64,000 nt of DNA from Nitrospirota bacterium (GCA_963737155.1 CAVTRN010000001.1:1504001-1568000), one strand, 5' to 3'. Counted from the first letter of the stretch, positions 1 to 64,000 are shown. A program made the numbers and translations. Notes: generated by a model from the sequence alone, not told the origin.

Positions 1-524
1 GTAAAGCTATATTTTACGGCTTTCTGCTCCGCATAGGCTCGCATTTTATGCGATATATCAATAATGGTTTCAAGACTTAAAAGCGGTTCGCCGCCATAAA
101 AAACGATTTTTATCTCCTCCTTTTTTGACAAATCATTCCTTTTTATCGCAAAATCTACGAACTGAGTAGCTGTATCCTTTGATAAATGGAACTTGCCTTT
201 CCTTTTGCCTTCAAAGCAATATTTGCATCTGAGGTTGCATTCAAGGTTCAAGACTACAATATATTTGGCTGATCGGTCCACATTATTCATTTCATAGAAG
301 AAGGAAAGCATCTCTTGCTGTTCTTCTTCCAAACTATGCACGAGGAATCCGAGGTTATAAAGCGTTTCCTTGTCTTCCTCCGTCAGCCTGCCTTTGTCAA
401 TATCTTCTATCAGGCTGGAAGGTATAAGTCCAGCGGCCGCATTTTTAGTAGAAAAAATCAAAACGGAATCTTTGTCAGCGGCGGACGAGTACAGTTTAGT
501 ATATTTCGATAGTTTTGAAGGCAT
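1..524 (-). CDS. Radical SAM (probably SPASM) peptide maturase, geopeptide-maturase-like; 3' part runs off the window
   Basis: Hand translation from ATG 524 (not in ORF track): MPSKLSKYTKLY...LIFSTKN...IVVLNLECNLRCKYCFEG...IVFYGGEPLL. Contains CxxxCxxC and FYGGEP; N-terminus resembles geopeptide maturases. Confidence 0.85.
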   Translation of the reverse strand, partial: MPSKLSKYTKLYSSAADKDSVLIFSTKNAAAGLIPSSLIEDIDKGRLTEEDKETLYNLGFLVHSLEEEQQEMLSFFYEMNNVDRSAKYIVVLNLECNLRCKYCFEGKRKGKFHLSKDTATQFVDFAIKRNDLSKKEEIKIVFYGGEPLLSLETIIDISHKMRAYAEQKAVKYSF

Positions 525-600
525 ATGGTTTATAATGGGAACAAAAATATATCTTTGATAAGCGAGGGGGAGAGATAGGAAATATCCCCCCCAATGTTTA

Positions 601-702
601 TTAAAAAATGTCAAGAGGAATCAATGCTCCATAACAACACCCTGCATTCAGCATGTCTTTCTTTTCGACACCCTTTTTTACGACTATAATATTCTTTTTC
701 AA
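601..702 (-). CDS. Putative RiPP precursor peptide, 33 aa, MKKNIIVVKKGVEKKDMLNAGCCYGALIPLDIF
   Basis: TTG start just downstream of a strong SD (AAGGGGGTG); TAA at 601-603; directly upstream of the radical SAM gene; Cys-Cys core after a charged leader. Confidence 0.75.
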   Translation of the reverse strand: MKKNIIVVKKGVEKKDMLNAGCCYGALIPLDIF

Positions 703-2361
703 GAGTCTCACCCCCTTTCTTGTAATTTATCATCCCTCACATGAGGATATTGAAGCTAGAATTTATATCGTATCCCAGCTTCCAACCAACGCCCTGGATT
801 ATTGTATACATTAAAAAGATACTGATTGCTATCGAATATATTATGGATATCAAAGAGAGCTTCTACAGACTGATCTTTATTTAAATAGAGATTTTTAATA
901 ACATGTAAATCAACAATGAAAGAATCATATTCTCCTTGATTCGATGGACTTGCATTCCAGTAGATATAATGTCCTTGCAATCGAACCTTGAGGGATTGCT
1001 CAACGTCATATTGGAGGCCTATGTCATAGGTCCTCTGCGGGTCATTCGGTATAGCCTGGCCAGTAAGCTGGTCCTTCGCCGTCATAAAAGCCGCGCCCGC
1101 GCTAAGTGAAGTATGGTAGACAGGCAGAGTCTTCATTTCTAATTCCATCCCTTGTATTCGTTCTTGTCCGCTGTTTTCTGCAATAAATGTTGAGTTTGAA
1201 AGCTGGTCCGTTACAAGTGCGTCTTTTATATCATGCCTGAATAGGGAAAGTTTAAGCCAAACATACGGCAAATCCGTCGACTCCATACCCATTTGATAAG
1301 ACCACACCTGCTCCATCTTCAAGTCAGGGTTTGCTACGTGTAATAAACCGTCTCCATACGTTGTCGCAAGGGGGGGAATATTGAAACCGCGGGCGGAAGA
1401 GGCGCGTAACAGGGTGTTGTCCGTGATTTTGTAAGTTATGCCGAGGCTTGGGCTTGTGAAGTTCCCGTTTGTATTTGTTACATCATAACGAATTCCCGGA
1501 GTTATGGACAGTTTATCTATTGATATGGTGTCGTTAATAAAATAAGCATCTCTTTTTATTCCTTGCTCGCCGTCGGCAATCGCATTTGACACTAATTTTC
1601 TGGAATCCAGGTCTGAGCCCAGAACAACGTTATTGTATTGCTGTTTCCAGATTAATTTTGCACTCGTACCGTACCCCGTATCCACGTAGCGGTCCTGTGA
1701 AAGCTCCGAGCCGGTGCTTAACTGATCGTCATTAAAAACGAAATCCTGTCGCGATGACCAAGCAGACAAATCGAATTCGGTATCACTACTGACCATTGAC
1801 TTCATTGACAAAGTTGTAAATAAGGTTTCAATGTCATTATTAACCGCGAGGTCGAAACTAGGGAGTTCGACAACACCACGCGACAGGTTGTTATAGTTCA
1901 TCGTAAATATTAAGCTTGTGTCTTTTGTTAAATCATAATTCAGTTTCGCATAAGCGTTATTCCCATCATAGCTATTATTGGGCCTGAACCCATCGGTTTG
2001 CAATCTGCCAGCGGTCACATAGTATCCAAATTGGTGCTGTTCGCCTAAGGTTTCTATTCTTAGGTCCTGCGTATTTCTCTCGCCATAGGTAGCCGATATT
2101 GTTCCGTTGACGCCGGTCCCGCTGCCCGACTTTGTGATAATATTTATAACACCGCCAAGCGCAGAGCCCCACGCAGAGGAGGCTGGACCCTTAACTATTT
2201 CTATTCTCTCGATGTTCTGAACTGGAAGCATACCGATGTCAACGACATTATCACTCAGATCATTCAGTGGAACACCATCCATGAATACGGCAACATGACT
2301 CTCGTCCGAGTCCTGAATTTGTGCTTCAGCACTACTGCCTGGACCTCCTGTTAAAAACACT

Positions 2362-3885
2362 CAGGTTATACTGTTTTTAGTTGAAATTGAAAAGAGTGGC
2401 TCCCCCGTGGCATAATCCACGGTAGAGAGAGAAAAAAGAAAGGAGCCACTCAATGAAGGATACCACAAGGAAGAGAAAAAAGGCAATACGAGGAATTGAA
2501 GAGGCATACGGAAGGCGGGAGATCATCGAACAGATGTATTGTGTCTTCGCAAAAGGGAAACAGGGTTTTGATGAATGCATGAAGGAAATGGGCAGAATGA
2601 TGGCAGAGACGATCATGTACATCGAGCGGGAGGAGATTGCCGGCCCCGACTACCAGCCTAACAGTCCCGATCTGCGGAAGTGGGCTAGCCAGGGCGGTTC
2701 CGTCTATATCGGAGATCAGAAGATCCCGGTGACCCACCCTCGGCTTCGAGGTCCGGCGGGTGAGATTGTACTGCAGAGCTATCAGAAGATGAAAAAACCG
2801 GAAGTCTTCGCAGAAGAATTGCTTGGAAAGGTGCTTCGGGGCATATCATGCCGGAAGTATGCGGAGACAGTTGTAGATACGGCACGAGCATTTGGAGTGT
2901 CCGCCAGCACGGTATCGAGCCATATCGTCGCGGCAACAGCAAAACAGCTTCAGGAGTTTAAGGAACGGTCACTCACGTCATTCGTTCCCTTTGCGGTCTT
3001 TTTAGACACTGTTCACCGCGGCGGAGAGGCATTCATCGTGGCGCTGGGGCTTGATATTGCCGGAAAGAAGCAGACATTGGGGTTCTGGCAGGGGGCGACG
3101 GAGAACCATGAACTGTGTGAAGAGCTGTTTTCTGATATAGAGCGGCGAGGTCTGATACTTTCACGACGAATCATCTGGGTTACCGATGGCGGCAAGGGCG
3201 TAATCAAGGCACTCCGGGATCGCTTCGGTAAGAAACTCATCCATCAGCGGTGCACGATCCACAAGGACCGGAATATACAGCATCATTTGCCGAAGAAATA
3301 CCGGAAAGGCGCACACTGGAGGTTCCGGACAGCCCTGGAGCAGAATAATTACGCGGACGCTCGTCAGATGCTTCTGGACATGGAGAAATGGCTTCGGGGC
3401 ATTAATGAGTCGGCGGCTGATTCGCTCATGGAAGCGATAGAAGACATTCTCACCCTTCATCGATTGAAGGTCCCCGCTCTCTTGAGGAAGACGTTGCATT
3501 CTACCAATCCTATCGAGAGCATGTTTTCCACGGTGAGAAAAGCAGAAGGCAATATAAAGCGCTACCGCGACAGCAAGATGATGCAGCGCTGGCTCGCTTC
3601 TGTCCTCTTATATGCTGAACAAGGATTCAGAAAGATCAAGGGCCACGCCTTCATCGCGGACGTGATGAAACGGATCGAAGCGGAAGAATTAAATGACCTA
3701 ACAGTCAAAGAGGCTGCGTAAAGGGGGATGGTTAGGTATGGCTCGGCCTCAGAAAACTCACATATGGCGATCCTACGAATCCGATTTTATAAACAGCGAT
3801 GATTTACACCGTTGAACCGATAAAAATACTTTAGCCGAAGGGAACGGGCCACTCAGATAATTTCAACTAAAAGCTTGACCTCGTC
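2362..3885 (+). mobile_element. IS256-family element, copy 1 (1524 bp)
   Basis: Ends defined by comparison with the copy at 56998..58521; 8-bp TSD AAAACACT (2354-2361, 3886-3893); shared IR core TTTTAGTTGAAATT. Confidence 0.95.
2453..3721 (+). CDS. IS256/Mutator-family DDE transposase
   Basis: 422 aa; VFLD, VTDGGKG, QRCTIHK and STNPIES motifs. Confidence 0.95.
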   Translation: MKDTTRKRKKAIRGIEEAYGRREIIEQMYCVFAKGKQGFDECMKEMGRMMAETIMYIEREEIAGPDYQPNSPDLRKWASQGGSVYIGDQKIPVTHPRLRGPAGEIVLQSYQKMKKPEVFAEELLGKVLRGISCRKYAETVVDTARAFGVSASTVSSHIVAATAKQLQEFKERSLTSFVPFAVFLDTVHRGGEAFIVALGLDIAGKKQTLGFWQGATENHELCEELFSDIERRGLILSRRIIWVTDGGKGVIKALRDRFGKKLIHQRCTIHKDRNIQHHLPKKYRKGAHWRFRTALEQNNYADARQMLLDMEKWLRGINESAADSLMEAIEDILTLHRLKVPALLRKTLHSTNPIESMFSTVRKAEGNIKRYRDSKMMQRWLASVLLYAEQGFRKIKGHAFIADVMKRIEAEELNDLTVKEAA

Positions 3886-4400
3886 AAAACACTTGCACGC
3901 CTGTGACAGTATTTAACACGTCTGCGACAGTATGAGCGTTCATATTTTTGATATCTTCTGCTGTAATAACGGTCACATTTTCCGCGGTCTGTGCTAGAGA
4001 TGTTTTACCGCGTGTCGGCGATTCTACATCAAGATCCTCTTCTTTATAATAAATCAGGAGTTCCTTTTTGTCTTCATCGTTTTCAGCATATACAATAGAT
4101 GAGAACATAAATAAGAAACTAGCGAAGGCTAGAAGGACGCTGATGAGATAGAAGAAGGCTTTCATAACGTTTATCCGTAAAGGAGTGTCAACTGAGCATA
4201 TCGTTGAAGGAAAGGCATTAATAATTCAGAGAATCTAACAATAATATTTGATCAGTCGATGTTATAAAACAGTGAAATATTATGTTTTTAACATTTAAGT
4301 GCGAGTATATTCAGCGCTTCAAATATTGTCAAGATTTATCGCACGAGCCGGGTTATTTCACGCGGAAAATATTGCAATCAAAGCAAGGTATTTGGAAGCT

Positions 4401-4449
4401 AAAACTAGGGAATCCCTTGGTTGATTTTATAGTTCATGATTAAAATACT
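4401..4449 (+). promoter_or_regulatory. Dispersed promoter module copy 1
   Basis: AAAACTAGGGAATCCCTTGG followed by TTGATT-17nt-AATACT; upstream of rhs1. Confidence 0.5.
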
Positions 4450-4608
4450 TGTCGCTACTTGAAATTAAAATGGAACTAAATCATAAAACTTCCAAATTCG
4501 GTAAACCAAAAATAAGAAAATGTAGTATGTCGTGACTCTAAATAACAGCCTTATTCGCTCAAAATATATTTGGACACAATCGTATCATTTTTAGGAATTT
4601 AGAAGCTT

Positions 4609-4656
4609 AAAACTAGGGAAACCCCGATTGCTATTTATAATTTAAAATATTAATCT
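4609..4656 (+). promoter_or_regulatory. Dispersed promoter module copy 2
   Basis: AAAACTAGGGAAACCCCGA followed by TTGCTA-17nt-TAATCT; upstream of rhs1. Confidence 0.6.
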
Positions 4657-5157
4657 GCTTTTGCTTAAAAATATTCAGATGATTGCGACGACATTTGCAG
4701 AAATTAGAATGATAAAAATACAGCATGGAATTACAGGTAATTGCTGCTAGATGCATTGTAAGCGGATTATCTGCTCAATGATGCTGCAGCTCCAATGTAG
4801 CTCCAATGTTAATTTGTAATTTAACAGAAAGAATTTAACAAGAGGCAACCGGCACCAGTGAAATTGCTACACAGAAGTGCATCATTCCCCCAATCACGCG
4901 TTTAAAATTGAGTAGTGTAGCATAATCTTTCTACAGTGATTTTCGTTCTGATCGAAGTAAAGAGCCTGATATTCTCGAACGCTGGGGACAATTCACTTTC
5001 GTGGCGAACCATATTAAATTCATTTAGCTCAATTTACCTTAAACAGAACCTTTTTGCACGCATTCCGAGCGATCTTTGCGTGATACTGATTTCTTGGCAT
5101 TATGCAATTTAGGTGACGGGATATTCCCAATCTTACAAGCTTCTTTGGTGGAGGTTT

Positions 5158-8100
5158 ATGATGGATCAGCAGAGTAGAAATCATCGCAGATTACCCGTAC
5201 TGGAACATTGCTCATTAGTGAAGAGACTCTATCTTATGATCTCAGGATTGATCGTCGCAATGAGCTTATGGACAATGATTGCAATGATATTGCCTTCTGA
5301 ATCTTATGCAATCTGTTTGCAAGGATCTGGAGCGACTGCAAATCAAATAGTTTTTTGTGATACTCAAACGGAAGCTTTGGCTGCAGCAAGTGGCTATTGC
5401 AGTAACTCGGGCTCAAATTGTTGCACTTTTGCAGTTGGAGAAACTTATTCTAACTCTTATTGTGGTCCCTTTGGGTGCGGCACCGCAGGGGGGGAGGTAG
5501 ACATTAACAATTGCGGCGTAACTGCTTATCCCATTATCTTCGGGAACTGCGACGAAGGCGCGACTCAGTCCTGCACAGAAAACTATCTTAACGGGGTACA
5601 GTGCAACGGCACACAGACCTGCTTGCCTAACGCCCAGTATGGCTATTGCGCACTCTTTGATCCGTCGTGCTTACCATGTTCTGATGGTCAATCACAGAAC
5701 TGTGCTTATACCTGTCCTTCGGGTATACAGATCACCGGCACACAGGCCTGCGAGAACCAACTGTTCGGCTCCTGTTATGCTGATCCATTAATATGTCAGC
5801 AAGCAGTATGCAATGATGGCCAGACATTGCCTTGCAACACTTACGACATTGCGGGGAATCAGTGCTACGGTGCTCAGACATGCAGTGGCGGCCAGTGGGG
5901 ATACTGCCAGCCTGGCTCAACGTGCGCAACATGCCTCGGCAGCAGTAGTCAGTTATGCATTGCAACAGATATATTGGGGAATCAATGCAACGGTTCTGAG
6001 ACATGCAGTGGCAGCCAGTGGGGACCCTGCCTGCCAACCGGCCCGTCGTGCGCAGTATGCTCACCCAATCAGACCCAGACATGTTCATGTCCCATTGGCG
6101 GGGGAACTCAAACATGCTCTTCTTCTGGACAATGGAGTGCATGCTCATGCATAGTTGCATGCCAAACTGGTGATTGCGGTAATACCAGTAATGGTCCCCA
6201 GAGTAATACCACATGCATCAATTCATCTGCAAATCTAAAAAGTGGCAATCTCACTCATAATCAAGATGTAATTACAGCGCCCAAGAGCTTGCCCTTTTCA
6301 TTAACCTACAATAGCAATGACATTACTGTAGGACCGTTAGGACGTGGCTGGACCGATACGTATAATGTGTTCATTTCCGCTGCAACGAATACTTCTGGAA
6401 GTATCTCGTCACTTATTTTGACAGAAAATAGCGGTAACAAAATAATGTTCTCTCCTTCCAGCAGCCTATATTCCCCCAGTGCAGGCAGCGGGGACACATC
6501 AACCATAGTTGTCAATGCCGACGGGACTTATACCCGCACTCTAAAAGACGGGACCCTGCAAACATTCAATACTTCCGGCATCCTCAATACAATCAGTGAC
6601 CGGAATAACAACACCACAACGTTGTCCTACAGCGGCGGAAATCTGGTTACTATAACCGATTCTACAGGAAGATCGCTCAGTATTGCAGCAGCAAGCGGCC
6701 AGATAGCATCGATAACTGATCCTTCTGGCCAGACCTACAAATTTTCTTATAATGGCAATTTACTGATGGCAGTCTCTGATCCTTCGGGCGATATATGGAA
6801 CTACACCTATGATGCTAACGGCAGAATGCTCACCAAGACAGATCCGGCAGGTTTCCAGTCGATCTACGCCTATGATGTCAACGGAAATCTTATAAGCACA
6901 ACAGACCCCAATGGAATGGTAAAAACCATGACGTATAACCAAGCCTTGAATGAGGCACAGTTTGTGGAAATAGACGGCGGGGTTTGGTATCAGTTTTATG
7001 ATCCTAATCTAAACCTGCCGACACAGACAATGGCGGTGGATCCGAACGATAACGAATATATAACCAACTACACTTATGACAGCAACGGCAACATGCTCAC
7101 TAAAACGGACCCGGATGGGGACGTTACTACTTACACTTATGACGCAAAGAGCAATGTAACTTCGATAATAAATGCTCTTGGCCAAAAAACAATCTATACG
7201 TACAATAACTTCTCCGAGGTCACGTCAATGATAGACCCCTTGGGGAACAACACCACGTACACTTACGACGCCAATGGGAATCTTTTATCCACAACTGATC
7301 CATTGGGAGTTGTCACCACATATCAGTATGACACCAAAGGCAATGAAACAAGAGCTACCAATGCCTTAAATCATACCACCAAACTAACTTACGATAAATA
7401 CAATAACATCGCATCAGTCACCGATCCGGCGGGCGACAAATCCACGTTCACGTATACTATAAACGGCAAAATGACTAGCCTGACAGATGCCAACGGCAAT
7501 ACAACAACATTAACGTATAATAACCTAAATCAACTGATTCAGGTCGTTGATTCGGAAGGAAACACGACACTATATGCTTATGACAAGGATGGCAACCGGA
7601 CAATGCGGGCCGATGCAAACGGCAATGCAACGTATTTCGCGTATAACTTTAAAAGACAGCCCACGATGGGGAAGAATGCGTTAGGTGGCATAACGAGCCT
7701 CAACTACACAGGAACTGGTTGCGAATTCTGTGGTGGGAGTAGGTACCAACTTGCTGCCCTTATAGACGCGAATGGGAATACCACATCCTACTCGTATGAT
7801 ATACTCGGGAGGCTCATCAACCAAACCGATTCTCTCGGAAATGGAATAATGTATTCCTATGATCCCGCGGGCAACCTGACCACCGTCAATAAAGCCGATG
7901 GAGCCACTATACACTATGCCTATGACGCAACTGGCAGACTGTTGACAAAATCCTATCCTGACGGCTCGACAACTTCCTTTACTTATGATGCCAAGGGTAA
8001 CATCCTCACAGCCACAAATAACAATATTTCCTATACCTTCACCTACGATGCAGACGGAAGAGTGGCGAGCGTAGCAGACCATTTTAATGATCTGGTGAAT

Positions 8101-9564
8101 TATGCGTATGATGCTGTTGGAAACAAAACGCAAACGCAATTAATTTCTCCTTCTGGCGATTCAACTGATAGTTATATTTATGATTCCACAAACAGACTTA
8201 GTAAAATTAAAGATGAGGCTAAGACTTTCACTTTTGCATATGATAAGACTGGAAAACGCACGAACCTCACTCTTCCGAACGGAGCGTCTGCAAGTTACAT
8301 ATATGACTTGTCCGGCAATTTAACAAGCTTGATAAATACTTCTTCAACTGGTACTATTATCGCAAGCTCTGCCTATACCTTGGACAAGGTTGGAAACAGG
8401 CTGACCTCGTCCGGAGTGAATGGTGAGAATTCGTACAGCTATGACGCTGTATACGATCTACTATCTGCGCAGCCTGGGGGCAACGCCCAGTATGGTCCTG
8501 AAGAATACACATATGATCTGATGGGCAACCGTCTTACGGGGCCGAAGTCGAATCAAACCTATACCTTTAACCAGGACAACCAGCTTGTCACTGAAAACAA
8601 GCAACAGTTCCAGTACGACAATAACGGGAACCTTATAAGCTATGTAACCAGATCGACCACATCCAGTTATTCTTATGACTTTGAAAACAGGCTGACGCAA
8701 GTGATCACGGCCAGTACCGACACCGTAACGACGACAGCATACGCCTACGACCCCTTTGGCCGAAGGATTCAAAAAAGCGTAACAACAGCAGCAGCAGGCA
8801 ACACAATTGCCACAAGCACATACTACATCTACGACGGACAATCTGTTTTACTTGAAAACACTGACACCGCCTCAGGCGGAGAAGTTACAATCCGTTATAT
8901 CCAAGGTCCCAACATAGACGAGCACCTGGCAATGGTCCGAGTCAATGACAATACTTACAACTACTATCATGCAGACGGTCTAGGCTCGATAGTCGCGATA
9001 ACGGATAAAAATCAGCAAATAGATGAAACATACACCTATTCAGCATTTGGTGTGGTCACGAGTGTGGGTAATGGAATAAATAACCCTTATAGCTTTACTG
9101 GCAGGGAATGGGATTCAGAAGCAAGCCTGTACTATTATCGGTCTAGGTATTATAACCGGAAGATAGGGAGGTTTATCAGCAAAGACCCAATAGGGTTTAT
9201 AGGTGGTTTGAATCTATACCGATACGTGGGAAATAATCCTATTAACTTTAGAGACCCATATGGACTTAATCAAGAACTCTATGGGTGGATTAGTAATTTC
9301 ACTCAGGAGGCTTTTACAAGCACCATCGAAAACCTATTACCTGAGTCTCTTGAAGCGCCCCTTCAAGCGGCAGGCTATGCGTTAGGCGTGCTTGATCCGT
9401 TCCCTCGGGAACTTAATGCGGAAGAAGATGCTATGGTCTTAATAACACAGAGTCAAGAGTTTGGTGCAGCTGTTGATCAGTTGGCTATAGATACTGTGAA
9501 TACAAGTGATCAACTTGAACAATTAATTAATGATGAAAATGAGAGAATAGGTAACTGTCATTAA
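5158..9564 (+). CDS. Rhs1: Rhs/YD-repeat protein with signal peptide, Cys-rich head, DUF6531-like region, Rhs core and acidic C-terminal domain
   Basis: SD GGAGG before ATG ATG 5158/5161; hydrophobic stretch ending SESYA; GxQTCxxxQWGxC repeats; LGRGW; many YxYD repeats; HADGLGS and NPINFRDPYGL core end. Confidence 0.93.
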   Translation: MMDQQSRNHRRLPVLEHCSLVKRLYLMISGLIVAMSLWTMIAMILPSESYAICLQGSGATANQIVFCDTQTEALAAASGYCSNSGSNCCTFAVGETYSNSYCGPFGCGTAGGEVDINNCGVTAYPIIFGNCDEGATQSCTENYLNGVQCNGTQTCLPNAQYGYCALFDPSCLPCSDGQSQNCAYTCPSGIQITGTQACENQLFGSCYADPLICQQAVCNDGQTLPCNTYDIAGNQCYGAQTCSGGQWGYCQPGSTCATCLGSSSQLCIATDILGNQCNGSETCSGSQWGPCLPTGPSCAVCSPNQTQTCSCPIGGGTQTCSSSGQWSACSCIVACQTGDCGNTSNGPQSNTTCINSSANLKSGNLTHNQDVITAPKSLPFSLTYNSNDITVGPLGRGWTDTYNVFISAATNTSGSISSLILTENSGNKIMFSPSSSLYSPSAGSGDTSTIVVNADGTYTRTLKDGTLQTFNTSGILNTISDRNNNTTTLSYSGGNLVTITDSTGRSLSIAAASGQIASITDPSGQTYKFSYNGNLLMAVSDPSGDIWNYTYDANGRMLTKTDPAGFQSIYAYDVNGNLISTTDPNGMVKTMTYNQALNEAQFVEIDGGVWYQFYDPNLNLPTQTMAVDPNDNEYITNYTYDSNGNMLTKTDPDGDVTTYTYDAKSNVTSIINALGQKTIYTYNNFSEVTSMIDPLGNNTTYTYDANGNLLSTTDPLGVVTTYQYDTKGNETRATNALNHTTKLTYDKYNNIASVTDPAGDKSTFTYTINGKMTSLTDANGNTTTLTYNNLNQLIQVVDSEGNTTLYAYDKDGNRTMRADANGNATYFAYNFKRQPTMGKNALGGITSLNYTGTGCEFCGGSRYQLAALIDANGNTTSYSYDILGRLINQTDSLGNGIMYSYDPAGNLTTVNKADGATIHYAYDATGRLLTKSYPDGSTTSFTYDAKGNILTATNNNISYTFTYDADGRVASVADHFNDLVNYAYDAVGNKTQTQLISPSGDSTDSYIYDSTNRLSKIKDEAKTFTFAYDKTGKRTNLTLPNGASASYIYDLSGNLTSLINTSSTGTIIASSAYTLDKVGNRLTSSGVNGENSYSYDAVYDLLSAQPGGNAQYGPEEYTYDLMGNRLTGPKSNQTYTFNQDNQLVTENKQQFQYDNNGNLISYVTRSTTSSYSYDFENRLTQVITASTDTVTTTAYAYDPFGRRIQKSVTTAAAGNTIATSTYYIYDGQSVLLENTDTASGGEVTIRYIQGPNIDEHLAMVRVNDNTYNYYHADGLGSIVAITDKNQQIDETYTYSAFGVVTSVGNGINNPYSFTGREWDSEASLYYYRSRYYNRKIGRFISKDPIGFIGGLNLYRYVGNNPINFRDPYGLNQELYGWISNFTQEAFTSTIENLLPESLEAPLQAAGYALGVLDPFPRELNAEEDAMVLITQSQEFGAAVDQLAIDTVNTSDQLEQLINDENERIGNCH

Positions 9565-9697
9565 TCATTATCGTTTATTCGTCTGACTGTGTTATTATTG
9601 GTGCTTTGCGGATTTTCAGTGAAATGGCATCTTTGTCTCGGTGAGTGCCGGGTAATCTCGGGGGGCACCTCGGCTACATCTCGTACTAGGAGAGTAT

Positions 9698-9886
9698 ATG
9701 CAGAAAAGAACGATGCTGCTGAAAAAAAATCTTAAACGGTCACTTATAGGTACCTGCGTGACATTCGTTTTATTAATTATACGTACTCATGACTTTGAAA
9801 CATCCTTACTTGTTGCATTCGCAGTGTTCTTGTCTAGTTTAATGTGGGTTTTTATTTATTATAGAAACCCGAATAGAGGAGATTGA
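9698..9886 (+). CDS. Small two-TM protein, putative Rhs1 immunity/partner
   Basis: SD AGGAG; 62 aa; two hydrophobic segments; first gene after rhs1. Confidence 0.55.
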   Translation: MQKRTMLLKKNLKRSLIGTCVTFVLLIIRTHDFETSLLVAFAVFLSSLMWVFIYYRNPNRGD

Positions 9887-9890
9887 GATG

Positions 9891-9927
9891 GTAGGTCGGG
9901 TTAAGCACACAGCATAGCGTAACCCGA
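9891..9927 (+). repeat. GTAG-type REP-like palindrome
   Basis: GTAGGTCGGGTTAAGC...GCGTAACCCGA; related copy at 25763. Confidence 0.6.
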
Positions 9928-9936
9928 TCTCATTCT

Positions 9937-10043
9937 TGAACTGCCCCCTCCGTCTAGACAATTCACGTTAGACTATAAGCAAGGATCCCCGGCCCGGGAC
10001 GGACAGAAAGGATCTTGTCATGAGAAAACAGAAAAGTTTCAGA
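9937..10043 (+). mobile_element. IS3-family left-end remnant
   Basis: TGAACTGCCCCC...CTAGACA IRL-like start, then SD and a truncated orfA-like start (MRKQKSF). Confidence 0.55.
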
Positions 10044-10103
10044 ATCTTTGAAGTTGACATCAACCAATTGGTGAAAATTGAGATCAATAATAAAGGTTGA
10101 GGT

Positions 10104-10664
10104 ATGAAAAACAGTATACTGATCATAATATCGGTAATAGTACCCTTATTTCTGTCCTCACATGTTTATGCAATTTACCAGTGGGTCGATGAAAAAGGCC
10201 AAGTTCATATTAGTGATTATCCGAAGCCGACATATGAGCAAAATAATACGGAGAAAACCTTGAAGGGTGAAAGGTCTCAGTTGACAACGACTGTCAGTAA
10301 TGAAAATGCTATACAACGCATGGATTTAGGATCAACCCAACCCTCAACGGGAATAATCAGCCGGCCTCAATTCGATCAGACAGGTATACAACGATCTCTA
10401 GCTAGTTTGGGCGAGCAAATATTATCATTTGTATTCCTTGGATTCTGTCTGTTCGTTGCTTGGATATTTGCCTTGATCGATATAATCCGTAGTAAATTTT
10501 ATGACAATACTAATAAGATTCTATGGTTTTTCTTTGTCTTTTTGCTTGCACCAATTGGAGTTATACTATATTTTCTCATAGGCAGACAACAAAAAATAGA
10601 AGTAGCGTCAAATAGGGATACCGAAATGCCCCGCAGAAGACCGCGAAATTTAGATTTGGAATAG
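10104..10664 (+). CDS. DUF4124-like N-terminal domain plus PLDc_N-like membrane domain protein
   Basis: Signal peptide, IYQWVDEKGQVHISDYP; C-terminal WIFALIDIIRS...KILWFFFVFLLAPIGVILYFLIGR. Confidence 0.8.
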   Translation: MKNSILIIISVIVPLFLSSHVYAIYQWVDEKGQVHISDYPKPTYEQNNTEKTLKGERSQLTTTVSNENAIQRMDLGSTQPSTGIISRPQFDQTGIQRSLASLGEQILSFVFLGFCLFVAWIFALIDIIRSKFYDNTNKILWFFFVFLLAPIGVILYFLIGRQQKIEVASNRDTEMPRRRPRNLDLE

Positions 10665-10914
10665 GTACAAATGCATGGCGTATTCTTGACGAAATGAAGT
10701 ATTCTAAATGATGCTAACTGCAAATACGAATGTCCTAAAAAATCCAAAAGGGACAAAAATTGTAAAATAATCAAAATTAAATGAAATAGAAATGACCTCT
10801 TGATTATGAAAGTCAACGGGAATCCAAGCACAAATCTAAAGGTTTGATTATTAAATAGAGAAGTCGATATTGCATTAAGAATATGTCCAAATATGCCATC
10901 AAAGGAGAATACAT

Positions 10915-11286
10915 ATGGGACTATTATCAACTGATAGCAAGCCGACCGGCATCTCTCTGCAAAACGCCTATACTGCTATTCGCACATGGTATCAACACAA
11001 CATCGCTGTTGCTCAGGCTCGCGGTGACATCTATGGCCAGGCTTCTGTAGCACTAATTAAGGCACTACCGATAGCCTCCACTCTATCTGATATTGAGATT
11101 ATCGCCGTGCTTCGCGAGGTCATTCTCGGTTACCTTGAATGGGCATATCACCAGAGTGACGGTCAGTACAAAATGGCCGCATATGCACATGCCGCTTTGG
11201 AAACAATCGGGCGTTCCTATTCACTTACACCAGAAGAAACGCAAAAGCTACAATCAAGCGTTCTATGGCCTTTCATAAAACGATGA
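10915..11286 (+). CDS. Hypothetical protein
   Basis: SD AAGGAG; 123-aa ORF. Confidence 0.6.
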   Translation: MGLLSTDSKPTGISLQNAYTAIRTWYQHNIAVAQARGDIYGQASVALIKALPIASTLSDIEIIAVLREVILGYLEWAYHQSDGQYKMAAYAHAALETIGRSYSLTPEETQKLQSSVLWPFIKR

Positions 11287-12054
11287 TATGTCCTGAGCTC
11301 GGCAGCGGGCGAATTTATTTGAATCATCCATAAACATGTGGCCGCTGCTGTTTGTAATCATACTATCGGCATTTTCAGAGGAAACGGTGCCGAACATCAA
11401 ATAACTTTGAGGGGAAGCGCAGCGCCTTTCATTTGATTCAGGAAATTAACTCCATTATAGGCAGTAAAGCCCTATCGCCTCTGCAAAGATTTAATAGCTT
11501 CATTACTTGCTTTTTGTGCTAAACTGTGGGTCACTTCATTGAGCTTGACAAATATGTCAAGGATAACTGATTATTCGGTATTTTATGACGATCACAGCGA
11601 TAGCCAGCTTCGATTATTTTGACACCGAAGCTTTTTTTAGCGAGGTACAACTTCGCCAGTCAAACTATTTGTCTTATATGATGACTGTAGTAGAACTGTA
11701 GTCTCCCCATCAATCCTGTCAATTTTTGATATTCCGATGTAGCGCACCCGGTACACTGGACATAAGATAACAGTAAAGCTGCGATCTTCAATCGATATTC
11801 ATTGGCAGTACATTCTCTCAAAATGCTTTTTAAATAATCAATCGTTATCTTTGTCAGCCCTCGCGACACTGCTGTTGCGCTCGGGATATTTCCTATTTCA
11901 ATCACTATCTGTATATAGAAGCTCTCTTGTCAGCGTAAAACAGAAGAGATGCCATCTAAATAATTATATATGTCCGCCCCATCCATATCCTGATCTAATC
12001 GGCATCTTGTTGATTCCCGTCAAGACGTAATCTGCCTTCTTCAATAAAAATATG

Positions 12055-12131
12055 CAAACAAAGATCTGGGGATTATTTAGTATAAAACTAGGGTTTCCCC
12101 GGTTGACATAAATGGGAAACGATGAAAAACT
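12055..12131 (+). promoter_or_regulatory. Dispersed promoter module copy 3 (extended ~75-bp form)
   Basis: GCAAACAAAGATCTGGGGA...AAAACTAGGGTTTCCCCGG-TTGACA-17nt-AAAACT; similar along its length to the reverse complement of 38475..38550. Confidence 0.65.
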
Positions 12132-12470
12132 CTAATATAAAAAACGAATTACTAAGTAGCCGGAAGTCTATCTGTTAATTTATGCATAAGCTGATTTAGA
12201 GTTATTCGTAATAACAGCTTATCGCTAACACAATGAAGAGGACCCTCTCCGACCTGACAATTATGCCATACCAACAGACAATATCTACCTACAATGAGAG
12301 GCCAGAAGGGGAGATCTGCCAATTTAAATGCAATCTTACTTAATGTGATACAGTTCGGACGACAAGGGACGTTAACAGCACTGCTGGCTCTATGTCTTAA
12401 CGAGACTAAGTCTCGATTTTCTATAGTTACATCCGTGATGATAAAGCCCTTATCCCTCGAGGTGTCAAAA

Positions 12471-15065
12471 ATGGCGATTAAGATTAAACCGTATCTTTCA
12501 TTATCCTGTTTTCTTTTTATCTTAATATCACTAATCCCTCTTACCACCCATGCGGCCACACCGTTGTCCTGCGGCCAGGTGGTGTCCACTACGACAATTT
12601 CATCTGGGGAGATTGACAATTACGCCTTTTCGGGGACTGCGGGAGACACGGTGCGGATAGTGGCGGTACCTGTTTCCGGGAACCTCACCTACGGGGCAGT
12701 CGCACTCTATGACCCGTCTGGTAATTTTATAACCTGGTCGAACTCTGGGCCCATTCAGACAGCGCTAACCGTGAGTGGAGTTTACACGCTCGAGGTGTAC
12801 ACAGAATTTTACAACGGGATCGGCACATACCAGGTAAGATGGGACAATCTCAATAGCCCGTGTGAGGGTGAAGTCACCCTGCTATGCGGGCAAACCGCAG
12901 TCGGTACGACATCCTCATATGTGCAGGAAGACTACTACACCTTCACGGCGGCTGGGGGAGACACGGTGCGGGTGGGGGCGGCACCTGTTTCCGGGAGTTC
13001 TTCATTCTATCCAGGCGTGGTGCTTTATGACCCCTCGGGTACGGTGATAGCTACCACGACCGGTGAGCCCATTCAAACAGCGCTAACTACAACCGGAAAT
13101 TATACGCTCAGGGTGTACGGTGACAATTACAACGGGGACGGCACCTACCAGATAAGATGGAACAACCTCAAGAATCCTTGCGGGGGAAACATCCTGCCAT
13201 GCGGGCTGGCTACGTCCGGTACGATAACCTCATATGTGCAGGAAGACTACTACACCTTCACGGCGTCTGCGGGAGACATAGAGCGGATAGTGGCGGCACC
13301 TATTCCCGGGAGTTCTTCATTCTATCCGGGCGTGGTGCTCTATGACCCCTCGGGTGCGGTGTTAGCCGGGTCGACCAACGGGCCCATTCAAACAGCACTA
13401 ACTTCAACCGGAAATTATACGCTCATAGTGTACGCTGACTATTACGAAGGAACCGGAAGCTACAATCTTTCAGAGGAGAAATTAAATAATCCCTGTAATT
13501 CTGTAGCTATGAATTGTGGACAGAGCCTGTCGGGATCGATAGTTAATCCACTCGATGCGTTTTTTTATAGTTTTACAGCCAATGCGGGTGATGCATTAGT
13601 GTTCACAATGATGACGACCTCCGGGAACCTCACTCCCGGACTTCAGCTTTTCGACTCCTCTGGGAATATAATAGCTGAAAATTATAACCTCACAACGGGC
13701 GGGACTGTAACGCTGAATTCTACTGTCTCCCAGGCAGGCACTTATTTCATCGCCGCCTCAGATTATAATTATAATGCGGTTGGCAATTATACGATCAATT
13801 TCCAGAAGAACGGCAATTCCTGCCCCGAGGTGCAAGTGCTGTCTCCTAATGGAGGGGACACTCTATATGCGGGATCTCCCTATCTCATCACATGGACCAC
13901 CTCGGCTAGTGCTGGCCTGGCATCCGAGGGCATTAGTTTATCGGTAGACAGTGGGGCCACGTATTCGACAATTGCTCAGGGTTTGCCAGGCAACACCACT
14001 TCATGGCAGTGGACGCCAAGTAGCACAACCTCAAACGGACGCATCCGGATATCCGTGACCGACAATGCGGGACTCACCGATTTTGACAATAGTGCTGCCG
14101 ATTTTACGATACTTTCCATGGTGACGGCTCCGGCAAGCACGGCCAACGTAACGCTGTCCAATGTCAGCGCGAGCAGCAACTCAATCAACACGATGGCTTC
14201 GCAGTCATCCAGCATATTCTTTACCCTCAATGAGCCAGCCACGGCAACGCTCATGATAATACCTCAAATGCAGGGTCCGACGGGGACCCCGATTTATCAG
14301 ACATCTCAGACCTGCGCTGCGGCCGGGTCGTATGCCTTCACTTGGAATGGGACGGACAACACGGGCAAGGTCGTCCCTGACGAGGCGTACCTTTATGTCA
14401 TAGTGGCATCAGACGGCACAACGTCCACTAGTTATTCCCCGCTTGCCTCGACAGGCACAGGCACGGGAACTTGCTCGCAGTCGTCGAATTGCGATCCTTT
14501 GAGCAATAACCCCTTGACGGTCACCTACTCGGTGGCACTGTCCTCCCGGGTGACCATCAGTATCACCTGGGGGGCGCAGAACTTCACAATTCTGAATGCC
14601 TACCCAGTATTGCCGGGGACCTATAGCTATGTTTGGGATGTCAGGAACCCGAGCGGCGAACCACTCGATTTCGGCGCACTAGCCTACTGCTCAGCGTCTC
14701 TTCTCCCTGGGAACATTATAATAACGTCCGGAGACACGCCCGTGGTAAGTGCGCTCAAAACCGATCCTTTTGCGATGAATATGTCCTATGGCCAGTTTAC
14801 GAGGATAGAGTACACGCTCTCGCGAGACTCGAATGTCACCATACAGCTTGTCTCGCCGTCCGGAGTGGCCATGACTCTCGTCAATAACCAGCTTCAAACG
14901 GCGGGTCATCAAGAGTTCGACTGGCATGGTATGGATCCGACGGATACGACTGGAAAGGAAGCTTTGGTATCCGAGGAGGGTAATTATATGGTCACGATTC
15001 AGGCCGTGAACCCGATTACCGGGACAAGTTCTACCACAAGAGGAAATTTGGCGATCGGAGATTGA
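12471..15065 (+). CDS. Secreted multi-beta-sandwich protein (PPC-like repeats, Ig-like domain, FlgD-Ig-like domains)
   Basis: Likely start ATG 12471 after GAGGTG; signal peptide ending THA; four DxYxFTxxAGD...LYDPSG-type repeats; VLSPNGGD...ITW; three FTWNG/YVWD/FDWHG FlgD-Ig-like modules. Confidence 0.8.
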   Translation: MAIKIKPYLSLSCFLFILISLIPLTTHAATPLSCGQVVSTTTISSGEIDNYAFSGTAGDTVRIVAVPVSGNLTYGAVALYDPSGNFITWSNSGPIQTALTVSGVYTLEVYTEFYNGIGTYQVRWDNLNSPCEGEVTLLCGQTAVGTTSSYVQEDYYTFTAAGGDTVRVGAAPVSGSSSFYPGVVLYDPSGTVIATTTGEPIQTALTTTGNYTLRVYGDNYNGDGTYQIRWNNLKNPCGGNILPCGLATSGTITSYVQEDYYTFTASAGDIERIVAAPIPGSSSFYPGVVLYDPSGAVLAGSTNGPIQTALTSTGNYTLIVYADYYEGTGSYNLSEEKLNNPCNSVAMNCGQSLSGSIVNPLDAFFYSFTANAGDALVFTMMTTSGNLTPGLQLFDSSGNIIAENYNLTTGGTVTLNSTVSQAGTYFIAASDYNYNAVGNYTINFQKNGNSCPEVQVLSPNGGDTLYAGSPYLITWTTSASAGLASEGISLSVDSGATYSTIAQGLPGNTTSWQWTPSSTTSNGRIRISVTDNAGLTDFDNSAADFTILSMVTAPASTANVTLSNVSASSNSINTMASQSSSIFFTLNEPATATLMIIPQMQGPTGTPIYQTSQTCAAAGSYAFTWNGTDNTGKVVPDEAYLYVIVASDGTTSTSYSPLASTGTGTGTCSQSSNCDPLSNNPLTVTYSVALSSRVTISITWGAQNFTILNAYPVLPGTYSYVWDVRNPSGEPLDFGALAYCSASLLPGNIIITSGDTPVVSALKTDPFAMNMSYGQFTRIEYTLSRDSNVTIQLVSPSGVAMTLVNNQLQTAGHQEFDWHGMDPTDTTGKEALVSEEGNYMVTIQAVNPITGTSSTTRGNLAIGD

Positions 15066-15179
15066 GGGTCACTAAATATGACCGTCTTTGTTCCAATTAA
15101 ACTTCATTAATCAAGAATTCTAATTTCACATCAAGTTATTGATTACATAAAAAAAGGCAAAATGTTTTTCACCAAAGGT

Positions 15180-15330
15180 AAGGATGGCAAATAAATTCAG
15201 GCGCTATCTTTTTACCCTTTTGCGTATTTTAGGAGATTTGCAAGAGACTCCCAGGCTTAAAGTCAATACATGCCTTGTAGACTTTGAGGCAGTGTTTTGG
15301 AAAGCGCACGAGCGGAGGTTCATATGATGC
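15180..15330 (+). repeat. Duplicated 5' leader of the Cys-rich genes (second copy ~16436..16590)
   Basis: CAGGCGCTA(T/G)CTTTTTACCCTTT...TTTTAGGAGATTTG...CTCCCAGG.TTAAAGTC...GCGGAGGTTCA present before paralogues 1 and 3. Confidence 0.85.
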
Positions 15331-15791
15331 ACAGGATAAAGGATATGCTTTGTTTGTTCATGACTGAATTTCCCCACAAAAAAAATGTACCTTTTATGCT
15401 CTTGATGTTGCTCTACATGTATAGTCCGCTTAAATTAGCATACGCAAATTGCAATTATATGTTTGTAAGCGAAGACTTATGTTTAATTGATGTGGGTTGC
15501 ACTACCAAAAAGGAAGCTAAGGACGTAGCGATACATTTCGGCAAGCCTCCTATTCCTAGTACAATTTATCCTAATTGTTTTAACCATCTTAATACGCCCC
15601 TACCTTGCGGAACGTATACAATTTGTTGGAGTTGCCCCGGGTACTCTTGGTGCCCTACCCCTGACGTACCAGTTGTACGGCAGTGCAGCGCTGGAGATCT
15701 CTGTTGTCTAAAACCCGATGACCCCTGCTGCAAAAAAGCGGGCGGTACAGGGAGCAGCAGCAATGTACCTAACGCTGTCGTCGGTAATTAA
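15324..15791 (+). CDS. Secreted Cys-rich protein, paralogue 1 of 3
   Basis: SD GGAGG; leader MMHRIK...LAYA; tail CSAGDLCCLKPDDPCC...NAVVGN. Confidence 0.85.
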   Translation: MMHRIKDMLCLFMTEFPHKKNVPFMLLMLLYMYSPLKLAYANCNYMFVSEDLCLIDVGCTTKKEAKDVAIHFGKPPIPSTIYPNCFNHLNTPLPCGTYTICWSCPGYSWCPTPDVPVVRQCSAGDLCCLKPDDPCCKKAGGTGSSSNVPNAVVGN

Positions 15792-15845
15792 TAAGGAGAG
15801 TGAATATGGCAAAAGGGCGATTGAGGTTGCAAGTATAGGGTTCGC

Positions 15846-16337
15846 ATGATGCACAGGATAAAAAATATGCTTAGCTTATTCATGACTGAATTTCTCCACA
15901 AAAAAAACGTCCTTTACCTGCTCTTGATGTCGCTTTGCATGTTTACTCCGCTTAAATCAGCTTATGCAGTTTGCGATGGTGGAAGTGAATGCACATGGCA
16001 ACTTTGCACAACCGAAGCGGAAGCTCGAGATTGGCTTACTGGTTGTCCTCCCCTAGCCCCAATACCTTGGCTCCCGGGATCGAATTGCTACTGGATAACT
16101 TGTGGTTCGAATCCGTCAATGCCGCATCCCTGCCTGCTTATGGATGGGGTGAATGTTCAAGGTTCGATTTGTTGGACTTGCCCCGGGGCCGGCTGGTGCC
16201 CTCCCCCTGCAGTAAAAGTCGTGCCGCAGTGCAGCGCTGGTGATTACTGTTGTCTAAAGCCCGATGACCCCTGCTGCCAAGTTGCGGGCAGTACAGGGAG
16301 TGGCAGCAATGTAACTAACGCTGTCAGCGGTCATTAA
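15846..16337 (+). CDS. Secreted Cys-rich protein, paralogue 2 of 3
   Basis: Same leader (…KSAYA) and tail, different core. Confidence 0.85.
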   Translation: MMHRIKNMLSLFMTEFLHKKNVLYLLLMSLCMFTPLKSAYAVCDGGSECTWQLCTTEAEARDWLTGCPPLAPIPWLPGSNCYWITCGSNPSMPHPCLLMDGVNVQGSICWTCPGAGWCPPPAVKVVPQCSAGDYCCLKPDDPCCQVAGSTGSGSNVTNAVSGH

Positions 16338-16585
16338 TGACCAGAGTGAATATGGCAACGGGGCGATTGATGTTGCAAGTCTCGAAACGATAGTCTTTAA
16401 ATTTTCTCTGCGTAAATTGATCATGCGAATTCTATAAGGTGATAAATAAATACAGGCGCTAGCTTTTTACCCTTTTTGAGTATTTTAGGAGATTTGAAGG
16501 ATACTCCCAGGTTTAAAGTCAGTCAATACACGCCTTGTGGACTAGAGATAGTGTTTCTGAAAGTGTACAAGCGGAGGTTCACACG

Positions 16586-17056
16586 ATGCACAGGATAAAA
16601 GACATGCTTAGTTTGTTCATGTCTGAAATTCTCCAGAAAAAAAATGTCCTTTTGCTGATCTTGCTGATGGTTTACATGTATTATCTGCTTAAATCCGCCT
16701 ATGCAGATTGCGCTGGTACGTATGGATTTCAATCATGCGAAACCGAGGCAGAAGGTCTTAATTGGAATTCAGTTTATGCTTGTGGTAATGGCGGCTTATA
16801 CCATATCCCATGGCTCCCGGAGTCGAATTGTTATTGGATGACTTGTACCCCGCTGACACCCATAGGCGATGCCGGATGCCTACCTTTCAGTGGGGTGTTT
16901 GTTTGTGGCACGATATGTTGGAATTACAACGGCCCTCTCAATATGAAGTGCAGCTCTGGAGATCCCTGTTGTCTAAAGCCCGATGACCCCTGCTGCCAAG
17001 TTGCGGGCAGTACAGGGAGCGGCAGCAATGTACCTAACGCTGTCATCGGTCATTAA
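16586..17056 (+). CDS. Secreted Cys-rich protein, paralogue 3 of 3
   Basis: SD GGAGG; same leader and tail, different core. Confidence 0.85.
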   Translation: MHRIKDMLSLFMSEILQKKNVLLLILLMVYMYYLLKSAYADCAGTYGFQSCETEAEGLNWNSVYACGNGGLYHIPWLPESNCYWMTCTPLTPIGDAGCLPFSGVFVCGTICWNYNGPLNMKCSSGDPCCLKPDDPCCQVAGSTGSGSNVPNAVIGH

Positions 17057-17197
17057 TGACGAGAGTGAATATTGCAACAGGGCGATTGATGTTGCAAGTC
17101 TCGAAGCGATAGCCTTTAAATACTTTCTGCGTAAATAACCATGCGAATATTATCCAGATATCGGGGTATTAATCTTTTAAGTTGCCAGGAGGTACTA

Positions 17198-20100
17198 ATG
17201 TGCCGATCAATGTATATGTTGTTGCTCCTCATGCTTGTAATCCCGCTTTCATCTCCCGCATACGCAGAGCATCTGGCTCCTGCCGATCAGTTTTGCGCAC
17301 CGGTGACCGGGAGCGGCAGCGATAGCAAACTCTTTTATGGCGGCAAACCCGTAAGTCTGCTCTCGGGCGTTGAGTATTTTAGGCGGACCGACCTTACCAT
17401 CGGCAGCCTTTTCCCCATCACCGTCACACGCCAGTACGACAGCAGTTCCGCCTACGATAGTCCGCTCGGCTACGGGTGGGCGCTGGACTATGACAAACGC
17501 CTTTATACCTACCCGGACGGCTCCATCGTACTACGCAAGGACTGCGGCGGGAAATCTCGCTTTACCTGGAACGTGTCGGGATACAGCAGCTCTGCGGGAG
17601 ACCCGAGCACCCTCGTTCAAAATGCTGACGGCACCTATACTTACACCGACAAATATGGACAAAGCGAAAATTATGATGCTCAGGGGCGGCTTACGAGTAA
17701 GGTGGATACGAAGGGCAATTCGCTCGTGTTTACCTATGAAAGCAGCATATTGAGCTCGCTCTGGGGGCTGTCGCCCTGGAACATCAATCAGTCAACCCCC
17801 CTTATTGTTGCATATGATTACCAATTGGTCAAAATCGAAGAGGATGCTGCCACAGGCTCACCCACCGGTGTTTCTGTTACGTTCTCCTATGACACCTCAA
17901 CGAACAGGCTCATTGGCGTCATGGACAGCGCTGGCCGGTCAATCACCTACAGCCACGACAACATAGGAAATCTGATCGGGGTAAGTAACCCCTCGGGGAA
18001 TATATCCTATGGGTATAACGATTCAACCAACAATCACCTCCTTACGGACATTGACGAGGGCCAGGGTGCGTACACCAATACATATGACACTTATGGCAGG
18101 GTCATCTGGCAGACCCACGGCACGGGTGCAATAGAATTTGCGTATACCATCCCGTCTTCAGCGACTACGATCACCACTTACATTGCAGACAACTCAGGTA
18201 ATCTCCTGAACGCCCAGGGCCGGACAGTAAATTTCGACAGTAATGGAGCCCTGATCATGGCTACTGATACCTTCGGGAATGTCACAACCTACACGCGTGA
18301 CGCTAACTCGTGGATCACGCAGGAGGGATACTGGGAGAATACCGGCACGGTGTCAACACCGAATCTCGTGCTCACGACGGCAATGAGTTACACTTACGAC
18401 ACTAAAGGCAACATGCTCAGCAAAACCGAGGCATTGGGGACAGCACAACAAAAGACCACCACCTACACCTATCATCCCACATTCAGCTTCGTGACGTCCG
18501 AAACGGTAACAAGTGTGGTTGATCCGAGCCAAAACAAGGTCATCACGAAAAATTATGACAATACAAACGGGAATCTTTTGTCAGTCGCGGAAACCGGTCT
18601 CTTAGGAAACGGGACCCCGTATTCCTATACCACGACCTACGGGTATGACGGCTTGGGCCACGTGACCAGCATCAGCGGCCCACGGACCGATGTTGATGAG
18701 GTGACAACATATACTTACGATCCCGTAACTTATTATCGTACATCCATGACCCAGCCGATAGTCGGGACGACCACCTATTCTAACTTTGACCCCCTCGGCA
18801 ATCCCCAGACCGTCACTGACCCGAATGGGAACAGCACGACCTACACCTACGATGCCACGGGCAGGGTGCTGACCGTAAAAGCTCCTGGTGATTCGAACCC
18901 GACGCAGTTATTTTATGTCTCCGGCGGTTGTTCCTCATGCGGCGGGGGGACGGCACTCAATATTGATCATATAACGCTACCCTCAGGCAATACGATCTGG
19001 TATACTTATGACGCCATGGGAAACCTTGCCACGATCAAGGACAGCCTGAACAACAGCATCAACTATACCTATGACTCCGCAGGGAACAAGCTAACAGAAC
19101 AGATCAACGATGCATCCGGAGCCCTCCAGAAGAGTTTAAGTTATCAGTATGATGCGCTTAACCGGCTTTACCAGACCGTCAATCCCGACACCACGTACAC
19201 GCAGTATGGCTACGATAATCTCAACAACCGCACATCGGCCCAGAACCCGAAATTGGCAATTACGAATTATACATACGATGCCCTGAGCAGACTCACTTCG
19301 GTGGTTCAGCCCGGCACGATCACAACTGCTTACGGCTATAATGCGAACAACAACCTCACGTCTGTTACGGACGCCAACAGCAATACGACGACGTACAAGT
19401 ACGACGATAAAGGAAGGGTCTATCAAGTCATATCGCCCGATACGGGAACGACAACATACTCGTATGATCCGGCAGGAAACCTTATCGCCAAGACGGATGC
19501 GAAAGGAGTCACCATCTCCTATACCTATGATGCTCTGAACCGCCTTACCAATATCAACTTCCCGAGTGACCCAAACATCGTGTATACGTATGATACGTGC
19601 CCGAACGGCAAGGGCAGACTGTGCTCCATGACCGATGCCAGCGGTTCGACAAATTATGTCTACACGCCGAAAGGGCAGGTCAGCACACAAACAAACGTCA
19701 TCAACAGCATACAGTACGTTACCCAGTACACTTACGATCAGGACGGAAACGTTGCTACAATGACCTATCCGTCGGGCCGCGTGATTACGTACGACTACAC
19801 GAACGATCGAGCTGTAAGCGTCCTGAACAACTCTGCGAATCTTGCCACAAACATCACTTACAAACCCTTTGGCGGTATGAGCGCGATAACCTATGGAAAT
19901 GGCCTGACCGGTTCGGTTTCTTACGACAACCAATATCGCATCACGGCTATCACCGATGGCGCTGTCATGAATCTGAGTTACCCAAATTATGACGCGGACG
20001 GCAATATCAATGCCATCACCAACGTGCTCGACGCCACAAAGAACAAGTCTTACGGCTACGATGCATTAGACCGGCTGAACAGCGCGACGGGCTCCTGGGG

Positions 20101-21109
20101 CAGCGTTAGCTGGACTTATGATGGCGCCGGCAATCGGCTCACGGAAGGATCAAATAGCTATACTTACGCTCCGAACACCAATAAATTAACGGGCGCCAAC
20201 GGAATATCCTATGGATATGATAACGACGGAAACACTACCTCGCAGGGCGCGATTCAGTACATCTACAATCAGAATCAGAGGCTCATTCAGGCAAATAATG
20301 GCGGAACGACAGCGTATTACACCTATAACGGAAACGGCCAGCGAGTCATGAAGGACGTAAATGGAACCACGACGATATTCATTTACAGCCTGACCGGCCA
20401 GATCATTGCCGAATCGAACAGCGCTGGAAATATCACTGTGGAATATGTATACTTGAACAGGCAACCGCTGGCGCAGATCGTAAACGGCAATACGTACTAT
20501 TACCACCCCGATCATCTCGGCACCCCGCACAAGATGACGGACGCAACCGGCACCGTCGTTTGGTCTGCATACTATAAACCCTTCGGTGCAGCGAGCGTCA
20601 CTGTATCTACGATCACGAACAATCTGCGATTACCGGGGCAGTACTTCGATGCGGAGACGGGGCTGAATTATAACTACTATAGAGACTATAGTTCAGTCAT
20701 CGGAAGATATCTCGAGTCAGACCCTTTGATGTTGCCATTTCTTCATAACCGTAGCGTCCGTTTTGTCCTCCCATATTTAACAACAACTCCAGGCCATCTT
20801 CACGATTATCTCTACGTGGAAAATAATCCCATACATTGGGTTGACTCAAAAGGATTATTACAGAGTTCAGGATCAGGGCCATCCGGTTATCCTGGTAATG
20901 AGGGAGCGGCGTGTAATCTTAACAATGCTTCTAGTCTCATCTATGGCCACTTTAATATGGGTGCCGAATATGCGTATACTCCCGTACAATGTTGTGAAGA
21001 AGAAAACTGCAATCCAACTTGCCCGTCAGATAAGGGTCCGTGGCTAACTAAACCAAATTCCGATAAATGTGTATGCGTTAAATGGAAGACTATCATGAAG
21101 GAATATTGA
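17198..21109 (+). CDS. Rhs2: Rhs/YD-repeat protein with signal peptide, DUF6531-like N-terminus and Cys-rich C-terminal domain
   Basis: SD AGGAGG before ATG 17198; signal peptide ending PAYA; GKPVSLLSG...PLGYGW; YD repeats; HPDHLGTP, NLRLPGQYFDAETGL, NPIHWVDSKGL. Confidence 0.95.
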   Translation: MCRSMYMLLLLMLVIPLSSPAYAEHLAPADQFCAPVTGSGSDSKLFYGGKPVSLLSGVEYFRRTDLTIGSLFPITVTRQYDSSSAYDSPLGYGWALDYDKRLYTYPDGSIVLRKDCGGKSRFTWNVSGYSSSAGDPSTLVQNADGTYTYTDKYGQSENYDAQGRLTSKVDTKGNSLVFTYESSILSSLWGLSPWNINQSTPLIVAYDYQLVKIEEDAATGSPTGVSVTFSYDTSTNRLIGVMDSAGRSITYSHDNIGNLIGVSNPSGNISYGYNDSTNNHLLTDIDEGQGAYTNTYDTYGRVIWQTHGTGAIEFAYTIPSSATTITTYIADNSGNLLNAQGRTVNFDSNGALIMATDTFGNVTTYTRDANSWITQEGYWENTGTVSTPNLVLTTAMSYTYDTKGNMLSKTEALGTAQQKTTTYTYHPTFSFVTSETVTSVVDPSQNKVITKNYDNTNGNLLSVAETGLLGNGTPYSYTTTYGYDGLGHVTSISGPRTDVDEVTTYTYDPVTYYRTSMTQPIVGTTTYSNFDPLGNPQTVTDPNGNSTTYTYDATGRVLTVKAPGDSNPTQLFYVSGGCSSCGGGTALNIDHITLPSGNTIWYTYDAMGNLATIKDSLNNSINYTYDSAGNKLTEQINDASGALQKSLSYQYDALNRLYQTVNPDTTYTQYGYDNLNNRTSAQNPKLAITNYTYDALSRLTSVVQPGTITTAYGYNANNNLTSVTDANSNTTTYKYDDKGRVYQVISPDTGTTTYSYDPAGNLIAKTDAKGVTISYTYDALNRLTNINFPSDPNIVYTYDTCPNGKGRLCSMTDASGSTNYVYTPKGQVSTQTNVINSIQYVTQYTYDQDGNVATMTYPSGRVITYDYTNDRAVSVLNNSANLATNITYKPFGGMSAITYGNGLTGSVSYDNQYRITAITDGAVMNLSYPNYDADGNINAITNVLDATKNKSYGYDALDRLNSATGSWGSVSWTYDGAGNRLTEGSNSYTYAPNTNKLTGANGISYGYDNDGNTTSQGAIQYIYNQNQRLIQANNGGTTAYYTYNGNGQRVMKDVNGTTTIFIYSLTGQIIAESNSAGNITVEYVYLNRQPLAQIVNGNTYYYHPDHLGTPHKMTDATGTVVWSAYYKPFGAASVTVSTITNNLRLPGQYFDAETGLNYNYYRDYSSVIGRYLESDPLMLPFLHNRSVRFVLPYLTTTPGHLHDYLYVENNPIHWVDSKGLLQSSGSGPSGYPGNEGAACNLNNASSLIYGHFNMGAEYAYTPVQCCEEENCNPTCPSDKGPWLTKPNSDKCVCVKWKTIMKEY

Positions 21110-21121
21110 TAAAGGGATGAT

Positions 21122-21586
21122 ATGACTACTTTTATTCGTAAAAGCAAATTGCTATCTTTGTTTTATGCGTCTTCTATGGTGTTGCTCTTCCATTATTGTT
21201 ATGGCTTAATAAAACATTCAGTTTGGAGTAAAGCTCTCGGTTTTGTAAGCATGGATATTTCGACCCCAAAATGGTTGATATTTGCCTTGGTACTATTTAC
21301 AAATTTTATAGCGGATATAACCTCATCACTAATAGCTGCGATAATTCCAGGTTTTCTTCTTTTTTATGTTCTGAAAAAGAGCGCCACCTATTATAGCCTT
21401 CCAGCAGTTTTGGTTTTTATAGCCTTAAGTCCTCGGCTGCGGAAATTATGGAGTGCGCCGAAGCTAGAAACAAAAATTAGCCTATTAATAGGGCCATTCT
21501 TGGCAGCTTTCGTGTATCTATCTGTCGTTTGGCTTTTTCAAAAGTATCTCATCAAACGCATGGGAAACAACATCAACCAAGCGTAA
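21122..21586 (+). CDS. Four-TM membrane protein, putative Rhs2 immunity/partner
   Basis: Starts 12 nt after the rhs2 stop; AT-rich; hydrophobic. Confidence 0.7.
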   Translation: MTTFIRKSKLLSLFYASSMVLLFHYCYGLIKHSVWSKALGFVSMDISTPKWLIFALVLFTNFIADITSSLIAAIIPGFLLFYVLKKSATYYSLPAVLVFIALSPRLRKLWSAPKLETKISLLIGPFLAAFVYLSVVWLFQKYLIKRMGNNINQA

Positions 21587-21588
21587 CC

Positions 21589-21880
21589 TATCACCCCGCC
21601 GCTACGTTCTTCTGTACCAGCGCATCGAGATAATGCAGGAGAACCATCTGGTCTCCTTTCGGAAGGCCATCTCATTTTTAACTGCCGCCTCGATGACCAC
21701 GTGTTTCGGACGTTGCTTGACTTACTCGGCAATCAATGATTTAATTAGCCCTCAAGTGCACCTATGATCCTTGGAAAAACTGTCGAAAAACGAGTTGCGT
21801 CATAAGATTTATTGCTCTCGGAAGGCCGTATGGATAAAGGGTTTTCCCCTGATGAGCCGAAGCCGCTGGACGGGATGATC
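21589..21880. repeat. ~300-bp inter-cassette spacer, copy 1
   Basis: Homologous to 22778..22869+24253..24447 and 25797..26093; ends exactly at the HxDHLGT codons. Confidence 0.85.
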
Positions 21881-22456
21881 CACACCGATCATCTCGGCAC
21901 TCCGCAGATAATGACGAATAGTTCCGGGGCAGTTGTGTGGTCTGCATACTATAAAGCGTTCGGTGCAGCGACCGTCACCGTATCGACGATCACGAATAAT
22001 CTGCGATTCCCTGGGCAGTACTACGATGCAGAGACAGGCTTGAACTATAATTACTTCAGGGACTATAATCCAGTGATCGGGAATTACATAGAACCTGATC
22101 GTGTCAATTTAAAATCTTTACAGCTTCCCCTGCCGCTTTTTAAAGCGAAAATTCACTTTCCAAATATAAATGAAACTAATTTGAAAAAAATACTAACCAA
22201 CTATTCTCTCTATCATCCACAAACACAGAATCCATATCCCTATGTAGACGATAATCCAAACAACCGGACAGATCCTGATGGTGAATTTTGGCCGGAAATT
22301 ATAATCGGGATTATCATAAGTGGACTAATCGCAGAAATGATATATAGTGGATTACATCCAGAAGAAGAACCCCCACAACATATCGATCCAGAACAGCCTG
22401 ATCTTAATCAACCAACCCCTACGCGGCGGCCTTTAGAACCATGTGAAAGGGAATAA
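21881..22456 (+). CDS. Orphan Rhs core-CT cassette 1
   Basis: HTDHLGTP...NLRFPGQY...NPNNRTDPDG, then a TM and Pro-rich tail; no YD repeats; possible in-frame ATG at 21830 or 21875. Confidence 0.85.
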   Translation, partial: HTDHLGTPQIMTNSSGAVVWSAYYKAFGAATVTVSTITNNLRFPGQYYDAETGLNYNYFRDYNPVIGNYIEPDRVNLKSLQLPLPLFKAKIHFPNINETNLKKILTNYSLYHPQTQNPYPYVDDNPNNRTDPDGEFWPEIIIGIIISGLIAEMIYSGLHPEEEPPQHIDPEQPDLNQPTPTRRPLEPCERE

Positions 22457-22457
22457 A

Positions 22458-22766
22458 ATGTTGACTTCTTTATGGGATATATTCGGAAGGCATTCGAAAA
22501 TATTTGTGGTATTTGCAGGGTTAGTTGTTATTTTGTGCTCAGTGTTTTTTTATATTAATAAACGAGAGAAAGCTTACAACAAATATTACTTGGCAGGATA
22601 CCTTGTTGTTTTTTTCGGGATATGCGTTTCACTGATTAGAATATTATTATCAGTGCGATCTTGGGGCTTGATGATCTTATCGTTAATTCTTTATCTAATT
22701 GGCTTCATAGTAGTTCTATACGGTGGGAAGAAACGAAAGGAAGCTGACAGTCTTCAAAAAAAGTAG
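22458..22766 (+). CDS. Three-TM protein, putative immunity of orphan 1
   Basis: ATG 1 nt after the orphan stop; hydrophobic. Confidence 0.7.
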   Translation: MLTSLWDIFGRHSKIFVVFAGLVVILCSVFFYINKREKAYNKYYLAGYLVVFFGICVSLIRILLSVRSWGLMILSLILYLIGFIVVLYGGKKRKEADSLQKK

Positions 22767-22869
22767 GATTGAGGTTATTATCAACCCTGCCGCGACGTAC
22801 TTCTGAACCAGCACATCGAGATAATGCAAGAGAGTTATTGGTCCCTTTCAGAGGGCTCTAATATTATTT

Positions 22870-24244
22870 GGCTCATGGCACCCTTCTGTGGGTAAAAGAC
22901 CACGGATGGAATCGATTCATCCAGGGAGTGCAGGCCTGAATGATCTTCAAATCTAGATAGGCATTGTCTCGATAACCGTATGCGCGGCGAATTACATTTC
23001 TTGCTTTAGCGTTTGCGGCCTCAATAAATCCAAGCGGCGCTTTATTATCGCAATACGCCAAAATACCATCCAGATGCTTTTCCACCATACGTGCGAATTT
23101 TTGCATCGGCTTCAGTCGACTCCATTTAAGTTGGTCTACCCAACCTCGAAAGAACTTGCGTGCCCATGTTATTGATTCATAGCTCCACAAGTGCCCAAAC
23201 GTCTCTTTCATCAAATGCGCCTTAAACAATCGCTTATTTGCTCGCAATGCGTCATTCAGCTCTACCCGCGCATTTCCTCGTACATGGGCTTGACGGGAAA
23301 GCAGAATAAATTTTTTCCCCGACAGTCGGCCTTTCATCCATTTCCCGGCCTTTCGGATCTCCTGTACTCGCACAGCATTAAGAGCTTTTAGTAAGTGTTG
23401 GATAACGTGAAACTTATCGTAAATAATCTGCGCACTCGGACAGTGCTTACGGACACTGTTGCGGAACGGCTTCCACATGTCCATTACTGCATGGGTGATT
23501 ATATGAGCACGCTCTTTGCCAAACCACTTCCAGAACTTGCTCAAGTTGCGTTCTTTTCGCCCTTTCCCCACAAACAGCATCTCGGGACCACGAGGTCCAT
23601 CCAGAGCGCTTATCATGTGCTTATACTTATGTCCCTTGCCCTTTCCATGGGAAAGTTCATCCATGCCCAATACGTTTATGCCGTCCAGAGGGCGGTTTGC
23701 CTGCTCTTCCTGTAACGCCTGTTTATCAATCGCCTTGACCGTATGTCGGTGCAGCATCAGGATATCGCCCACGGCCTTGACCGTTGTCACTTTGCACAAT
23801 TCCTTGGTTACATGCGCCAATTCTGCGGTGACCCGCGGTCCTCGGACATCTACAAAATCAAGAGGTTCCGATAAAATCCCGCACGCTTTACAGTTGCCGC
23901 GGTAGCGCTCGAATCGGATAAATGTTGGGGTACTCCAAAACAGTAAATGGCGGACCTCAAATTCCTTGCTGTCGTATCCACCGATGTCTATCACACCACA
24001 CTTCGCGCATGTATGAGTTTCATGATCCCGAGCTATCGTAACAATGACGGATATACGTTCCTTTCGGTATCCTATATCAAACTCCGTCACATGATGCCCT
24101 TGAATTCCTAATAAGCGTGTGAGATAATCTAAATGCATCCGGAAGGCCCCTCCTTGCTTAATGATTGCGAGTCATTTGCAAGAAGTTAACGCTTTCCGGG
24201 TGTCTTTTCAACGCATTTCAGCCCATAGTATCGTGCCAAGAGCC
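22870..24244 (-). mobile_element. ISL3-family element (1375 bp) inserted in spacer copy 2
   Basis: IRs GGCTCATGGCAC / GGCTCTTGGCAC; 8-bp TSD TATTATTT (22862-22869, 24245-24252). Confidence 0.93.
22873..24138 (-). CDS. ISL3-family transposase
   Basis: CxxC...CxxC zinc finger, GMDE, MDMW, YDKFH, EAAN...RRAYGYR. Confidence 0.93.
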   Translation of the reverse strand: MHLDYLTRLLGIQGHHVTEFDIGYRKERISVIVTIARDHETHTCAKCGVIDIGGYDSKEFEVRHLLFWSTPTFIRFERYRGNCKACGILSEPLDFVDVRGPRVTAELAHVTKELCKVTTVKAVGDILMLHRHTVKAIDKQALQEEQANRPLDGINVLGMDELSHGKGKGHKYKHMISALDGPRGPEMLFVGKGRKERNLSKFWKWFGKERAHIITHAVMDMWKPFRNSVRKHCPSAQIIYDKFHVIQHLLKALNAVRVQEIRKAGKWMKGRLSGKKFILLSRQAHVRGNARVELNDALRANKRLFKAHLMKETFGHLWSYESITWARKFFRGWVDQLKWSRLKPMQKFARMVEKHLDGILAYCDNKAPLGFIEAANAKARNVIRRAYGYRDNAYLDLKIIQACTPWMNRFHPWSFTHRRVP

Positions 24245-24447
24245 TATTATTTTAACCACCGTTACAAAGCCGAGTGCAGATGCTGCTTGACTTGTGTTGT
24301 GATCAATGGCTTAATATCAATTGCACTTATGCTTTTACAATAAAGTGTCGAAAAACGTATGGTGTCGTAAGTGTATGTTGTGCTGATAACTCCGCATGGA
24401 TACAGGTCCTTTCTCTTATCGTCTGTGATTGCTTGGACGGGCTGATC

Positions 24448-24972
24448 CACCCCGATCATCTCGGTACGCCGCAAATGATAACGAACAGTTCCGGAGCAGT
24501 TGTGTGGTTTGCCTACTATAAAGCGTTCGGTGCAGCAACCTTAACCGTATCAACGATCACGAACAACCTGAGATTCCCAGGGCAGTACTTCGATGCTGAG
24601 ACGGGGCTACATCAGAACTGGAATCGTGATTACAATTTTTCAAATGGTCGATACCTTGAAGCGGATCCTTTTTTGCTTCCACTTTTTTATCAAGGCAAAA
24701 TATTATTCGTCCCACCATATATCACAAAAAATCCAAACCTCATACCCGTTTATCTTTATGGGGTAAATAATCCTACGAAATATATCGATTCAAATGGTTA
24801 TAAAGCAGCACAATGTAATCCATGTCCTTATGGAAATCAGCCATGGGTTGCATGCATCATGCTGTGTGATACAGCGTGTGCTGCAGCTTTTATTGTTGAG
24901 GCCCCCCCTATAGCGGTTATTTGTATTATCACATGCCATGCAGCTTGCGAGGGCCAAAAGTGCGAGAAATAA
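24448..24972 (+). CDS. Orphan Rhs core-CT cassette 2 with Cys-rich hydrophobic C-terminal domain
   Basis: HPDHLGTP...NPTKYIDSNG then CNPC...CIMLCDTAC...CIITCHAAC...C; Rhs homology starts at 24448; start codon unclear. Confidence 0.85.
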   Translation, partial: HPDHLGTPQMITNSSGAVVWFAYYKAFGAATLTVSTITNNLRFPGQYFDAETGLHQNWNRDYNFSNGRYLEADPFLLPLFYQGKILFVPPYITKNPNLIPVYLYGVNNPTKYIDSNGYKAAQCNPCPYGNQPWVACIMLCDTACAAAFIVEAPPIAVICIITCHAACEGQKCEK

Positions 24973-25291
24973 CATTAATCTAGTTATAGAGGTGTGTCCG
25001 TCCGCTACTTTTATTTGATATCAGAACCGGAATAAGCCTTAAATCTTTTAAATTGTTGTTTATTATCAGACCCCGTTATGATGAGGCGGTGGAAGTTTTC
25101 TTTTACTGGCAACAACAAAATAGACAAAATCAGTAACGGCAGTTTTAATTGTAAGGTTTCCGCAATAGAGTATAGTTAGTCTTCTAGATTGCTACTACAT
25201 ATCATTCGAATAACGGATAGGGAGCATTTTATATCTGTTAATAAATCGTTGGGCAGCAATTAAAAAAGTTTATTTATTGTTACTTTAGGGG

Positions 25292-25756
25292 GTGAGCATA
25301 ATGATGGATTGGATTCCGTACCTAATCCCGCTGTGGATATTTGCAATCTTTATCATCAAAGATATAATTCAAAAGGGATCACTAAAGACAATGCAATCGC
25401 ATTACAGTGAGACATTTTTCACGGATCTTCCGCCCCATAAAACTTTCAAAGCAATAATAGCATTCGCGAACCAAAATGGTTATCAAATTGACGACATCGA
25501 CGAACAACATCTTGCAGTAATATTAAACGAAAGAATGACATGGAAAAGCTATGGCTCCTTCTACCCAATTTATGTTCATGAACAGGCTACCAGAACAATG
25601 GTGGAAGTTGGTGTTACAAGCAAGAGCGGAAAAATTTTTTTAATTAGTCCATTCGTCAAAAAGGTCATAACTGTGCGTCTCGAACGTATGCTTAACGCTG
25701 TTAAAGGAGCGGTGTTCGCCTATGAAAGAACAGAGAAAGATGAAAAAGAATATTAA
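25292..25756 (+). CDS. Membrane-anchored hypothetical protein
   Basis: N-terminal TM; 154-aa ORF. Confidence 0.65.
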   Translation: MSIMMDWIPYLIPLWIFAIFIIKDIIQKGSLKTMQSHYSETFFTDLPPHKTFKAIIAFANQNGYQIDDIDEQHLAVILNERMTWKSYGSFYPIYVHEQATRTMVEVGVTSKSGKIFLISPFVKKVITVRLERMLNAVKGAVFAYERTEKDEKEY

Positions 25757-25762
25757 AAAGTT

Positions 25763-25794
25763 GTAGGGTAGGGTTAAGCGCGGAGCAACCTGAC
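25763..25794 (+). repeat. GTAG-type REP-like palindrome (degenerate)
   Basis: GTAGGGTAGGGTTAAGCG...GCAACCTGAC; resembles 9891..9927. Confidence 0.5.
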
Positions 25795-25796
25795 AT

Positions 25797-26130
25797 TATC
25801 ATCACCCTGCCGCTACGTTCTTTCGTACCAGCGCATCGAGATAATGCAAGAGAACCTTCTGGTCACTTTTCGGAAGGCTCTCTATCTTTTTTAACCGCCG
25901 TCACAAGGCCGCGTGCTGCGGATCGCGCTGGACCTACCCAGTGATCAATGATTTAATAGGCTATCCTGTATACCTATGATCTTTGAAAAAAGTGTTGAAA
26001 AAAGAGAAATGGCATAAGAGTATGTTGCTCTCGGAAGACCTCATGGATTAAGGGTTATTCCCGTATGAGCCGCGGTCGCTTGACGGGTTGATCCACACCG
26101 ATCATCTTGGCACCCAACAGATGATGAGTG
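25797..26130. repeat. Inter-cassette spacer copy 3 plus stub of a third orphan Rhs (HTDHLGTQQM)
   Basis: Spacer homology; minus strand 25802..25900 reads RRLKKIESLPKSDQKVLLHYLDALVRKNVAAG*; Rhs homology stops after about 10 codons. Confidence 0.8.
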
Positions 26131-26356
26131 CACCATCTGTGATTGGGGTAGGTTCTCTAAGTGTATGTCAGACAACTCATATTATTCAGACTCTAATGGT
26201 ATAAGTGATTGTGCAAAATGCATCATCAGCGCAATAGCTAATTTTAGAACAACTCCCGATATTCGGCTCCTTGTTTGTTCAACGTAGCCTGTCACGCCCA
26301 ATCTTATTGATATTAGTCAACCTCCTGTCAATTCCTACCCATTATCGAGAATCTTT

Positions 26357-26460
26357 GCAAACAAAAGCTCCGGGGATTTCATAGCATAAAACTAGGGTTT
26401 CCCCGATTGCCGTTAAGGTATTAAAATGCTACCTTCTATTATGTACTGACAAGATATCCT
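26357..26460 (+). promoter_or_regulatory. Dispersed promoter module copy 4
   Basis: AAAACTAGGGTTTCCCCGA-TTGCCG-17nt(TG extended)-TACCTT. Confidence 0.65.
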
Positions 26461-26603
26461 TAGATATCTCCGCAATTCAGAGAGGTTGCTTGTATAACGG
26501 AAAAGAACAGAGGAGTACTTTTTGAACGATATTGAGTGAATAATAACCTCTGCCTATGAGCTTGAACAATGTGCACATATCATTTTAACAGGACCTAACG
26601 CCT

Positions 26604-27125
26604 ATGGTTCCTTTAATTAGCGTGGTAGTTGCCAGCGTTTCCGTTATAGTAGTCGTATGCGGACTGATCTATCAAGACAAACGCGCAAGACAATCACTGA
26701 ATATCGATTTGTTGTTGAAATTTGATGTGCGCTTTAACGATGAATCTTTTAAGGCAGTAAGACGTGCAGCAGCAAAGTCAATTTATGATTTCAGGATGAA
26801 TAAGAATAAAGATAAAGTGAGAGAAGAAGTTTTTGATTTTTTTGAGACAGTCGGTCTGTTATTGAGAAAGTACAAGCTGGACAAAGAACTCGTCTGGAGT
26901 ACATTTATCGAATGGGTTCGAGGTTATTGGCAAGCAGGTAATATGTATATTGGGAAAGAACAGAAGGACGACGAAACCCGTTGGCAGGACTTCACATACT
27001 TGTTTAAGGAATTAACAAAAGCAGATCAACGTCTAAAAAAGCGCATGATGGATCGTTCGGACGAAGACCCAGTATTGTCGGATAATGCTATTTCGAGATT
27101 TCTCAAAAAAGAGATGACTCTCTAA
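26604..27125 (+). CDS. DUF4760-like membrane-anchored protein
   Basis: N-terminal TM; VFDFFETVGLLLRKYKLDKELVWSTF pattern. Confidence 0.6.
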   Translation: MVPLISVVVASVSVIVVVCGLIYQDKRARQSLNIDLLLKFDVRFNDESFKAVRRAAAKSIYDFRMNKNKDKVREEVFDFFETVGLLLRKYKLDKELVWSTFIEWVRGYWQAGNMYIGKEQKDDETRWQDFTYLFKELTKADQRLKKRMMDRSDEDPVLSDNAISRFLKKEMTL

Positions 27126-27144
27126 AACCGATAGGAGGACTCTC

Positions 27145-27402
27145 GTGGAATTTTATCAATGTTCCTGCCCCGGAACAGGAAGAGTGATTCTTGATGGAAT
27201 CGACCAGGGGCCTAACAAGGACAGTGCGGGTAACCTGCTGACTAAACAGTGCGATGCTGGGCCGCACACTATTAGCGTACTGTACGATGCTGGCAATACA
27301 TGCTCTCCAGCTCAAATCAAAATCGAAATAAAGGATACTGACCCGATTTCACCCATGGAGATAGTATTTAACTGCGAAAAATGGCAGACTATATGGCTAT
27401 GA
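27145..27402 (+). CDS. Small hypothetical beta-rich protein
   Basis: SD AGGAGG before GTG; 85 aa. Confidence 0.6.
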   Translation: MEFYQCSCPGTGRVILDGIDQGPNKDSAGNLLTKQCDAGPHTISVLYDAGNTCSPAQIKIEIKDTDPISPMEIVFNCEKWQTIWL

Positions 27403-27898
27403 TCCAACTACTACAGCAGACTTTTATTGTTTACCAGCAGAGGTTTTTTGCTATGTGATAGATATGCATTGTGATTTCTTTCCCTATGGTAGTCGCCGAG
27501 CTCAATGACATGAGTGGGCGCTATTGTTGGACACTGTCATTTATTAGACCGTTCCGGACAAACTTCTCTGATTAATCTGGCAATATCACGTAAATCCCAT
27601 CCGTTATAAGTTAAAATTATATTGATCTCCCCGTATAAAAACATGGGGGCGTAGATCCCGATGATTTAGATGATTTCGGTTGAAGCGATACGCACATGCT
27701 CTGCAGAGACGACGTTGCACTTGTCCACTGTAGCAGCGATGAGGATGCCTCGTGCGAGGTCATATGCTCTCTGAGCCTTCCACACCCGTAATATATTTCT
27801 AAATCTAAATTAGCTTCCAGTTTAATTCCATAGCGGTGTAATAATCTGCCTTGTCTTCGAGAAAATTTATCAATTAAGACCAAGGGTTTTCGAAGCAC

Positions 27899-27970
27899 GA
27901 AACTAGGAGTTACCTGATTGCCATTAAGATATGGAAATGCTACCTTCTACTATGTGCTGTCAAGATATCC
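27899..27970 (+). promoter_or_regulatory. Dispersed promoter module copy 5
   Basis: AAACTAGGAGTTACCTGA-TTGCCA-17nt-TACCTT; about 55 bp closely similar to 26405..26460. Confidence 0.6.
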
Positions 27971-28202
27971 AAGATGTATCCAAGATTCAAAAAGATTAAT
28001 TATTGGCATTGAATACTATTAATATTGCGGAATATAGATGATGTTATTTCACATTATATAAAATTGACAACGATTTAATAAGTTTATTTTGCTATTGATG
28101 GGAGATCTCTGATAGTGGTTATTCTCAGAACACCCTAATGCATTCAGTCTCGTGTGTCTCTATTGCTCATAAAATGCCAAAGAATAAAAAAAGGAGGATA
28201 CC

Positions 28203-28775
28203 ATGGAGCGCCAAGGGTTGTTTGGGGGATTAATCGCAGTACTTTTCCTCATCGCATTGCAAACGAGTCTCGTCGGGGCCGCCCGACGTCGCGCAGGCAC
28301 TAGCCGTAACGTAAAATTCATGGACTTGATCATAACCTCTGACGACGAGAACTATAGTCTCTCACGGCTTCAATTCTATCTCTGGACCGTCTTCATCGTT
28401 ATAGGATTCGGAGCTGTATTCGCATCGAAATTCCAAATCCCTGTGATTCCACAAAATTTAACTCTTCTAATGGGGGTTAATCTGTCGGCAGCCGTCGTAT
28501 CAACCGCCATCACTACATGGAAAGGAGTACCACCATTAGATCCAACGGATAAGTCAGACTTCGTAAAAGACATATTCTTTGAAAACAAGGGTAGTCTTGA
28601 TTTACCTAGGACGCAGATGTTTATCTGGACTGTAATCTCTCTTCTTGTATTTTCAGCTATGTTGATTAAAACCATTACAGACGGAAACCCGCTTTTACCC
28701 GATATACCTTCAGGGCTTGTTGCCCTTATGGGATTGAGCCACGGAGCTTATTTGGGGACAAAGGCGGCAAAGTGA
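28203..28775 (+). CDS. Multi-TM conserved hypothetical protein with internal duplication
   Basis: SD AAGGAGG; SLSRLQFYLWT...LMGVN and DLPRTQMFIWT...LMGLSHGAYLGTK halves. Confidence 0.8.
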   Translation: MERQGLFGGLIAVLFLIALQTSLVGAARRRAGTSRNVKFMDLIITSDDENYSLSRLQFYLWTVFIVIGFGAVFASKFQIPVIPQNLTLLMGVNLSAAVVSTAITTWKGVPPLDPTDKSDFVKDIFFENKGSLDLPRTQMFIWTVISLLVFSAMLIKTITDGNPLLPDIPSGLVALMGLSHGAYLGTKAAK

Positions 28776-28958
28776 ATTGCCCTGAAGCATAGCTGCGGGT
28801 ATCCTAATATAGTTAGAACCTTAAGTCTGAATTATCAATAAAGAGGAGAGTCGCAATGAATTACCAAGATAATAAGACATTCTAAATTAACTCATAAATA
28901 TTCTTAGCCGTGTTATTTTAAAAACCAGAATATCTGGATAAAACAAAGGAGGATAATT

Positions 28959-29948
28959 ATGCATTCTTGTCGATTTTTGAGGAAAAAATTGCGGGGCATC
29001 TCCATGCTTGTTGTTATCGTGAATGGTCTATGTCTTGCTGGTTGCGCAACCACTTCGGTTATTAACTCAGGCGCAAATTTGGCTAAAGTAGGGCAAACAA
29101 CTGCAATACAAATGGGGGAAAATATAACCCTATCAGAAAACTCTATTGTCGCGTTGAAAAAGGCTGTGGCATTTAACGATGGATATAATGGGGTTGCAGG
29201 AAACCCAGGTTCCGAGACATTTCTAACAAATATAGAGTCAATTCAAAGTAAGTTAGATAAGTATGGTTCTATGATTGATAAGTTATCGTCGTCGTATTCT
29301 GCTTTGGGGGATTTAGCCGGATATAACGCTGTAAGCAACTTTAACTCATCAATAGATTCTTTGGCCACATCAGCGACTAATTTCGCCAGTGCTATAGGAA
29401 AAACAATCGTTATTCCGACAGAAGTTAAATCTGGCGTCAATACTATTGGGGGATTCGTACTAGGTGCTGTGCAGGCTGAAAATGTTAAGAATGCAAGCCA
29501 ACAAATCGAGGTGGTCCTCAAACAAGTGATTAATGTATTGGATGATCCGGGCACCAAGGCCAAATTAATTCCAGTTCAAAAAGAAGTTGAAGGACAAATA
29601 AGTCAAGCAGCTGATGTTTTATATTTTAATGGCGTTTACTCATATGGGCCACTACTGGATGAACTAGGTTCTCCTTTAGGTTTCAAGTCTACGTCTACAT
29701 CAGATTCTATCGTTACCAAAAATGATAAAATCAAAAAAGGGCTTAATTATGTCGCCGTTGAAATAGCCCAAGAGCAGGTCATTGCTCAAGGTACTTCGTA
29801 CGATAAGAGCCTTGCCGCTTTAAAAGCATTGATTCCGTTACATGAAAGCCTACAAAAAGGTGCGCCTTTAAATATGAATACAGTCCTGAATATCATTAAC
29901 CAACTGCAAGACATTTCCACATCAATCCAACCAGTAAAGGAGAAATAA
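28959..29948 (+). CDS. Helical lipoprotein, hypothetical
   Basis: SD AAGGAGG; lipobox LAGC. Confidence 0.8.
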   Translation: MHSCRFLRKKLRGISMLVVIVNGLCLAGCATTSVINSGANLAKVGQTTAIQMGENITLSENSIVALKKAVAFNDGYNGVAGNPGSETFLTNIESIQSKLDKYGSMIDKLSSSYSALGDLAGYNAVSNFNSSIDSLATSATNFASAIGKTIVIPTEVKSGVNTIGGFVLGAVQAENVKNASQQIEVVLKQVINVLDDPGTKAKLIPVQKEVEGQISQAADVLYFNGVYSYGPLLDELGSPLGFKSTSTSDSIVTKNDKIKKGLNYVAVEIAQEQVIAQGTSYDKSLAALKALIPLHESLQKGAPLNMNTVLNIINQLQDISTSIQPVKEK

Positions 29949-29951
29949 TTT

Positions 29952-30293
29952 ATGCCTGACAACCAACCTACTACTGAAAATTTATTGGCAAGTCTAGCGT
30001 CAGCTGCTGATGCTGCACGTCAAGCGTATTTAACAGCTGCTGCAGCTAATCCTGGAGCAGATCTCAGCCAGTTATATCTAAAAGAGATGGCAGCTCTAGC
30101 TGCATATAGTGATGCAGAAGATAAGGCGCTTGATGCTACTGACCCCAATATTGGCAAAGCTCAAGGAAATCTGGATGCTGCAACTCAAATGATAAGAAAA
30201 GAATTATCAACTATCACAAATTTATCTTCTTGGCTTACAATCTTAGACAACCTTGTCAATTTAGCAGCAACTGTAAGCAAGTTCTTTGTCTAG
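29952..30293 (+). CDS. Small Ala-rich helical protein
   Basis: Starts 3 nt after the lipoprotein gene; amphipathic C-terminus. Confidence 0.75.
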   Translation: MPDNQPTTENLLASLASAADAARQAYLTAAAANPGADLSQLYLKEMAALAAYSDAEDKALDATDPNIGKAQGNLDAATQMIRKELSTITNLSSWLTILDNLVNLAATVSKFFV

Positions 30294-30610
30294 CAGTTCA
30301 AAAGCTATTTTTAGCAAGAATTAGAGGGGACTAAACCTTTACAGTTTGGTCTCCTCAAGCACTGTCTTTCCCTCCGACTTTCACAGCGATTAGGGCTGCT
30401 GTTCGACTGCTTGCAAACAGTAGTCTGATAAATATAAGGCCGATTTGAAGAAGTAGCCAAGCCGCTAGAGGGCACAGCAGGGCCCGCATAGGGGGGTTGC
30501 CGGTGACTGTCTAGCGTGCACTGAGTTTTCGTCAGGTTCGGGGGACAATCTGGGATCACTAAAGTTAACCAGAATTGATGGACTGAGAACGATATAGCTG
30601 GAGAGTAACC

Positions 30611-31900
30611 ATGGTGACGAGCCTACTCTCAATGATTTCCGGACAATACGCCAAGTCTTTAATTTTAGGGTCATTTTTCCCTTCATTGGTGTTCATAGTC
30701 CTGAATATGTTTTTCGTGAGCCCGCTGATACCGACGGGCTGGACTCCCCCGCATTGGCTTACAGCTTTGGATAGCCAGTGGCCAGTGCTTGTTGTAACTT
30801 TTGTAATAATTGTATTATCCGGATTATTGTATCAGTTCAATATCCCGATCATCCGTCTATATGAAGGTTATCCTTGGAAAGAGTCTTGCATCGGTATTTG
30901 GAGGAAGAAGCGTTATCAAAAATTGTTTGAGAACATCCGAAGTCGCTGGATAGGGATGCGCACGCTGCTGCGTAAGATGGGAAAAATACAGCCAGGTCAT
31001 CCGTCATATTCAGACGTTAACGCGTGTTGGGACAAATTTGGCTACAAAATGCGTGAGTTTCCAGAAGATGTCGAACTGGTATTGCCAACTCGGTTGGGCA
31101 ACGTGATTCGACGTTTTGAAGAATATCCTCTACGCCAGTATGGGATAGACTCTGTTCAGATGTGGGCGTGTTTGGTCAGCGAGATTCCGAGTAACTACGC
31201 GACAATTATCGACGATGCAAAGACTATATTTGATTTCACGATAAATCTCTCTTTTTTGATGACCATTCTGGCACTAGAGACTTTGGTGGTCGGACTGCTT
31301 TATCCTGCCTTTCACGTGCTAAATATCCAACAGCTGCTACAAAGGCTGCTTATGGTCGTCTTTTTCTTATTATTCTCTTTTCTCTTCTATTTCGTCTCGA
31401 TCTCTCGAGCTTCAGCTTGGGGGGCCACAGTGAAGAGTGCCTTCGACCTCTATCGATGGGAGTTGTTAACGCAAATGGGCTATCAACAGAAGCCGAAGAC
31501 AAATGAAGAGGAACGTCTCATGTGGAATTCGATCTCACGGCGTATGATTTATGGCAGGTCTCCGACTGAGCCGACACTGGACTATGCAACCAAGGTAACC
31601 TCTGTACAAGTGGATCCCGCAATTCTGGTATTAGACTATGTGAGAGGGGTTACGATAACGGATCAAGGCAAAAAAAACGTTGTTATTTGTATCAAGAATG
31701 ACGACCAACTCGAATGTGATGCTAAGAATGTTGTTGTAACAGACACATTGCCGGAAGGATATTTTTACGTTTGGAATTCGGTAAATGTTACAAATGGTAG
31801 CGTGTCGGTCACTGGCATCAACCCATATAGCTTCAAAATTGGTGCGGTGAAGTATAAGGAGGAGAAGATTCTAACGTATTCTATCGCACGTGCGGAGTAA
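30611..31900 (+). CDS. Four-TM protein with C-terminal DUF11-like beta domain
   Basis: LPTRLGNVIRRFEEYP motif; AKNVVVTDTLPEG near the C-terminus. Confidence 0.75.
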   Translation: MVTSLLSMISGQYAKSLILGSFFPSLVFIVLNMFFVSPLIPTGWTPPHWLTALDSQWPVLVVTFVIIVLSGLLYQFNIPIIRLYEGYPWKESCIGIWRKKRYQKLFENIRSRWIGMRTLLRKMGKIQPGHPSYSDVNACWDKFGYKMREFPEDVELVLPTRLGNVIRRFEEYPLRQYGIDSVQMWACLVSEIPSNYATIIDDAKTIFDFTINLSFLMTILALETLVVGLLYPAFHVLNIQQLLQRLLMVVFFLLFSFLFYFVSISRASAWGATVKSAFDLYRWELLTQMGYQQKPKTNEEERLMWNSISRRMIYGRSPTEPTLDYATKVTSVQVDPAILVLDYVRGVTITDQGKKNVVICIKNDDQLECDAKNVVVTDTLPEGYFYVWNSVNVTNGSVSVTGINPYSFKIGAVKYKEEKILTYSIARAE

Positions 31901-32021
31901 TGGAAAAAGCATGTAGATCTTGGTCTCTTTGCTTGCAGGATTGACTGTAAGGACCGAATGATGAGAGCTCTTCGATAGTTACTATTAAGCGGAGACGGCA
32001 AAAATAATAAAAGGGGTTATC

Positions 32022-32258
32022 ATGGCAAAACTTAAGAAGGCAACACGTTCGGAGGTTGATTTACTTCAACACGCAGGAATTAAGACATTCGGGGAGTTGG
32101 CAGGATTTGATCCGGATAAACTCTATGTTCATCTGGAAAAGATCATTGAGCAGAAAAAACTCTCGGTACGTCTTCCGCGAAAGGAAAAACTCTCGGAATG
32201 GAAGGTGCAAGCTAAATGTGAGCTTGCTGGTGATATCATCATAAAGCCCAAACCCTGA
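32022..32258 (+). CDS. DUF4332-like small protein
   Basis: LLQHAGIKTFGELA...RLP...LSEWKVQAK. Confidence 0.65.
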   Translation: MAKLKKATRSEVDLLQHAGIKTFGELAGFDPDKLYVHLEKIIEQKKLSVRLPRKEKLSEWKVQAKCELAGDIIIKPKP

Positions 32259-32320
32259 CCTGTTTGGTGGCCAGATTTTTGGGAATAAAATGATTCAAGC
32301 CTATATTGTGAGAGAGTTTT

Positions 32321-33136
32321 ATGACGGATATCAGAAAACTTGAATCAATTACAGAAGAAGAAGTTCAACAGTTTGAGACCAATAGTATAAATACGATAAC
32401 CAGTCTGTGGTCTCAAATAGGGAAAGACTTCAATAATGGGATTGATGATGTCGCAAAACTTACGAATATTTCTCCTAAACGACTGTTGGATTTATTAGTT
32501 CGCCAAACTGAAAAGGATAAAAAACTAACAGAAGACTTTTGGCTTAAGCGGCATTCGCTTGATGTTGGAATATTTTTGGGTCTTTGCATTCTCATAGCAT
32601 TTATTTTTCAAGCCCCGAAAAGTTGTGTTTCAAGAAGAACATCACTGGCTTTTGGACAAATGGTCGTCTGCGGTGGCACTGAGCTTTTAGCATATCATGT
32701 TATTCGTGCCGGCGATGTTACGGTGATGGAAGCCACCATGCAGCCTGAAACCTTTGCAATAACGGAGGACGTGATCGGACGTTACCCGCTGGAATCGATC
32801 CAACCGGGTCAGCCATTGAGAAAAAATCAACTCAGTAAGGTTCGCCTTGCAGAATTAGAAGTGAAAGACCGATATCTTGTCTCTCTATCGGTTAAGGCAG
32901 GAGCCGTAAGTCCATCGGTAGAGCAAGGATCACATATATCTTTATTGCTATCTATGCGTTCATCTGATAACAAACCTATTCGTGATTCTCTAATTTTGAA
33001 AGACGCGATTGTGTTGTCGCTCGAACAAAAGGGTGATGTAATTTTAGCAGTCGTTGCTATTCCTCAACAAGAGGCGAAGAAGGTAGTACCGATGATACCC
33101 AAGTCCGACGTATTTTTAATGAAACCGCTTCCATAA
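32321..33136 (+). CDS. Membrane protein with SAF / CpaB(RcpC)-like domains
   Basis: HhH-like N-terminus, TM, AYHVIRAGDV...VIGRYPLESIQPGQPL SAF pattern. Confidence 0.65.
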   Translation: MTDIRKLESITEEEVQQFETNSINTITSLWSQIGKDFNNGIDDVAKLTNISPKRLLDLLVRQTEKDKKLTEDFWLKRHSLDVGIFLGLCILIAFIFQAPKSCVSRRTSLAFGQMVVCGGTELLAYHVIRAGDVTVMEATMQPETFAITEDVIGRYPLESIQPGQPLRKNQLSKVRLAELEVKDRYLVSLSVKAGAVSPSVEQGSHISLLLSMRSSDNKPIRDSLILKDAIVLSLEQKGDVILAVVAIPQQEAKKVVPMIPKSDVFLMKPLP

Positions 33137-33286
33137 AGGGAGCAAAGAGAACTTTGTCACTGGCACGAAGCTCGATGTTCGTTTTCACGGGTTCGCGAAA
33201 ATTTCAATTCCCTTCCCTTTTCGCCTTCGCTGACAGCTCAACCAGAGAAAGCACCTTTTACAGCATTAGGCACTGGTTTAGCACAA

Positions 33287-33541
33287 ATGGTTTTAAGTCG
33301 GAATAAAAACGTAAAAGTGCAGGAATTCTATCTTGGTTTAGATTATGACAATGGTGCAGGCTATGGTGCTCGATTAGCAGAGGGTAATTATATCGTCGTG
33401 CAAGCTCCAGATGATAGTATTAATTGGGCAGATTGGGCATATGATCCTGTGAATGCAAGAATTGTAAAAAAGAGCGATGGCAAAACAACGATTCCATATA
33501 ATTACGTTATATTTAGAGTTGCTAAGCATACAGGTGAATGA
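33287..33541 (+). CDS. Hypothetical protein (possibly a fragment)
   Basis: 84-aa ORF, weak SD. Confidence 0.4.
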   Translation: MVLSRNKNVKVQEFYLGLDYDNGAGYGARLAEGNYIVVQAPDDSINWADWAYDPVNARIVKKSDGKTTIPYNYVIFRVAKHTGE

Positions 33542-33655
33542 AGATTTTTTAGGAAGTGACTCCGCCAAGATGAAATAGCAAAAAAACAGAAACGAAGATT
33601 TCCGTCTTTCTAATTTACAATATTTTACTAGATCATAATGGTTCTGAAAAAGGGT

Positions 33656-33681
33656 AAACTAGGGGAAACCTTGGGTTGCAG
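33656..33681 (+). promoter_or_regulatory. Dispersed promoter module copy 6 (degenerate)
   Basis: AAACTAGGGGAAACCTTGGGTTGCA. Confidence 0.4.
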
Positions 33682-33947
33682 AGCAACGAGACTAACGAGA
33701 TCTTAAATCAATGTCAGCCGCCAGAGATAATATCTGGCGGCTTTTTATGCTTTCAATGCCGTTAATGTTTGTTGGCTGCCCTCAATACAAGATCTATTGC
33801 GCTGGTTTATTCGGGACGAGGCATGATAGGTCAGACCCACGTTGTCCTGACGATTGCAATGCACATGGAGAACGGGTTGTTTGTAAAGCGCGTTGGCTTT
33901 AGTGACGCGTTCGAGTCTACGCCTTGCTAGCGCCATTTACTTTGCAT

Positions 33948-34067
33948 TTATCTACGTGGTGGTGGTCCCTCTGGCTTCGGCGGTCGCGGCGTATTAGGTA
34001 TCTTACCACGTGTATTAAGGATCTGCGCTGCTGGAATGCAGATAAGAGCGTCTTTTTCAGTAAACAT
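33948..34067 (-). CDS. Small Pro/Arg-rich peptide, 39 aa
   Basis: SD AAGGAGG 7 nt before ATG; MFTEKDALICIPAAQILNTRGKIPNTPRPPKPEGPPPRR*; below the ORF-track cutoff. Confidence 0.5.
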   Translation of the reverse strand: MFTEKDALICIPAAQILNTRGKIPNTPRPPKPEGPPPRR

Positions 34068-34370
34068 GCCTATCCCTCCTTTTGGTTGGGTCTCCTTTGA
34101 TTAAAGGTTTTTTTATGGAGTGCGCCCCAGTCGAGCGTATCTTGGAGAAAATCTCCAAATGTAAAGAAGCTTTGGGGACACTACACTAGATGGTTTATTG
34201 CTAAATCCGGAATTTTTTTAGCGATATTACATAATAATTCTGTATCTAACGTAATACCGGCTATCTTAGATGCTTTCGTGATCGCCGTCAAACGCTTTGG
34301 GCCACTATTCCTCAGTCATATATGCATCTACATTTGAATCTCCTTGTTAGTGAGGTTGTCTGTGTTTGGC

Positions 34371-35444
34371 TTATGTTTTATTCTTTTCCGTGCATATTCC
34401 AAGCGGCTCTTTCAGTGCCCCAACTTGTGCCCCCGCCTTTTGCTCTATCGTTGTACCGAATAACTCGACAATATTTTCCAAGCTATAACCAACAAGAAAT
34501 GCATTCATCGGTGTGACAGCATCTGGTGTAACGGTAAACGCGAGTCCGAACAATCCAATTAAGGCAATTAGAATTTTAAGCAGTATATCGCCTTTACGTG
34601 CACTAATGTAGATCAACAAATCATTCACAGGGATAACCGGCGGTAATCCAGATACTTTACTACGTTTAATACTCGAAACACCTATCTGGGTTAATGAACC
34701 AATTAATATTGCACCCCAACAAATTGTTAACGTGACTGCATGTTGAGGTTTTAAAGGCCAATATAAATTAAGCCATGTTCCAAGGTTGCATAAGAGAATT
34801 ATGAATACTATTGCTAGTCCGAATGCTGCCGTTACTGTTAATAAACTCTTGCGTCGTGCTTTAGCTTCTTCCTCGTACTTATATATAAGACCTTTTGCAA
34901 CATTAACAATGCCACCATTAATGACGCTTGGTGCCCAAGCCATATTATTAAGTACGTGGATTCGACCTTCAAGCGACGGAAGTTCGTCTTCAAATATCAC
35001 GTGAAACGGCAAATAATATCCAGGCCTACCTTTTTTAAGCCAGTCATTAACTCGAGCAGGGATCGTCCGATCTCCTACGTGAAACACAATTTCTGAACAT
35101 TGCTCCTGGAGGACGGTTAAATTGAGTAACTGTTCTTGTATATTTGGCGGCACTTGTTCAGGATTCCTAAGTATCTGGTTTCCGCTCATCTGCTCCCACA
35201 CATTAAATATGTGCCGGATAACATCACTGTCTTTATTCTCATTATCAATATTAAGCTTTCCAAGCTCCGATACTAAATTCTCTACATCACTAAATGTCTT
35301 TTTAATATATGCGGTGTTATCTTTCACATTATTATTGCCACCTTTGATACTCGTCAATAATTTATGAAGATCCATCATCTCTGCACGAAGTTCCCGCAGT
35401 GCCTTAATAGTCTTTTCATTCACCTCACGTTCGTGTTCCGTCAT
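34371..35444 (-). CDS. Coiled-coil plus C-terminal multi-TM hypothetical protein
   Basis: SD AAGGAG; 357 aa; about four TMs at the C-terminus. Confidence 0.75.
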   Translation of the reverse strand: MTEHEREVNEKTIKALRELRAEMMDLHKLLTSIKGGNNNVKDNTAYIKKTFSDVENLVSELGKLNIDNENKDSDVIRHIFNVWEQMSGNQILRNPEQVPPNIQEQLLNLTVLQEQCSEIVFHVGDRTIPARVNDWLKKGRPGYYLPFHVIFEDELPSLEGRIHVLNNMAWAPSVINGGIVNVAKGLIYKYEEEAKARRKSLLTVTAAFGLAIVFIILLCNLGTWLNLYWPLKPQHAVTLTICWGAILIGSLTQIGVSSIKRSKVSGLPPVIPVNDLLIYISARKGDILLKILIALIGLFGLAFTVTPDAVTPMNAFLVGYSLENIVELFGTTIEQKAGAQVGALKEPLGICTEKNKT

Positions 35445-35617
35445 TTAGGCTCCTTTAAGTGGCCCTTGATTTCTCAGACAGAGTGGAGAACTGGTTGTTA
35501 CAGTGACCAGTTGCGTAACGTACAAAGTAACAGGTCATTGTGCAGTGGCATTCATCTGCAAGTGAATCCATAACGAGAACCGTACCGCATGCCATCACAA
35601 CATCACCCAAGCGCAGA

Positions 35618-38020
35618 TCAAGGACCTGCAAGCGGATTAATTACCTGTTCGGCAAAGAACAACCAATTTGTCGCGGCTAAGCCCACGCGTTCAGGCGGGC
35701 AATTTTGATATGGAGTATTCAAGCACTGATACAATGGCGAAAGGGTGTTACCGTTTTGTAGCGTGCTGGCTACCAATCCCTGGCCGTCGCCAAAAGGGGC
35801 CGACGCTTGCGCAAGCTGCATTTGTCCGAGATAGAAATCCGCCGGATTTTCAAAGGTTGTCTGGTTGTAAAGGAGATCAACATAGCGCATTGTCTCTACC
35901 GCTTGGCCGGTAAACTCCCAGGCAACTCCGTTTTCGCCGGAGACTGGAGTGGAAACGATATCGAATCCCTGAAACGTTTGGGTTCCAACAGAGATGGTTT
36001 GTGCAAATGTATTGAGAACGTATTGAACGGGGCGAGTCCAATCCATGACTTTGCCATCAGGCAGGGGATAGTTTGAATACCGTGGCGAGCCTGCCATTGC
36101 CAATGTAGTAAAGGTATCCGAATCAAGAAAATCGCAGTCGGGCGATGAGTTTGTGTTGATGATGTCATTGCCTTCCTGGGTGCCAGTAGGACAACTGCCA
36201 GGTCCCGGCGTGGTCACGGGCTTGCTTGTGACCGTCCCGGTGTTGAAGCGTCCATTTGTCATATCAAACATCTCCATGACAAAATCACCTGCGACATTTG
36301 CAGCAGTTGTCCAGGAATTCGTATTGCTCGAATCTAATTTGGCCAAAGCTGTAAATGCGGCAAAGATATCCGCATTGTTCTCCGTCGATTTTCCTCGATT
36401 CAAAAGTTTTGGAACAGGCGCACCGTTGTCCGGATAGCCAACATAGTAACCTCCATAGCCAGTTCCGGTCGTGTCGGTCAAGTTCGATATAATCCAATTT
36501 CCAATCGTGATCGCATCATTCAGATATTTGACGTTTCCGGACTGTTTATATTCGGTCAGTAACGCCAAAATAGCCCATGCATTGTTTCCTCCAGTAGCTC
36601 CATCGAGGACAAGACAATAGGACAGTGCGCCACAGGTGAAACCTGCTAATCGGCTGTCGCCGGCTTTTGCGGAGCCGCCGGAACCTCCACCTTGATCATT
36701 CAGAAGGGCGATGTCGCCGCTCTCATATGCGTTATGAAGTCCACATTGGGTTGCTGCGAGTCCTGAAAAGCATCCGTTCGTGCCGCTAGGAGTGGTCGAT
36801 AAGTAGTCTCCCTCATTGTCGTGGTAGAGTGCGTAGTCAAGGGCATCCGCAACTGTCTGTGCATCGGTGGTATCACCTTGATCAAGGAGGGTTTCGATTG
36901 TCATAGCCGACTCGTAAATTGCCGCAATATTGCGGTTGGCTTGGTCTGGAGGGATTGAAGCCGACGTCTGAGGAACAACGCCGAACGTCTGAGTGCTGAG
37001 CGGCAGGTTCAGAGTTTCTCCCAGTTTGGTTTGGGTGGTCCGGCTAGGGACGGGGGTGAACTGAATATTGTCCAAAAGCACCGTAGCGCCGTTTGGCGCG
37101 TATTGGGAATTGGTCACAACCGTAAACAAAACATGCACGCTATCGAGGGTTGGAGGACAGGACACTGTCCCTCCAGGCGACGACACCAAAGAACTTAGTG
37201 GAATTGTCACCGTCTACCATGTCTGGGGGATTTGTTGGAATTCCGGGGTGACACACTGCCCTACGCCGAACTGTACGGTACCCATATCGGGTGAGCGGAC
37301 ATCGAAAACTATATTTTGCACACCACGGAGATCATAGCCGTTGCCGGTTTGTAAAGAACCCCAGTTCTGCGGCTCCTCGATGTTGACGCCATTGTAGTCT
37401 GTTTGCGCGTCGAATGAAATACGCATCACGGTTCCGTGCACTGTATCGAGGGCGGTGGTGGTTGTCGATGAATAGCATCCAGTGACAGTGTCTGCCGGAT
37501 TGTCAATACAACCAGCGTCTAGGTGTATGGTTGAGGTGGTGCCGGTACTACCTGTAAAGAAACCGGACGGGAAACCGTGGTTGAACCCAGAGTCTTGATC
37601 TTTATAGACATAGAAGCTCGTTTGATTAGCGGTCACCCTTGCTTGGATCTCGTCTTCCGGAGTACCCGGCGTAGCACTGGCTTGGTTTGAGTAAGAACTG
37701 GTTCCACCACTGTTGACGGCTTGCACCACAAAGTAGTAGGTCGTGCCATTGCTTACGGTCGAGTCTTCATAGGTGGTCGTGGTCAAGTCGATAGCGATGC
37801 TGCTGTACGATCCACCGCTGCTGATCGATCTCAGCACGTTGTAGCTGGTCGCCCCTGGCGAAGCAGTCCAAGTCAACGATACTTGTGCATTGCTCGCCGT
37901 TGCCGTGAGGCTAGTTGGTGCAGCAGGCGCAGGTGTGGACTTGGAACCACCTCCGCAACCGAAAAGGGTAAGCCAAAGGAAGAGTGATATTACAAATGAT
38001 GTGCCAGTGCAAAATCGCAT
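35618..38020 (-). pseudogene. Lipoprotein with FN3, carbohydrate-binding-like and (alpha/alpha)-barrel glycosidase-like regions; one in-frame TAG
   Basis: ORFs 37214..38020 and 35618..37210 share a frame: IPQTW*TVTIPL; lipobox LFGC; FN3; TGGNNAW, KSTENNAD and VAWEFTGQ motifs. Confidence 0.8.
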
Positions 38021-38474
38021 GATATCCCTCTCTTTGCCTAAGTTGACACCGACATCGATGTCTTGTCGCCCTTAGAGTGCGGGCGCTGAGCCGTGTGCTC
38101 TTTTCGCGCTGAGTTTCATTGTCTTGTTTAGGATGAAAACCGCAATTTGTAAAACCATGCAACTGTCGTGAGATACTGGAGGTTGGTTATTAGTTGAAAA
38201 CTTTATCATAAATGCATATTACAAACCGTATTTTGTGCTTCTATTATATTTATTGAAAAAAATCCGCTCTGTCAAGGATTCACCGGTTTCACTGATCAGA
38301 ATCAGAAGGAGAGTGGTTATCATAAACTATCAAGATTTTGGAGCTCAGTCGTGATCCTCATCTCAACCTCAATTCATCAATCTAGGTCTGATAATAATTA
38401 GAAATGTCGTCTTAATTATTATGATTATATTATTTTTAAAAATCATAACACCTTATTTTAAAGTGTGTCTAAAG

Positions 38475-38550
38475 TGTGTCATTGTTTGCCGTTCATGTCA
38501 ATCGGGGAAACCCTAGTTTTGTGCGATGAAAATCCCAGATCTTTGTTTAC
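38475..38550 (-). promoter_or_regulatory. Dispersed promoter module copy 7 (extended form)
   Basis: Reverse complement GTAAACAAAGATCTGGGA...AAAACTAGGGTTTCCCCGA-TTGACA-17nt-CACACT; faces the lipoprotein gene. Confidence 0.65.
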
Positions 38551-38747
38551 GAATATTCTTGGGAAAATGCAAAATGCGTCTTGCAGGGAAGGTGTAGCGC
38601 TGCATCGCTTGCCGCGACAAAAATTTAAGTCTGGTTTCCTATCGCAAGTAAATTATTTCCAACAAAAGCAAAGTATGATATGCTTCTAAATATATTTTCA
38701 AGCCCCGTGTTATAGATATATGGTATTCTATAGCGAGAGACAGAGAG

Positions 38748-39491
38748 GTGACGATGAATCGACCAGAGAGCAAAATGTTTCCCAATGACGTAGCGCGCAA
38801 GCTCAAGAGCTACGTGTACAGACTAATTGACCCTCGAAAGGGTGAGACATTCTATATTGGGAAGGGCAAGGGCAACCGCTTATTTTCGCATATCCAAGCC
38901 GAGCAGAAATTGGTAGGCGACGATCTCGAAAATAAAATAATGCGCATCCGGGAAATACTCAATGCGGGATTAGAGGTCATTCACGTTATACATCGTCACG
39001 GAATGGATAACAAGACCGCCTTCGAAGTTGAATCCGCGCTCATCGGTGCGTATCCGGGGCTCACCAATATCACTGATGGGGCGGGTGGTAATGACTATGG
39101 GGCGATGCACGCGAAGGAGATCATCAGCTTTTATTATAGCAAGCCGGCAATATTCAAACACAAGGCGTTGTTGATTAACGTCAACAGAAGCGCCACCGAG
39201 ACATTGCTGTACGAAGCAACCCGTTACGCCTGGAAGATTAAAAAGGCTACGGCGGAGCAGGCTGAAGTCGTTCTCTCCACCTTAAAGGGTGAGATCGTCG
39301 GAGCCTTCATTGCTCACCGCTGGTTAGAAGCGACAATAAAGAACTTTCCAGGGCGCGCCACAAGACCCGGACGATTCAGATTCGAGGGGAAAGAGGCCCC
39401 TGAGAACATAAAAAAGCTGTACGTGGACAAGCGAGTGCCTGACGAGTACCGCAAGCCTGGGGCTGCGAATCCGATCAAGTATACTTGGTAG
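38748..39491 (+). CDS. LEM-3-like GIY-YIG nuclease
   Basis: YVYRLIDPR..FYIGKGKGNR; AFEVESALI; LTN. Confidence 0.85.
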   Translation: MTMNRPESKMFPNDVARKLKSYVYRLIDPRKGETFYIGKGKGNRLFSHIQAEQKLVGDDLENKIMRIREILNAGLEVIHVIHRHGMDNKTAFEVESALIGAYPGLTNITDGAGGNDYGAMHAKEIISFYYSKPAIFKHKALLINVNRSATETLLYEATRYAWKIKKATAEQAEVVLSTLKGEIVGAFIAHRWLEATIKNFPGRATRPGRFRFEGKEAPENIKKLYVDKRVPDEYRKPGAANPIKYTW

Positions 39492-39492
39492 C

Positions 39493-39580
39493 GCCGAACC
39501 GGACACTGTACCTGACCGTGACCGCCCTACTGGTTTCGCACAACATCAGGCTCTTTCAGCGGCTCCTGCAGGGCGGTTCT
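39493..39580 (+). repeat. Degenerate attC-like site
   Basis: GCCGAAC right after the stop, imperfect palindrome CTGTACCTGAC...CTGCAGG; right core site lost. Confidence 0.4.
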
Positions 39581-39843
39581 GAGGGCGTCCTTCCATATCG
39601 TGTACACGATGCCTGTAATGTCCAGGTAAAGTCAAATCCGAGTCCGAACGTCATGGATACGCACTATTAGATATCACATTGTAACAAACAGCATGATACA
39701 ATAAGAAAAAGATACCTTTTATACGGATATTGTGGGTATATTATGGTAGTAGAGATCGCATGTATAACGGACTGCAGACAAACTGTTCTTGGCGAATCTA
39801 CGAACGGGGCCGCAGGACTATTACAGCATTCGGGAGTAACAGT

Positions 39844-40374
39844 ATGAGCAGTATATCCCAGTTGATCGCAATGATCAATAAAATGGAGAAGGACGGCGTG
39901 ATTAGGGGCTATGCCATCGGGGGAGCGGTGGGGGCCACGTTTTACCTGGAGCCGGTGGCGACCCTTGATGTAGACATATTTGTGGTCTTTCAACCACAAA
40001 CAAGCCAGCGTCTACTGAGTCTGCAACCGATTTACGATTACCTGACTGCCCGGGGCGGCGTCATGGAGAAAGAGTATGTAGTCATCGCCGGATGGCCTGT
40101 GCAATTTTTGCCACCCACAGGCCCGCTAGTTGAGGAGGCCCTGGCTGATGCCGTTACTGTGCAGGTAGAGGATACGCCAGCGCGAGTTTTCACCGCCGAA
40201 CACCTTGCTGCCGTTGCTCTCCAGACCGGCAGACCCAAGGATAAGGCGCGATTGCTTCAGTTCGTCGAGTCCGGCGCAATCGCCGCTGATCGTTTTAAGA
40301 CCATCCTTGACCGGCACGGTCTCAACAATCAATGGACGGAGTTTAAGAGAACATTCCTATCGGGTGCGAAATGA
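39844..40374 (+). CDS. Nucleotidyltransferase-fold protein
   Basis: YAIGGAVG...TLDVDIFV; GRPKD. Confidence 0.75.
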   Translation: MSSISQLIAMINKMEKDGVIRGYAIGGAVGATFYLEPVATLDVDIFVVFQPQTSQRLLSLQPIYDYLTARGGVMEKEYVVIAGWPVQFLPPTGPLVEEALADAVTVQVEDTPARVFTAEHLAAVALQTGRPKDKARLLQFVESGAIAADRFKTILDRHGLNNQWTEFKRTFLSGAK

Positions 40375-40577
40375 CCTTTGACCTCAAACGAATGCTTGAA
40401 AGCAAAAAAGCGTTGCGCCGCAAACTCGCAAGCCGCCCCTTGGCGGAAAAACTCGCTATGCTTGACGCACTACGCGAACGTGCACTCGTCCTCCGTAAGG
40501 CTGCCGAATCCATGCGTCATTCTGCCGTGCGCGAAGGCGCGAAGGGGGCGAATGACACGATCCTAGAAAAGAAGTAG
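40371..40577 (+). CDS. Small basic protein coupled to the nucleotidyltransferase (TA-like pair)
   Basis: ATGA overlap; RRKLASRPLAEKLAML. Confidence 0.65.
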   Translation: MTFDLKRMLESKKALRRKLASRPLAEKLAMLDALRERALVLRKAAESMRHSAVREGAKGANDTILEKK

Positions 40578-40764
40578 AAAATGTTATTACTTTTTGATTA
40601 GCACAACCCTGATATGATTCGTATTTAAAGTTCACGTTCGAGTCCAGCTTGGGGAGCTAAACACTCCCACACTATCCATCATACTCCGAAATATGCACTG
40701 TATTTTATATTACTCATTTCAAACTTGCCCACTACCTGATTTTCATGAATTATTGAGGTTGTAT

Positions 40765-40860
40765 CAACTACCTCGTCGCAAGCTGCGGAGTATGAGAACC
40801 GTGTTCATCTGAATCATTCACCGCTAGCGGCGGGGAATTTAACCCGAAGAACCGATTAAA
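40765..40860. mobile_element. IS200/IS605-derived non-autonomous remnant
   Basis: Two hairpins (CCTCGTCGCAAGCTGCGGAG; TTCACCGCTAGCGGCGGGGAA) ending AACCCG...GATTAAA. Confidence 0.5.
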
Positions 40861-40870
40861 GAGGGGGCAC

Positions 40871-41059
40871 TTATGTGAGTAGAAGGGGGTGTGATTTTTC
40901 GCGAGCATTCACCCACAGGGGGGGTAGCTGAGCGCCAAAGCCTTCACCGTATTCGTCTCGCAATGTACTGACCAACGTGTAGCTGCGTTTTTTGCGAAAT
41001 TCTCCGTCATTATCTCGCATTCTTTCGTCTATGCCTTTAGGGAAATGCCTTTTCGTCAT
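40871..41059 (-). CDS. Small hypothetical protein, probably 3'-truncated
   Basis: SD AAGGAGG; RDNDGEFRKKRSYTLVSTLRDEYG. Confidence 0.55.
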   Translation of the reverse strand: MTKRHFPKGIDERMRDNDGEFRKKRSYTLVSTLRDEYGEGFGAQLPPLWVNAREKSHPLLLT

Positions 41060-41096
41060 GTTTTGTCCTCCTTATTAGCAAGGTGACCCAATTAGG

Positions 41097-42656
41097 CTAA
41101 GTTTCACATTTAAAATAGATATCACGTGGCAGGCTCTCCAGTGCCTGACATTCCCCCGCAAGGTAGAGGATTGAGGCATTTTGATGTATATATAGTGGAG
41201 ACAAAAAGCTTCGCTCACTAGTCCATCTGGTCAAAGAACGCCCTTTTTTTGCTCCACGATCTGAAATTGAAAACAACTGCTGATATTGGCGAGGTGCGAC
41301 TCCTGTATAAGCAAAGAAGACAACCTTACCTTCCTCCTCTTTACCATATAATGATTCTAACGTGATTTCCTCACGGTAGAGACCGCGCGCTCGGCTTTTG
41401 GGATATGGCTCCAAGTAAACGACTCTTCGAATGCCGGCAGCAATAATATGCTTTGCACAATTGTGGCAAGGGAAGGTCGTGACATACATCGAATGACCGT
41501 CTACAGCGACGCCACTACGCGCTGCGTCGATCAATGCAGTCATTTCTGCGTGCACAGGACGGCTGAATTCGCCAATATCGAGGAATTGTGTTCCTTTGAG
41601 TTCCTTCAATAGACTGTCAGCAAGGTCTCTCGTGGGTTCTATAGCGACCGCCTCTTGCAACCACTTTTTTTGAATAATTTTCTCGATCAATTCAGTCAAA
41701 ACGCTGATCTTAATTTCAGCGGCGCGATTTATGCCCTGCTGAAGAAGATTCTGGTCTCGCAAATCGGGGGAGTTCTGATCCCAGTAAAAACCACCACCGC
41801 GCGGGACTTCATTCATTCCAACTGCTATGATATTTGTGTTCCTAGTTTTGTAGTCGTCGCGAGTGAGACTGACGATAACAGCCCCCACCTGTCGGCTATC
41901 GTCTGAGGACCGGAGTGATACTGCATTTGCTTGGTACATTGTATATTCATCGGGTTTTGGCGTGTGGAAGGGATGGCCGAAGAGCAGATCCACAAATCTT
42001 CGAACTTCATATTCCCCCTTATCAATTCCCAGGTTGGCAAAAAAATCTGCTTAAGGGTAGGTATCGCGAACATTCTGCCCGAAATCATCATCTTGTTTTT
42101 CGTCGATTGAGGTTAGTCAGATGCTTTGGCTTCAAAGCGATCCTCCTTGCCAGCTTGGTACGCTTTTAGTGCCATACGCCGCTGAAGCTCTTCTTTACGC
42201 TGGACGCGAGCCGCATGCCCTGCGATAAGAAGAAAGGAAGCCCCATACACGTGGCGTAGCAGATCGACCTCGTCGGGATGTTTCAGCTGGTGCAGAATAT
42301 ACGCATGCGCCGGTGCGGGCTTATCAGGCTTCCTGAAATTTTACCCCTTTCAGTTCGAATTTCTGCTATACCTGCTAGTGCTAAGGCATCGCCCCTGTGA
42401 AGCCGCTTTCTAAATGCATTGCCCATATTCTGCAGATGCATTATCCGTTCGCCTTCGCCTATTCCCGTTTGATTGACCCAGCCGGTAAAATGAAGTAATA
42501 GGTGAGAGAGCCGAATTTCCACGGCCTGATACCCGAAGATCAACAGCTCCTCCCTGAGCTCACGTGACAATTCATTCAACCGCGTACCTGCGGCGCCGCC
42601 GAGCGCAAAAAAAGTTCGGGTTTATGATTTGATAAAGATAAATTAACGGAGCTCAT
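41097..42656 (-). pseudogene. Anti-phage dCTP deaminase-like gene (P-loop-kinase-like plus deaminase), disrupted
   Basis: ATG 42656 overlaps the upstream stop; PELF..GGAAGT, QLKHPDEV, FGQNVRDTYP, VHAE, TTFPCHNCAKH, YLEPYPKS; three -1 frameshifts (~42610, ~42328, ~42115) and an in-frame TAA (~42052). Confidence 0.88.
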
Positions 42657-43003
42657 ATTTCGTTCCTCCCATGAATCCATTTAATGCGTCCGTTCCGAAT
42701 AAAATAATGACATCGTAGTTTGGAATCCCGATAATCGATACTCGGAGAGATGGTAAGAGAATCTTGTATATTTATTGACCAATATGGCCACCGGTTTTTG
42801 TCGGTGTTCAGCATGATACGGTGCCCATTTTGGCACGGACAGTCAAAGGCAATCCATTTCGGGTTTGAAAGCGCTCCAACTAAGATTGCGCCATTACGTG
42901 GCAACCGCAGCGGAATTTCGTCAGCTGACTCTATCACCCCGACAATTCGCCACCCATGGATGGGAAGCCATTGCCACCATGAAATCTTTAAGACGTTGGC
43001 CAT
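42653..43003 (-). CDS. DUF6527-family protein
   Basis: FDCPCxxG, TISPSI, CHYFIRNGRIKW. Confidence 0.85.
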   Translation of the reverse strand: MANVLKISWWQWLPIHGWRIVGVIESADEIPLRLPRNGAILVGALSNPKWIAFDCPCQNGHRIMLNTDKNRWPYWSINIQDSLTISPSIDYRDSKLRCHYFIRNGRIKWIHGRNEI

Positions 43004-44376
43004 GTTTGCTCCAAAAACGGCTGTGTCATGCCGATTCCCAGCTTACCCGTAGAAGGATGACAATAATGACCTATCCGAGGTTGCGCAATATTGGTCGAAA
43101 TTTCACGTTCGTGACAGCGCATCAACACTTCGCTCGGACGTGGCTCAGGCCCATAACCGATCAAGCGTTCCAACAACTCGCTTACCGCCGTAGCGCTTAC
43201 GAGCGTTGTAAACGTTACAACAGCCGGCTCTGTTTGCGCCAGTGCAGGTGCGTAACCCTCACCTTCTCGGCGCACTCGTTCATCCGGAGTGAGCAGTTCT
43301 GCGCCTGCGCGGGCGAAATCGATCCGGTCACGGCAGATAAGACAGGCATGTCCAGGAGAGAGAATCGTGACGCGGCCGTCGATACCCGTCAATTGACCAC
43401 TTTCATCGCTGCTTAAAAGTACGCCGCAATCAATTATGGGCGTTAGTAGATAGGTTGCAAGGCGAGATAGCACCAAACGACCCGCATTGTCATCAGTGCA
43501 GCCAAAGACCACATCACACCCAATCAGACTGCGTGCAGCTGATTCTAACGTGACCATTGATTGTACTGTTTCACAACGGAGGTTCGGAGCAATCCGCATG
43601 AGATGTCGATTCAGTATCTGCACTTTTGGTTTTCCGATGTCCGATATAGTTGAGCCATACACTCGCGTTAGATTGCTTTCGGAGAGATCGTCAGGATCCA
43701 CAAGGGTGAGATTCCTGACTCCTAGACGAAGAAGTTGCTCGGCAACAGCTGAACCTGTGCCGCCACACCCGACAATCCCGATAGCAAAATCGCCGAGTGT
43801 TTGTTGGACGGCGGCTCCAAAAGCTCGTACATTCCTGTCGAAAATGGGGGATAGCTGAGGCAGTGAGGAATCATACGCTCGGACTAGTCGCCACCGATTT
43901 CCGACTTGCCATAATCGTTCAATTTGCAATGCGTCGCAACGTTCACGCTGCAAATATCCCGTAAAAAACAAATCGGAAGAATGCAACGAAAAAATTAGTG
44001 TCCCATAATATGGGCTGCCTGAGCGGAGACGAAAGAGGTCAGCGATTTCTCTATCCACAATGTGATCATGTTCGCTGGGTCGCGGCGTTGCGTCCTGACC
44101 AGGGTGCGTATGAACCCAAATGCAGGCGGCACCAAGAGTCTCAGCCTCAGCTAACGCATGTACATAACCTTCTGATCGAATCGTTAGCCCATACTGTTCC
44201 CTCCGGCTATAGGCTTCTTCTCCCACCCATCGCATGCAGCGCGCAAGGAGCCTAATATCGCCGTTTGGGGCCTCGGCAACACCTGCCAACATTACGCCTG
44301 CTGTTTCCTTCGGAAGGCTCGTAATCGATAGAATATCTTCTGCTATATCTTGAGGAATTACGACAGATACCGTCAT
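42988..44376 (-). CDS. JAB peptidase-E1 (ThiF) fusion, BubCD-like
   Basis: JAB E...HTHP...SEHD; E1 GCGGTG, D...SNLTR, CTD, CLIC. Confidence 0.9.
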   Translation of the reverse strand: MTVSVVIPQDIAEDILSITSLPKETAGVMLAGVAEAPNGDIRLLARCMRWVGEEAYSRREQYGLTIRSEGYVHALAEAETLGAACIWVHTHPGQDATPRPSEHDHIVDREIADLFRLRSGSPYYGTLIFSLHSSDLFFTGYLQRERCDALQIERLWQVGNRWRLVRAYDSSLPQLSPIFDRNVRAFGAAVQQTLGDFAIGIVGCGGTGSAVAEQLLRLGVRNLTLVDPDDLSESNLTRVYGSTISDIGKPKVQILNRHLMRIAPNLRCETVQSMVTLESAARSLIGCDVVFGCTDDNAGRLVLSRLATYLLTPIIDCGVLLSSDESGQLTGIDGRVTILSPGHACLICRDRIDFARAGAELLTPDERVRREGEGYAPALAQTEPAVVTFTTLVSATAVSELLERLIGYGPEPRPSEVLMRCHEREISTNIAQPRIGHYCHPSTGKLGIGMTQPFLEQTWPTS

Positions 44377-44773
44377 TTGGCTGACCCCTGAACAGATTTT
44401 TCAAGATCTTTGCGCAGTAGAGCAATAAAGCTTTCAAGACCGTCAACGCCCGATCGCCACTGTCCAGCTGGAAGATGACGAGACCATCGCTGCCAGCTGC
44501 GGCCTAAATAATGCTCGATCACTTCCGTCGCCTGGATAGGCCGACCATCTGCCCTACGAACAGGAGGATCAAACCACCACATGTCTGGGGGCACATCAGG
44601 GTATCCGGGCTTAAGTCGAAGTAAAAGATCCGATTTATCGCGATCGAAACCCGCAGGTAGTTGATAATCTTTAAAAACTATACACGTCATATTCGCCTCA
44701 GACATGAGGGTATGACTACCATTGCCGACACGATCCGTCAGATACTTTGTGTCATCGGGGGTAATAATGTCAT
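44373..44773 (-). CDS. Prokaryotic E2-like protein (BubB-like); N-terminus shifted by a -1 in a C5 run
   Basis: LKPGYPDVPPDMWW, WQRWSRH; adding one C at 44757-44761 gives MTLLPPDDTKYL; otherwise the ORF starts at 44705. Confidence 0.85.
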
Positions 44774-44788
44774 GATTTCCATTTGACT

Positions 44789-45169
44789 TTATGCTCCTGG
44801 ATTGATTTGCGTCGGCGCTGTGAAAAAACGAAGCCCATTCCGTATCTCTACTATATCCTGGTCGCCTATTTTCCGATCAGTGCCCCCGGGCACTACTTCG
44901 AAGAGATCGCGGTCATGTCCTACAGGCGGCGCAGGCAGTGCGCGCAGTTGCAATCCAGTCATTTGTGTTGCCTCGACTTTATAAGACTTACGGTCAATCT
45001 GAATTTCGAATTGGGTCTCATGGTGGTGATGATCCTCTGCCTCCTTAATTTCCTGGAGTGCCTCATCGATCTCATGCTCCGCCGTATCTTCGGCGGCTCT
45101 TGCGACCTTTAAGTCTGCTTCCGCCTTTTTAAGATGTTCCTCTGCCTGCTCAATTATTTTATCTTCCAT
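44789..45169 (-). CDS. Ubiquitin-like (multiubiquitin-domain) protein with N-terminal coiled coil, BubA-like
   Basis: SD AAGGAG; acidic coiled coil, His4, FEIQID...MTGLQLR...FFTAPTQINPG-A. Confidence 0.85.
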   Translation of the reverse strand: MEDKIIEQAEEHLKKAEADLKVARAAEDTAEHEIDEALQEIKEAEDHHHHETQFEIQIDRKSYKVEATQMTGLQLRALPAPPVGHDRDLFEVVPGGTDRKIGDQDIVEIRNGLRFFTAPTQINPGA

Positions 45170-45296
45170 TTCATACTCCTTATTAAATTGCAATTTTATT
45201 TTGTGGTTTGATAGTTTAAACGTAAAATCGATAATAATGCAAACAGTAAGTAATCACTATTCACGAACACGATAAAACGTAACCATTGAACGAATC

Positions 45297-45404
45297 TCAG
45301 CTCTCATTCAGCACGATCAAGGCCATCTTCATGTTGGCTATCAATTTCGTGTCCGCCTCCGGAAATAATTTGCCAAGTCAGGTGATGCAAAGTGAATTGT
45401 TCAT
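45297..45404 (-). pseudogene. Small leader gene of the Ubl operon with internal TGA
   Basis: SD AGGAGG; MNNSLCIT*LGKLFPEADTKLIANMKM... Confidence 0.35.
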
Positions 45405-45458
45405 TTTTTTATTACCTCCTAAATTATAGTTTCGGTCAGTTTTATTCGACCATGATTT

Positions 45459-45530
45459 AGTATCGCAGATACTGCTAAGTTTGTCAAGCAATTAATTTAT
45501 ATCAAGCATTTACTTATTTTGCTTGATAAA
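45459..45530. promoter_or_regulatory. Divergent promoter and candidate HTH operator
   Basis: Minus-strand TTGACA(45482-87)-17nt-GATACT with TG extension; palindrome TATCAAGCA-N11-TGCTTGATA (45500-45528) and an extra TCAAGCA half-site over the -35. Confidence 0.65.
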
Positions 45531-45591
45531 TTGAGCATAGTAGGTTAAAATTTTCCACAAGAAGAAATTGAATGTCCAGAGAGGAGCCATT

Positions 45592-45969
45592 ATGAAAGTG
45601 GAAGAAAAAGAGCGTACTACAATGACTCTCGGCGGATATCTATACAATCAACGACAGCGAAAGAAAATGACGCTCCGAGAGGTTGAGGAGGCTACAGAAC
45701 GTGCTGTCTCCAATGCATACTTAAGTCAATTGGAAAACAACAAGATAGTGAAACCATCGCCGAATATACTTTTCAGTCTTTCTTCAGTTTACGGTATCCC
45801 TTATGCGACTCTTATGGAAAAAGCTGGATATATTTCGGATATGACTGACCGCCAGACGGGTAGACACGGGCGCGTTGCCACTTTTGCAGATGAGAAACTC
45901 ACTCAAGAGGAGGAGGAGATCCTCTTAGAATACCTCGCTTTTTTAAGAAATCGTAGAGATAAAAAGTGA
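45592..45969 (+). CDS. XRE HTH repressor, CapH-like
   Basis: MTLREVE...VSNAYLSQLEN; divergent from the Ubl operon. Confidence 0.88.
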   Translation: MKVEEKERTTMTLGGYLYNQRQRKKMTLREVEEATERAVSNAYLSQLENNKIVKPSPNILFSLSSVYGIPYATLMEKAGYISDMTDRQTGRHGRVATFADEKLTQEEEEILLEYLAFLRNRRDKK

Positions 45970-46883
45970 TAAAACGAGACGACTCTTATTTACCACCTGA
46001 CAGGCTCACCGCCGTCAAGAAAGAAGCCAATCGCGCATTAAGAAATGCGGATGCTTATGGTGTGTTTCCCACGCCTATAGAACAAATTTTTGAGATGGCA
46101 AAAGTCGACCTGGCTCCAGAAGACGCTTTCCATACTGGCCTTGTTCGTAGATTTAGAAATAAATTCGGCGATACTCTCAGACGTGCATTATCAAAAGTTA
46201 GTGGAATATTTGACGTCGCAGGACGCATAATCTACGTCGATCAGACCCTCCATGCGGTCAAACAAACCTTTCTCAAATTGCACGAAATCGCGCATTCCTT
46301 TATGCCATGGCAGCGCAACCTGTATTCAGCAATAGAAGATTGTAAAAAAACAATAGAATCAGAACAAGCTGATGCTTTTGATCGGGAGGCGAATGTCTTT
46401 GCTAGCGAAGTATTATTTCAAGGCAATCATTTTATGGAAGAAGCAGCAGACTGTACTTTTGGAATATTGACACCTGTTAATCTCAGCAAAAAATATGGCG
46501 CTTCGATTTATGCAGCAGTCCGCCGATATGTACGAACAAATCCCCGAGCCTGCGCCGTTCTTGTTATTAATAGTCCTATTTTAGCAGAAGTCGATGGATT
46601 CATAGCTACTCTTCGAAGGGTAGAAATGTCGGAAACTTTTTTACTACAATTTGGCAACATTGCGTTCGCGGAACAATTTACGCCTGATGATCAGATAGGC
46701 GCTATGATCCCGATAGAAAAACGAAGAATGACAAGACCACGTATTATTCTTCTTGAAGATATTAATGGAGCAACTCATGAATGTGTTGCAGAAGCATTCA
46801 CTCAGACATATCAGATTTTTATCTTAATTTGTCCCAAATTGAGTTTAACTCGTAAATCAATAGTCGTGCCGCCTTTCAAATAA
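45966..46883 (+). CDS. ImmA/IrrE-family metallopeptidase, CapP-like
   Basis: HEIAH; EANVFASEVL; overlaps the HTH stop. Confidence 0.88.
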   Translation: MIKRDDSYLPPDRLTAVKKEANRALRNADAYGVFPTPIEQIFEMAKVDLAPEDAFHTGLVRRFRNKFGDTLRRALSKVSGIFDVAGRIIYVDQTLHAVKQTFLKLHEIAHSFMPWQRNLYSAIEDCKKTIESEQADAFDREANVFASEVLFQGNHFMEEAADCTFGILTPVNLSKKYGASIYAAVRRYVRTNPRACAVLVINSPILAEVDGFIATLRRVEMSETFLLQFGNIAFAEQFTPDDQIGAMIPIEKRRMTRPRIILLEDINGATHECVAEAFTQTYQIFILICPKLSLTRKSIVVPPFK

Positions 46884-46913
46884 ATGTCATGTGAGGTCTC
46901 CTTTTTTTATGAC

Positions 46914-47366
46914 TTACGGTTTTTTCGCATCTTCGGCCCGTACCGAGTACGCAAGCATGCGTGCAAAACGGTCGCGATCTAATTCGGCGTTCCCGGTACT
47001 ATACGTGTCGTCTTTCTTGTGCTGAGCCTTGTATTTCTGCCAGAACTTCAATACCTGTTCGGTAATATCGATGGAGTCTGTATTTAACTTTCGCACCTTA
47101 TTGCGGAGAACGAGAGCGTTTATCTCCGACTCGATAGCAACGTATTGATCGACGAACTTGGCATATTGGCGATTCTGTCCATCTGTTTCCAGAAGATTTC
47201 CGTAAAAATGGTCAACCAACTTTGCACATTCAAACGTTGTGCGCTGGGTATCTGCATCATAGGGCGCAATAAGTTGCACACTACATCCAGTGATAAATGT
47301 GATGGACGTGAAAAACAACAAAAACAATAGCGGATATTGGCGAGAGCACTTTGCTTTAGTTTGCAT
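46914..47366 (-). CDS. Lipoprotein, hypothetical
   Basis: Lipobox ITGC; SD AAGGAG. Confidence 0.75.
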   Translation of the reverse strand: MQTKAKCSRQYPLLFLLFFTSITFITGCSVQLIAPYDADTQRTTFECAKLVDHFYGNLLETDGQNRQYAKFVDQYVAIESEINALVLRNKVRKLNTDSIDITEQVLKFWQKYKAQHKKDDTYSTGNAELDRDRFARMLAYSVRAEDAKKP

Positions 47367-47491
47367 GTAAGTATCTCCTTAATCAACGCTTAAACCTTCT
47401 GCAGATTGCAAATATCGTTAAAATGCCCGCGGAAAACATTTATCGTTTGGGGGGAATAGTCCTGTAGGCATTCTCGATCTGTGAAACGCAA

Positions 47492-48259
47492 TCAACCATC
47501 TATACCGGCATAATAATTGTAAAACTGCTTAGCTGTTCGTCCGCTTTTACAAGCTCTTAACAGCGAGAACATTCTAGCGGCTTCATGTAGCTTGCTTCTA
47601 TCCCCCCTGTAATTTGGGAAATAACTGTCGATGATTCTCAGGTAGCCTTCCATGTCTGCTTGATAGAACGATAACCAAAGCCCAAACCTATCTGACAACG
47701 ATATCTTTTCTTCAACAGAATCTGTATAATGCAATTCTCCATCAACAATACTTGTCTCTATGTTGTCTTTCATGTGTTCAGGTACTAGATGCCTACGATT
47801 AGAAGTTGCATATAGCAAAACATTGTTTGGTGGCTGCTCGATGGATCCTTCAAGCACGGTCTTCAGGGCAATATATGAGTTCTCATTTTCATCAAAGGAA
47901 AGATCATCGCAGTAAATAATAAATCTTTGCGGAAGTTCTCTTATGTCGTCAACTATGTAAGGTAAATTATACAAATCATTCTTCGATACTTCAATCAAAC
48001 GTAATCCATTTAATTTATATTCGTTCAGTATTGCCTTAATTAGTGATGATTTTCCTGTACCTCTCGCTCCCCACAATAATGCATTGTTGGCCGGCTTGCA
48101 GGAAAGAAATCGCTTTGTATTATTTACCAATTCTTCTTTCTGGTTTTCAATTCCAATCAAGGCAGCTAGAGTAATGGGGTCTATGGCCTTTACAGGACGA
48201 AGCTTACCTTGTTGTTGTCTCCATACAGCTGCATTTATTTGAGACCAGTCTATATCCAT
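47492..48259 (-). CDS. DUF815-family AAA+ ATPase (intact, AT-rich copy)
   Basis: LLWGARGTGKSS, DDLSF, YATSNRRHL, EEKISLSDRFGL, SGRTA. Confidence 0.92.
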   Translation of the reverse strand: MDIDWSQINAAVWRQQQGKLRPVKAIDPITLAALIGIENQKEELVNNTKRFLSCKPANNALLWGARGTGKSSLIKAILNEYKLNGLRLIEVSKNDLYNLPYIVDDIRELPQRFIIYCDDLSFDENENSYIALKTVLEGSIEQPPNNVLLYATSNRRHLVPEHMKDNIETSIVDGELHYTDSVEEKISLSDRFGLWLSFYQADMEGYLRIIDSYFPNYRGDRSKLHEAARMFSLLRACKSGRTAKQFYNYYAGIDG

Positions 48260-48519
48260 AAAAAAATTCCCTCCCACGAAGAGCAAATCATTGTTGATCC
48301 ATGGTCAGTAGCAAGCAATCTAGGATCTGTTTAGCATCGGATTAAAGTTTTGGACATTTGTCATTCATTAGCCCCTTTTCGGGAAAGCTTGATGATTATA
48401 ACGATCTGGCTCTTGCGCTTAATAAGGGTGTTTAAGGCCACCTTACTCTTCCGGAAGATAAAATCAACATGCCAAGAATAATTTCCTTAAAGAGGAAAGA
48501 GTAGTCAAATCGACTGCGC

Positions 48520-48918
48520 TCAACTCTTGCCTTTTCCTGTCTCTTGGCCTGCGCTCTCGATCAAAGAACCCGGTGCGTTGAGAAATGTCTGGTTGACTTG
48601 GGAAAATAGCTGTGTACTGGCCCCCTCGCTGCTGTCTCGGTCCAGTTCCCCTGCTGATTTATAGACAAGCTCCATAACTCTCGCGGCATCAGATGCCTTC
48701 ACACGAGTATCGGTAACAATACATCCGTCCTTGTCTTTCTCTCCAAGGAATCCGGTCATGATCTTCTCGGCGCATTTTGACGCGAGCCTGAGCTTACGAG
48801 GATGGGCTAGACTCTCCTTCCGCAGCTTCGGTAACACTCGTGACACAGATTTAGGGTGATAATCTAGGGCTTTTGCTATTGCGGAATGAGAAAAGCCGTT
48901 CTCTTCAAGTACCAACAT
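48520..48918 (-). CDS. HTH-containing hypothetical protein (phage-like)
   Basis: FSHSAIAKALDYHPKSVSR HTH-like segment. Confidence 0.45.
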   Translation of the reverse strand: MLVLEENGFSHSAIAKALDYHPKSVSRVLPKLRKESLAHPRKLRLASKCAEKIMTGFLGEKDKDGCIVTDTRVKASDAARVMELVYKSAGELDRDSSEGASTQLFSQVNQTFLNAPGSLIESAGQETGKGKS

Positions 48919-49049
48919 AGCGGCCCGTTTTATTGCGCTTTCCGGCTTCCTTCCGGTGATTTTATGTGGTTTTTCTATAGGTTCTAAAGTATCGATATTT
49001 TCTCCGCGTATAAGCCAAATTTATCTTGCCCATACTGGTACAAGACAAC

Positions 49050-49970
49050 TTACGGCTTCTGTGCAATAGTTAGAGCCAAGGATGCCTCCCTCTGAAATCC
49101 TTTCGGTAAGCCGTTCATCTGAATGCCTGTGTAATCGCTGCTCAATAATTCGATAGCCCCATGAAATTCCTTCACCCTAAGTTTTTTGCGGAGTTCCCTA
49201 TTAGATTCAACGACCTTCTGATAGTAATCAACCAAAGTTCGACCCAAGTTGTTCGCGGTCACGAGATAAAGCATATGATCGCCCGTAGAGCCGAAATACG
49301 CGTCTATTTCCCAAATTCGTTCCCCGGCTGGTTGGAAGAGGCCAGGCTGCGGCCAGCAAAGGCCTCCGTGGAATATAAGTAAGTAGTTGTTTGTTCCGGG
49401 TTCGTTGATGCACTTGACACGAATAGTTTGCTTGCAATCTTTGCCCGTCTCGTAAATCTTTAGGCTGTCGCCATTCTTTGGACTGATGATAGTCGCCCCG
49501 AGGGTCTCCTGGGATCGGATAAAGGCGGCATTCTGGGAGCGAATCTTCATCGCAAGATCATGCGGGAAGAGAGCAACCTCGACGCCGCGATGCTGAAGTT
49601 TCCACAACCCCTTACCTGTCACGCCTTGATTGGGGTCCAGGATCCCCACGAAAACTTTCCTGATTTCGTTCTGCAGGATCAATTCGGTACAACACTCCAA
49701 TCCTCTCGTTCGGACCTCCGGTGTGCATGGTTCAAGTGTGGTGTATAGTGTCGCTTTCGGCAGCTGAGTCCTATCCTTGACGCCTTTAAGGGCAACGTGC
49801 TCTGCGTGGTCATCGTCGCCTTCTATCCCTGTTCCTCGACGACCGCGTCCAATCACTGTGTCGCCGATAGCAATAACGGCGCCGACTTTTGGGATGCTTT
49901 CCTTGCTCGGGCTGCATTTGTCTGCCCAGTCTATCGCCTCATTCATCAATTTGATGTCAACATTCTCCAT
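49050..49970 (-). CDS. Cytidine-deaminase-fold (RibD-N-like) protein with extra C-terminal domain
   Basis: PKVGAVI, HAE, YTTLEPC-x9-C, DPN; no RibD reductase domain. Confidence 0.8.
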   Translation of the reverse strand: MENVDIKLMNEAIDWADKCSPSKESIPKVGAVIAIGDTVIGRGRRGTGIEGDDDHAEHVALKGVKDRTQLPKATLYTTLEPCTPEVRTRGLECCTELILQNEIRKVFVGILDPNQGVTGKGLWKLQHRGVEVALFPHDLAMKIRSQNAAFIRSQETLGATIISPKNGDSLKIYETGKDCKQTIRVKCINEPGTNNYLLIFHGGLCWPQPGLFQPAGERIWEIDAYFGSTGDHMLYLVTANNLGRTLVDYYQKVVESNRELRKKLRVKEFHGAIELLSSDYTGIQMNGLPKGFQREASLALTIAQKP

Positions 49971-50228
49971 GTTCTTCTCTCCCTGTCTACTCTAAATGAT
50001 TTTCAGCGCGCCCTGGCCAATGAAACAACCCGGCACTCTGGTCGCGAACAACTGGGTTACCATAAGTCCCCTCGTTCTACAGAAAGTACTCTTTGATTAA
50101 ACACTTTATCACAATGACATATTTCAATCAGTAAATTAGCATCAAGCTATTGGGTAGATTTTCTAAGATTCATCTATAAGCAGCGCAGCGGCGTTGACTA
50201 TAAATCAATGTAGAATGCGACTTGAAAA

Positions 50229-50288
50229 TTGAACGCGAGCGCGGGTTACGCGCCGCCTTTGATGCGTCGCTGTGGACCCGCTGGTACG
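50229..50288 (-). repeat. Degenerate attC-like site downstream of the NACHT gene
   Basis: Reverse complement CCAGCGGGTCCACAGCGACGC...GGCGCGTAACCCGC...GTTCAA, an imperfect palindrome. Confidence 0.45.
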
Positions 50289-50357
50289 AATCAGTGCGTC
50301 GAATGCTACGCTAATATGTTTTTGTCAACAAATGAGATTTGTCCCATCAATATCCTT

Positions 50358-53276
50358 TTATTCTGCCTTATCCGAGGCACTTTTATTTTCCTTGATACCT
50401 TCCGGTTCAGGCTCATAAACATGAGTAGAGAAGCTAGTAAAATCAATTGGCTGTTCTCGCACCCACGGAATAATGTATGTTCCTACAATTTTATGCAATA
50501 CTCTATCTGTTACGCCTAGTTTTTTACAAAGGTGACCCCAGAGTACGATTTTGCGTGCCATACTAATGCTGGATAGCGACATTATCATAAGGTAAAAACT
50601 TAGTAGGAAGTACATAATTATTGGTAACTCAGAATGATTCTTTGTTCTAAGGTATAATTGTGTTTTCACCATCCATAACGTTATTAGGATAACCAATAGT
50701 GTTGGTATCATTCTAAATAAGAATCGTAACCAATTTCGGCCTGATGCTGACATCTTTCTTGGTAGACTATGCAAGAGGGTTTCGCAAAATACGATTGGGC
50801 GTAAGATAATTAATCGAGAAACACTTTCACTTATAATTGTTCTGAATAGACGATTTGCAATGGATATTTCTTTTGTTTTCTGATTAATTTCTTTATTATC
50901 CCTAATTCCGACAAGTAGTTCAGATAGAAAATCAATTGCTACAGGAAGCAAAAGGATGTCCTCGATACTCAAATATGTGGCCCTCAAGATTGCTTGAGCC
51001 TTTTCAGAGGTTGCATTTTGAATCCTATCTGCGATAACAGAAGCAACAAGATATTCCATGAATGATTTATGTCCAAATCGGAATGTACCAGGAGCAGCCG
51101 GGTCATCTGCTAAGAGGCCGCACGCCCGAACATCTGTTTTGACATGTTCGATACCAAATTCGTTATCTTGTAAACGGATGTGTAATGGTTTTGTGGTTTC
51201 CCCTGATGTTGCGGGTGAATCAGTCGAGACTGATAGTGGAATGGAATTTATTAAAGCGCTTATAGTTTCATTAAGCTGCGTTGCAGTAATCTGATTAGGA
51301 AGTCGTTTTGATGCCATGCAAGCTGCAATACCTGTCATAAAATACTCTCGTTCCAGTGTGGTAAGTGCCATAAACTCTGGTGAGCCAAACTCCTTCAAGC
51401 CTTGTCGTCGATAGCTGTGCCTTATAAATAAATCCATAACGAAAGCAGAAGTAAGTTCGTCAACTTTTTCAAAAAGACGTTCCTTTTCCCAAAGTACAGC
51501 CACTATATGCAATAGAGAAGGTCTTGATACAAGTTCTCTAAAACGAGAATTATTTTCGACTAGAGTATGAATTTGGTAAATTATTGTTGGCTTATAACTT
51601 CTTAAAGCCTCCTTAACTTGCTGAGAATTAAATGGCGCTAGCCGTAACGCTTCACAATATGGACTTTCCCCTACAGGCTTACTAATTCCAAGTGCTGCTA
51701 TCATTTCTTCTTCATCAAGGAAAAAGTTTGGTCGGCCTGTGATTAGTATTTTTGCATTTGGATAAGCAAATTGCCAAAGTGTTCTGAAGTGTTTGAGTCG
51801 CATCTCGAGGTCACCTACTAAAGCCATTTCATCGAATCCCTCAAAAACCAGAACAAGTCTTCCAGCAATAAGCAAACGTAATAGAGCTTGAGGGTTTATG
51901 CCATATTGTGCCGTCCAAGCACCTAGAAATTGGAGTGGGGTCAAATTTCGCGGACTAGTCCCTCTAAGTTCAATTAATATGGGAATACGATTGGACGAGT
52001 TTTGCCACTTTTTTATTAGGTGATAAGCCCACATAACAGTTGCCGTACTTTTCCCTTGTCCATACTCACCCAATAGCGCAATTTGCCGTTGACCGGTTGC
52101 ATCTAGCCAGGTATTTAGATATTCTTCTGCGTTGCGGTTATGCTTTTCGCCATTCTGAATAAAAAAAATAGAAGATGGAACATACACATCACAAAGGGTT
52201 AAGTCTGAGTCAGGTAAATGGTTAATTGTAACTCTTCGCCTAATATCGTTGAAGTAATCCTTGAAATCAATCAAACAATCAAGAAGACTATCTTCAGTTT
52301 CATAACGAATGAATGTGTTATTCCAATTAACAATCGGCTTATTGGTATGCGTTTTTGTTGCGACTATTATCTCGCCAACATTTTTATTATCATGTGAAGC
52401 TATTCGATCAACATACGATAGAAATTCCCTTAGCTTGCTTTCATTTACTTCTTCTAGAAGTGGATTTAAGAAAACCAAATCACCAGTATTAACGTTTGTT
52501 CCCACCCAACAGTTTGAACTATCATGCCAACCGTTATCAAGATCGAACGCATAAGAAGACGACGACAGGCGAACTAACTCCTTCGCTTGGTCTTTCCAAG
52601 CCAATGTATCTCTTACCGATTCTAATTGGGGAATGAACTGTTTTGGATTTATCTCTGTGTATACTTGTAAGGGAGATTCTCGCCTCAAAAGACGTTTGAG
52701 TTCATTCATCCCTTCCATAAAAAAATTTAGGAATTCAGAACGTTGTTCATGTCGATGCTGCTCAATGCTCTTAAGTCCATGCCAGTTCTTTTGTAGTTGG
52801 TGAAGTGTCCAAATAAGAATAATATAAAGTGTAATAATAAAAGCGTAATCAATCCATCGCGTATTTGATTGAAATACGGTCTTGTCAATAAACACACAGT
52901 AGAAAGCATTAGGAATCGACCACGGCATGAGGCCAGTTAGTAGCGATGCAACTAAAAATAGGCTCGCAAATATTGATGTGAAAAATAATAATAAAGAGAG
53001 TTCCTCGCGTAAATGTCGGCTCTGATAGATCCAGACCGACAGGCTACTTTTTATAAAGAGCAATGTGATAATTATCATTATGATACAATATGGGAGTGAA
53101 AAGTTATAATCTAATAAGTCTTTGTTAGATTGAGTGGTTTGTTGAAATATCCCACTCTTGTATTCAATTACTAGAAGGATAATTCCAACTAATATCGAGG
53201 TGGCAATGTTCACAAATATGCTTTTTAATAAGTTAGGAGTGGGATGATTTCCCTGTTCGTTCTTTGTTTTTGACAT
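50358..53276 (-). CDS. NACHT-family STAND NTPase with N- and C-terminal TMs (NLR-like, putative defence)
   Basis: Walker A GEYGQGKST, Walker B LVFEGFDEM, LITGR, RPSLL, FRFGHKSFMEY. Confidence 0.88.
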   Translation of the reverse strand: MSKTKNEQGNHPTPNLLKSIFVNIATSILVGIILLVIEYKSGIFQQTTQSNKDLLDYNFSLPYCIIMIIITLLFIKSSLSVWIYQSRHLREELSLLLFFTSIFASLFLVASLLTGLMPWSIPNAFYCVFIDKTVFQSNTRWIDYAFIITLYIILIWTLHQLQKNWHGLKSIEQHRHEQRSEFLNFFMEGMNELKRLLRRESPLQVYTEINPKQFIPQLESVRDTLAWKDQAKELVRLSSSSYAFDLDNGWHDSSNCWVGTNVNTGDLVFLNPLLEEVNESKLREFLSYVDRIASHDNKNVGEIIVATKTHTNKPIVNWNNTFIRYETEDSLLDCLIDFKDYFNDIRRRVTINHLPDSDLTLCDVYVPSSIFFIQNGEKHNRNAEEYLNTWLDATGQRQIALLGEYGQGKSTATVMWAYHLIKKWQNSSNRIPILIELRGTSPRNLTPLQFLGAWTAQYGINPQALLRLLIAGRLVLVFEGFDEMALVGDLEMRLKHFRTLWQFAYPNAKILITGRPNFFLDEEEMIAALGISKPVGESPYCEALRLAPFNSQQVKEALRSYKPTIIYQIHTLVENNSRFRELVSRPSLLHIVAVLWEKERLFEKVDELTSAFVMDLFIRHSYRRQGLKEFGSPEFMALTTLEREYFMTGIAACMASKRLPNQITATQLNETISALINSIPLSVSTDSPATSGETTKPLHIRLQDNEFGIEHVKTDVRACGLLADDPAAPGTFRFGHKSFMEYLVASVIADRIQNATSEKAQAILRATYLSIEDILLLPVAIDFLSELLVGIRDNKEINQKTKEISIANRLFRTIISESVSRLIILRPIVFCETLLHSLPRKMSASGRNWLRFLFRMIPTLLVILITLWMVKTQLYLRTKNHSELPIIMYFLLSFYLMIMSLSSISMARKIVLWGHLCKKLGVTDRVLHKIVGTYIIPWVREQPIDFTSFSTHVYEPEPEGIKENKSASDKAE

Positions 53277-53897
53277 GCTCAGTATTCTCCTAATTTTAAC
53301 AAGTTAGTATAGGGACGGAAACCGCCCCGATAAGCACGAAATTTCGGTGTTAACGAGTTTAGCAATTAATGCGCCATATCGTTTTCATAATCCAGACAAC
53401 TATATGCCTGTCACCCTGCTTTGTCAACGACTGCGCGGAGTAATGCGCGGAGTAATGCGTGAAGTATTTTATTAGGTATTTCAACTACTACTAAATGGTG
53501 GGCATCGCTCAGTGGAAACTTGGAGAAGATTGAGGCATTGAAGAAAATAGCTGGAATCATGTTCCACCCGGTCAAATTCTCAAAAGGGGTCATGGGGGGC
53601 ATAGCTAGGATAGGAGTCTTCTACTCATCTCGGCGCGTCCCTATGTAGGGTTGCCCACTCTCCTACCATGCCTGAGACACGACCGCCTTCGCCTGTCCCC
53701 TCTGGTCTCCCTGACCAGAAAAAGGATGGCCCCAGGTTGTCCAAGGGCCATTATTAGACTGTAACTCTTTTTGTAACCGTCATAACGAAAATATACCAAC
53801 TTGCCCCCTCATCATCCAACACGGTAAAGACAAAAAAACCGCAATGAATCACTATCATTCATGCGTTCTCAGTCACTTACCTGTTTTGGATTTTACT

Positions 53898-53954
53898 GAC
53901 TCAAAATCATCCGGGGGGAACTCCATGTCGGTTCGATTCCGACCGCCGGCACTA
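53898..53954 (+). other. 3' fragment of tRNA-Leu(CAA); att-site remnant
   Basis: GACTCAAAATC anticodon loop, long variable arm, GTCGGTTCGATTCCGAC T-arm, acceptor 3' strand; 5' half absent. Confidence 0.8.
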
Positions 53955-54124
53955 TTCTTTTTCAAGTAGTTACGCAAGCTGTCCTTCCTTCTCACTCCCC
54001 TCTAAATTGGCTACTATAACCTCTTTATAACTGTTAGCACACCAGTTATGACTCTCGTCCTTTTGCATGCGCACCACGGCAACCTTTCCCATTCCACTGC
54101 GTAAGTCAGACTCGTTATAATAGT

Positions 54125-54870
54125 TAATTCCAAAGCTAAACCCCCGGCTTCGCCGGGGAGAATAGAAAAAGCTATGCTGTAGTATTTGAAAAAGAAAAGC
54201 TCCTTTCCTACAATAAGACCGCTGTTCCGATGGTCATCGTAAGAAAGGAGCAACCAGGTGAAGGAAAGTTTAGCACACACAGTCCATGATTGTAAATACC
54301 ATATTGTATTTGTGCCTAAGCTCAGGAGAAAAGTCATATACGGACGGCTTCGACAGGAAGTTGGCCCGATACTGCGTCGGTTGTGCGAATACAAAGGGGT
54401 GGGCATTTTAGAAGGGAAAGCCTGTATAGACCACATCAATTTGTGTCTGTCGATACCGCCCAAGTATGCAGTAGCGACCATTGTGGGGTATATAAAGGGA
54501 AAAAGCGCGATGATTGTGTTTGAACGGTACAGCAAACACAAGCGGAATTTCAAAGGTCATAGTTTTTGGGCACGCGGGTACTATGTCAGTACGGTGGGGC
54601 TGGATGAAGCGAAGATACGGAAATATATCAAGGATCAGGAAATCAACGAAGCAATTGTGGATAAGTATGATCGGGATGTCCATGACCCTTCTAGGGGTGC
54701 CCGTAGCAAGAGCAATTAGCAGCAATAAACCACGTGACGCGAATGGCTATCGGAACAGCCAAGTGCACCACGATGGACAGAAAAAGAAGATAACCCCTTA
54801 AGGGGTGCAAGTAACACTGCCCCTATGGGGCTTAAGCAAGCCACCGGCTACGCCGGTGGTCATGACTAAA
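54125..54870 (+). mobile_element. IS200/IS605-family element (tnpA only; ends approximate)
   Basis: Subterminal hairpins CCCCGGCTTCGCCGGGG and CCACCGGCTACGCCGGTGG. Confidence 0.85.
54258..54719 (+). CDS. tnpA: Y1 HUH transposase
   Basis: CKYHIVFVPK, DHIN (second His of HUH is Asn), FWARGYYVSTVG, YIKDQ. Confidence 0.92.
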   Translation: MKESLAHTVHDCKYHIVFVPKLRRKVIYGRLRQEVGPILRRLCEYKGVGILEGKACIDHINLCLSIPPKYAVATIVGYIKGKSAMIVFERYSKHKRNFKGHSFWARGYYVSTVGLDEAKIRKYIKDQEINEAIVDKYDRDVHDPSRGARSKSN

Positions 54871-55658
54871 AATCTTTCATGTAGGTAGTAGGCAGAGTGG
54901 TATGGGAAATGTGCAACATGAAATTCGTACTTTGTGATATTTTTATTTAGCTATACCTTCTGTACTAATAATGCCTCCCGAATGGAGTGCAAATATGAAG
55001 TGATTTCGTGATAATTACAGAACTATTCTTCTCGTCGGCGGTGATATTGGCGTTCTCATGTGGGCGGCCATAGAAATAGTTCTTCACTTATTGTAATTAA
55101 CCCCTAAGAATACAAACTAGGTACTAATAACTATTATTGTTTTTTTGTGATATTTGCGGTATTGGCCTATACCCATATTTTTTCACTACAAAAACAGCTG
55201 CCAATGGGGACTATTTTTGGAAATACAGATTGCACGACGGAGCAGCTGATTGATCTGCAAGACCAGTTTGTCGCTTGGTCAGCTCAGTGCACAAAACGAA
55301 CCGGGGTATCGGGGAAGCTGTAGGAGAAGTCAAAAGATTTCAAGATGACACTCCGCCAGAAGTCGTTGCAGCAGTGCTCGTTAAGTTGACTTCGGATTTC
55401 TTCGCACGTGAGTGGAAATTGGGTAAGACGGTACATTAATTACCATCATAAATAATTTTCGGAAGATAGCGTATCGAGCGCCACAAATGCCCGTCGGGTT
55501 GACGACATGTTGAACCAGAGTTCTATTCGATAACTTTTCACTAGTTTTACCGTCCTTGCTGCGCTGATAAGTAAAAAAGCCTGCCAAATAAATATGGCAA
55601 GCTTTTCTTTAATGCAGGCACGAAATTGTGCCATATACTAAATTTTTCTATAGTCGCT

Positions 55659-55979
55659 TCAAGCAACTTTTTTACTTAAGTTTCTGTAATGATGTTTATG
55701 GTAATCTTTTCTACTCACAACATACGAGAATGAGGAAGAATCCTTATGTATGTAAACCTTTCCCATAAATTGATCATCCGTTAATAGCTCTACAATTGCA
55801 TTAATGTTAGATGTAGACTCTACGTTAATTTTGCATTTAGTAGTAAATTTATCAGAAAGCGCAACAGAAAAACGATCAATAGTCCCGATTAGATCTTTTC
55901 GAATTTTACGATAGTGGAACTGTCGCGCAACAAATAACCCAACAACGACAAAAAGAACAGCAACATTAAAAGTATTCAT
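55659..55979 (-). CDS. Membrane-anchored hypothetical protein
   Basis: SD GAGG; N-terminal TM. Confidence 0.55.
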   Translation of the reverse strand: MNTFNVAVLFVVVGLFVARQFHYRKIRKDLIGTIDRFSVALSDKFTTKCKINVESTSNINAIVELLTDDQFMGKVYIHKDSSSFSYVVSRKDYHKHHYRNLSKKVA

Positions 55980-56159
55980 ATTTGTTGTAACCTCATCTAT
56001 TTCTGACTATAGCATCAGTTAGCTTGTCGAGTGTATTCTTAATTATTTTTACCTCTGGGGTGCCATTCCAGTTTTTAATTGTATCTAAGATAAAATAAAA
56101 AACAAGTAGAATAGATATTAGATTGGAAACATTCCCTATGTAATTTTTAAAAAAATTCA

Positions 56160-56819
56160 TTATTCAATATTCCAGCTTTGTTTTTTTCTCTTGAACCAAT
56201 CTAACTCATCTTTATATTTTTTAAAAGCTTCCAAAAGAATATCAAGACCACTTTCTGTAACTTCAAAAACAAATTGATTATCATCCTTTGTCGAGAGTTT
56301 AATCTCACATATGGGGTATAAATCTAACACTTTATTTTTATCAGTGGGATCTACAATAGATCTAAGACTAGTTACACCAACTATATTGCTAAGTTTCGGA
56401 ACTACCAAACCAACATGTTCTTTTTGAAGAGATTTAATTGCTTTTAGATCATCATAGATGAAATATTTCTCAAGAGATTGAATAACAGAATTGTCTAGTT
56501 CTTTTCCTTTAAAGAATTTAGAAGTTAACGTTTTTATGTCATTAATCGTATCACTAGTTTGCATCCTCTTAAGAAGCTGACTTCTTCTAATAAACTTCAA
56601 TAATTCAACAGCGGCTTTTACTTTTTCTGGATTCTCAAATTTATCAAAAAGTGAATTTACTAATTCGTCAGACTTTGCGCGATTCTGTAAAGATTCTGCT
56701 TCTGCAAGAGTAGTGGCTATATCATTCAACTGCTCAGCTGGCATTGAAGTTAATGTGCTGAAATCTACAAAGAAGTCATTACTTAAATCAACTAAATCAT
56801 CGATTAATTTTATTTTCAT
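56160..56819 (-). CDS. Hypothetical protein, possible COMM-domain-like architecture
   Basis: 219 aa; helical N-terminus; C-terminal P-x-L..beta-beta-beta (FVFEV) then a long helix. Confidence 0.65.
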   Translation of the reverse strand: MKIKLIDDLVDLSNDFFVDFSTLTSMPAEQLNDIATTLAEAESLQNRAKSDELVNSLFDKFENPEKVKAAVELLKFIRRSQLLKRMQTSDTINDIKTLTSKFFKGKELDNSVIQSLEKYFIYDDLKAIKSLQKEHVGLVVPKLSNIVGVTSLRSIVDPTDKNKVLDLYPICEIKLSTKDDNQFVFEVTESGLDILLEAFKKYKDELDWFKRKKQSWNIE

Positions 56820-56997
56820 ATTTACACTAATAGTTTTTGATAAGTTGATTAATTGTTTCAGCAGTATCCCTATTAAATAAGATGTAACAAATAGACTCGT
56901 ATAAACTACCTACTCAGTGAAGAATTTATGTATTATTAAATATTCTTTTTAAAAAGTCAATAATCTTTATAATAATAATGAACCGTCGGATTCCGAA

Positions 56998-58521
56998 GAC
57001 GAGGTCAAGCTTTTAGTTGAAATTATCTGAGTGGCCCGTTCCCTTCGGCTAAAGTATTTTTATCGGTTCAACGGTGTAAATCATCGCTGTTTATAAAATC
57101 GGATTCGTAGGATCGCCATATGTGAGTTTTCTGAGGCCGAGCCATACCTAACCATCCCCCTTTACGCAGCCTCTTTGACTGTTAGGTCATTTAATTCTTC
57201 CGCTTCGATCCGTTTCATCACGTCCGCGATGAAGGCGTGGCCCTTGATCTTTCTGAATCCTTGTTCAGCATATAAGAGGACAGAAGCGAGCCAGCGCTGC
57301 ATCATCTTGCTGTCGCGGTAGCGCTTTATATTGCCTTCTGCTTTTCTCACCGTGGAAAACATGCTCTCGATAGGATTGGTAGAATGCAACGTCTTCCTCA
57401 AGAGAGCGGGGACCTTCAATCGATGAAGGGTGAGAATGTCTTCTATCGCTTCCATGAGCGAATCAGCCGCCGACTCATTAATGCCCCGAAGCCATTTCTC
57501 CATGTCCAGAAGCATCTGACGAGCGTCCGCGTAATTATTCTGCTCCAGGGCTGTCCGGAACCTCCAGTGTGCGCCTTTCCGGTATTTCTTCGGCAAATGA
57601 TGCTGTATATTCCGGTCCTTGTGGATCGTGCACCGCTGATGGATGAGTTTCTTACCGAAGCGATCCCGGAGTGCCTTGATTACGCCCTTGCCGCCATCGG
57701 TAACCCAGATGATTCGTCGTGAAAGTATCAGACCTCGCCGCTCTATATCAGAAAACAGCTCTTCACACAGTTCATGGTTCTCCGTCGCCCCCTGCCAGAA
57801 CCCCAATGTCTGCTTCTTTCCGGCAATATCAAGCCCCAGCGCCACGATGAATGCCTCTCCGCCGCGGTGAACAGTGTCTAAAAAGACCGCAAAGGGAACG
57901 AATGACGTGAGTGACCGTTCCTTAAACTCCTGAAGCTGTTTTGCTGTTGCCGCGACGATATGGCTCGATACCGTGCTGGCGGACACTCCAAATGCTCGTG
58001 CCGTATCTACAACTGTCTCCGCATACTTCCGGCATGATATGCCCCGAAGCACCTTTCCAAGCAATTCTTCTGCGAAGACTTCCGGTTTTTTCATCTTCTG
58101 ATAGCTCTGCAGTACAATCTCACCCGCCGGACCTCGAAGCCGAGGGTGGGTCACCGGGATCTTCTGATCTCCGATATAGACGGAACCGCCCTGGCTAGCC
58201 CACTTCCGCAGATCGGGACTGTTAGGCTGGTAGTCGGGGCCGGCAATCTCCTCCCGCTCGATGTACATGATCGTCTCTGCCATCATTCTGCCCATTTCCT
58301 TCATGCATTCATCAAAACCCTGTTTCCCTTTTGCGAAGACACAATACATCTGTTCGATGATCTCCCGCCTTCCGTATGCCTCTTCAATTCCTCGTATTGC
58401 CTTTTTTCTCTTCCTTGTGGTATCCTTCATTGAGTGGCTCCTTTCTTTTTTCTCTCTCTACCGTGGATTATGCCACGGGGGAGCCACTCTTTTCAATTTC
58501 AACTAAAAACAGTATAACCTG
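56998..58521 (-). mobile_element. IS256-family element, copy 2 (inverted)
   Basis: Same translated ORFs and ends as copy 1; 9-bp TSD GATTCCGAA (56989-56997, 58522-58530). Confidence 0.95.
57162..58430 (-). CDS. IS256-family transposase
   Basis: Same protein as 2453..3721. Confidence 0.95.
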   Translation of the reverse strand: MKDTTRKRKKAIRGIEEAYGRREIIEQMYCVFAKGKQGFDECMKEMGRMMAETIMYIEREEIAGPDYQPNSPDLRKWASQGGSVYIGDQKIPVTHPRLRGPAGEIVLQSYQKMKKPEVFAEELLGKVLRGISCRKYAETVVDTARAFGVSASTVSSHIVAATAKQLQEFKERSLTSFVPFAVFLDTVHRGGEAFIVALGLDIAGKKQTLGFWQGATENHELCEELFSDIERRGLILSRRIIWVTDGGKGVIKALRDRFGKKLIHQRCTIHKDRNIQHHLPKKYRKGAHWRFRTALEQNNYADARQMLLDMEKWLRGINESAADSLMEAIEDILTLHRLKVPALLRKTLHSTNPIESMFSTVRKAEGNIKRYRDSKMMQRWLASVLLYAEQGFRKIKGHAFIADVMKRIEAEELNDLTVKEAA

Positions 58522-58846
58522 GATTCCGAATCCATACATAGTTATAGTAATGGACACATGAAGTTTATCTACCAGATTAACTTCGATAATATCACTTCTT
58601 TTGTAAACATTATACCATGAAGATAGCTCATTCATCAACAGTGATTATGCGTGCGAATTGACTCACAATAAATGGAAAAGTCAGAAAAACCGATCGATTT
58701 ATTTATTATTATTGGGTATTCGTAACGTAGTGTGGATTCCCTCTGGTTTAATGCCCTGTGCACATCGTGGCAAAATCGTAAAATAGTGTTGAAATTCACA
58801 AATTGACAATGTATACTCAAATCGTAATCTAGTGTGGGAGGCACTT

Positions 58847-59152
58847 ATGTTAAAAACTAATATTCAAATCCCGATGATAAAAATCGAAGAGTTCTGCCTC
58901 AAATGGAAAATCAAGGAATTTTCTTTGTTCGGTTCGGTACTCACGGAAGATTTTCGTCCCGACAGCGACGTGGATGTGCTGGTGACGTTCGAGCGGGGTG
59001 GCAGTATTACGTTTGACAATCGCGTGGACATGCTGGACGAGCTGAAGGCAATATTTGGAAGAGAAGTTGACCTTGTCGAGAAAAAGGCCATCAGCAATCC
59101 TTTCCGCAGGCACTCGATCCTCACGACAAAGGAGGTCCTGTATGCGGCCTAA
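58847..59152 (+). CDS. Minimal nucleotidyltransferase (MntA-like antitoxin)
   Basis: LFGS-x10-DVD; FGREVDLV. Confidence 0.9.
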   Translation: MLKTNIQIPMIKIEEFCLKWKIKEFSLFGSVLTEDFRPDSDVDVLVTFERGGSITFDNRVDMLDELKAIFGREVDLVEKKAISNPFRRHSILTTKEVLYAA

Positions 59153-59504
59153 TGAACGGGATGCCGCATATCTCCTGGACATGCTTCAGGCAGCAGAGAA
59201 GGTCCGCCGTTTTGTTAACGGGATAAAACAGGAGGAGTTTGCTGAAAACGGGGTGCTACGTGATGCCATCGAACGCAATATCGAGATCATCGGAGAGGCC
59301 GCTCGCAAAGTGACGGAGGCGTTTAAAAAGCATCATCCTGAAATTCCTTGGCGCAAGATAATTGCCCAGCGCAACGTGCTAGTTCACGAGTACGATAAGA
59401 TTGGTGTGGATGAAATGTGGAGTGTGGTGACGTTTCATGTACCAAACCTGATAGAGAATCTTGCGCCGTTGATACCTCCCACGCCGCCGGAGGTCGAATC
59501 CTAA
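59142..59504 (+). CDS. HEPN/DUF86 RNase (HepT-like toxin)
   Basis: EIIGEAA, IPW, RNVLVHEY (RX4HXY). Confidence 0.9.
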   Translation: MRPNERDAAYLLDMLQAAEKVRRFVNGIKQEEFAENGVLRDAIERNIEIIGEAARKVTEAFKKHHPEIPWRKIIAQRNVLVHEYDKIGVDEMWSVVTFHVPNLIENLAPLIPPTPPEVES

Positions 59505-60814
59505 TGCCTATCAATATTCTCAATCTAAACGCCTATGAGATCATAAATTTCAAAGAAACAGAGCATGATTATCATATATATGCGAGGACCAAGGTACCGT
59601 CAACCATATGCCCTCACTGCGGATCAAATAATGTCGTAGGGCATGGGTCCGATGACATCACTGTAAAAGATATGACGATACATGGCAAGCGAGTAGGCGT
59701 GTATATCGGCGTACGTAGGTATAAATGCCGGGGCTGCGGTAAAACCTTTACTGAAGCACTGCCTCATATAAATAGCAAAAGACTAATGACAGATCGACTT
59801 GTTCAATATGTCGGCGGCCAGGCACTTAGCCGTACTTTCACAAGCATAGCAGATGAGATTGGAGTCGCAGAAGGTACTATACGGAACATTTTTCGTGACT
59901 ATGTGAACGAACTTGAAAAAACAGTCCGATTCGAGATACCACAGTGGATGGGTATCGATGAGATTCATATTATTAAGAAACCCAGAGCTGTCATCAGCAA
60001 TATCGAGAACAACACAATCGTAAATATCTTACCTGATCGGAATAAAAAGACTGTCATCAAATATCTAAACGGTCTTGATGGTAAAGATCGTGTTCGATAT
60101 GTCGCAATGGATATGTGGAAGCCCTATCGAGATGCTGTCAATACAGTATTCCCAGACGCTACCATAGTCATAGACAAGTTTCATGTTGTCAGAATGGCAA
60201 ACGAGGCGGTTGAAAAAGTGCGTAAATCAATTCGGCAATCTCTCACGTCAGCCCAACGTCGAACACTCATGCACGATCGATTCGTCTTGTTGAAGAGACA
60301 AAAAGACTTGTCTGCAAAAGAAATACTTATACTAGCGACATGGTTCGCCAATTATCAGGATATTAAAGAGGTTTACGAGGTTAAAGAGCAATTCTTCAAT
60401 ATATGGGATGCAAAAGACAAAAACGAAGCGCTTGGCTTATATAACGGATGGCAGCAGAGCATACCTCAAAATCTTCTCGAAGCCTACCATCCATTAATTA
60501 CTGCAACAGAAAACTGGCAGGAGGAAATTTTTGCGTACTTTGATCATAAAATCACGAACGCTTATACCGAGTCTCTCAACAATTTAATAAGGGTCATGAA
60601 TCGATTGGGCCGTGGTTATTCCTTTGACGCCCTTAGAGCAAAAATTCTCTTCACAGAATCTATGCACAAGATTAAAAGATCTGCGTTTAAAAAATGGCCA
60701 GCAGATAACTTAATGTGTTTCCGGACGGAATCCACATTGGACAATCAGCCGGAAATTAATTACGGGGTGGATATATCCACACTAACAGAACTGATTGAGT
60801 CCGGAGCCTTTTGA
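59504..60814 (+). CDS. ISL3-family transposase
   Basis: TAATG overlap with the HEPN gene; CPHC..CRGC, GIDE, MDMW, DKFH, TNAYTESLN. Confidence 0.93.
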   Translation: MPINILNLNAYEIINFKETEHDYHIYARTKVPSTICPHCGSNNVVGHGSDDITVKDMTIHGKRVGVYIGVRRYKCRGCGKTFTEALPHINSKRLMTDRLVQYVGGQALSRTFTSIADEIGVAEGTIRNIFRDYVNELEKTVRFEIPQWMGIDEIHIIKKPRAVISNIENNTIVNILPDRNKKTVIKYLNGLDGKDRVRYVAMDMWKPYRDAVNTVFPDATIVIDKFHVVRMANEAVEKVRKSIRQSLTSAQRRTLMHDRFVLLKRQKDLSAKEILILATWFANYQDIKEVYEVKEQFFNIWDAKDKNEALGLYNGWQQSIPQNLLEAYHPLITATENWQEEIFAYFDHKITNAYTESLNNLIRVMNRLGRGYSFDALRAKILFTESMHKIKRSAFKKWPADNLMCFRTESTLDNQPEINYGVDISTLTELIESGAF

Positions 60815-60847
60815 CCTCCCACCCACACCAAATTACGAATACCCTTA

Positions 60848-62572
60848 TTATTTTACACTCCCCGCTACCCACTTAAGTAAATCCCTAGACCATCTAAAAT
60901 AATATTCTGGCCCCTTCTTCGACGGATGGCGCTTTGATTTCAGTTTAACGTTTTTTTCACTGAATTCCTTAATCATTTTCTTTAAGTGAATACAGTTTAC
61001 ATATTTTTGCATTAAATCTTTAGCATGTTGCACTAAAATATTAATGTCATCACTCGATACCAATACATAAGTACCTGGACCATTGGGCAAGTTCCTATGG
61101 TCGACTTCTACAAGACAGACATTTCTCCCTTTGTAATTAAACGTTGCACATCTATAAAGCCGCATATCCCAATTGCAGTTTTTATAGCTTTCCCTCTGCG
61201 TTAACCTCTTTGTTTGTTTTTTCCCACGCCGTTCGGGAACATCCCTTTCTGGAAACATTTCCCAGCTCTGAACACCTTCAGCATCACTAAGATAATTCAT
61301 TAACTCGTTAAAATTCTCTAAACAGAAATATGCCTTTTGCTCATCACTATTTTCGGTTTTCCCCCTGCTCCTCTTCTCCACATTGGCTTTCCGCGCAAGC
61401 GTTTCATTCTCGGCGTTCGGGTCTTCAATGACGCTCATGGGAACATCACCTAATACTTCTTCCGCGGTACGGGCATCACCCTCAGCAGCCTTTTCATTAT
61501 CCACCTCGGGGATGATAACATGAGCAATTTTTATTTTTTTTAGGTTAGAGTTTCGTTCTTCTTTAAGGGAACCAATGATAACGGGTTGCAACTGTGAGGA
61601 AGGCGGTTTGTTCGTGACGAGGTCAATTGTCTTATACGTCCGCGTAGGACGAAGGACTTCAGTTGCTTTGGGAGCCTTTTTCCTCGCACTTCGTTGTATT
61701 TCTAAGTTATCGAAACTGAAGGAGCTGTCTTCCTTCAATATCTCGAAAACAATTATCTTATTCTTTTGTCTCGTCGTATCATCGAATTCTAACCCCCTCA
61801 CTTCCATGTTAATAACTTGCTGAACAGGAAAGTCAAATTTAAGGGGAACAAATTCATTATTTTCTCCTGAAGATATCGCTTCTGAGTGGCGTTGGAGCAT
61901 ACCAGCATATACGGCATTCCACCTCTTCAACGAAAATTTGTTAGTGGCAAATCGAACAATATAAGGAGCATCATATTCGTTGGCGTTCGATTTCAAGTGA
62001 ATAGTTGCTTTATGAGTTTCTAAATCGACTTTAGCATACTCATATAAGCCCTCAAGTCTCCCGAAGAAAAGCTGTCGCCGCATGGCGGATGAGGTGAAGT
62101 AATACCTCGCACCGAGGACTGCACAGGGGAATATGAGCATGCTTTTCTCATCTTCAAAAATGACACAGGGTTGTCTCTTGCAATATTTTGAATAATCAAC
62201 GTGCTTTTCTCCCCGACTGAAGGAATGACTAAGATTATACTCGTCGTCTGTCAGCACATCAGATACCGAGCAGATCCGGTTTTTGTCTGTTGATGTAAAA
62301 GTAACCGGGAAAACTTCTCCAAGGGGTTTAATATCATCTACAAAATTTGTATCTTGATAATGGAGGCCTATAGCGAAATAATCATGTAAAAATTCCGGAA
62401 AGATATCCTCCGTTAAATACATATTGCTATTAATGTCTTTAAAAAGGACCTTGTAAAAGTTCTTACCTGCGACCGTTGAAATATCCATGATCCAAAGGAG
62501 TCTAAAGACTCGGTCTGGATGTTTTGTACTCATCTTAGGGAGCTTTGTAGATTTGATTGATCTCTCGATCAT
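60848..62572 (-). CDS. TnsE-like Tn7 target-selection protein (tentative)
   Basis: 574 aa; LIFPCAVLGARYYF.SS central motif; charged linker; C-terminal FNYKGRNVCLVEVD...TYVL resembling TnsE_C; adjacent to a Tn7-like end. Confidence 0.55.
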   Translation of the reverse strand: MIERSIKSTKLPKMSTKHPDRVFRLLWIMDISTVAGKNFYKVLFKDINSNMYLTEDIFPEFLHDYFAIGLHYQDTNFVDDIKPLGEVFPVTFTSTDKNRICSVSDVLTDDEYNLSHSFSRGEKHVDYSKYCKRQPCVIFEDEKSMLIFPCAVLGARYYFTSSAMRRQLFFGRLEGLYEYAKVDLETHKATIHLKSNANEYDAPYIVRFATNKFSLKRWNAVYAGMLQRHSEAISSGENNEFVPLKFDFPVQQVINMEVRGLEFDDTTRQKNKIIVFEILKEDSSFSFDNLEIQRSARKKAPKATEVLRPTRTYKTIDLVTNKPPSSQLQPVIIGSLKEERNSNLKKIKIAHVIIPEVDNEKAAEGDARTAEEVLGDVPMSVIEDPNAENETLARKANVEKRSRGKTENSDEQKAYFCLENFNELMNYLSDAEGVQSWEMFPERDVPERRGKKQTKRLTQRESYKNCNWDMRLYRCATFNYKGRNVCLVEVDHRNLPNGPGTYVLVSSDDINILVQHAKDLMQKYVNCIHLKKMIKEFSEKNVKLKSKRHPSKKGPEYYFRWSRDLLKWVAGSVK

Positions 62573-62724
62573 GCCGTATAGAAGAGCAAAGGATCTCCTA
62601 ATGGATGAAACAATACTTTATGTATTGCGCGGGACACCTTTGACTGGGCTAGATTAGAGAAAAATGGCGATAAGAGAGCGAGAATGCTTATTTTGGGGGG
62701 ATTAAGCGGACTTGTTTCACGGGT

Positions 62725-62800
62725 ACCACTATTTGTTGTGTCTTTTATTGAGCCAGTTGCAATATATTTTGTGTAGTTGCAATAACTAATAGCTATGACA
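62725..62800 (-). mobile_element. Tn7-like transposon terminus
   Basis: Minus strand begins TGTCATAGC where DUF815 homology stops; two TATTGCAACT direct repeats 20 bp apart (62755-64, 62775-84); visible GC step. Confidence 0.6.
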
Positions 62801-63294
62801 CCGCCGTCCATGATCGTTTTCATTTCCTTGTAATCGACCTGTCCCTCTTCGAAGGACAGATCGTCAATGAAGAGAATGAACCGGTAAGGAGTGCTCCGTT
62901 CAAGAAGATCATACATCTCCTGAATCGTGAGAATATCGTGCTTGTAGACCTGGATCATCCGGAGTGATGAGTTGTAAAAAACCGTAAGCAGGGACTTTAT
63001 AAGCGACGATTTGCCTGTACCGCGCTCACCCCAGAGCATAACGTTGTTTGCCTTGTTGCCGTCGATGAAATTCTTCGTATTGTGGATGACTGCCTTTTTG
63101 ATCGAATCGATGCCGATCAGGTCGCCTGTATCGATCTGGACCGGCCGCCTGACCGGGTTCATGGATTTCCGCTTTCCGTCCCAGAGAAAGGCCTTATAGC
63201 CGTCAAAATACGGTGTTTCCGGTCCGCTGTCCACGTAACGATCAAGCAGTTTGTCAAGTTTGGTTAGAATTTGCCCGATGTCGGCTTTGTCCAT
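62801..63294 (-). pseudogene. Native DUF815 AAA+ ATPase, 5' half only
   Basis: MLWGERGTGKSS, DDLSFE, ends at KTIMDGG; YATSNRRH half missing. Confidence 0.88.
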
Positions 63295-63457
63295 GATCTG
63301 CACTATACTCCTGTGTGTCCACGGGCGACTTTGTTGCACTGTAAATCCAAAGCACCGTTCACCCACGGTTTAATGTTTTAAAAAAGCTCCGGATACTAAG
63401 CCTCGATCAAAAAAAGAGGGATAACCGTTTTTAGCCTTCTTTAAGATACTTTTGTTC

Positions 63458-64000
63458 TTATTTCGATTTCATCTTCACCGGCTCATAGGTGCAAAACGGT
63501 TCGGCCGCAAGATAGTCGCCAGAAATAGCATACGCCCGGGCGCGGCAGCCGCCGCAGACACGGCGGTACTCGCAGATTCCGCACTTACCGTGGTAGTGAT
63601 CAAGGTCGCGCATCTCCTTGAAAAGCTGCGAAGTGTTCCAGATCGTGGAAAAGGGTTCTTTTTTGATGTTGCCGGCCTCTTCCTCAAGGAACCCGCAAAT
63701 CTGCACCTTGCCGACGTGAGACACAAAAGCGAAACTCTGGCCGCCCATGCAGCCCTTGGTCATTGCATCGAGGCCATGAGATTCGGGCGTGACGATTTTC
63801 CCCTTTTCCTTCTCCCCCTGTCGGAAGATGCGGTAATAGTGGGGAGCGCAGGTAGGCTTGAACTGGATAGGGACTTTGTCCCGCATTTCATAGAACCACT
63901 TGAGCGTGCTCTCATACTCCGCTGGCGGGATTTCCTGGTCGATCAATTCCTTGCCACGGCCCGTGGGCACGAGCAGAAAGGGATGATACGCAACCGCGCC
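63458..64000 (-). CDS. ahbD: Radical SAM/SPASM protein, AhbD (heme b synthase)-like, 3' part
   Basis: FLLVPTGRG, PTCAPHYYR, GCMGG, CGICEYRRVCGGCRARA; frame open to the window edge. Confidence 0.75.
   Translation of the reverse strand, partial: GAVAYHPFLLVPTGRGKELIDQEIPPAEYESTLKWFYEMRDKVPIQFKPTCAPHYYRIFRQGEKEKGKIVTPESHGLDAMTKGCMGGQSFAFVSHVGKVQICGFLEEEAGNIKKEPFSTIWNTSQLFKEMRDLDHYHGKCGICEYRRVCGGCRARAYAISGDYLAAEPFCTYEPVKMKSK

Follow-up and report, generated by a model that had tools for sequence, protein, structure and literature searches.

Separately encoded, variable cysteine-rich head genes upstream of a headless Rhs toxin gene in a Nitrospirota bacterium

In the window analysed here, a 64,000-nt stretch of the genome of a Nitrospirota bacterium, three small tandem genes (heads A, B and C) precede a gene for a secreted Rhs protein (Rhs2). 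Judged by sequence homology, the three encoded proteins correspond, as products of genes of their own, to the Cys-rich N-terminal heads that are fused to other Rhs proteins, such as Rhs1 of the same window. They probably act as exported, disulfide-rich head proteins which join Rhs2 outside the cytoplasm, likely via one disulfide bond. Separately encoded, variable head genes represent a new variation on Rhs polymorphic toxin systems; no curated family or publication describing separately encoded Rhs heads was found. The features are compiled in Table 1.

Table 1. Features of the head-Rhs2 region and of Rhs1 (positions within the window).
Feature	Coordinates	Strand	Remarks
Rhs1, Rhs protein with fused Cys-rich head	5113..9564	+	Profile match, Pfam
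Large secreted Ig-like protein, conserved upstream partner gene	12294..15065	+	Pfam PPC, FlgD_ig, P_proprotein
Upstream "U" element copy 1, non-coding, 5' of head A	15189..15283	+	Direct repeats D3, D6, D8; 86-94% identical to 16444-16543
Head A, secreted, Cys-rich, 155 aa	15324..15791	+	Cleavage predicted after AYA (residue 41); 13 Cys in mature part
Head B, secreted, Cys-rich, 163 aa	15846..16337	+	15 Cys in mature part
Conserved 3' flank after head B	16338..16435	+	End copies the context around the annotated Rhs2 ATG (D9)
Upstream "U" element copy 2, 5' of head C	16444..16543	+	Direct repeats D3, D6, D8
Head C, secreted, Cys-rich, 156 aa	16586..17056	+	13 Cys in mature part
Rhs2, signal-peptide Rhs toxin without head	17141..21109	+	Pfam domains, motif
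18-nt stretch within Rhs2 N-peptide coding DNA	17306..17323	+	Encodes T-G-S-G-S-D; repeat D4
Rhs2 C-terminal toxin (CT), 81 aa from residue 1242, 7 Cys	20864..21109	+	No known family found
Membrane protein directly 3' of Rhs2, putative immunity protein	21122..21586	+	Role assigned by position; no family found
Orphan Rhs C-terminal cassette 1	21812..22456	+	RHS core fragment + CT with 1 Cys
Orphan Rhs C-terminal cassette 2	24274..24972	+	RHS core fragment + CT with 9 Cys

The three head genes

The open frames of the head genes extend over 15297..15791, 15846..16337 and 16535..17056, with likely ATG starts at 15324, 15846 and 16586; a GGAGG-like site is located 5' of the start codon of heads A and C. 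Every one of the three has a start and a signal peptide of its own and an uninterrupted frame, and no immunity-like gene was seen between the head genes at the locus. Alignment of the three proteins revealed an invariant leader (M-H-R-I-K..K-K-N-V..L-K-x-A-Y-A) and an invariant tail (C-S-x-G-D-x-C-C-L-K-P-D-D-P-C-C..A-G-x-T-G-S-x-S-N-V-x-N-A-V-x-G), which enclose divergent, unalignable cores. A sequence-only reading of this DNA had described three tandem paralogues with exactly this organization, and had listed the motifs CTTKKEA, CTTEAEA and CETEAEG followed by a later NC; the alignment and the segment identities bear out the former, and all of the motifs are present. No further head copies occur in the genome. 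A Pfam and NCBIfam scan of the three heads matched 0 families, and AF2 modelling of head B alone gave a poor model (pLDDT 57.5).

At the DNA level, identity among the three heads was 80-84% in the leader, 43-64% with many gaps in the core, and 86-93% in the tail, and remained at 82-94% in the 49 nt 3' of the stop codons. This mosaic is compatible with an exchange of cores between conserved flanks. Synonymous divergence (dS) was 0.07-0.17 in the tail vs 0.33-0.64 in the leader; given the low tail values, the conservation of the tail within this genome reflects recent gene conversion or duplication and is no proof of selection for docking. The upstream regions of heads A and C are 84% identical, and head B is devoid of the "U" element. 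The 18-nt stretch in the Rhs2 N-peptide coding DNA matches the T-G-S-G-S-N stretch of each head tail (15747, 16293 and 17012) in 16 of 18 bases.

The members of the leader/tail subfamily are marked by a M-x-R-I-K-D..K-K-x-V leader, an h-region ending in A-Y-A, a Cys at mature position 1-2, the motif C-[TS]-T-x-x-E-A, a DPCC-type tail and a Gly/Ser-rich end, all of which were found in the window heads (alignments A1-A4). Among 1.84 billion representatives, 17 members were retrieved at E <= 1e-3, all of 99-202 aa. A wider class was defined by position, as secreted, Cys-rich ORFs with an odd number of cysteines directly 5' of a signal-peptide Rhs2-type gene, and includes the window heads (13, 15 and 13 Cys). 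The MopE-like metal-binding repeat family (PF11617, CDxxDNDCDGxxDE-type motif) was considered and rejected for the three window heads, which do not contain the motif. It was detected in two of nine proteins scanned, the long free heads L052 and L056 of relatives (E about 4e-6); the seven without it comprised five free heads from relatives, P0012 and the N-terminal segment of Rhs1.

Rhs2 and its downstream region

From its shell, plug, core and cleavage motif, Rhs2 is classified as a Rhs/YD-repeat polymorphic toxin. Its true start is probably the ATG at 17198, preceded by AGGAGG at 17187. The signal peptide ends with PAYA at residue 42 and is followed by an N-peptide with Cys52 and by the DUF6531 plug (PF20148, residues 68-140, E 4.9e-15), which contains Cys135. 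No Pfam domain was found between the signal peptide and the start of DUF6531 at residue 68, in agreement with the earlier description of Rhs2 as a headless protein with a signal peptide of its own. The plug strand could be aligned to the solved Rhs proteins 8h8a and 7q97. The shell is formed by RHS/YD repeats (PF05593, E 1.3e-69, 9 stretches), and the RHS core (PF03527) covers residues 1119-1152 (E 2.7e-14). The cleavage motif before the variable CT, VDSKGL (NNPIHWVDSKGL), is a DPxGL variant. Only two Rhs genes with DUF6531 are present in the genome, Rhs1 and Rhs2. Downstream of Rhs2, a small membrane ORF (22443..22766) follows orphan cassette 1, and an ISL3 transposase gene (22873..24138, minus strand) precedes orphan cassette 2.

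Homology of free and fused heads

The mature head of Rhs1 comprises residues 67-372 with 41 Cys. A free head corresponds collinearly to its first approximately 120 mature residues, after which come about four more Cys modules; DUF6531 covers residues 374-425, and the CT contains 1 Cys. The beginning of this head, SYA followed after the cleavage site by IC...CDTQTEA...GSNC, was confirmed in the sequence. In fused proteins the head leads via a Gly-rich linker directly into the plug strand. Further fused heads with a C-x-T-E-x-E motif were found at L077 and L071, and fused forms also at L092 and L095.

Homology between the two types was evident in relatives. A free head of genome G054 matched the N-terminus of the fused-head Rhs2 orthologue in G015 with a BLASTP E-value of 7e-17 (36% identity over 137 aa), the alignment beginning in the signal peptide and reaching the CC tail, and the free head of a locus labelled Geobacter matched the same fused N-terminus with E 2e-14 (BLASTP). 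A head HMM built exclusively from the heads of four relatives was searched against the six-frame ORFs (>=60 aa) of the bacterium's own genome. Four matches were obtained at E <= 1, namely the three heads and Rhs1, the latter at E 3.5e-6 with profile positions 21-150 aligned to Rhs1 residues 48-186. Pairwise BLAST of the window heads revealed nothing significant against Rhs1 (N-terminal alignment E 0.75) and no significant similarity to Rhs2, and the whole-family head profile missed the Rhs1 head. The resemblance of free heads to Rhs N-terminal heads, as claimed in the sequence-only reading, thus holds through the relatives and the profile, but not in direct comparison of the window heads.

Gene order in relatives

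The conserved gene order was a large Ig-like protein, one to five head genes and a signal-peptide Rhs. The Ig-like protein has a variable N part, which differs among loci (Beta_helix/NosD, or fn3 plus Flg_new_2), and a conserved C-terminal part of about 330 aa; a homologous C-terminal part is encoded in relatives 5' of head genes or of fused Rhs genes. Among 21 genome loci of the Rhs2 type with visible upstream region, 19 had one to four secreted Cys-rich ORFs directly 5' and two were fused. Further metagenome loci comprised 28 split ones with head(s), two or three fused ones and one without head gene, which results in about 47 split loci, four or five fused loci and one locus without a head gene overall. 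Heads are located directly 5' of headless signal-peptide Rhs genes in nearly all loci examined, and the anticipated adjacency to Rhs genes was verified. In the majority of split loci there is one head only, and arrays of 2, 3, 4 and 5 copies occur elsewhere. The proposal of an interchangeable head array is supported in part, by the recurrence of arrays of 2-5 heads and by mosaic DNA that fits core exchange.

Where two parts form one chain in some genomes but are encoded separately in others, they are usually taken to cooperate (the "Rosetta stone" argument). By this argument, the existence of fused and split orthologues suggests that head and Rhs body work together.

Cysteine parity

An odd number of cysteines was counted in 55 of 66 heads (20/23, 12/14 and 23/29; 11 even; binomial 2e-8) and in 18 of 20 mature split Rhs proteins (two even), compared to 3 of 8 further Rhs proteins that the same genomes encode (Fisher p 0.009 vs split Rhs), where both p-values are overstated because the sequences of related genomes are not independent, and the head and Rhs counts rest on signal-peptide cuts predicted by an automated home-made rule instead of SignalP. 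The toxin end after DPxGL had an odd number in all 16 cases with a clean boundary, as did the CTs of both orphan cassettes and of Rhs1. The mature part of the neighbouring Ig-like protein has 12 Cys, an even number. Head counts span 7 to 41 Cys, and the N-peptide Cys of split Rhs proteins covaries with the plug Cys.

The odd parity of heads, split Rhs proteins and toxin ends suggests that one disulfide may join the head to Rhs or to its toxin. The fused Rhs L067 has 31 Cys in total, an odd number which fits neither disulfide model. In lineages that have neither the N-peptide Cys nor the plug Cys the heads are odd even so, and these two residues therefore do not define the partner cysteine.

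Discussion

The favoured reading is that the heads are Sec-exported, disulfide-rich counterparts of the head that is fused before the plug in other Rhs proteins of this bacterial group. Rhs2 would be exported by its own signal peptide and would be joined by a head after export. One intermolecular disulfide would be the most likely link, because heads, split Rhs proteins and toxin ends each have one unpaired Cys by count. The head may thereby supply the outward-facing part which fused forms carry in cis, with a role in adhesion, targeting or surface anchoring. As the locus has three heads and, besides the resident toxin end of Rhs2, two orphan cassettes, several head-toxin combinations could arise from it, and the array itself would evolve through core exchange between the conserved leader and tail.

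Three other explanations were weighed. It is unlikely that the heads are independent secreted proteins which share an operon with Rhs2 and do not bind to it, whether as small exoproteins that are rich in disulfides or bind metal, or as partners of the Ig-like protein. Heads do adjoin the large upstream protein just as constantly as they adjoin Rhs, the head family has no known domain, two long heads of relatives carry the MopE-like motif, and the head-Rhs contact is a predicted one. However, the fused orthologues demonstrate that head and Rhs body are able to function in one chain, the parity of the heads agrees with that of split Rhs proteins and not with the even count of the large protein, and the large protein is also encoded 5' of fused-head Rhs genes where free heads are absent (L064, L092), so its presence is independent of free heads. 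Still less probable is a role of the heads as periplasmic chaperones, export aids or inhibitors which keep Rhs2 foldable or harmless in the producer; this was regarded as the most improbable of the explanations, even though the heads are encoded 5' of the toxin and exported into the same compartment, and Eag-type chaperones are encoded 5' of T6SS Rhs effectors. Hypervariable cores would be unexpected for a chaperone whose client has a conserved N-terminus (over their first 330 aa, Rhs2 orthologues are 48-59% identical to Rhs2 of the window), arrays of three to five different heads would be left unexplained, the fused domain that is homologous to the heads faces outward, and candidate immunity genes are already present downstream.

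Quite improbable, too, is a function solely as recombination reservoir, in which the heads would be displaced 5' cassettes that mirror the orphan C-terminal ones and serve as donors for new fused heads, the free proteins being functionless. The enclosure of unalignable cores by conserved leader, tail and 3' flank, the difference in dS between segments, the recurrence of the 18-nt tail stretch where a fusion junction would fall, the copy of the Rhs2 start context at the end of the head B flank and the occurrence of both fused and split orthologues are all in line with such donors. But a single head, as in most split loci, is no possible reservoir, the homology common to heads and Rhs2 is limited to 18 nt, and no head has lost its start codon, its open frame or its signal peptide. 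The odd parity has been kept despite the wide range of Cys counts, which points to selection acting on the free protein. On the side of the Rhs partner, a separate signal peptide has evolved, together with an N-peptide Cys covarying with the plug Cys, which indicates that the split state is old and stable in at least nine genera.

An extension of the disulfide-joined reading is offered tentatively, by analogy, and is rather doubtful: a two-gene "AB-type" Rhs toxin. The head would be disulfide-bonded to the toxin end, either directly or via the short N-terminal fragment of Rhs, in which the plug Cys would hold on to the toxin as it does in the solved teneurin-like protein, and the shell would release a head-S-S-toxin conjugate, with the targeting chain drawn from the head array and the toxic chain from the C-terminal cassettes. 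If this were true, both ends of one weapon would be subject to combinatorial diversification. In any case, the separate heads hint that Rhs toxins may mix and match front ends besides payloads.

Comparison with known systems

In T6SS Rhs effectors, the partners PAAR, VgrG or Eag are separately encoded, and the N-terminal delivery module is fused in some loci and encoded by a neighbouring gene in others. The N-terminal module described here is likewise either fused to Rhs or encoded next door, but the window heads lack PAAR, are Cys-rich and hypervariable, and like Rhs2 carry Sec signal peptides. A PAAR/T6SS-delivered split Rhs (PAAR, prePAAR, VIRN, MIX, FIX) was rejected, since the heads belong to none of the Pfam families and a search of the genome, which is 100% complete, gave 0 matches to the T6SS sheath gene VipB (PF05943). 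In Tc (ABC) toxin complexes, a YD-shell cocoon encloses the toxin and a large, separately encoded component binds the target. The large upstream protein at the present locus differs in having no TcA-type Pfam domain, the heads have no Tc counterpart, and a TcB-like propeller was not observed.

Bacterial teneurin-like proteins such as BiTLP are YD-shell toxins that have a signal peptide and, before the plug, variable adhesion domains at the N-terminus, and cryo-EM of such a protein showed a Cys of the toxin domain to be disulfide-bonded to one of the plug (PMC13018210). The N-terminal part of BiTLP belongs to the same chain and is removed by autoproteolysis (PMC13018210), whereas the head at the present locus is made from a gene of its own. 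Identity of Rhs2 as a teneurin-like protein (FN-plug, NHL propeller and YD shell) was rejected, with TEN_YD-shell scoring 14.7 bits vs a cut-off of 50 and no NHL/TTR Pfam match. In metazoan teneurins, EGF repeats 2 and 5 each contain a free Cys through which the receptors dimerise covalently, and a disulfide connects plug and linker in Teneurin4 (PMC9058538). Common to both systems would be Cys-rich modules N-terminal to the plug with an unpaired Cys for an intermolecular disulfide, and a plug Cys bonded to the C-terminal region; teneurins are, however, eukaryotic membrane receptors with these modules in one chain, and the likeness drawn here is one of arrangement.

With classical Rhs loci the window shares the YD repeats, DUF6531 plug, RHS core, short variable CT and downstream small membrane gene of Rhs2, as well as the two downstream orphan cassettes of core and CT. 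In the accessible portion of Zhang et al. 2012 (PMC3482391), cassettes are mentioned for C-terminal toxin domains only, and "N-terminal cassette" occurs 0 times. Unlike in classical loci, the N-terminal end varies here as well, supplied by separate, expressed-looking tandem genes.

Organization and mosaic structure of the head genes

The products of the three tandem genes directly before Rhs2 (heads A, B and C; see table) share, in an alignment, a leader of 40-41 residues, in which the N-region M(M)HRIKDML.LFM.E...KKNV precedes a hydrophobic core and the end AYA, and a 35-residue tail, C-S-x-G-D-x-C-C-L-K-P-D-D-P-C-C..A-G-x-T-G-S-x-S-N-V-x-N-A-V-x-G-[HN], after which comes the stop codon. Between leader and tail, the cores are barely alignable. 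At the DNA level, identity among the three genes was 80-84% in the leader, 43-64% in the core (with 48-66 gap columns), 86-93% in the tail and 82-94% in the 49 nt 3' of the stop codon. The description of three tandem paralogues with a common leader and tail around divergent cores, made in the sequence-only reading, was borne out by the alignment and by these segment identities. The dS values were 0.33-0.64 for the leader versus 0.07-0.17 for the tail. Because dS and identity differ by segment, the head genes are, as judged from their DNA, mosaics of segments with differing histories.

Coordinates of the features in the window (ORFs marked with a were named by sequence reading)
Feature	Position	Strand	Remarks
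Radical-SAM-like CxxxCxxC ORF (a)	3..614	-	upstream of Rhs1
TonB-dependent-receptor-like fragment (a)	756..2360	-	upstream of Rhs1
Transposase-like ORF (a)	2453..3721	+	upstream of Rhs1
Rhs1	5113..9564		fused head with 41 Cys between signal peptide (end SYA) and DUF6531 (residues 374-425)
DUF4124 and PLDc_N membrane protein	10104..10664		downstream of Rhs1
Big secreted protein (923 aa)	12294..15065		upstream of heads; PPC, FlgD_ig and P-domain matches
Non-coding upstream element (~95 nt)	15189-15283 and 16444-16543		before heads A and C, not B; 84-94% identity
Head A ORF	15297..15791	+	likely ATG 15324
Head B ORF	15846..16337	+	likely ATG 15846
Head C ORF	16535..17056	+	likely ATG 16586
Rhs2	17141..21109		RHS repeats (E 1.3e-69); DUF6531, residues 68-140; RHS core, residues 1119-1152
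Orphan cassettes (RHS core and CT)	21812..22456 and 24274..24972		downstream of Rhs2
ISL3-family transposase	22873..24138	-	E 6.6e-58; between both orphan cassettes

A GGAGG-like site is located 5 nt before the starts of heads A and C. A look-up of sequencing runs for 15200-17400 listed DNA runs of small share and none of RNA. Duplication together with the head may account for the non-coding element upstream of heads A and C, possibly a promoter or 5'-UTR unit. The ~100-nt flank 3' of head B ends in a copy of the sequence context around the annotated Rhs2 ATG, and the first ATG of the Rhs2 ORF (17141) falls within the 3' flank that is repeated after the heads; the true start of Rhs2 is probably the in-frame ATG at 17198, which is preceded by AGGAGG. 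The exact 14-nt string TTGAGTATTTTAGG was found both in the upstream element (16476-16489) and in the DNA encoding the Rhs2 plug strand (17370-17383, V-E-Y-F-R), which may be due to chance or be left over from an earlier 5' end of Rhs.

Heads A-C gave no match in Pfam or NCBIfam, and a search of the ESM Atlas gave no usable match. The AF2 model of head B, based on a 23-sequence alignment, reached a pLDDT of 57.5 and a pTM of 0.29 and was too poor for fold comparison. Classification as lipoproteins was ruled out, as Cys is usually located at +2 after A-Y-A and no lipobox is present. Independent bacteriocins were judged unlikely, since the inter-head spacers of 54 and 197 nt hold no immunity-like gene.

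Rhs genes and their neighbourhood

The signal peptide of Rhs2 ends with PAYA at residue 42 and the plug strand GGKPVSLLSGVE follows only ~25 residues further on, in agreement with the earlier description of an Rhs protein with its own signal peptide and no head. Downstream of Rhs2, a small membrane ORF was found in addition to the orphan cassettes. No Ig-like partner gene precedes Rhs1, in which the head is fused to the Rhs protein; the membrane protein encoded downstream of Rhs1 could be its immunity protein. The source genome (4.84 Mb, 2 contigs, 100% complete) contains Rhs1 and Rhs2 as its only DUF6531-bearing Rhs genes and heads A-C as its only head genes; a T6SS sheath gene was not found in it.

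Gene order in related genomes and metagenomes

Orthologues of the N-terminal 330 aa of Rhs2 were detected in 18 of 63 other genomes of the family, with best matches being 53-60% identical, and spanned 9 of its 19 genera, the genus of the source organism included. For a census, the upstream DNA of each obtainable Rhs2-type locus was read. Loci with free head gene(s) and a signal-peptide Rhs were classified as split, and those with the head in frame with Rhs as fused. The proposed adjacency was confirmed: head genes lie directly before Rhs in 19 of the 21 genome loci with visible upstream DNA, the other two being fused and none lacking a head gene. Among 41 metagenome loci, 5 duplicated genome loci and 3 had no readable Rhs ORF; those not already counted comprised 28 split loci (two with heads cut by the contig end, one with an IS between head and Rhs), two fused (L092, L095) and one probably fused locus (L088), and one without a head gene. 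In the latter (L109), which is the only locus of this kind among the Rhs2-type loci read, a purC-like gene, named by sequence reading, takes the place of the head. The IS separating head from Rhs, in L102, carries an integrase-type ORF. The related genome G015 contains several Rhs genes interrupted by frameshifts or stops (L005/L017 in G015:C5, L025 in G015:C8), which may be pseudogenes or assembly errors; counts derived from this genome are less reliable for this reason.

In the split genome loci, one to four secreted Cys-rich ORFs of 123-461 aa are located directly before an Rhs gene with its own signal peptide. Multi-head arrays were present in the window (three heads), in the related genomes G003 (three and two) and G054 (four), and in the loci L100 (five) and L098 (two). 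The L100 array (about 2260-4846) consists of five different tandem heads before one Rhs2-type gene and was the largest seen. Two long heads matched the MopE-like Pfam entry 'putative metal-binding motif' with E about 4e-6 (L052, 4871-5860, 329 aa; L056, 4960-5775, 271 aa); going by this motif, some heads may bind metal besides forming disulfides.

A big secreted protein is encoded upstream in most loci (homologues in L014, L048-L057, L092, L096 and L115) and also precedes fused-head Rhs genes. Its N part is variable (PPC; beta-helix/NosD; fn3 plus InlB-type repeats), and a FlgD_ig/CHU_C-like C part of ~330 aa is conserved. This protein is a possible third component of the system.

Homology and detection of free and fused heads

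Two Rhs2 orthologues in G015 carry an in-frame head, with the order signal peptide, Cys-rich region, CC-rich tail, Gly-rich linker and plug strand. The BLASTP comparison of free with fused forms was positive: the free head of G054 matched one of these fused N-termini at 36% identity across 137 aa, from signal peptide to tail (E 7e-17), and the free head of a Geobacter-titled locus matched the same N-terminus with E 2e-14. An HMM built from four heads of relatives alone (P0012 and three of G003) was searched against all six-frame ORFs of the source genome with a length of 60 aa or more and gave four matches at E <= 1, namely the three heads and Rhs1. In the latter match (E 3.5e-6), profile positions 21-150 corresponded collinearly to Rhs1 residues 48-186. 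The resemblance of the heads to the Rhs1 head, as claimed in the sequence-only reading, was thereby supported at the profile level, whereas direct comparison of head B with the Rhs1 N-terminus was weak (E 0.75). A pairwise comparison of head B with Rhs2 gave nothing significant.

Common to the heads and Rhs1 are the signal-peptide end, the motif C-x-T-x-x-E-A and a ~35-aa module, C..G.TQ.C....C.G.QTC..G.WG.C, which is repeated about five times in Rhs1. L077 and L071 encode further fused heads that share the N-terminal motif, and fused forms are also present in L092 and L095. The plug strand GDPVILVSA of fused proteins follows the final CC of the head at a distance of ~10 residues; the free-head end GSNVPNAVIGH lines up with this strand by eye. 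Of the 18-nt stretch encoding T-G-S-G-S-N in each head tail, 16 bases recur in the DNA of the Rhs2 N-peptide (the short stretch from signal peptide to plug). On these sequence comparisons, the free heads are homologues of fused Rhs heads.

Against 5.8 billion clustered proteins, head B retrieved the three heads of the window and one other protein, P0009 (36% identity). A six-sequence head profile matched 17 of 1.84 billion representatives at E <= 1e-3, all of 99-202 aa and none a fused (long) form. It matched 3 of 401 genomes of the phylum (source genome, G003, G015). When 7,998 candidates of 355-2000 aa were scored with a 23-sequence profile in a search for longer proteins, none was recovered; such negatives for long or fused forms are weak, because the same kind of profile misses Rhs1 in the source genome. 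A scan of the genome contigs with the head alignment A1 gave no relatives. The head proteins are too diverse for a family profile, which recognises just a small part of the heads seen at the loci.

Cysteine parity and covariation

Secreted disulfide-rich proteins normally contain an even number of Cys. After automated signal-peptide cleavage, odd counts were obtained for 20/23, 12/14 and 23/29 heads in three sets, which may share some proteins, or 55/66 in total (binomial 2e-8; all p-values for parity and covariation given here are overstated, as relatives are not independent). Counts ranged from 7 to 41, and all five L100 heads were odd. In five of the 11 even-count heads, two possible cleavage sites flank a Cys; manual choice of the A-x-A site makes all five odd.

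Mature split-type Rhs proteins with complete ORFs had odd counts in 18/20 cases, versus 3/8 for the remaining Rhs proteins of these genomes (Fisher p 0.009). A fused Rhs, that of L067, adds up to an odd total, for which neither of the two wirings proposed below accounts. It is in the toxin end that the odd Cys is located: the CT following the DPxGL-type motif was odd in 16/16 cases with a clean boundary, among toxin sequences that are unrelated and hold 1-15 Cys; in the window, the counts are 7 (Rhs2), 1 (orphan CT1), 9 (orphan CT2) and 1 (Rhs1). Split Rhs proteins hold a Cys in the N-peptide (D-x-F-C; Cys52 in Rhs2) and another in the plug (R-K-D-C-G-G-K; Cys135 in Rhs2). Among 35 distinct Rhs N-termini, with one fused and one 5'-open row left out, both Cys were present in 27, neither in 7, the plug Cys alone in 1 and the N-peptide Cys alone in none (Fisher p 1e-6).

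The big protein was ruled out as holder of an unpaired partner Cys, its mature part having an even count (12) and its conserved C part 2-4 Cys in those relatives that were read. A likeness of its C-terminal strand GNLxIG to the head end NAVxG was inconsistent across loci and was also dismissed.

Discussion

A functional partnership of head and Rhs is the best explanation of the sequence data, because free and fused heads are homologous and the split arrangement is stable, with an Rhs that has acquired its own signal peptide. A pure recombination reservoir would account for the mosaic head DNA and for the 18-nt junction homology between head tails and Rhs2; it is nevertheless quite improbable, given that many loci have a single head and that expression signals and Cys parity of the heads are maintained. 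A role of the heads as independent exoproteins, or in partnership with the big protein, is unlikely as well, since it would leave the fused forms unexplained. Hypervariable cores and head arrays fit poorly with a chaperone or protector, and such a role has very little probability.

Within the head-Rhs partnership, the head could serve in adhesion, target recognition or surface anchoring, a role suggested by its position in fused proteins and its hypervariability. The parity data lead to the hypothesis that a single disulfide probably joins head to Rhs, as one head and one Rhs sum to an even Cys number.

The accepted picture of Rhs and related polymorphic toxins is that of a fixed delivery scaffold whose C-terminal payload can be swapped. 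In the locus of the window and in about 50 relatives, Rhs toxins have a second variable end. Separate, hypervariable genes encode it; they sometimes form arrays, the largest with five heads, and stand in conserved order with the gene for a variable adhesin-like protein. Full-text searches listed no paper in which Cys-rich heads of signal-peptide Rhs toxins are encoded separately, and the available text of a polymorphic-toxin survey does not contain the phrase 'N-terminal cassette' (PMC3482391). If the head couples to Rhs or toxin, this would explain target finding by Sec-exported Rhs toxins in bacteria without T6SS, provide a natural case of domain splitting in place of N-terminal autoproteolysis, and extend the plug-to-toxin disulfide of bacterial teneurin-like proteins. 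The cysteine-parity rule offers a simple, sequence-only prediction for other secreted YD-shell toxins.

Two wirings can be proposed. In one, a head Cys would be bonded to the toxin Cys and the N-peptide Cys paired with the plug Cys, which would explain the joint loss of the latter two. In the other, the N-peptide Cys would be the bonding partner of the head Cys, and the toxin Cys that of the plug Cys. This second wiring mirrors two solved structures: a bacterial teneurin-like protein has a disulfide between a Cys of the toxin domain and one of the plug (PMC13018210), and human Teneurin4 has one between the plug and the C-terminal linker (PMC9058538). Teneurin EGF repeats 2 and 5 each hold one free Cys for covalent dimerisation (PMC9058538).

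Follow-up and report, generated by a model that had tools for sequence, protein, structure and literature searches.

Does a predicted dCTP deaminase that directly follows a Bub-type ubiquitination operon belong to that operon, and is the combination still functional in the genome that carries it? We addressed this for a 64,000-nt stretch of DNA from a Nitrospirota bacterium (the window), which holds a five-gene set on the minus strand and a divergent regulator pair on the plus strand. Based on ORF, Pfam and PADLOC analyses, the gene order on the minus strand is bubA, bubB, bubCD, bubE and then the kinase-deaminase (Table 1). These searches recovered every gene named in the original prediction in its place, namely an HTH protein, a peptidase, a Ubl ending in G-A, an E2 with a WSRH motif, a JAB-E1 fusion, a DUF6527 protein and a kinase-deaminase. 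The surroundings are variable and also include PD-T4-3, a NACHT NTPase, IS elements and RHS toxins.

Table 1. Features of the Bub-deaminase locus in window coordinates, with the matches that identify them
Feature	Coordinates	Strand	Supporting matches
Kinase-deaminase (anti-phage dCTP deaminase family), pseudogene	41097..42656	-	PADLOC dCTPase PDLC02373 2.3e-80 and 2.5e-10
bubE, DUF6527 serine protease, 116 aa, apparently intact	42653..43003	-	PF20137 8.2e-19
bubCD, JAB peptidase-E1 fusion, 462 aa, apparently intact	42988..44376	-	ThiF 7.5e-38
bubB, E2, pseudogene	44373..44773	-	PF14462 (Prok-E2_E) 3.6e-32
bubA, Ubl precursor, 134 aa	44789..45193	-	PF14452 (Multi_ubiq) 2.1e-11
Divergent control region	45194..45567		Promoter-like sites in both directions and an inverted repeat
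capH-like, XRE-type HTH repressor, 133 aa	45568..45969	+	HTH_3 1.1e-8; PADLOC HTH_VI 4e-8
capP-like, M78/IrrE-type metallopeptidase, 305 aa	45966..46883	+	Peptidase_M78 3.6e-6; PADLOC capP 1.5e-14

The prototype of Type I Bub (the 6E.1 or DUF6527 operon) is the BubAB/BubCD/BubE system of Citrobacter sp. RHBSTW-00271, as presented in the preprint of Ye, Gong, Chambers and Corbett (bioRxiv 10.1101/2024.11.21.623953). Judged from its genes, the window locus likewise falls into Type I Bub, within the subtype that encodes Ubl and E2 separately. This agrees with the originally proposed Bub-type operon, and the separate-gene layout occurs in at least 31 rows of Table S1 of the same preprint, including Bradyrhizobium sp. 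Ghvi, also present among our loci (L066).

As in Type I Bub, the Ubl of the window has a Multi_ubiq domain with a conserved glycine followed by a tail. The bubA product consists of a helical N-terminal region and one beta-grasp domain, and its C-terminus reads INPG plus a one-residue tail, A. In BubA orthologues INPG is followed by 1–14 variable residues, and the INPG-A of the window aligns with this predicted JAB cleavage site; identity to BubA of the nearest loci is 48–77%. The E2 is of the Prok-E2_E type with a Ser-x-His arrangement, which corresponds to catalytic S333/H335 in Citrobacter according to the preprint, and its RWSRH motif is invariant in 29 of 29 alignment rows, the window row included. 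The JAB-E1 fusion, which has the crossover-loop tyrosine, finds its best PDB match in Citrobacter BubCD (9ea4, E 1.8e-26, residues 23–411). With the Pfam Prok-JAB model it reaches just 20.2 bits against a cut-off of 25, and it retains all 46 columns conserved at ≥97% in 72 BubCD rows, E24, H89, H91, D104 and Y375 among them. Finally, the DUF6527 protein shows the Ser/His dyad and zinc cysteines of the family, with S88, H99, C55, C57 and C98, invariant in a 33-row alignment, all retained. The window differs from the Citrobacter operon in having a kinase-deaminase as a fifth gene and in the frameshift within bubB.

By sequence, this last gene is a member of the anti-phage dCTP deaminase family, as had been predicted; dCTP deamination and protection against phages are its putative functions. 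The intact orthologue at locus L027 scores 411.7 bits with the NCBIfam model of that family, NF041025, and passes the equivalog cut-off of 400 bits. The C-terminal deaminase ORF of the window reaches 239.7 bits, which is below the cut-off because the gene is broken; a search of its own genome returned three deaminase pieces with stops inside (272.9, 52.3 and 35.9 bits). NF041025 and PDLC02373 presumably describe the enzymes named AvcD/DcdV. Like the anti-phage dCTP deaminases, the Bub-linked enzyme combines an N-terminal kinase-like P-loop domain with a C-terminal zinc deaminase of the CDA fold bearing HAE and PCxxC motifs. The AlphaFold2 (AF2) model of L027 (pLDDT 83.7) resembles adenylate-kinase-like folds at its N-terminus (Foldseek 3h0k, 3lw7) and dCMP/dCTP deaminases at its C-terminus (7fh4, 2w4l). 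The window ORF still carries HAE and PCHNC, both of which are invariant in 29 rows. The Bub-clade enzymes differ from stand-alone dCTP deaminases in their location inside Bub operons as well as in clade-specific residues and short insertions, and the window copy differs further in being a pseudogene.

That the deaminase gene is broken was implied by the original prediction, and our comparison bears this out: relative to L027, the window sequence follows three different frames (residues 18–115, 110–182 and 183–520). The three frameshifts lie in a T run at 42607–42613 (T7), near 42325–42333 and near 42112–42118, and a base substitution adds an in-frame TAA at 42051–42053. A further lesion, absent from the original prediction, affects bubB. 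A few codons downstream of its true ATG at 44773, one base is deleted in a C run (C5, 44757–44761), visible as a gap against seven orthologues in a DNA alignment and also in a three-frame view. As a result, only a 110-aa ORF remains (44705–44373, minus strand, from an internal ATG at 44705), lacking about 20 residues from the start of the domain; the PF14462 match begins at profile position 21, and the N-terminus is missing in the protein alignment.

Such frameshifts might be sequencing errors, both genes being whole in the living bacterium. Of the four indels, two do fall in homopolymer runs (T7 and C5), and read-derived contigs leave 41927–43464, the site of the deaminase lesions, uncovered. 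We nevertheless regard an assembly artefact as highly improbable. One lesion is a substitution to TAA and one indel lies outside any homopolymer run, the five lesions cluster within about 2.7 kb, and elsewhere the window has unbroken ORFs of 1483, 1322, 972 and 923 aa. Moreover, a read-derived contig (44566–44794) is identical to the window, C5 deletion site included, with the reservation that its read run may share its sample with the assembly. Since bubB and the deaminase are pseudogenes, the window copy is not a working system. The Bub-deaminase system is inactive here, dead or dying, with bubA, bubCD, bubE and the regulators still looking intact. The decay of the deaminase is probably recent: its remnants are 62–69% identical to the six fellow members of its own seven-row BubCD clade, except L105 (52%), and five intact members of this clade are 60–70% identical to each other.

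Intact versions of the five-gene subtype, with a tightly packed kinase-deaminase as the last gene, recur in many other bacteria. In the genome set, collected by a BubE peptide pattern, the deaminase lies 3′ of bubE, or of an SDH protease gene that itself follows bubE, in 10 of 52 loci and is missing from the other 42; in the metagenome set, collected by the deaminase itself, a Bub operon adjoins it in 42 of 43 evaluable loci, and neither fraction represents a population frequency. The genome records with the pairing are labelled Geobacter, Smithella, Terriglobia, Planctomycetia, Pyrinomonadaceae, Janthinobacterium, Acidobacteriaceae and Stakelama. The 43 metagenome loci are the evaluable part of 52 (out of 80) with a deaminase at least 47% identical to that of L027. 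The gene directly upstream is bubE or SDH in 41 of them, one has the Bub operon downstream, and one has a DDE transposase upstream. After dereplication, all 34 distinct metagenome deaminases were Bub-linked.

The packing is equally consistent. In the window, the deaminase ATG (42656–42654) overlaps the TGA of bubE (42655–42653), just as the original prediction held. Among 42 non-redundant loci, the deaminase overlaps the gene upstream or follows it within 100 nt in 41: 10 overlap, 26 have gaps of 1–100 nt, and 5 more, where BubE was found by HMM, overlap or have gaps of ≤46 nt. At two loci (L131 and L143), the deaminase stands at the opposite side of the Bub operon, to which it remains attached. 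At another (L052), a second E2 paralogue overlaps the deaminase start. Recurrence and packing support the earlier view that the deaminase belongs to the Bub operon, and the refuting condition set by the original prediction, a deaminase seldom next to Bub elsewhere or driven by its own promoter, does not hold.

The enzymes involved form a lineage of their own. A branch of the deaminase tree with an SH-aLRT of 97 separates 39 Bub-linked rows out of 40 on one side from 1 out of 21 on the other. This lineage is a small offshoot of the family. Among the best 150 representatives, about 9 share 47% identity or more with L027, and 1598 representatives score at E ≤1e-30. Deaminase copies on plasmids (51 records) and in viruses (17 loci) all fall in the stand-alone group. 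Bub operons with a deaminase extend to BubCD lineages only 29–36% identical to that of the window, and the presence of the deaminase on the BubCD tree requires at least four changes. No deaminase was found within about 8 kb at 18 other DUF6527 loci examined in the phylum of the window, whose Bub operon was probably acquired horizontally.

Upstream of the operon, the HTH and M78 genes make up a CapH/CapP-like regulator, and the original prediction of such a divergent pair stands. The peptidase carries a HEIAH (HExxH) motif at residues 106–110, and its GTG start overlaps the capH-like stop, 4 nt being common to both genes. The capH-like gene matches the PADLOC capH model weakly (2.9e-4), beside the generic HTH_VI hit. 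As with CapH/CapP (Lau et al. 2022, cited in bioRxiv 10.1101/2024.11.21.623953 and PMC13373217), an HTH repressor adjoins an HExxH metallopeptidase, both are divergent from the operon, and an inverted repeat lies over the promoter-like sites. A consensus scan placed these pattern matches at 45487..45459 (minus strand) and 45523–45551 (plus strand), and a repeat search found a 19-nt inverted repeat (45473–45491/45519–45537), a candidate operator extending over both −35 boxes. CapP-mediated CapH cleavage and sensing of DNA damage are putative here. According to the preprint, CapH and CapP are associated with 168 of 544 Bub operons. The pair in the window resembles the HTH+M78 pairs of orthologous operons only distantly (best match 27% identity). 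Of 29 non-redundant Bub-deaminase loci, 18 have a recognisable regulator upstream; in ten it is of a class linked to DNA damage (four HTH+M78 pairs, two LexA-like S24 and four WYL), and overall the regulators are of at least four types.

A related arrangement exists in Type II CBASS, where Cap2 (E1-E2) and Cap3 (JAB) control a cGAS-like enzyme in operons often placed under CapH/CapP or CapW. In both cases, a ubiquitin-like transferase, a JAB peptidase and a nucleotide-handling immune enzyme share one operon. In CBASS, the conjugated moiety is the C-terminus of the cGAS-like enzyme itself, and the operon has no Ubl. Here, in contrast, the Ubl is separate, Bub chemistry is oxyester-based, and any link between Bub and the deaminase beyond their shared operon is putative. 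Conjugation through an oxyester intermediate is, as stated in the preprint, known only from the Bub systems of Citrobacter and E. coli. The words "deaminase" and "kinase" are absent from its main text and Table S1. The literature search, whose scope stopped short of the NSMB 2026 and Structure 2025 Bub versions, found no description of a pairing of Bub with a dCTP deaminase, in agreement with the original prediction.

In our view, the best explanation, to which we assign a probability of roughly 55%, is an acquired Type I Bub-deaminase operon in whose intact relatives the Bub machinery sets or limits a dCTP-depleting deaminase. A stress or DNA-damage signal would lift repression. BubCD would then trim the tail of BubA and activate it, and BubB would pass it on. 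The co-expressed deaminase would convert dCTP/dCMP into deoxyuridine nucleotides and thereby starve phage DNA synthesis, its activity being set or limited by conjugation (BubB/BubCD) and removal (BubE/BubC). The deaminase as a conjugation target, one of the two options in the original prediction, is hypothetical. In a more specific version, which we put forward only tentatively, BubCD and BubB would ligate BubA either to the kinase-deaminase itself or to some partner restraining it, and so switch dCTP destruction on, to be reset by BubE and JAB.

The two parts might instead be co-regulated passengers: an autonomous deaminase would borrow a tightly repressed, damage-inducible Bub promoter to silence its toxicity, and both would act in parallel with neither conjugation nor binding. 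Stand-alone relatives are described as defence systems consisting of one gene (Tal et al. 2022, cited in PMC13276650), so the Bub-linked enzyme need not depend on Bub, and the uniformly stand-alone placement of plasmid and viral copies fits this as well. So do the frequent upstream regulators, many of them damage-linked, and the lack of a deaminase in most Bub operons, including all 18 others in the phylum. A benefit from the promoter alone, however, leaves unexplained why one monophyletic deaminase clade keeps almost exclusively to Bub, over BubCD lineages sharing about 30% identity and under at least four regulator types, why a second E2 overlaps the deaminase start in L052, and why attachment persists where the deaminase has moved to the other side. 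We consider this reading rather doubtful. Still less probable, in our estimate, is a non-phage role in which the operon would answer stress or DNA damage: the deaminase would reshape the pyrimidine pool or edit nucleic acid for the benefit of the cell, with Ubl tagging serving the same response. The Bub authors state that phage protection by a Bub operon has yet to be demonstrated and that global stress responses may be mediated (PMC13373217), and the regulators at Bub-deaminase loci are of damage-responsive types. Against such a role stand the score of L027 above the curated cut-off of an anti-phage model, the variable region around the window locus, and the sporadic, horizontally moved distribution of the operon, which resembles that of defence genes.

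The recurrent pairing gives Bub systems a likely and testable effector. If ligation of BubA does switch the deaminase on, this would be the first known target and output of Bub pathways, in parallel to the control of cGAS-like enzymes by Cap2 and Cap3 in CBASS.

Five minus-strand genes stand in series in the window, with overlaps or short gaps between them (ORF calls, Pfam and PADLOC; see the table). They encode the ubiquitin-like protein (Ubl, bubA), E2 (bubB), JAB-E1 fusion (bubCD) and DUF6527 protease (bubE) of a bacterial ubiquitination-like (Bub) operon, followed by a kinase-deaminase whose start codon overlaps the bubE TGA. Both this arrangement and the divergent pair of an HTH gene and an HExxH peptidase gene were as the original prediction had described them. 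Alignments revealed the expected catalytic residues in the window's Bub proteins. The closest solved structure to BubCD is that of Citrobacter BubCD (9ea4, E 1.8e-26), and the window's protein retains each of the 46 columns with 97% or more conservation among 72 BubCD sequences, including the JAB residues E24, H89, H91 and D104 and the crossover-loop tyrosine Y375. In BubB, the Ser-x-His site of Bub E2 proteins is present as the invariant RWSRH, and BubE has its Ser/His dyad and zinc cysteines.

At first, the Ubl and E2 were suspected to be a broken BubAB fusion. This was ruled out because the orthologues' Ubl and E2 genes are separate and in different frames, because BubB has its own conserved start and because Table S1 of the Bub preprint (Ye, Gong, Chambers, Corbett, bioRxiv 10.1101/2024.11.21.623953) lists a separate-gene layout among its entries.

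Genes and deaminase lesions of the Bub operon in the window, with SDH-type protease genes of other Bub loci (L-numbers)
Feature	Position	Strand	Remarks
bubA	45193-44789	-	134 aa; Multi_ubiq 2.1e-11; C-terminus INPG-A
bubB	44705-44373 (ORF)	-	Prok-E2_E 3.6e-32
bubCD	44376-42988	-	462 aa; ThiF 7.5e-38
bubE	43003-42653	-	DUF6527 8.2e-19
Kinase-deaminase gene	ATG at 42656	-	Start codon overlaps bubE TGA
Deaminase frameshift 1	T7 run 42607-42613	-	Comparison with L027
Deaminase frameshift 2	near 42325-42333	-	Comparison with L027
Deaminase frameshift 3	near 42112-42118	-	Comparison with L027
HTH gene (divergent)	45568-45969	+	133 aa; weak PADLOC capH match, 2.9e-4
M78 peptidase gene (divergent)	45966-46883	+	305 aa; HEIAH; PADLOC capP 1.5e-14
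SDH-type protease gene	L028:7348-8274		
SDH-type protease gene	L031:7348-8277		
SDH-type protease gene	L052:7318-8253		
SDH-type protease genes			37 more among L026-L077

An intact orthologue of the kinase-deaminase is present at locus L027, which served as the reference for identities. This protein scores 411.7 bits on NF041025, the NCBIfam equivalog model 'anti-phage dCTP deaminase', whose cut-off is 400. In its AlphaFold model (pLDDT 83.7, pTM 0.80), the N-terminal domain matches adenylate-kinase-like proteins (3h0k, 3lw7) and the C-terminal domain dCMP/dCTP deaminases (7fh4, 2w4l). The dCTP deaminase family is large (1598 representatives at E 1e-30 or better). As only about 9 of the best 150 representatives reach at least 47% identity to L027, the Bub-linked clade is a small offshoot. 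Enrichment of this clade in K322 and K476 and its short insertions at residues 266-275 and 310-312 are suggestive only. Complex prediction for BubB and the deaminase, run from L027-led alignments without controls, yielded ipSAE values of 0.02 and 0.01 vs a mark of 0.32, which speak neither for nor against an interaction.

A BubE-alignment scan with one genome per species returned 52 loci (L026-L077). Where a deaminase lies downstream of bubE, it follows directly in five cases (L026, L027, L029, L032 and L033), comes after the gene of an SDH-type ClpP-like serine protease in three (L028, L034 and L068) and, in L052, after an SDH gene followed by a further E2 paralogue, and stands behind an IS in the degraded L030. 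Eight bacterial groups are represented among the record labels of these loci. In 40/52 genome loci, bubE is followed by the SDH gene (PF01972, about 300 aa), often with an overlap at the bubE stop, so that this protease is apparently the most frequent addition to operons of the subfamily; six of the 52, one of them a short contig, have neither this gene nor the deaminase. At L052, the second Prok-E2_E paralogue (8253-8672, 4.1e-31) sits between the SDH gene and the deaminase gene (8665-10218), whose start it overlaps by 8 nt, the sole such case in about 50 Bub-deaminase loci. In the BubCD tree, the window belongs to a fully supported clade of seven rows, in every operon of which the deaminase comes right after bubE; its closest BubCD is that of L087 (86% identical). 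On this tree, the deaminase label requires at least four changes.

A metagenome scan with a deaminase alignment, of which the best 80 of 502 relatives were kept, approached the pairing from the other side. Among these 80, 52 loci reach at least 47% identity to the L027 deaminase; nine start inside the deaminase gene and were not judged, leaving 43 evaluable. A same-strand bubE or SDH gene lies directly upstream in 41 of the 43, and at L143 the Bub operon is directly downstream. The last one, L120, is preceded by a DDE transposase; L121, whose deaminase DNA is identical to that of L120, does have a Bub operon. After dereplication, each of the 34 distinct evaluable deaminases (best 80 of 502) has one or more contigs that link it to Bub. 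Of the 28 loci from the same 80 with no more than 45% identity, just two (L131 and L146) adjoin a Bub operon. In a tree of 61 distinct full-length deaminases, a branch with SH-aLRT 97 has Bub-linked loci in 39/40 rows on one side vs 1/21 on the other. Among the linked operons are lineages with a BubCD just 29-36% identical to the window's, and their layout is likewise Ubl, E2, an E1 of about 480 aa and DUF6527. As for the concern that the deaminase might rarely adjoin Bub operons elsewhere, the pairing recurs in 10 of the 52 genome loci and 42 of the 43 evaluable metagenome loci (best 80 of 502), fractions that are not population frequencies because the way each sample was drawn introduces bias.

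Another gene order was observed in L131 (392-5937) and L143 (1-3183): a WYL regulator, an HNH protein and the deaminase, then bubA-bubB-bubCD-bubE, so that the deaminase is the first operon gene and not the last. In L128 (2691-3008) and L129 (3344-3661, minus strand), a weak DUF6527-like ORF (E 3.3e-5 vs the BubE profile) lies just downstream of a stand-alone deaminase on the opposite strand, with no E1 or E2 nearby. Plasmid and viral contigs yielded only stand-alone deaminases at 38% identity or less, besides three short pieces of the deaminase domain (40-52%).

In 42 non-redundant loci, we measured how far the deaminase start lies from the preceding gene. The two overlap in 10 and are 1-100 nt apart in 26; in another five they overlap or lie within 46 nt once HMM-found BubE is counted. 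The sole large gap is that of L030, which is disrupted by an IS. A pattern scan of the bubE-deaminase junction in the window detected neither a promoter-like nor a terminator-like site. Thus, a promoter of the deaminase's own, which had been named as a refuting condition, was not seen at this junction, and packing is tight in 41/42 loci.

The divergent units are separated by 374 nt with promoter-like sites in both directions and a 19-nt inverted repeat across both -35 boxes (pattern matches only). We also surveyed 95 upstream ORFs in 29 non-redundant Bub-deaminase loci, each with 700 nt or more of upstream sequence. HTH+M78 pairs, WYL (CapW-like) proteins and ribbon-helix-helix proteins were each present in four loci, and HTH alone, LexA-like S24 repressors and XRE-Panacea in two each; no regulator was recognised in the other 11. 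Additionally, the HTH+M78 pairs of orthologous operons are not close to the window's CapH/CapP-like pair. Regulators are therefore swapped modules, and the constant element is the link between Bub and the deaminase.

The copy in this genome is inactive, a decaying remnant. Compared with L027, its deaminase is spread over three frames (residues 18-115, 110-182 and 183-520), with an in-frame TAA at 42051-42053 where L027 has a lysine. The true ATG of bubB is at 44773, and a one-base deletion in the C run at 44757-44761 breaks its frame; therefore, the annotated ORF begins at an internal Met and lacks about 20 residues at the N-terminus of the domain. Contigs of two soil-metagenome runs span only 41323-41926, 43465-43754 and 44566-45278, with the deaminase lesions outside. 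One such read-derived contig, possibly from the assembly's own sample, reproduces 44566-44794 without difference, so we regard the bubB lesion as real. A general assembly error is unlikely since long ORFs (923-1483 aa) in other parts of the window are uninterrupted. Taken with the read-derived contig, this makes it very improbable that the lesions are artefacts. The deaminase remnants are 62-69% identical to the other six members of the window's BubCD clade, except L105 (52%), and five intact members of this clade are 60-70% identical to one another; from this resemblance, the inactivation looks recent. An own-genome search recovered no other gene at the anti-phage dCTP deaminase cut-off. Decay was also observed in L030, L123, L138 and L101, where split deaminase or bubCD matches lie in different frames; L030 has an IS, and part of this decay may be error in low-coverage metagenome contigs.

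The operon has no close relative in 61 genomes of the genus, family and phylum, where BubCD matches reach 37% identity at best, the top one lacking an adjoining deaminase. DUF6527 occurs in 19/401 sampled genomes of the phylum, and at the 18 other DUF6527 loci examined there, no deaminase was present within about 8 kb. RHS toxin genes, ISL3 and Mutator transposases, a NACHT NTPase and a PD-T4-3 gene mark the window as a variable region. Relatives without the operon or deaminase and these variable surroundings indicate horizontal acquisition.

Several neighbours in this IS-rich setting deserve mention. The PD-T4-3 defence gene (38748-39491, +; PADLOC 2e-103) encodes a LEM-3-like GIY-YIG domain and is 1.6 kb away from the deaminase pseudogene. 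Another zinc deaminase gene, unrelated to the first (49050-49970, -; 306 aa), combines a RibD/TadA-like N-terminal domain with some 170 residues of unknown family and has no PADLOC match; it is just downstream of the 972-aa NACHT NTPase gene (50358-53276, -) on the same strand. Two DUF815 AAA-type ATPase genes cover the full profile (47492-48286, -; 9.6e-100) and profile positions 3-138 only (62569-63366, -). Two 422-aa Mutator-family transposase ORFs with identical Pfam scores lie in opposite orientation (2453-3721, +; 57162-58430, -), accompanied by two ISL3 transposases (22873-24138, -; 59417-60814, +) and two large RHS-repeat toxin genes (5113-9564 and 17141-21109, +).

In general, the locus is a Bub subtype with a built-in dCTP deaminase: a recurrent five-gene operon with a dedicated deaminase clade, tight packing and stress-type regulators upstream, whose catalytic residues are conserved in intact copies. 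Once derepressed, the Bub machinery and the deaminase would be expressed together, the latter would deplete dCTP, and the Bub machinery probably tunes it. We put the probability that the two are functionally coupled at roughly 55%, and the original interpretation of the pairing is supported in part. If they were merely co-regulated, a promoter would be all they share. The near-exclusive tie of one deaminase clade to Bub, which persists across deep BubCD divergence and regulator swaps, argues for more than shared transcription, and the L052 E2 paralogue, with its overlap of the deaminase start, is a further pointer in this direction; we therefore consider mere co-regulation rather unlikely. A stress role outside defence is a still more doubtful reading: the authors of the EMBO J 2026 CapK/CapS paper (PMC13373217) state that protection against phage is yet to be demonstrated for any Bub operon, but the L027 deaminase exceeds the cut-off of the anti-phage model.

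The available sections of the Bub preprint describe Type I and Type II operons of unknown biological role and an association with CapH+CapP in 168/544 Bub operons. The terms 'deaminase', 'effector', 'ClpP' and 'SDH' are absent from its main text, as are 'deaminase' and 'kinase' from the whole of its Table S1. Nor does 'deaminase' occur in the accessible portions of the companion preprint on Bub Ubls or of PMC13373217, and Iyer et al. 2006, as far as its text was available, defined the '6e' operon type without a deaminase. In the literature searched, DUF6527 and 'deaminase' never appeared in one paper, and joining dCTP deaminase or AvcD with ubiquitin-like terms returned nothing relevant. This agrees with the original prediction, in which the pairing is not known to have been described, although the published Bub versions (NSMB 2026; Structure 2025), the first reports on dCTP deaminases or the supplements of either could still mention it.

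For this genome alone the finding is modest, since what survives here is a decaying remnant within a variable island. Bub biochemistry is well described, but its targets and biological role are still open, which makes the deaminase link a concrete handle. The pairing provides measurable outputs (dCTP/dUTP levels and phage plaques), and the deaminase is a candidate conjugation substrate. A recurrent Bub subtype incorporates an anti-phage effector of a validated type, with a dedicated deaminase clade that hardly occurs elsewhere. This may represent a new way of controlling the large dCTP deaminase family.
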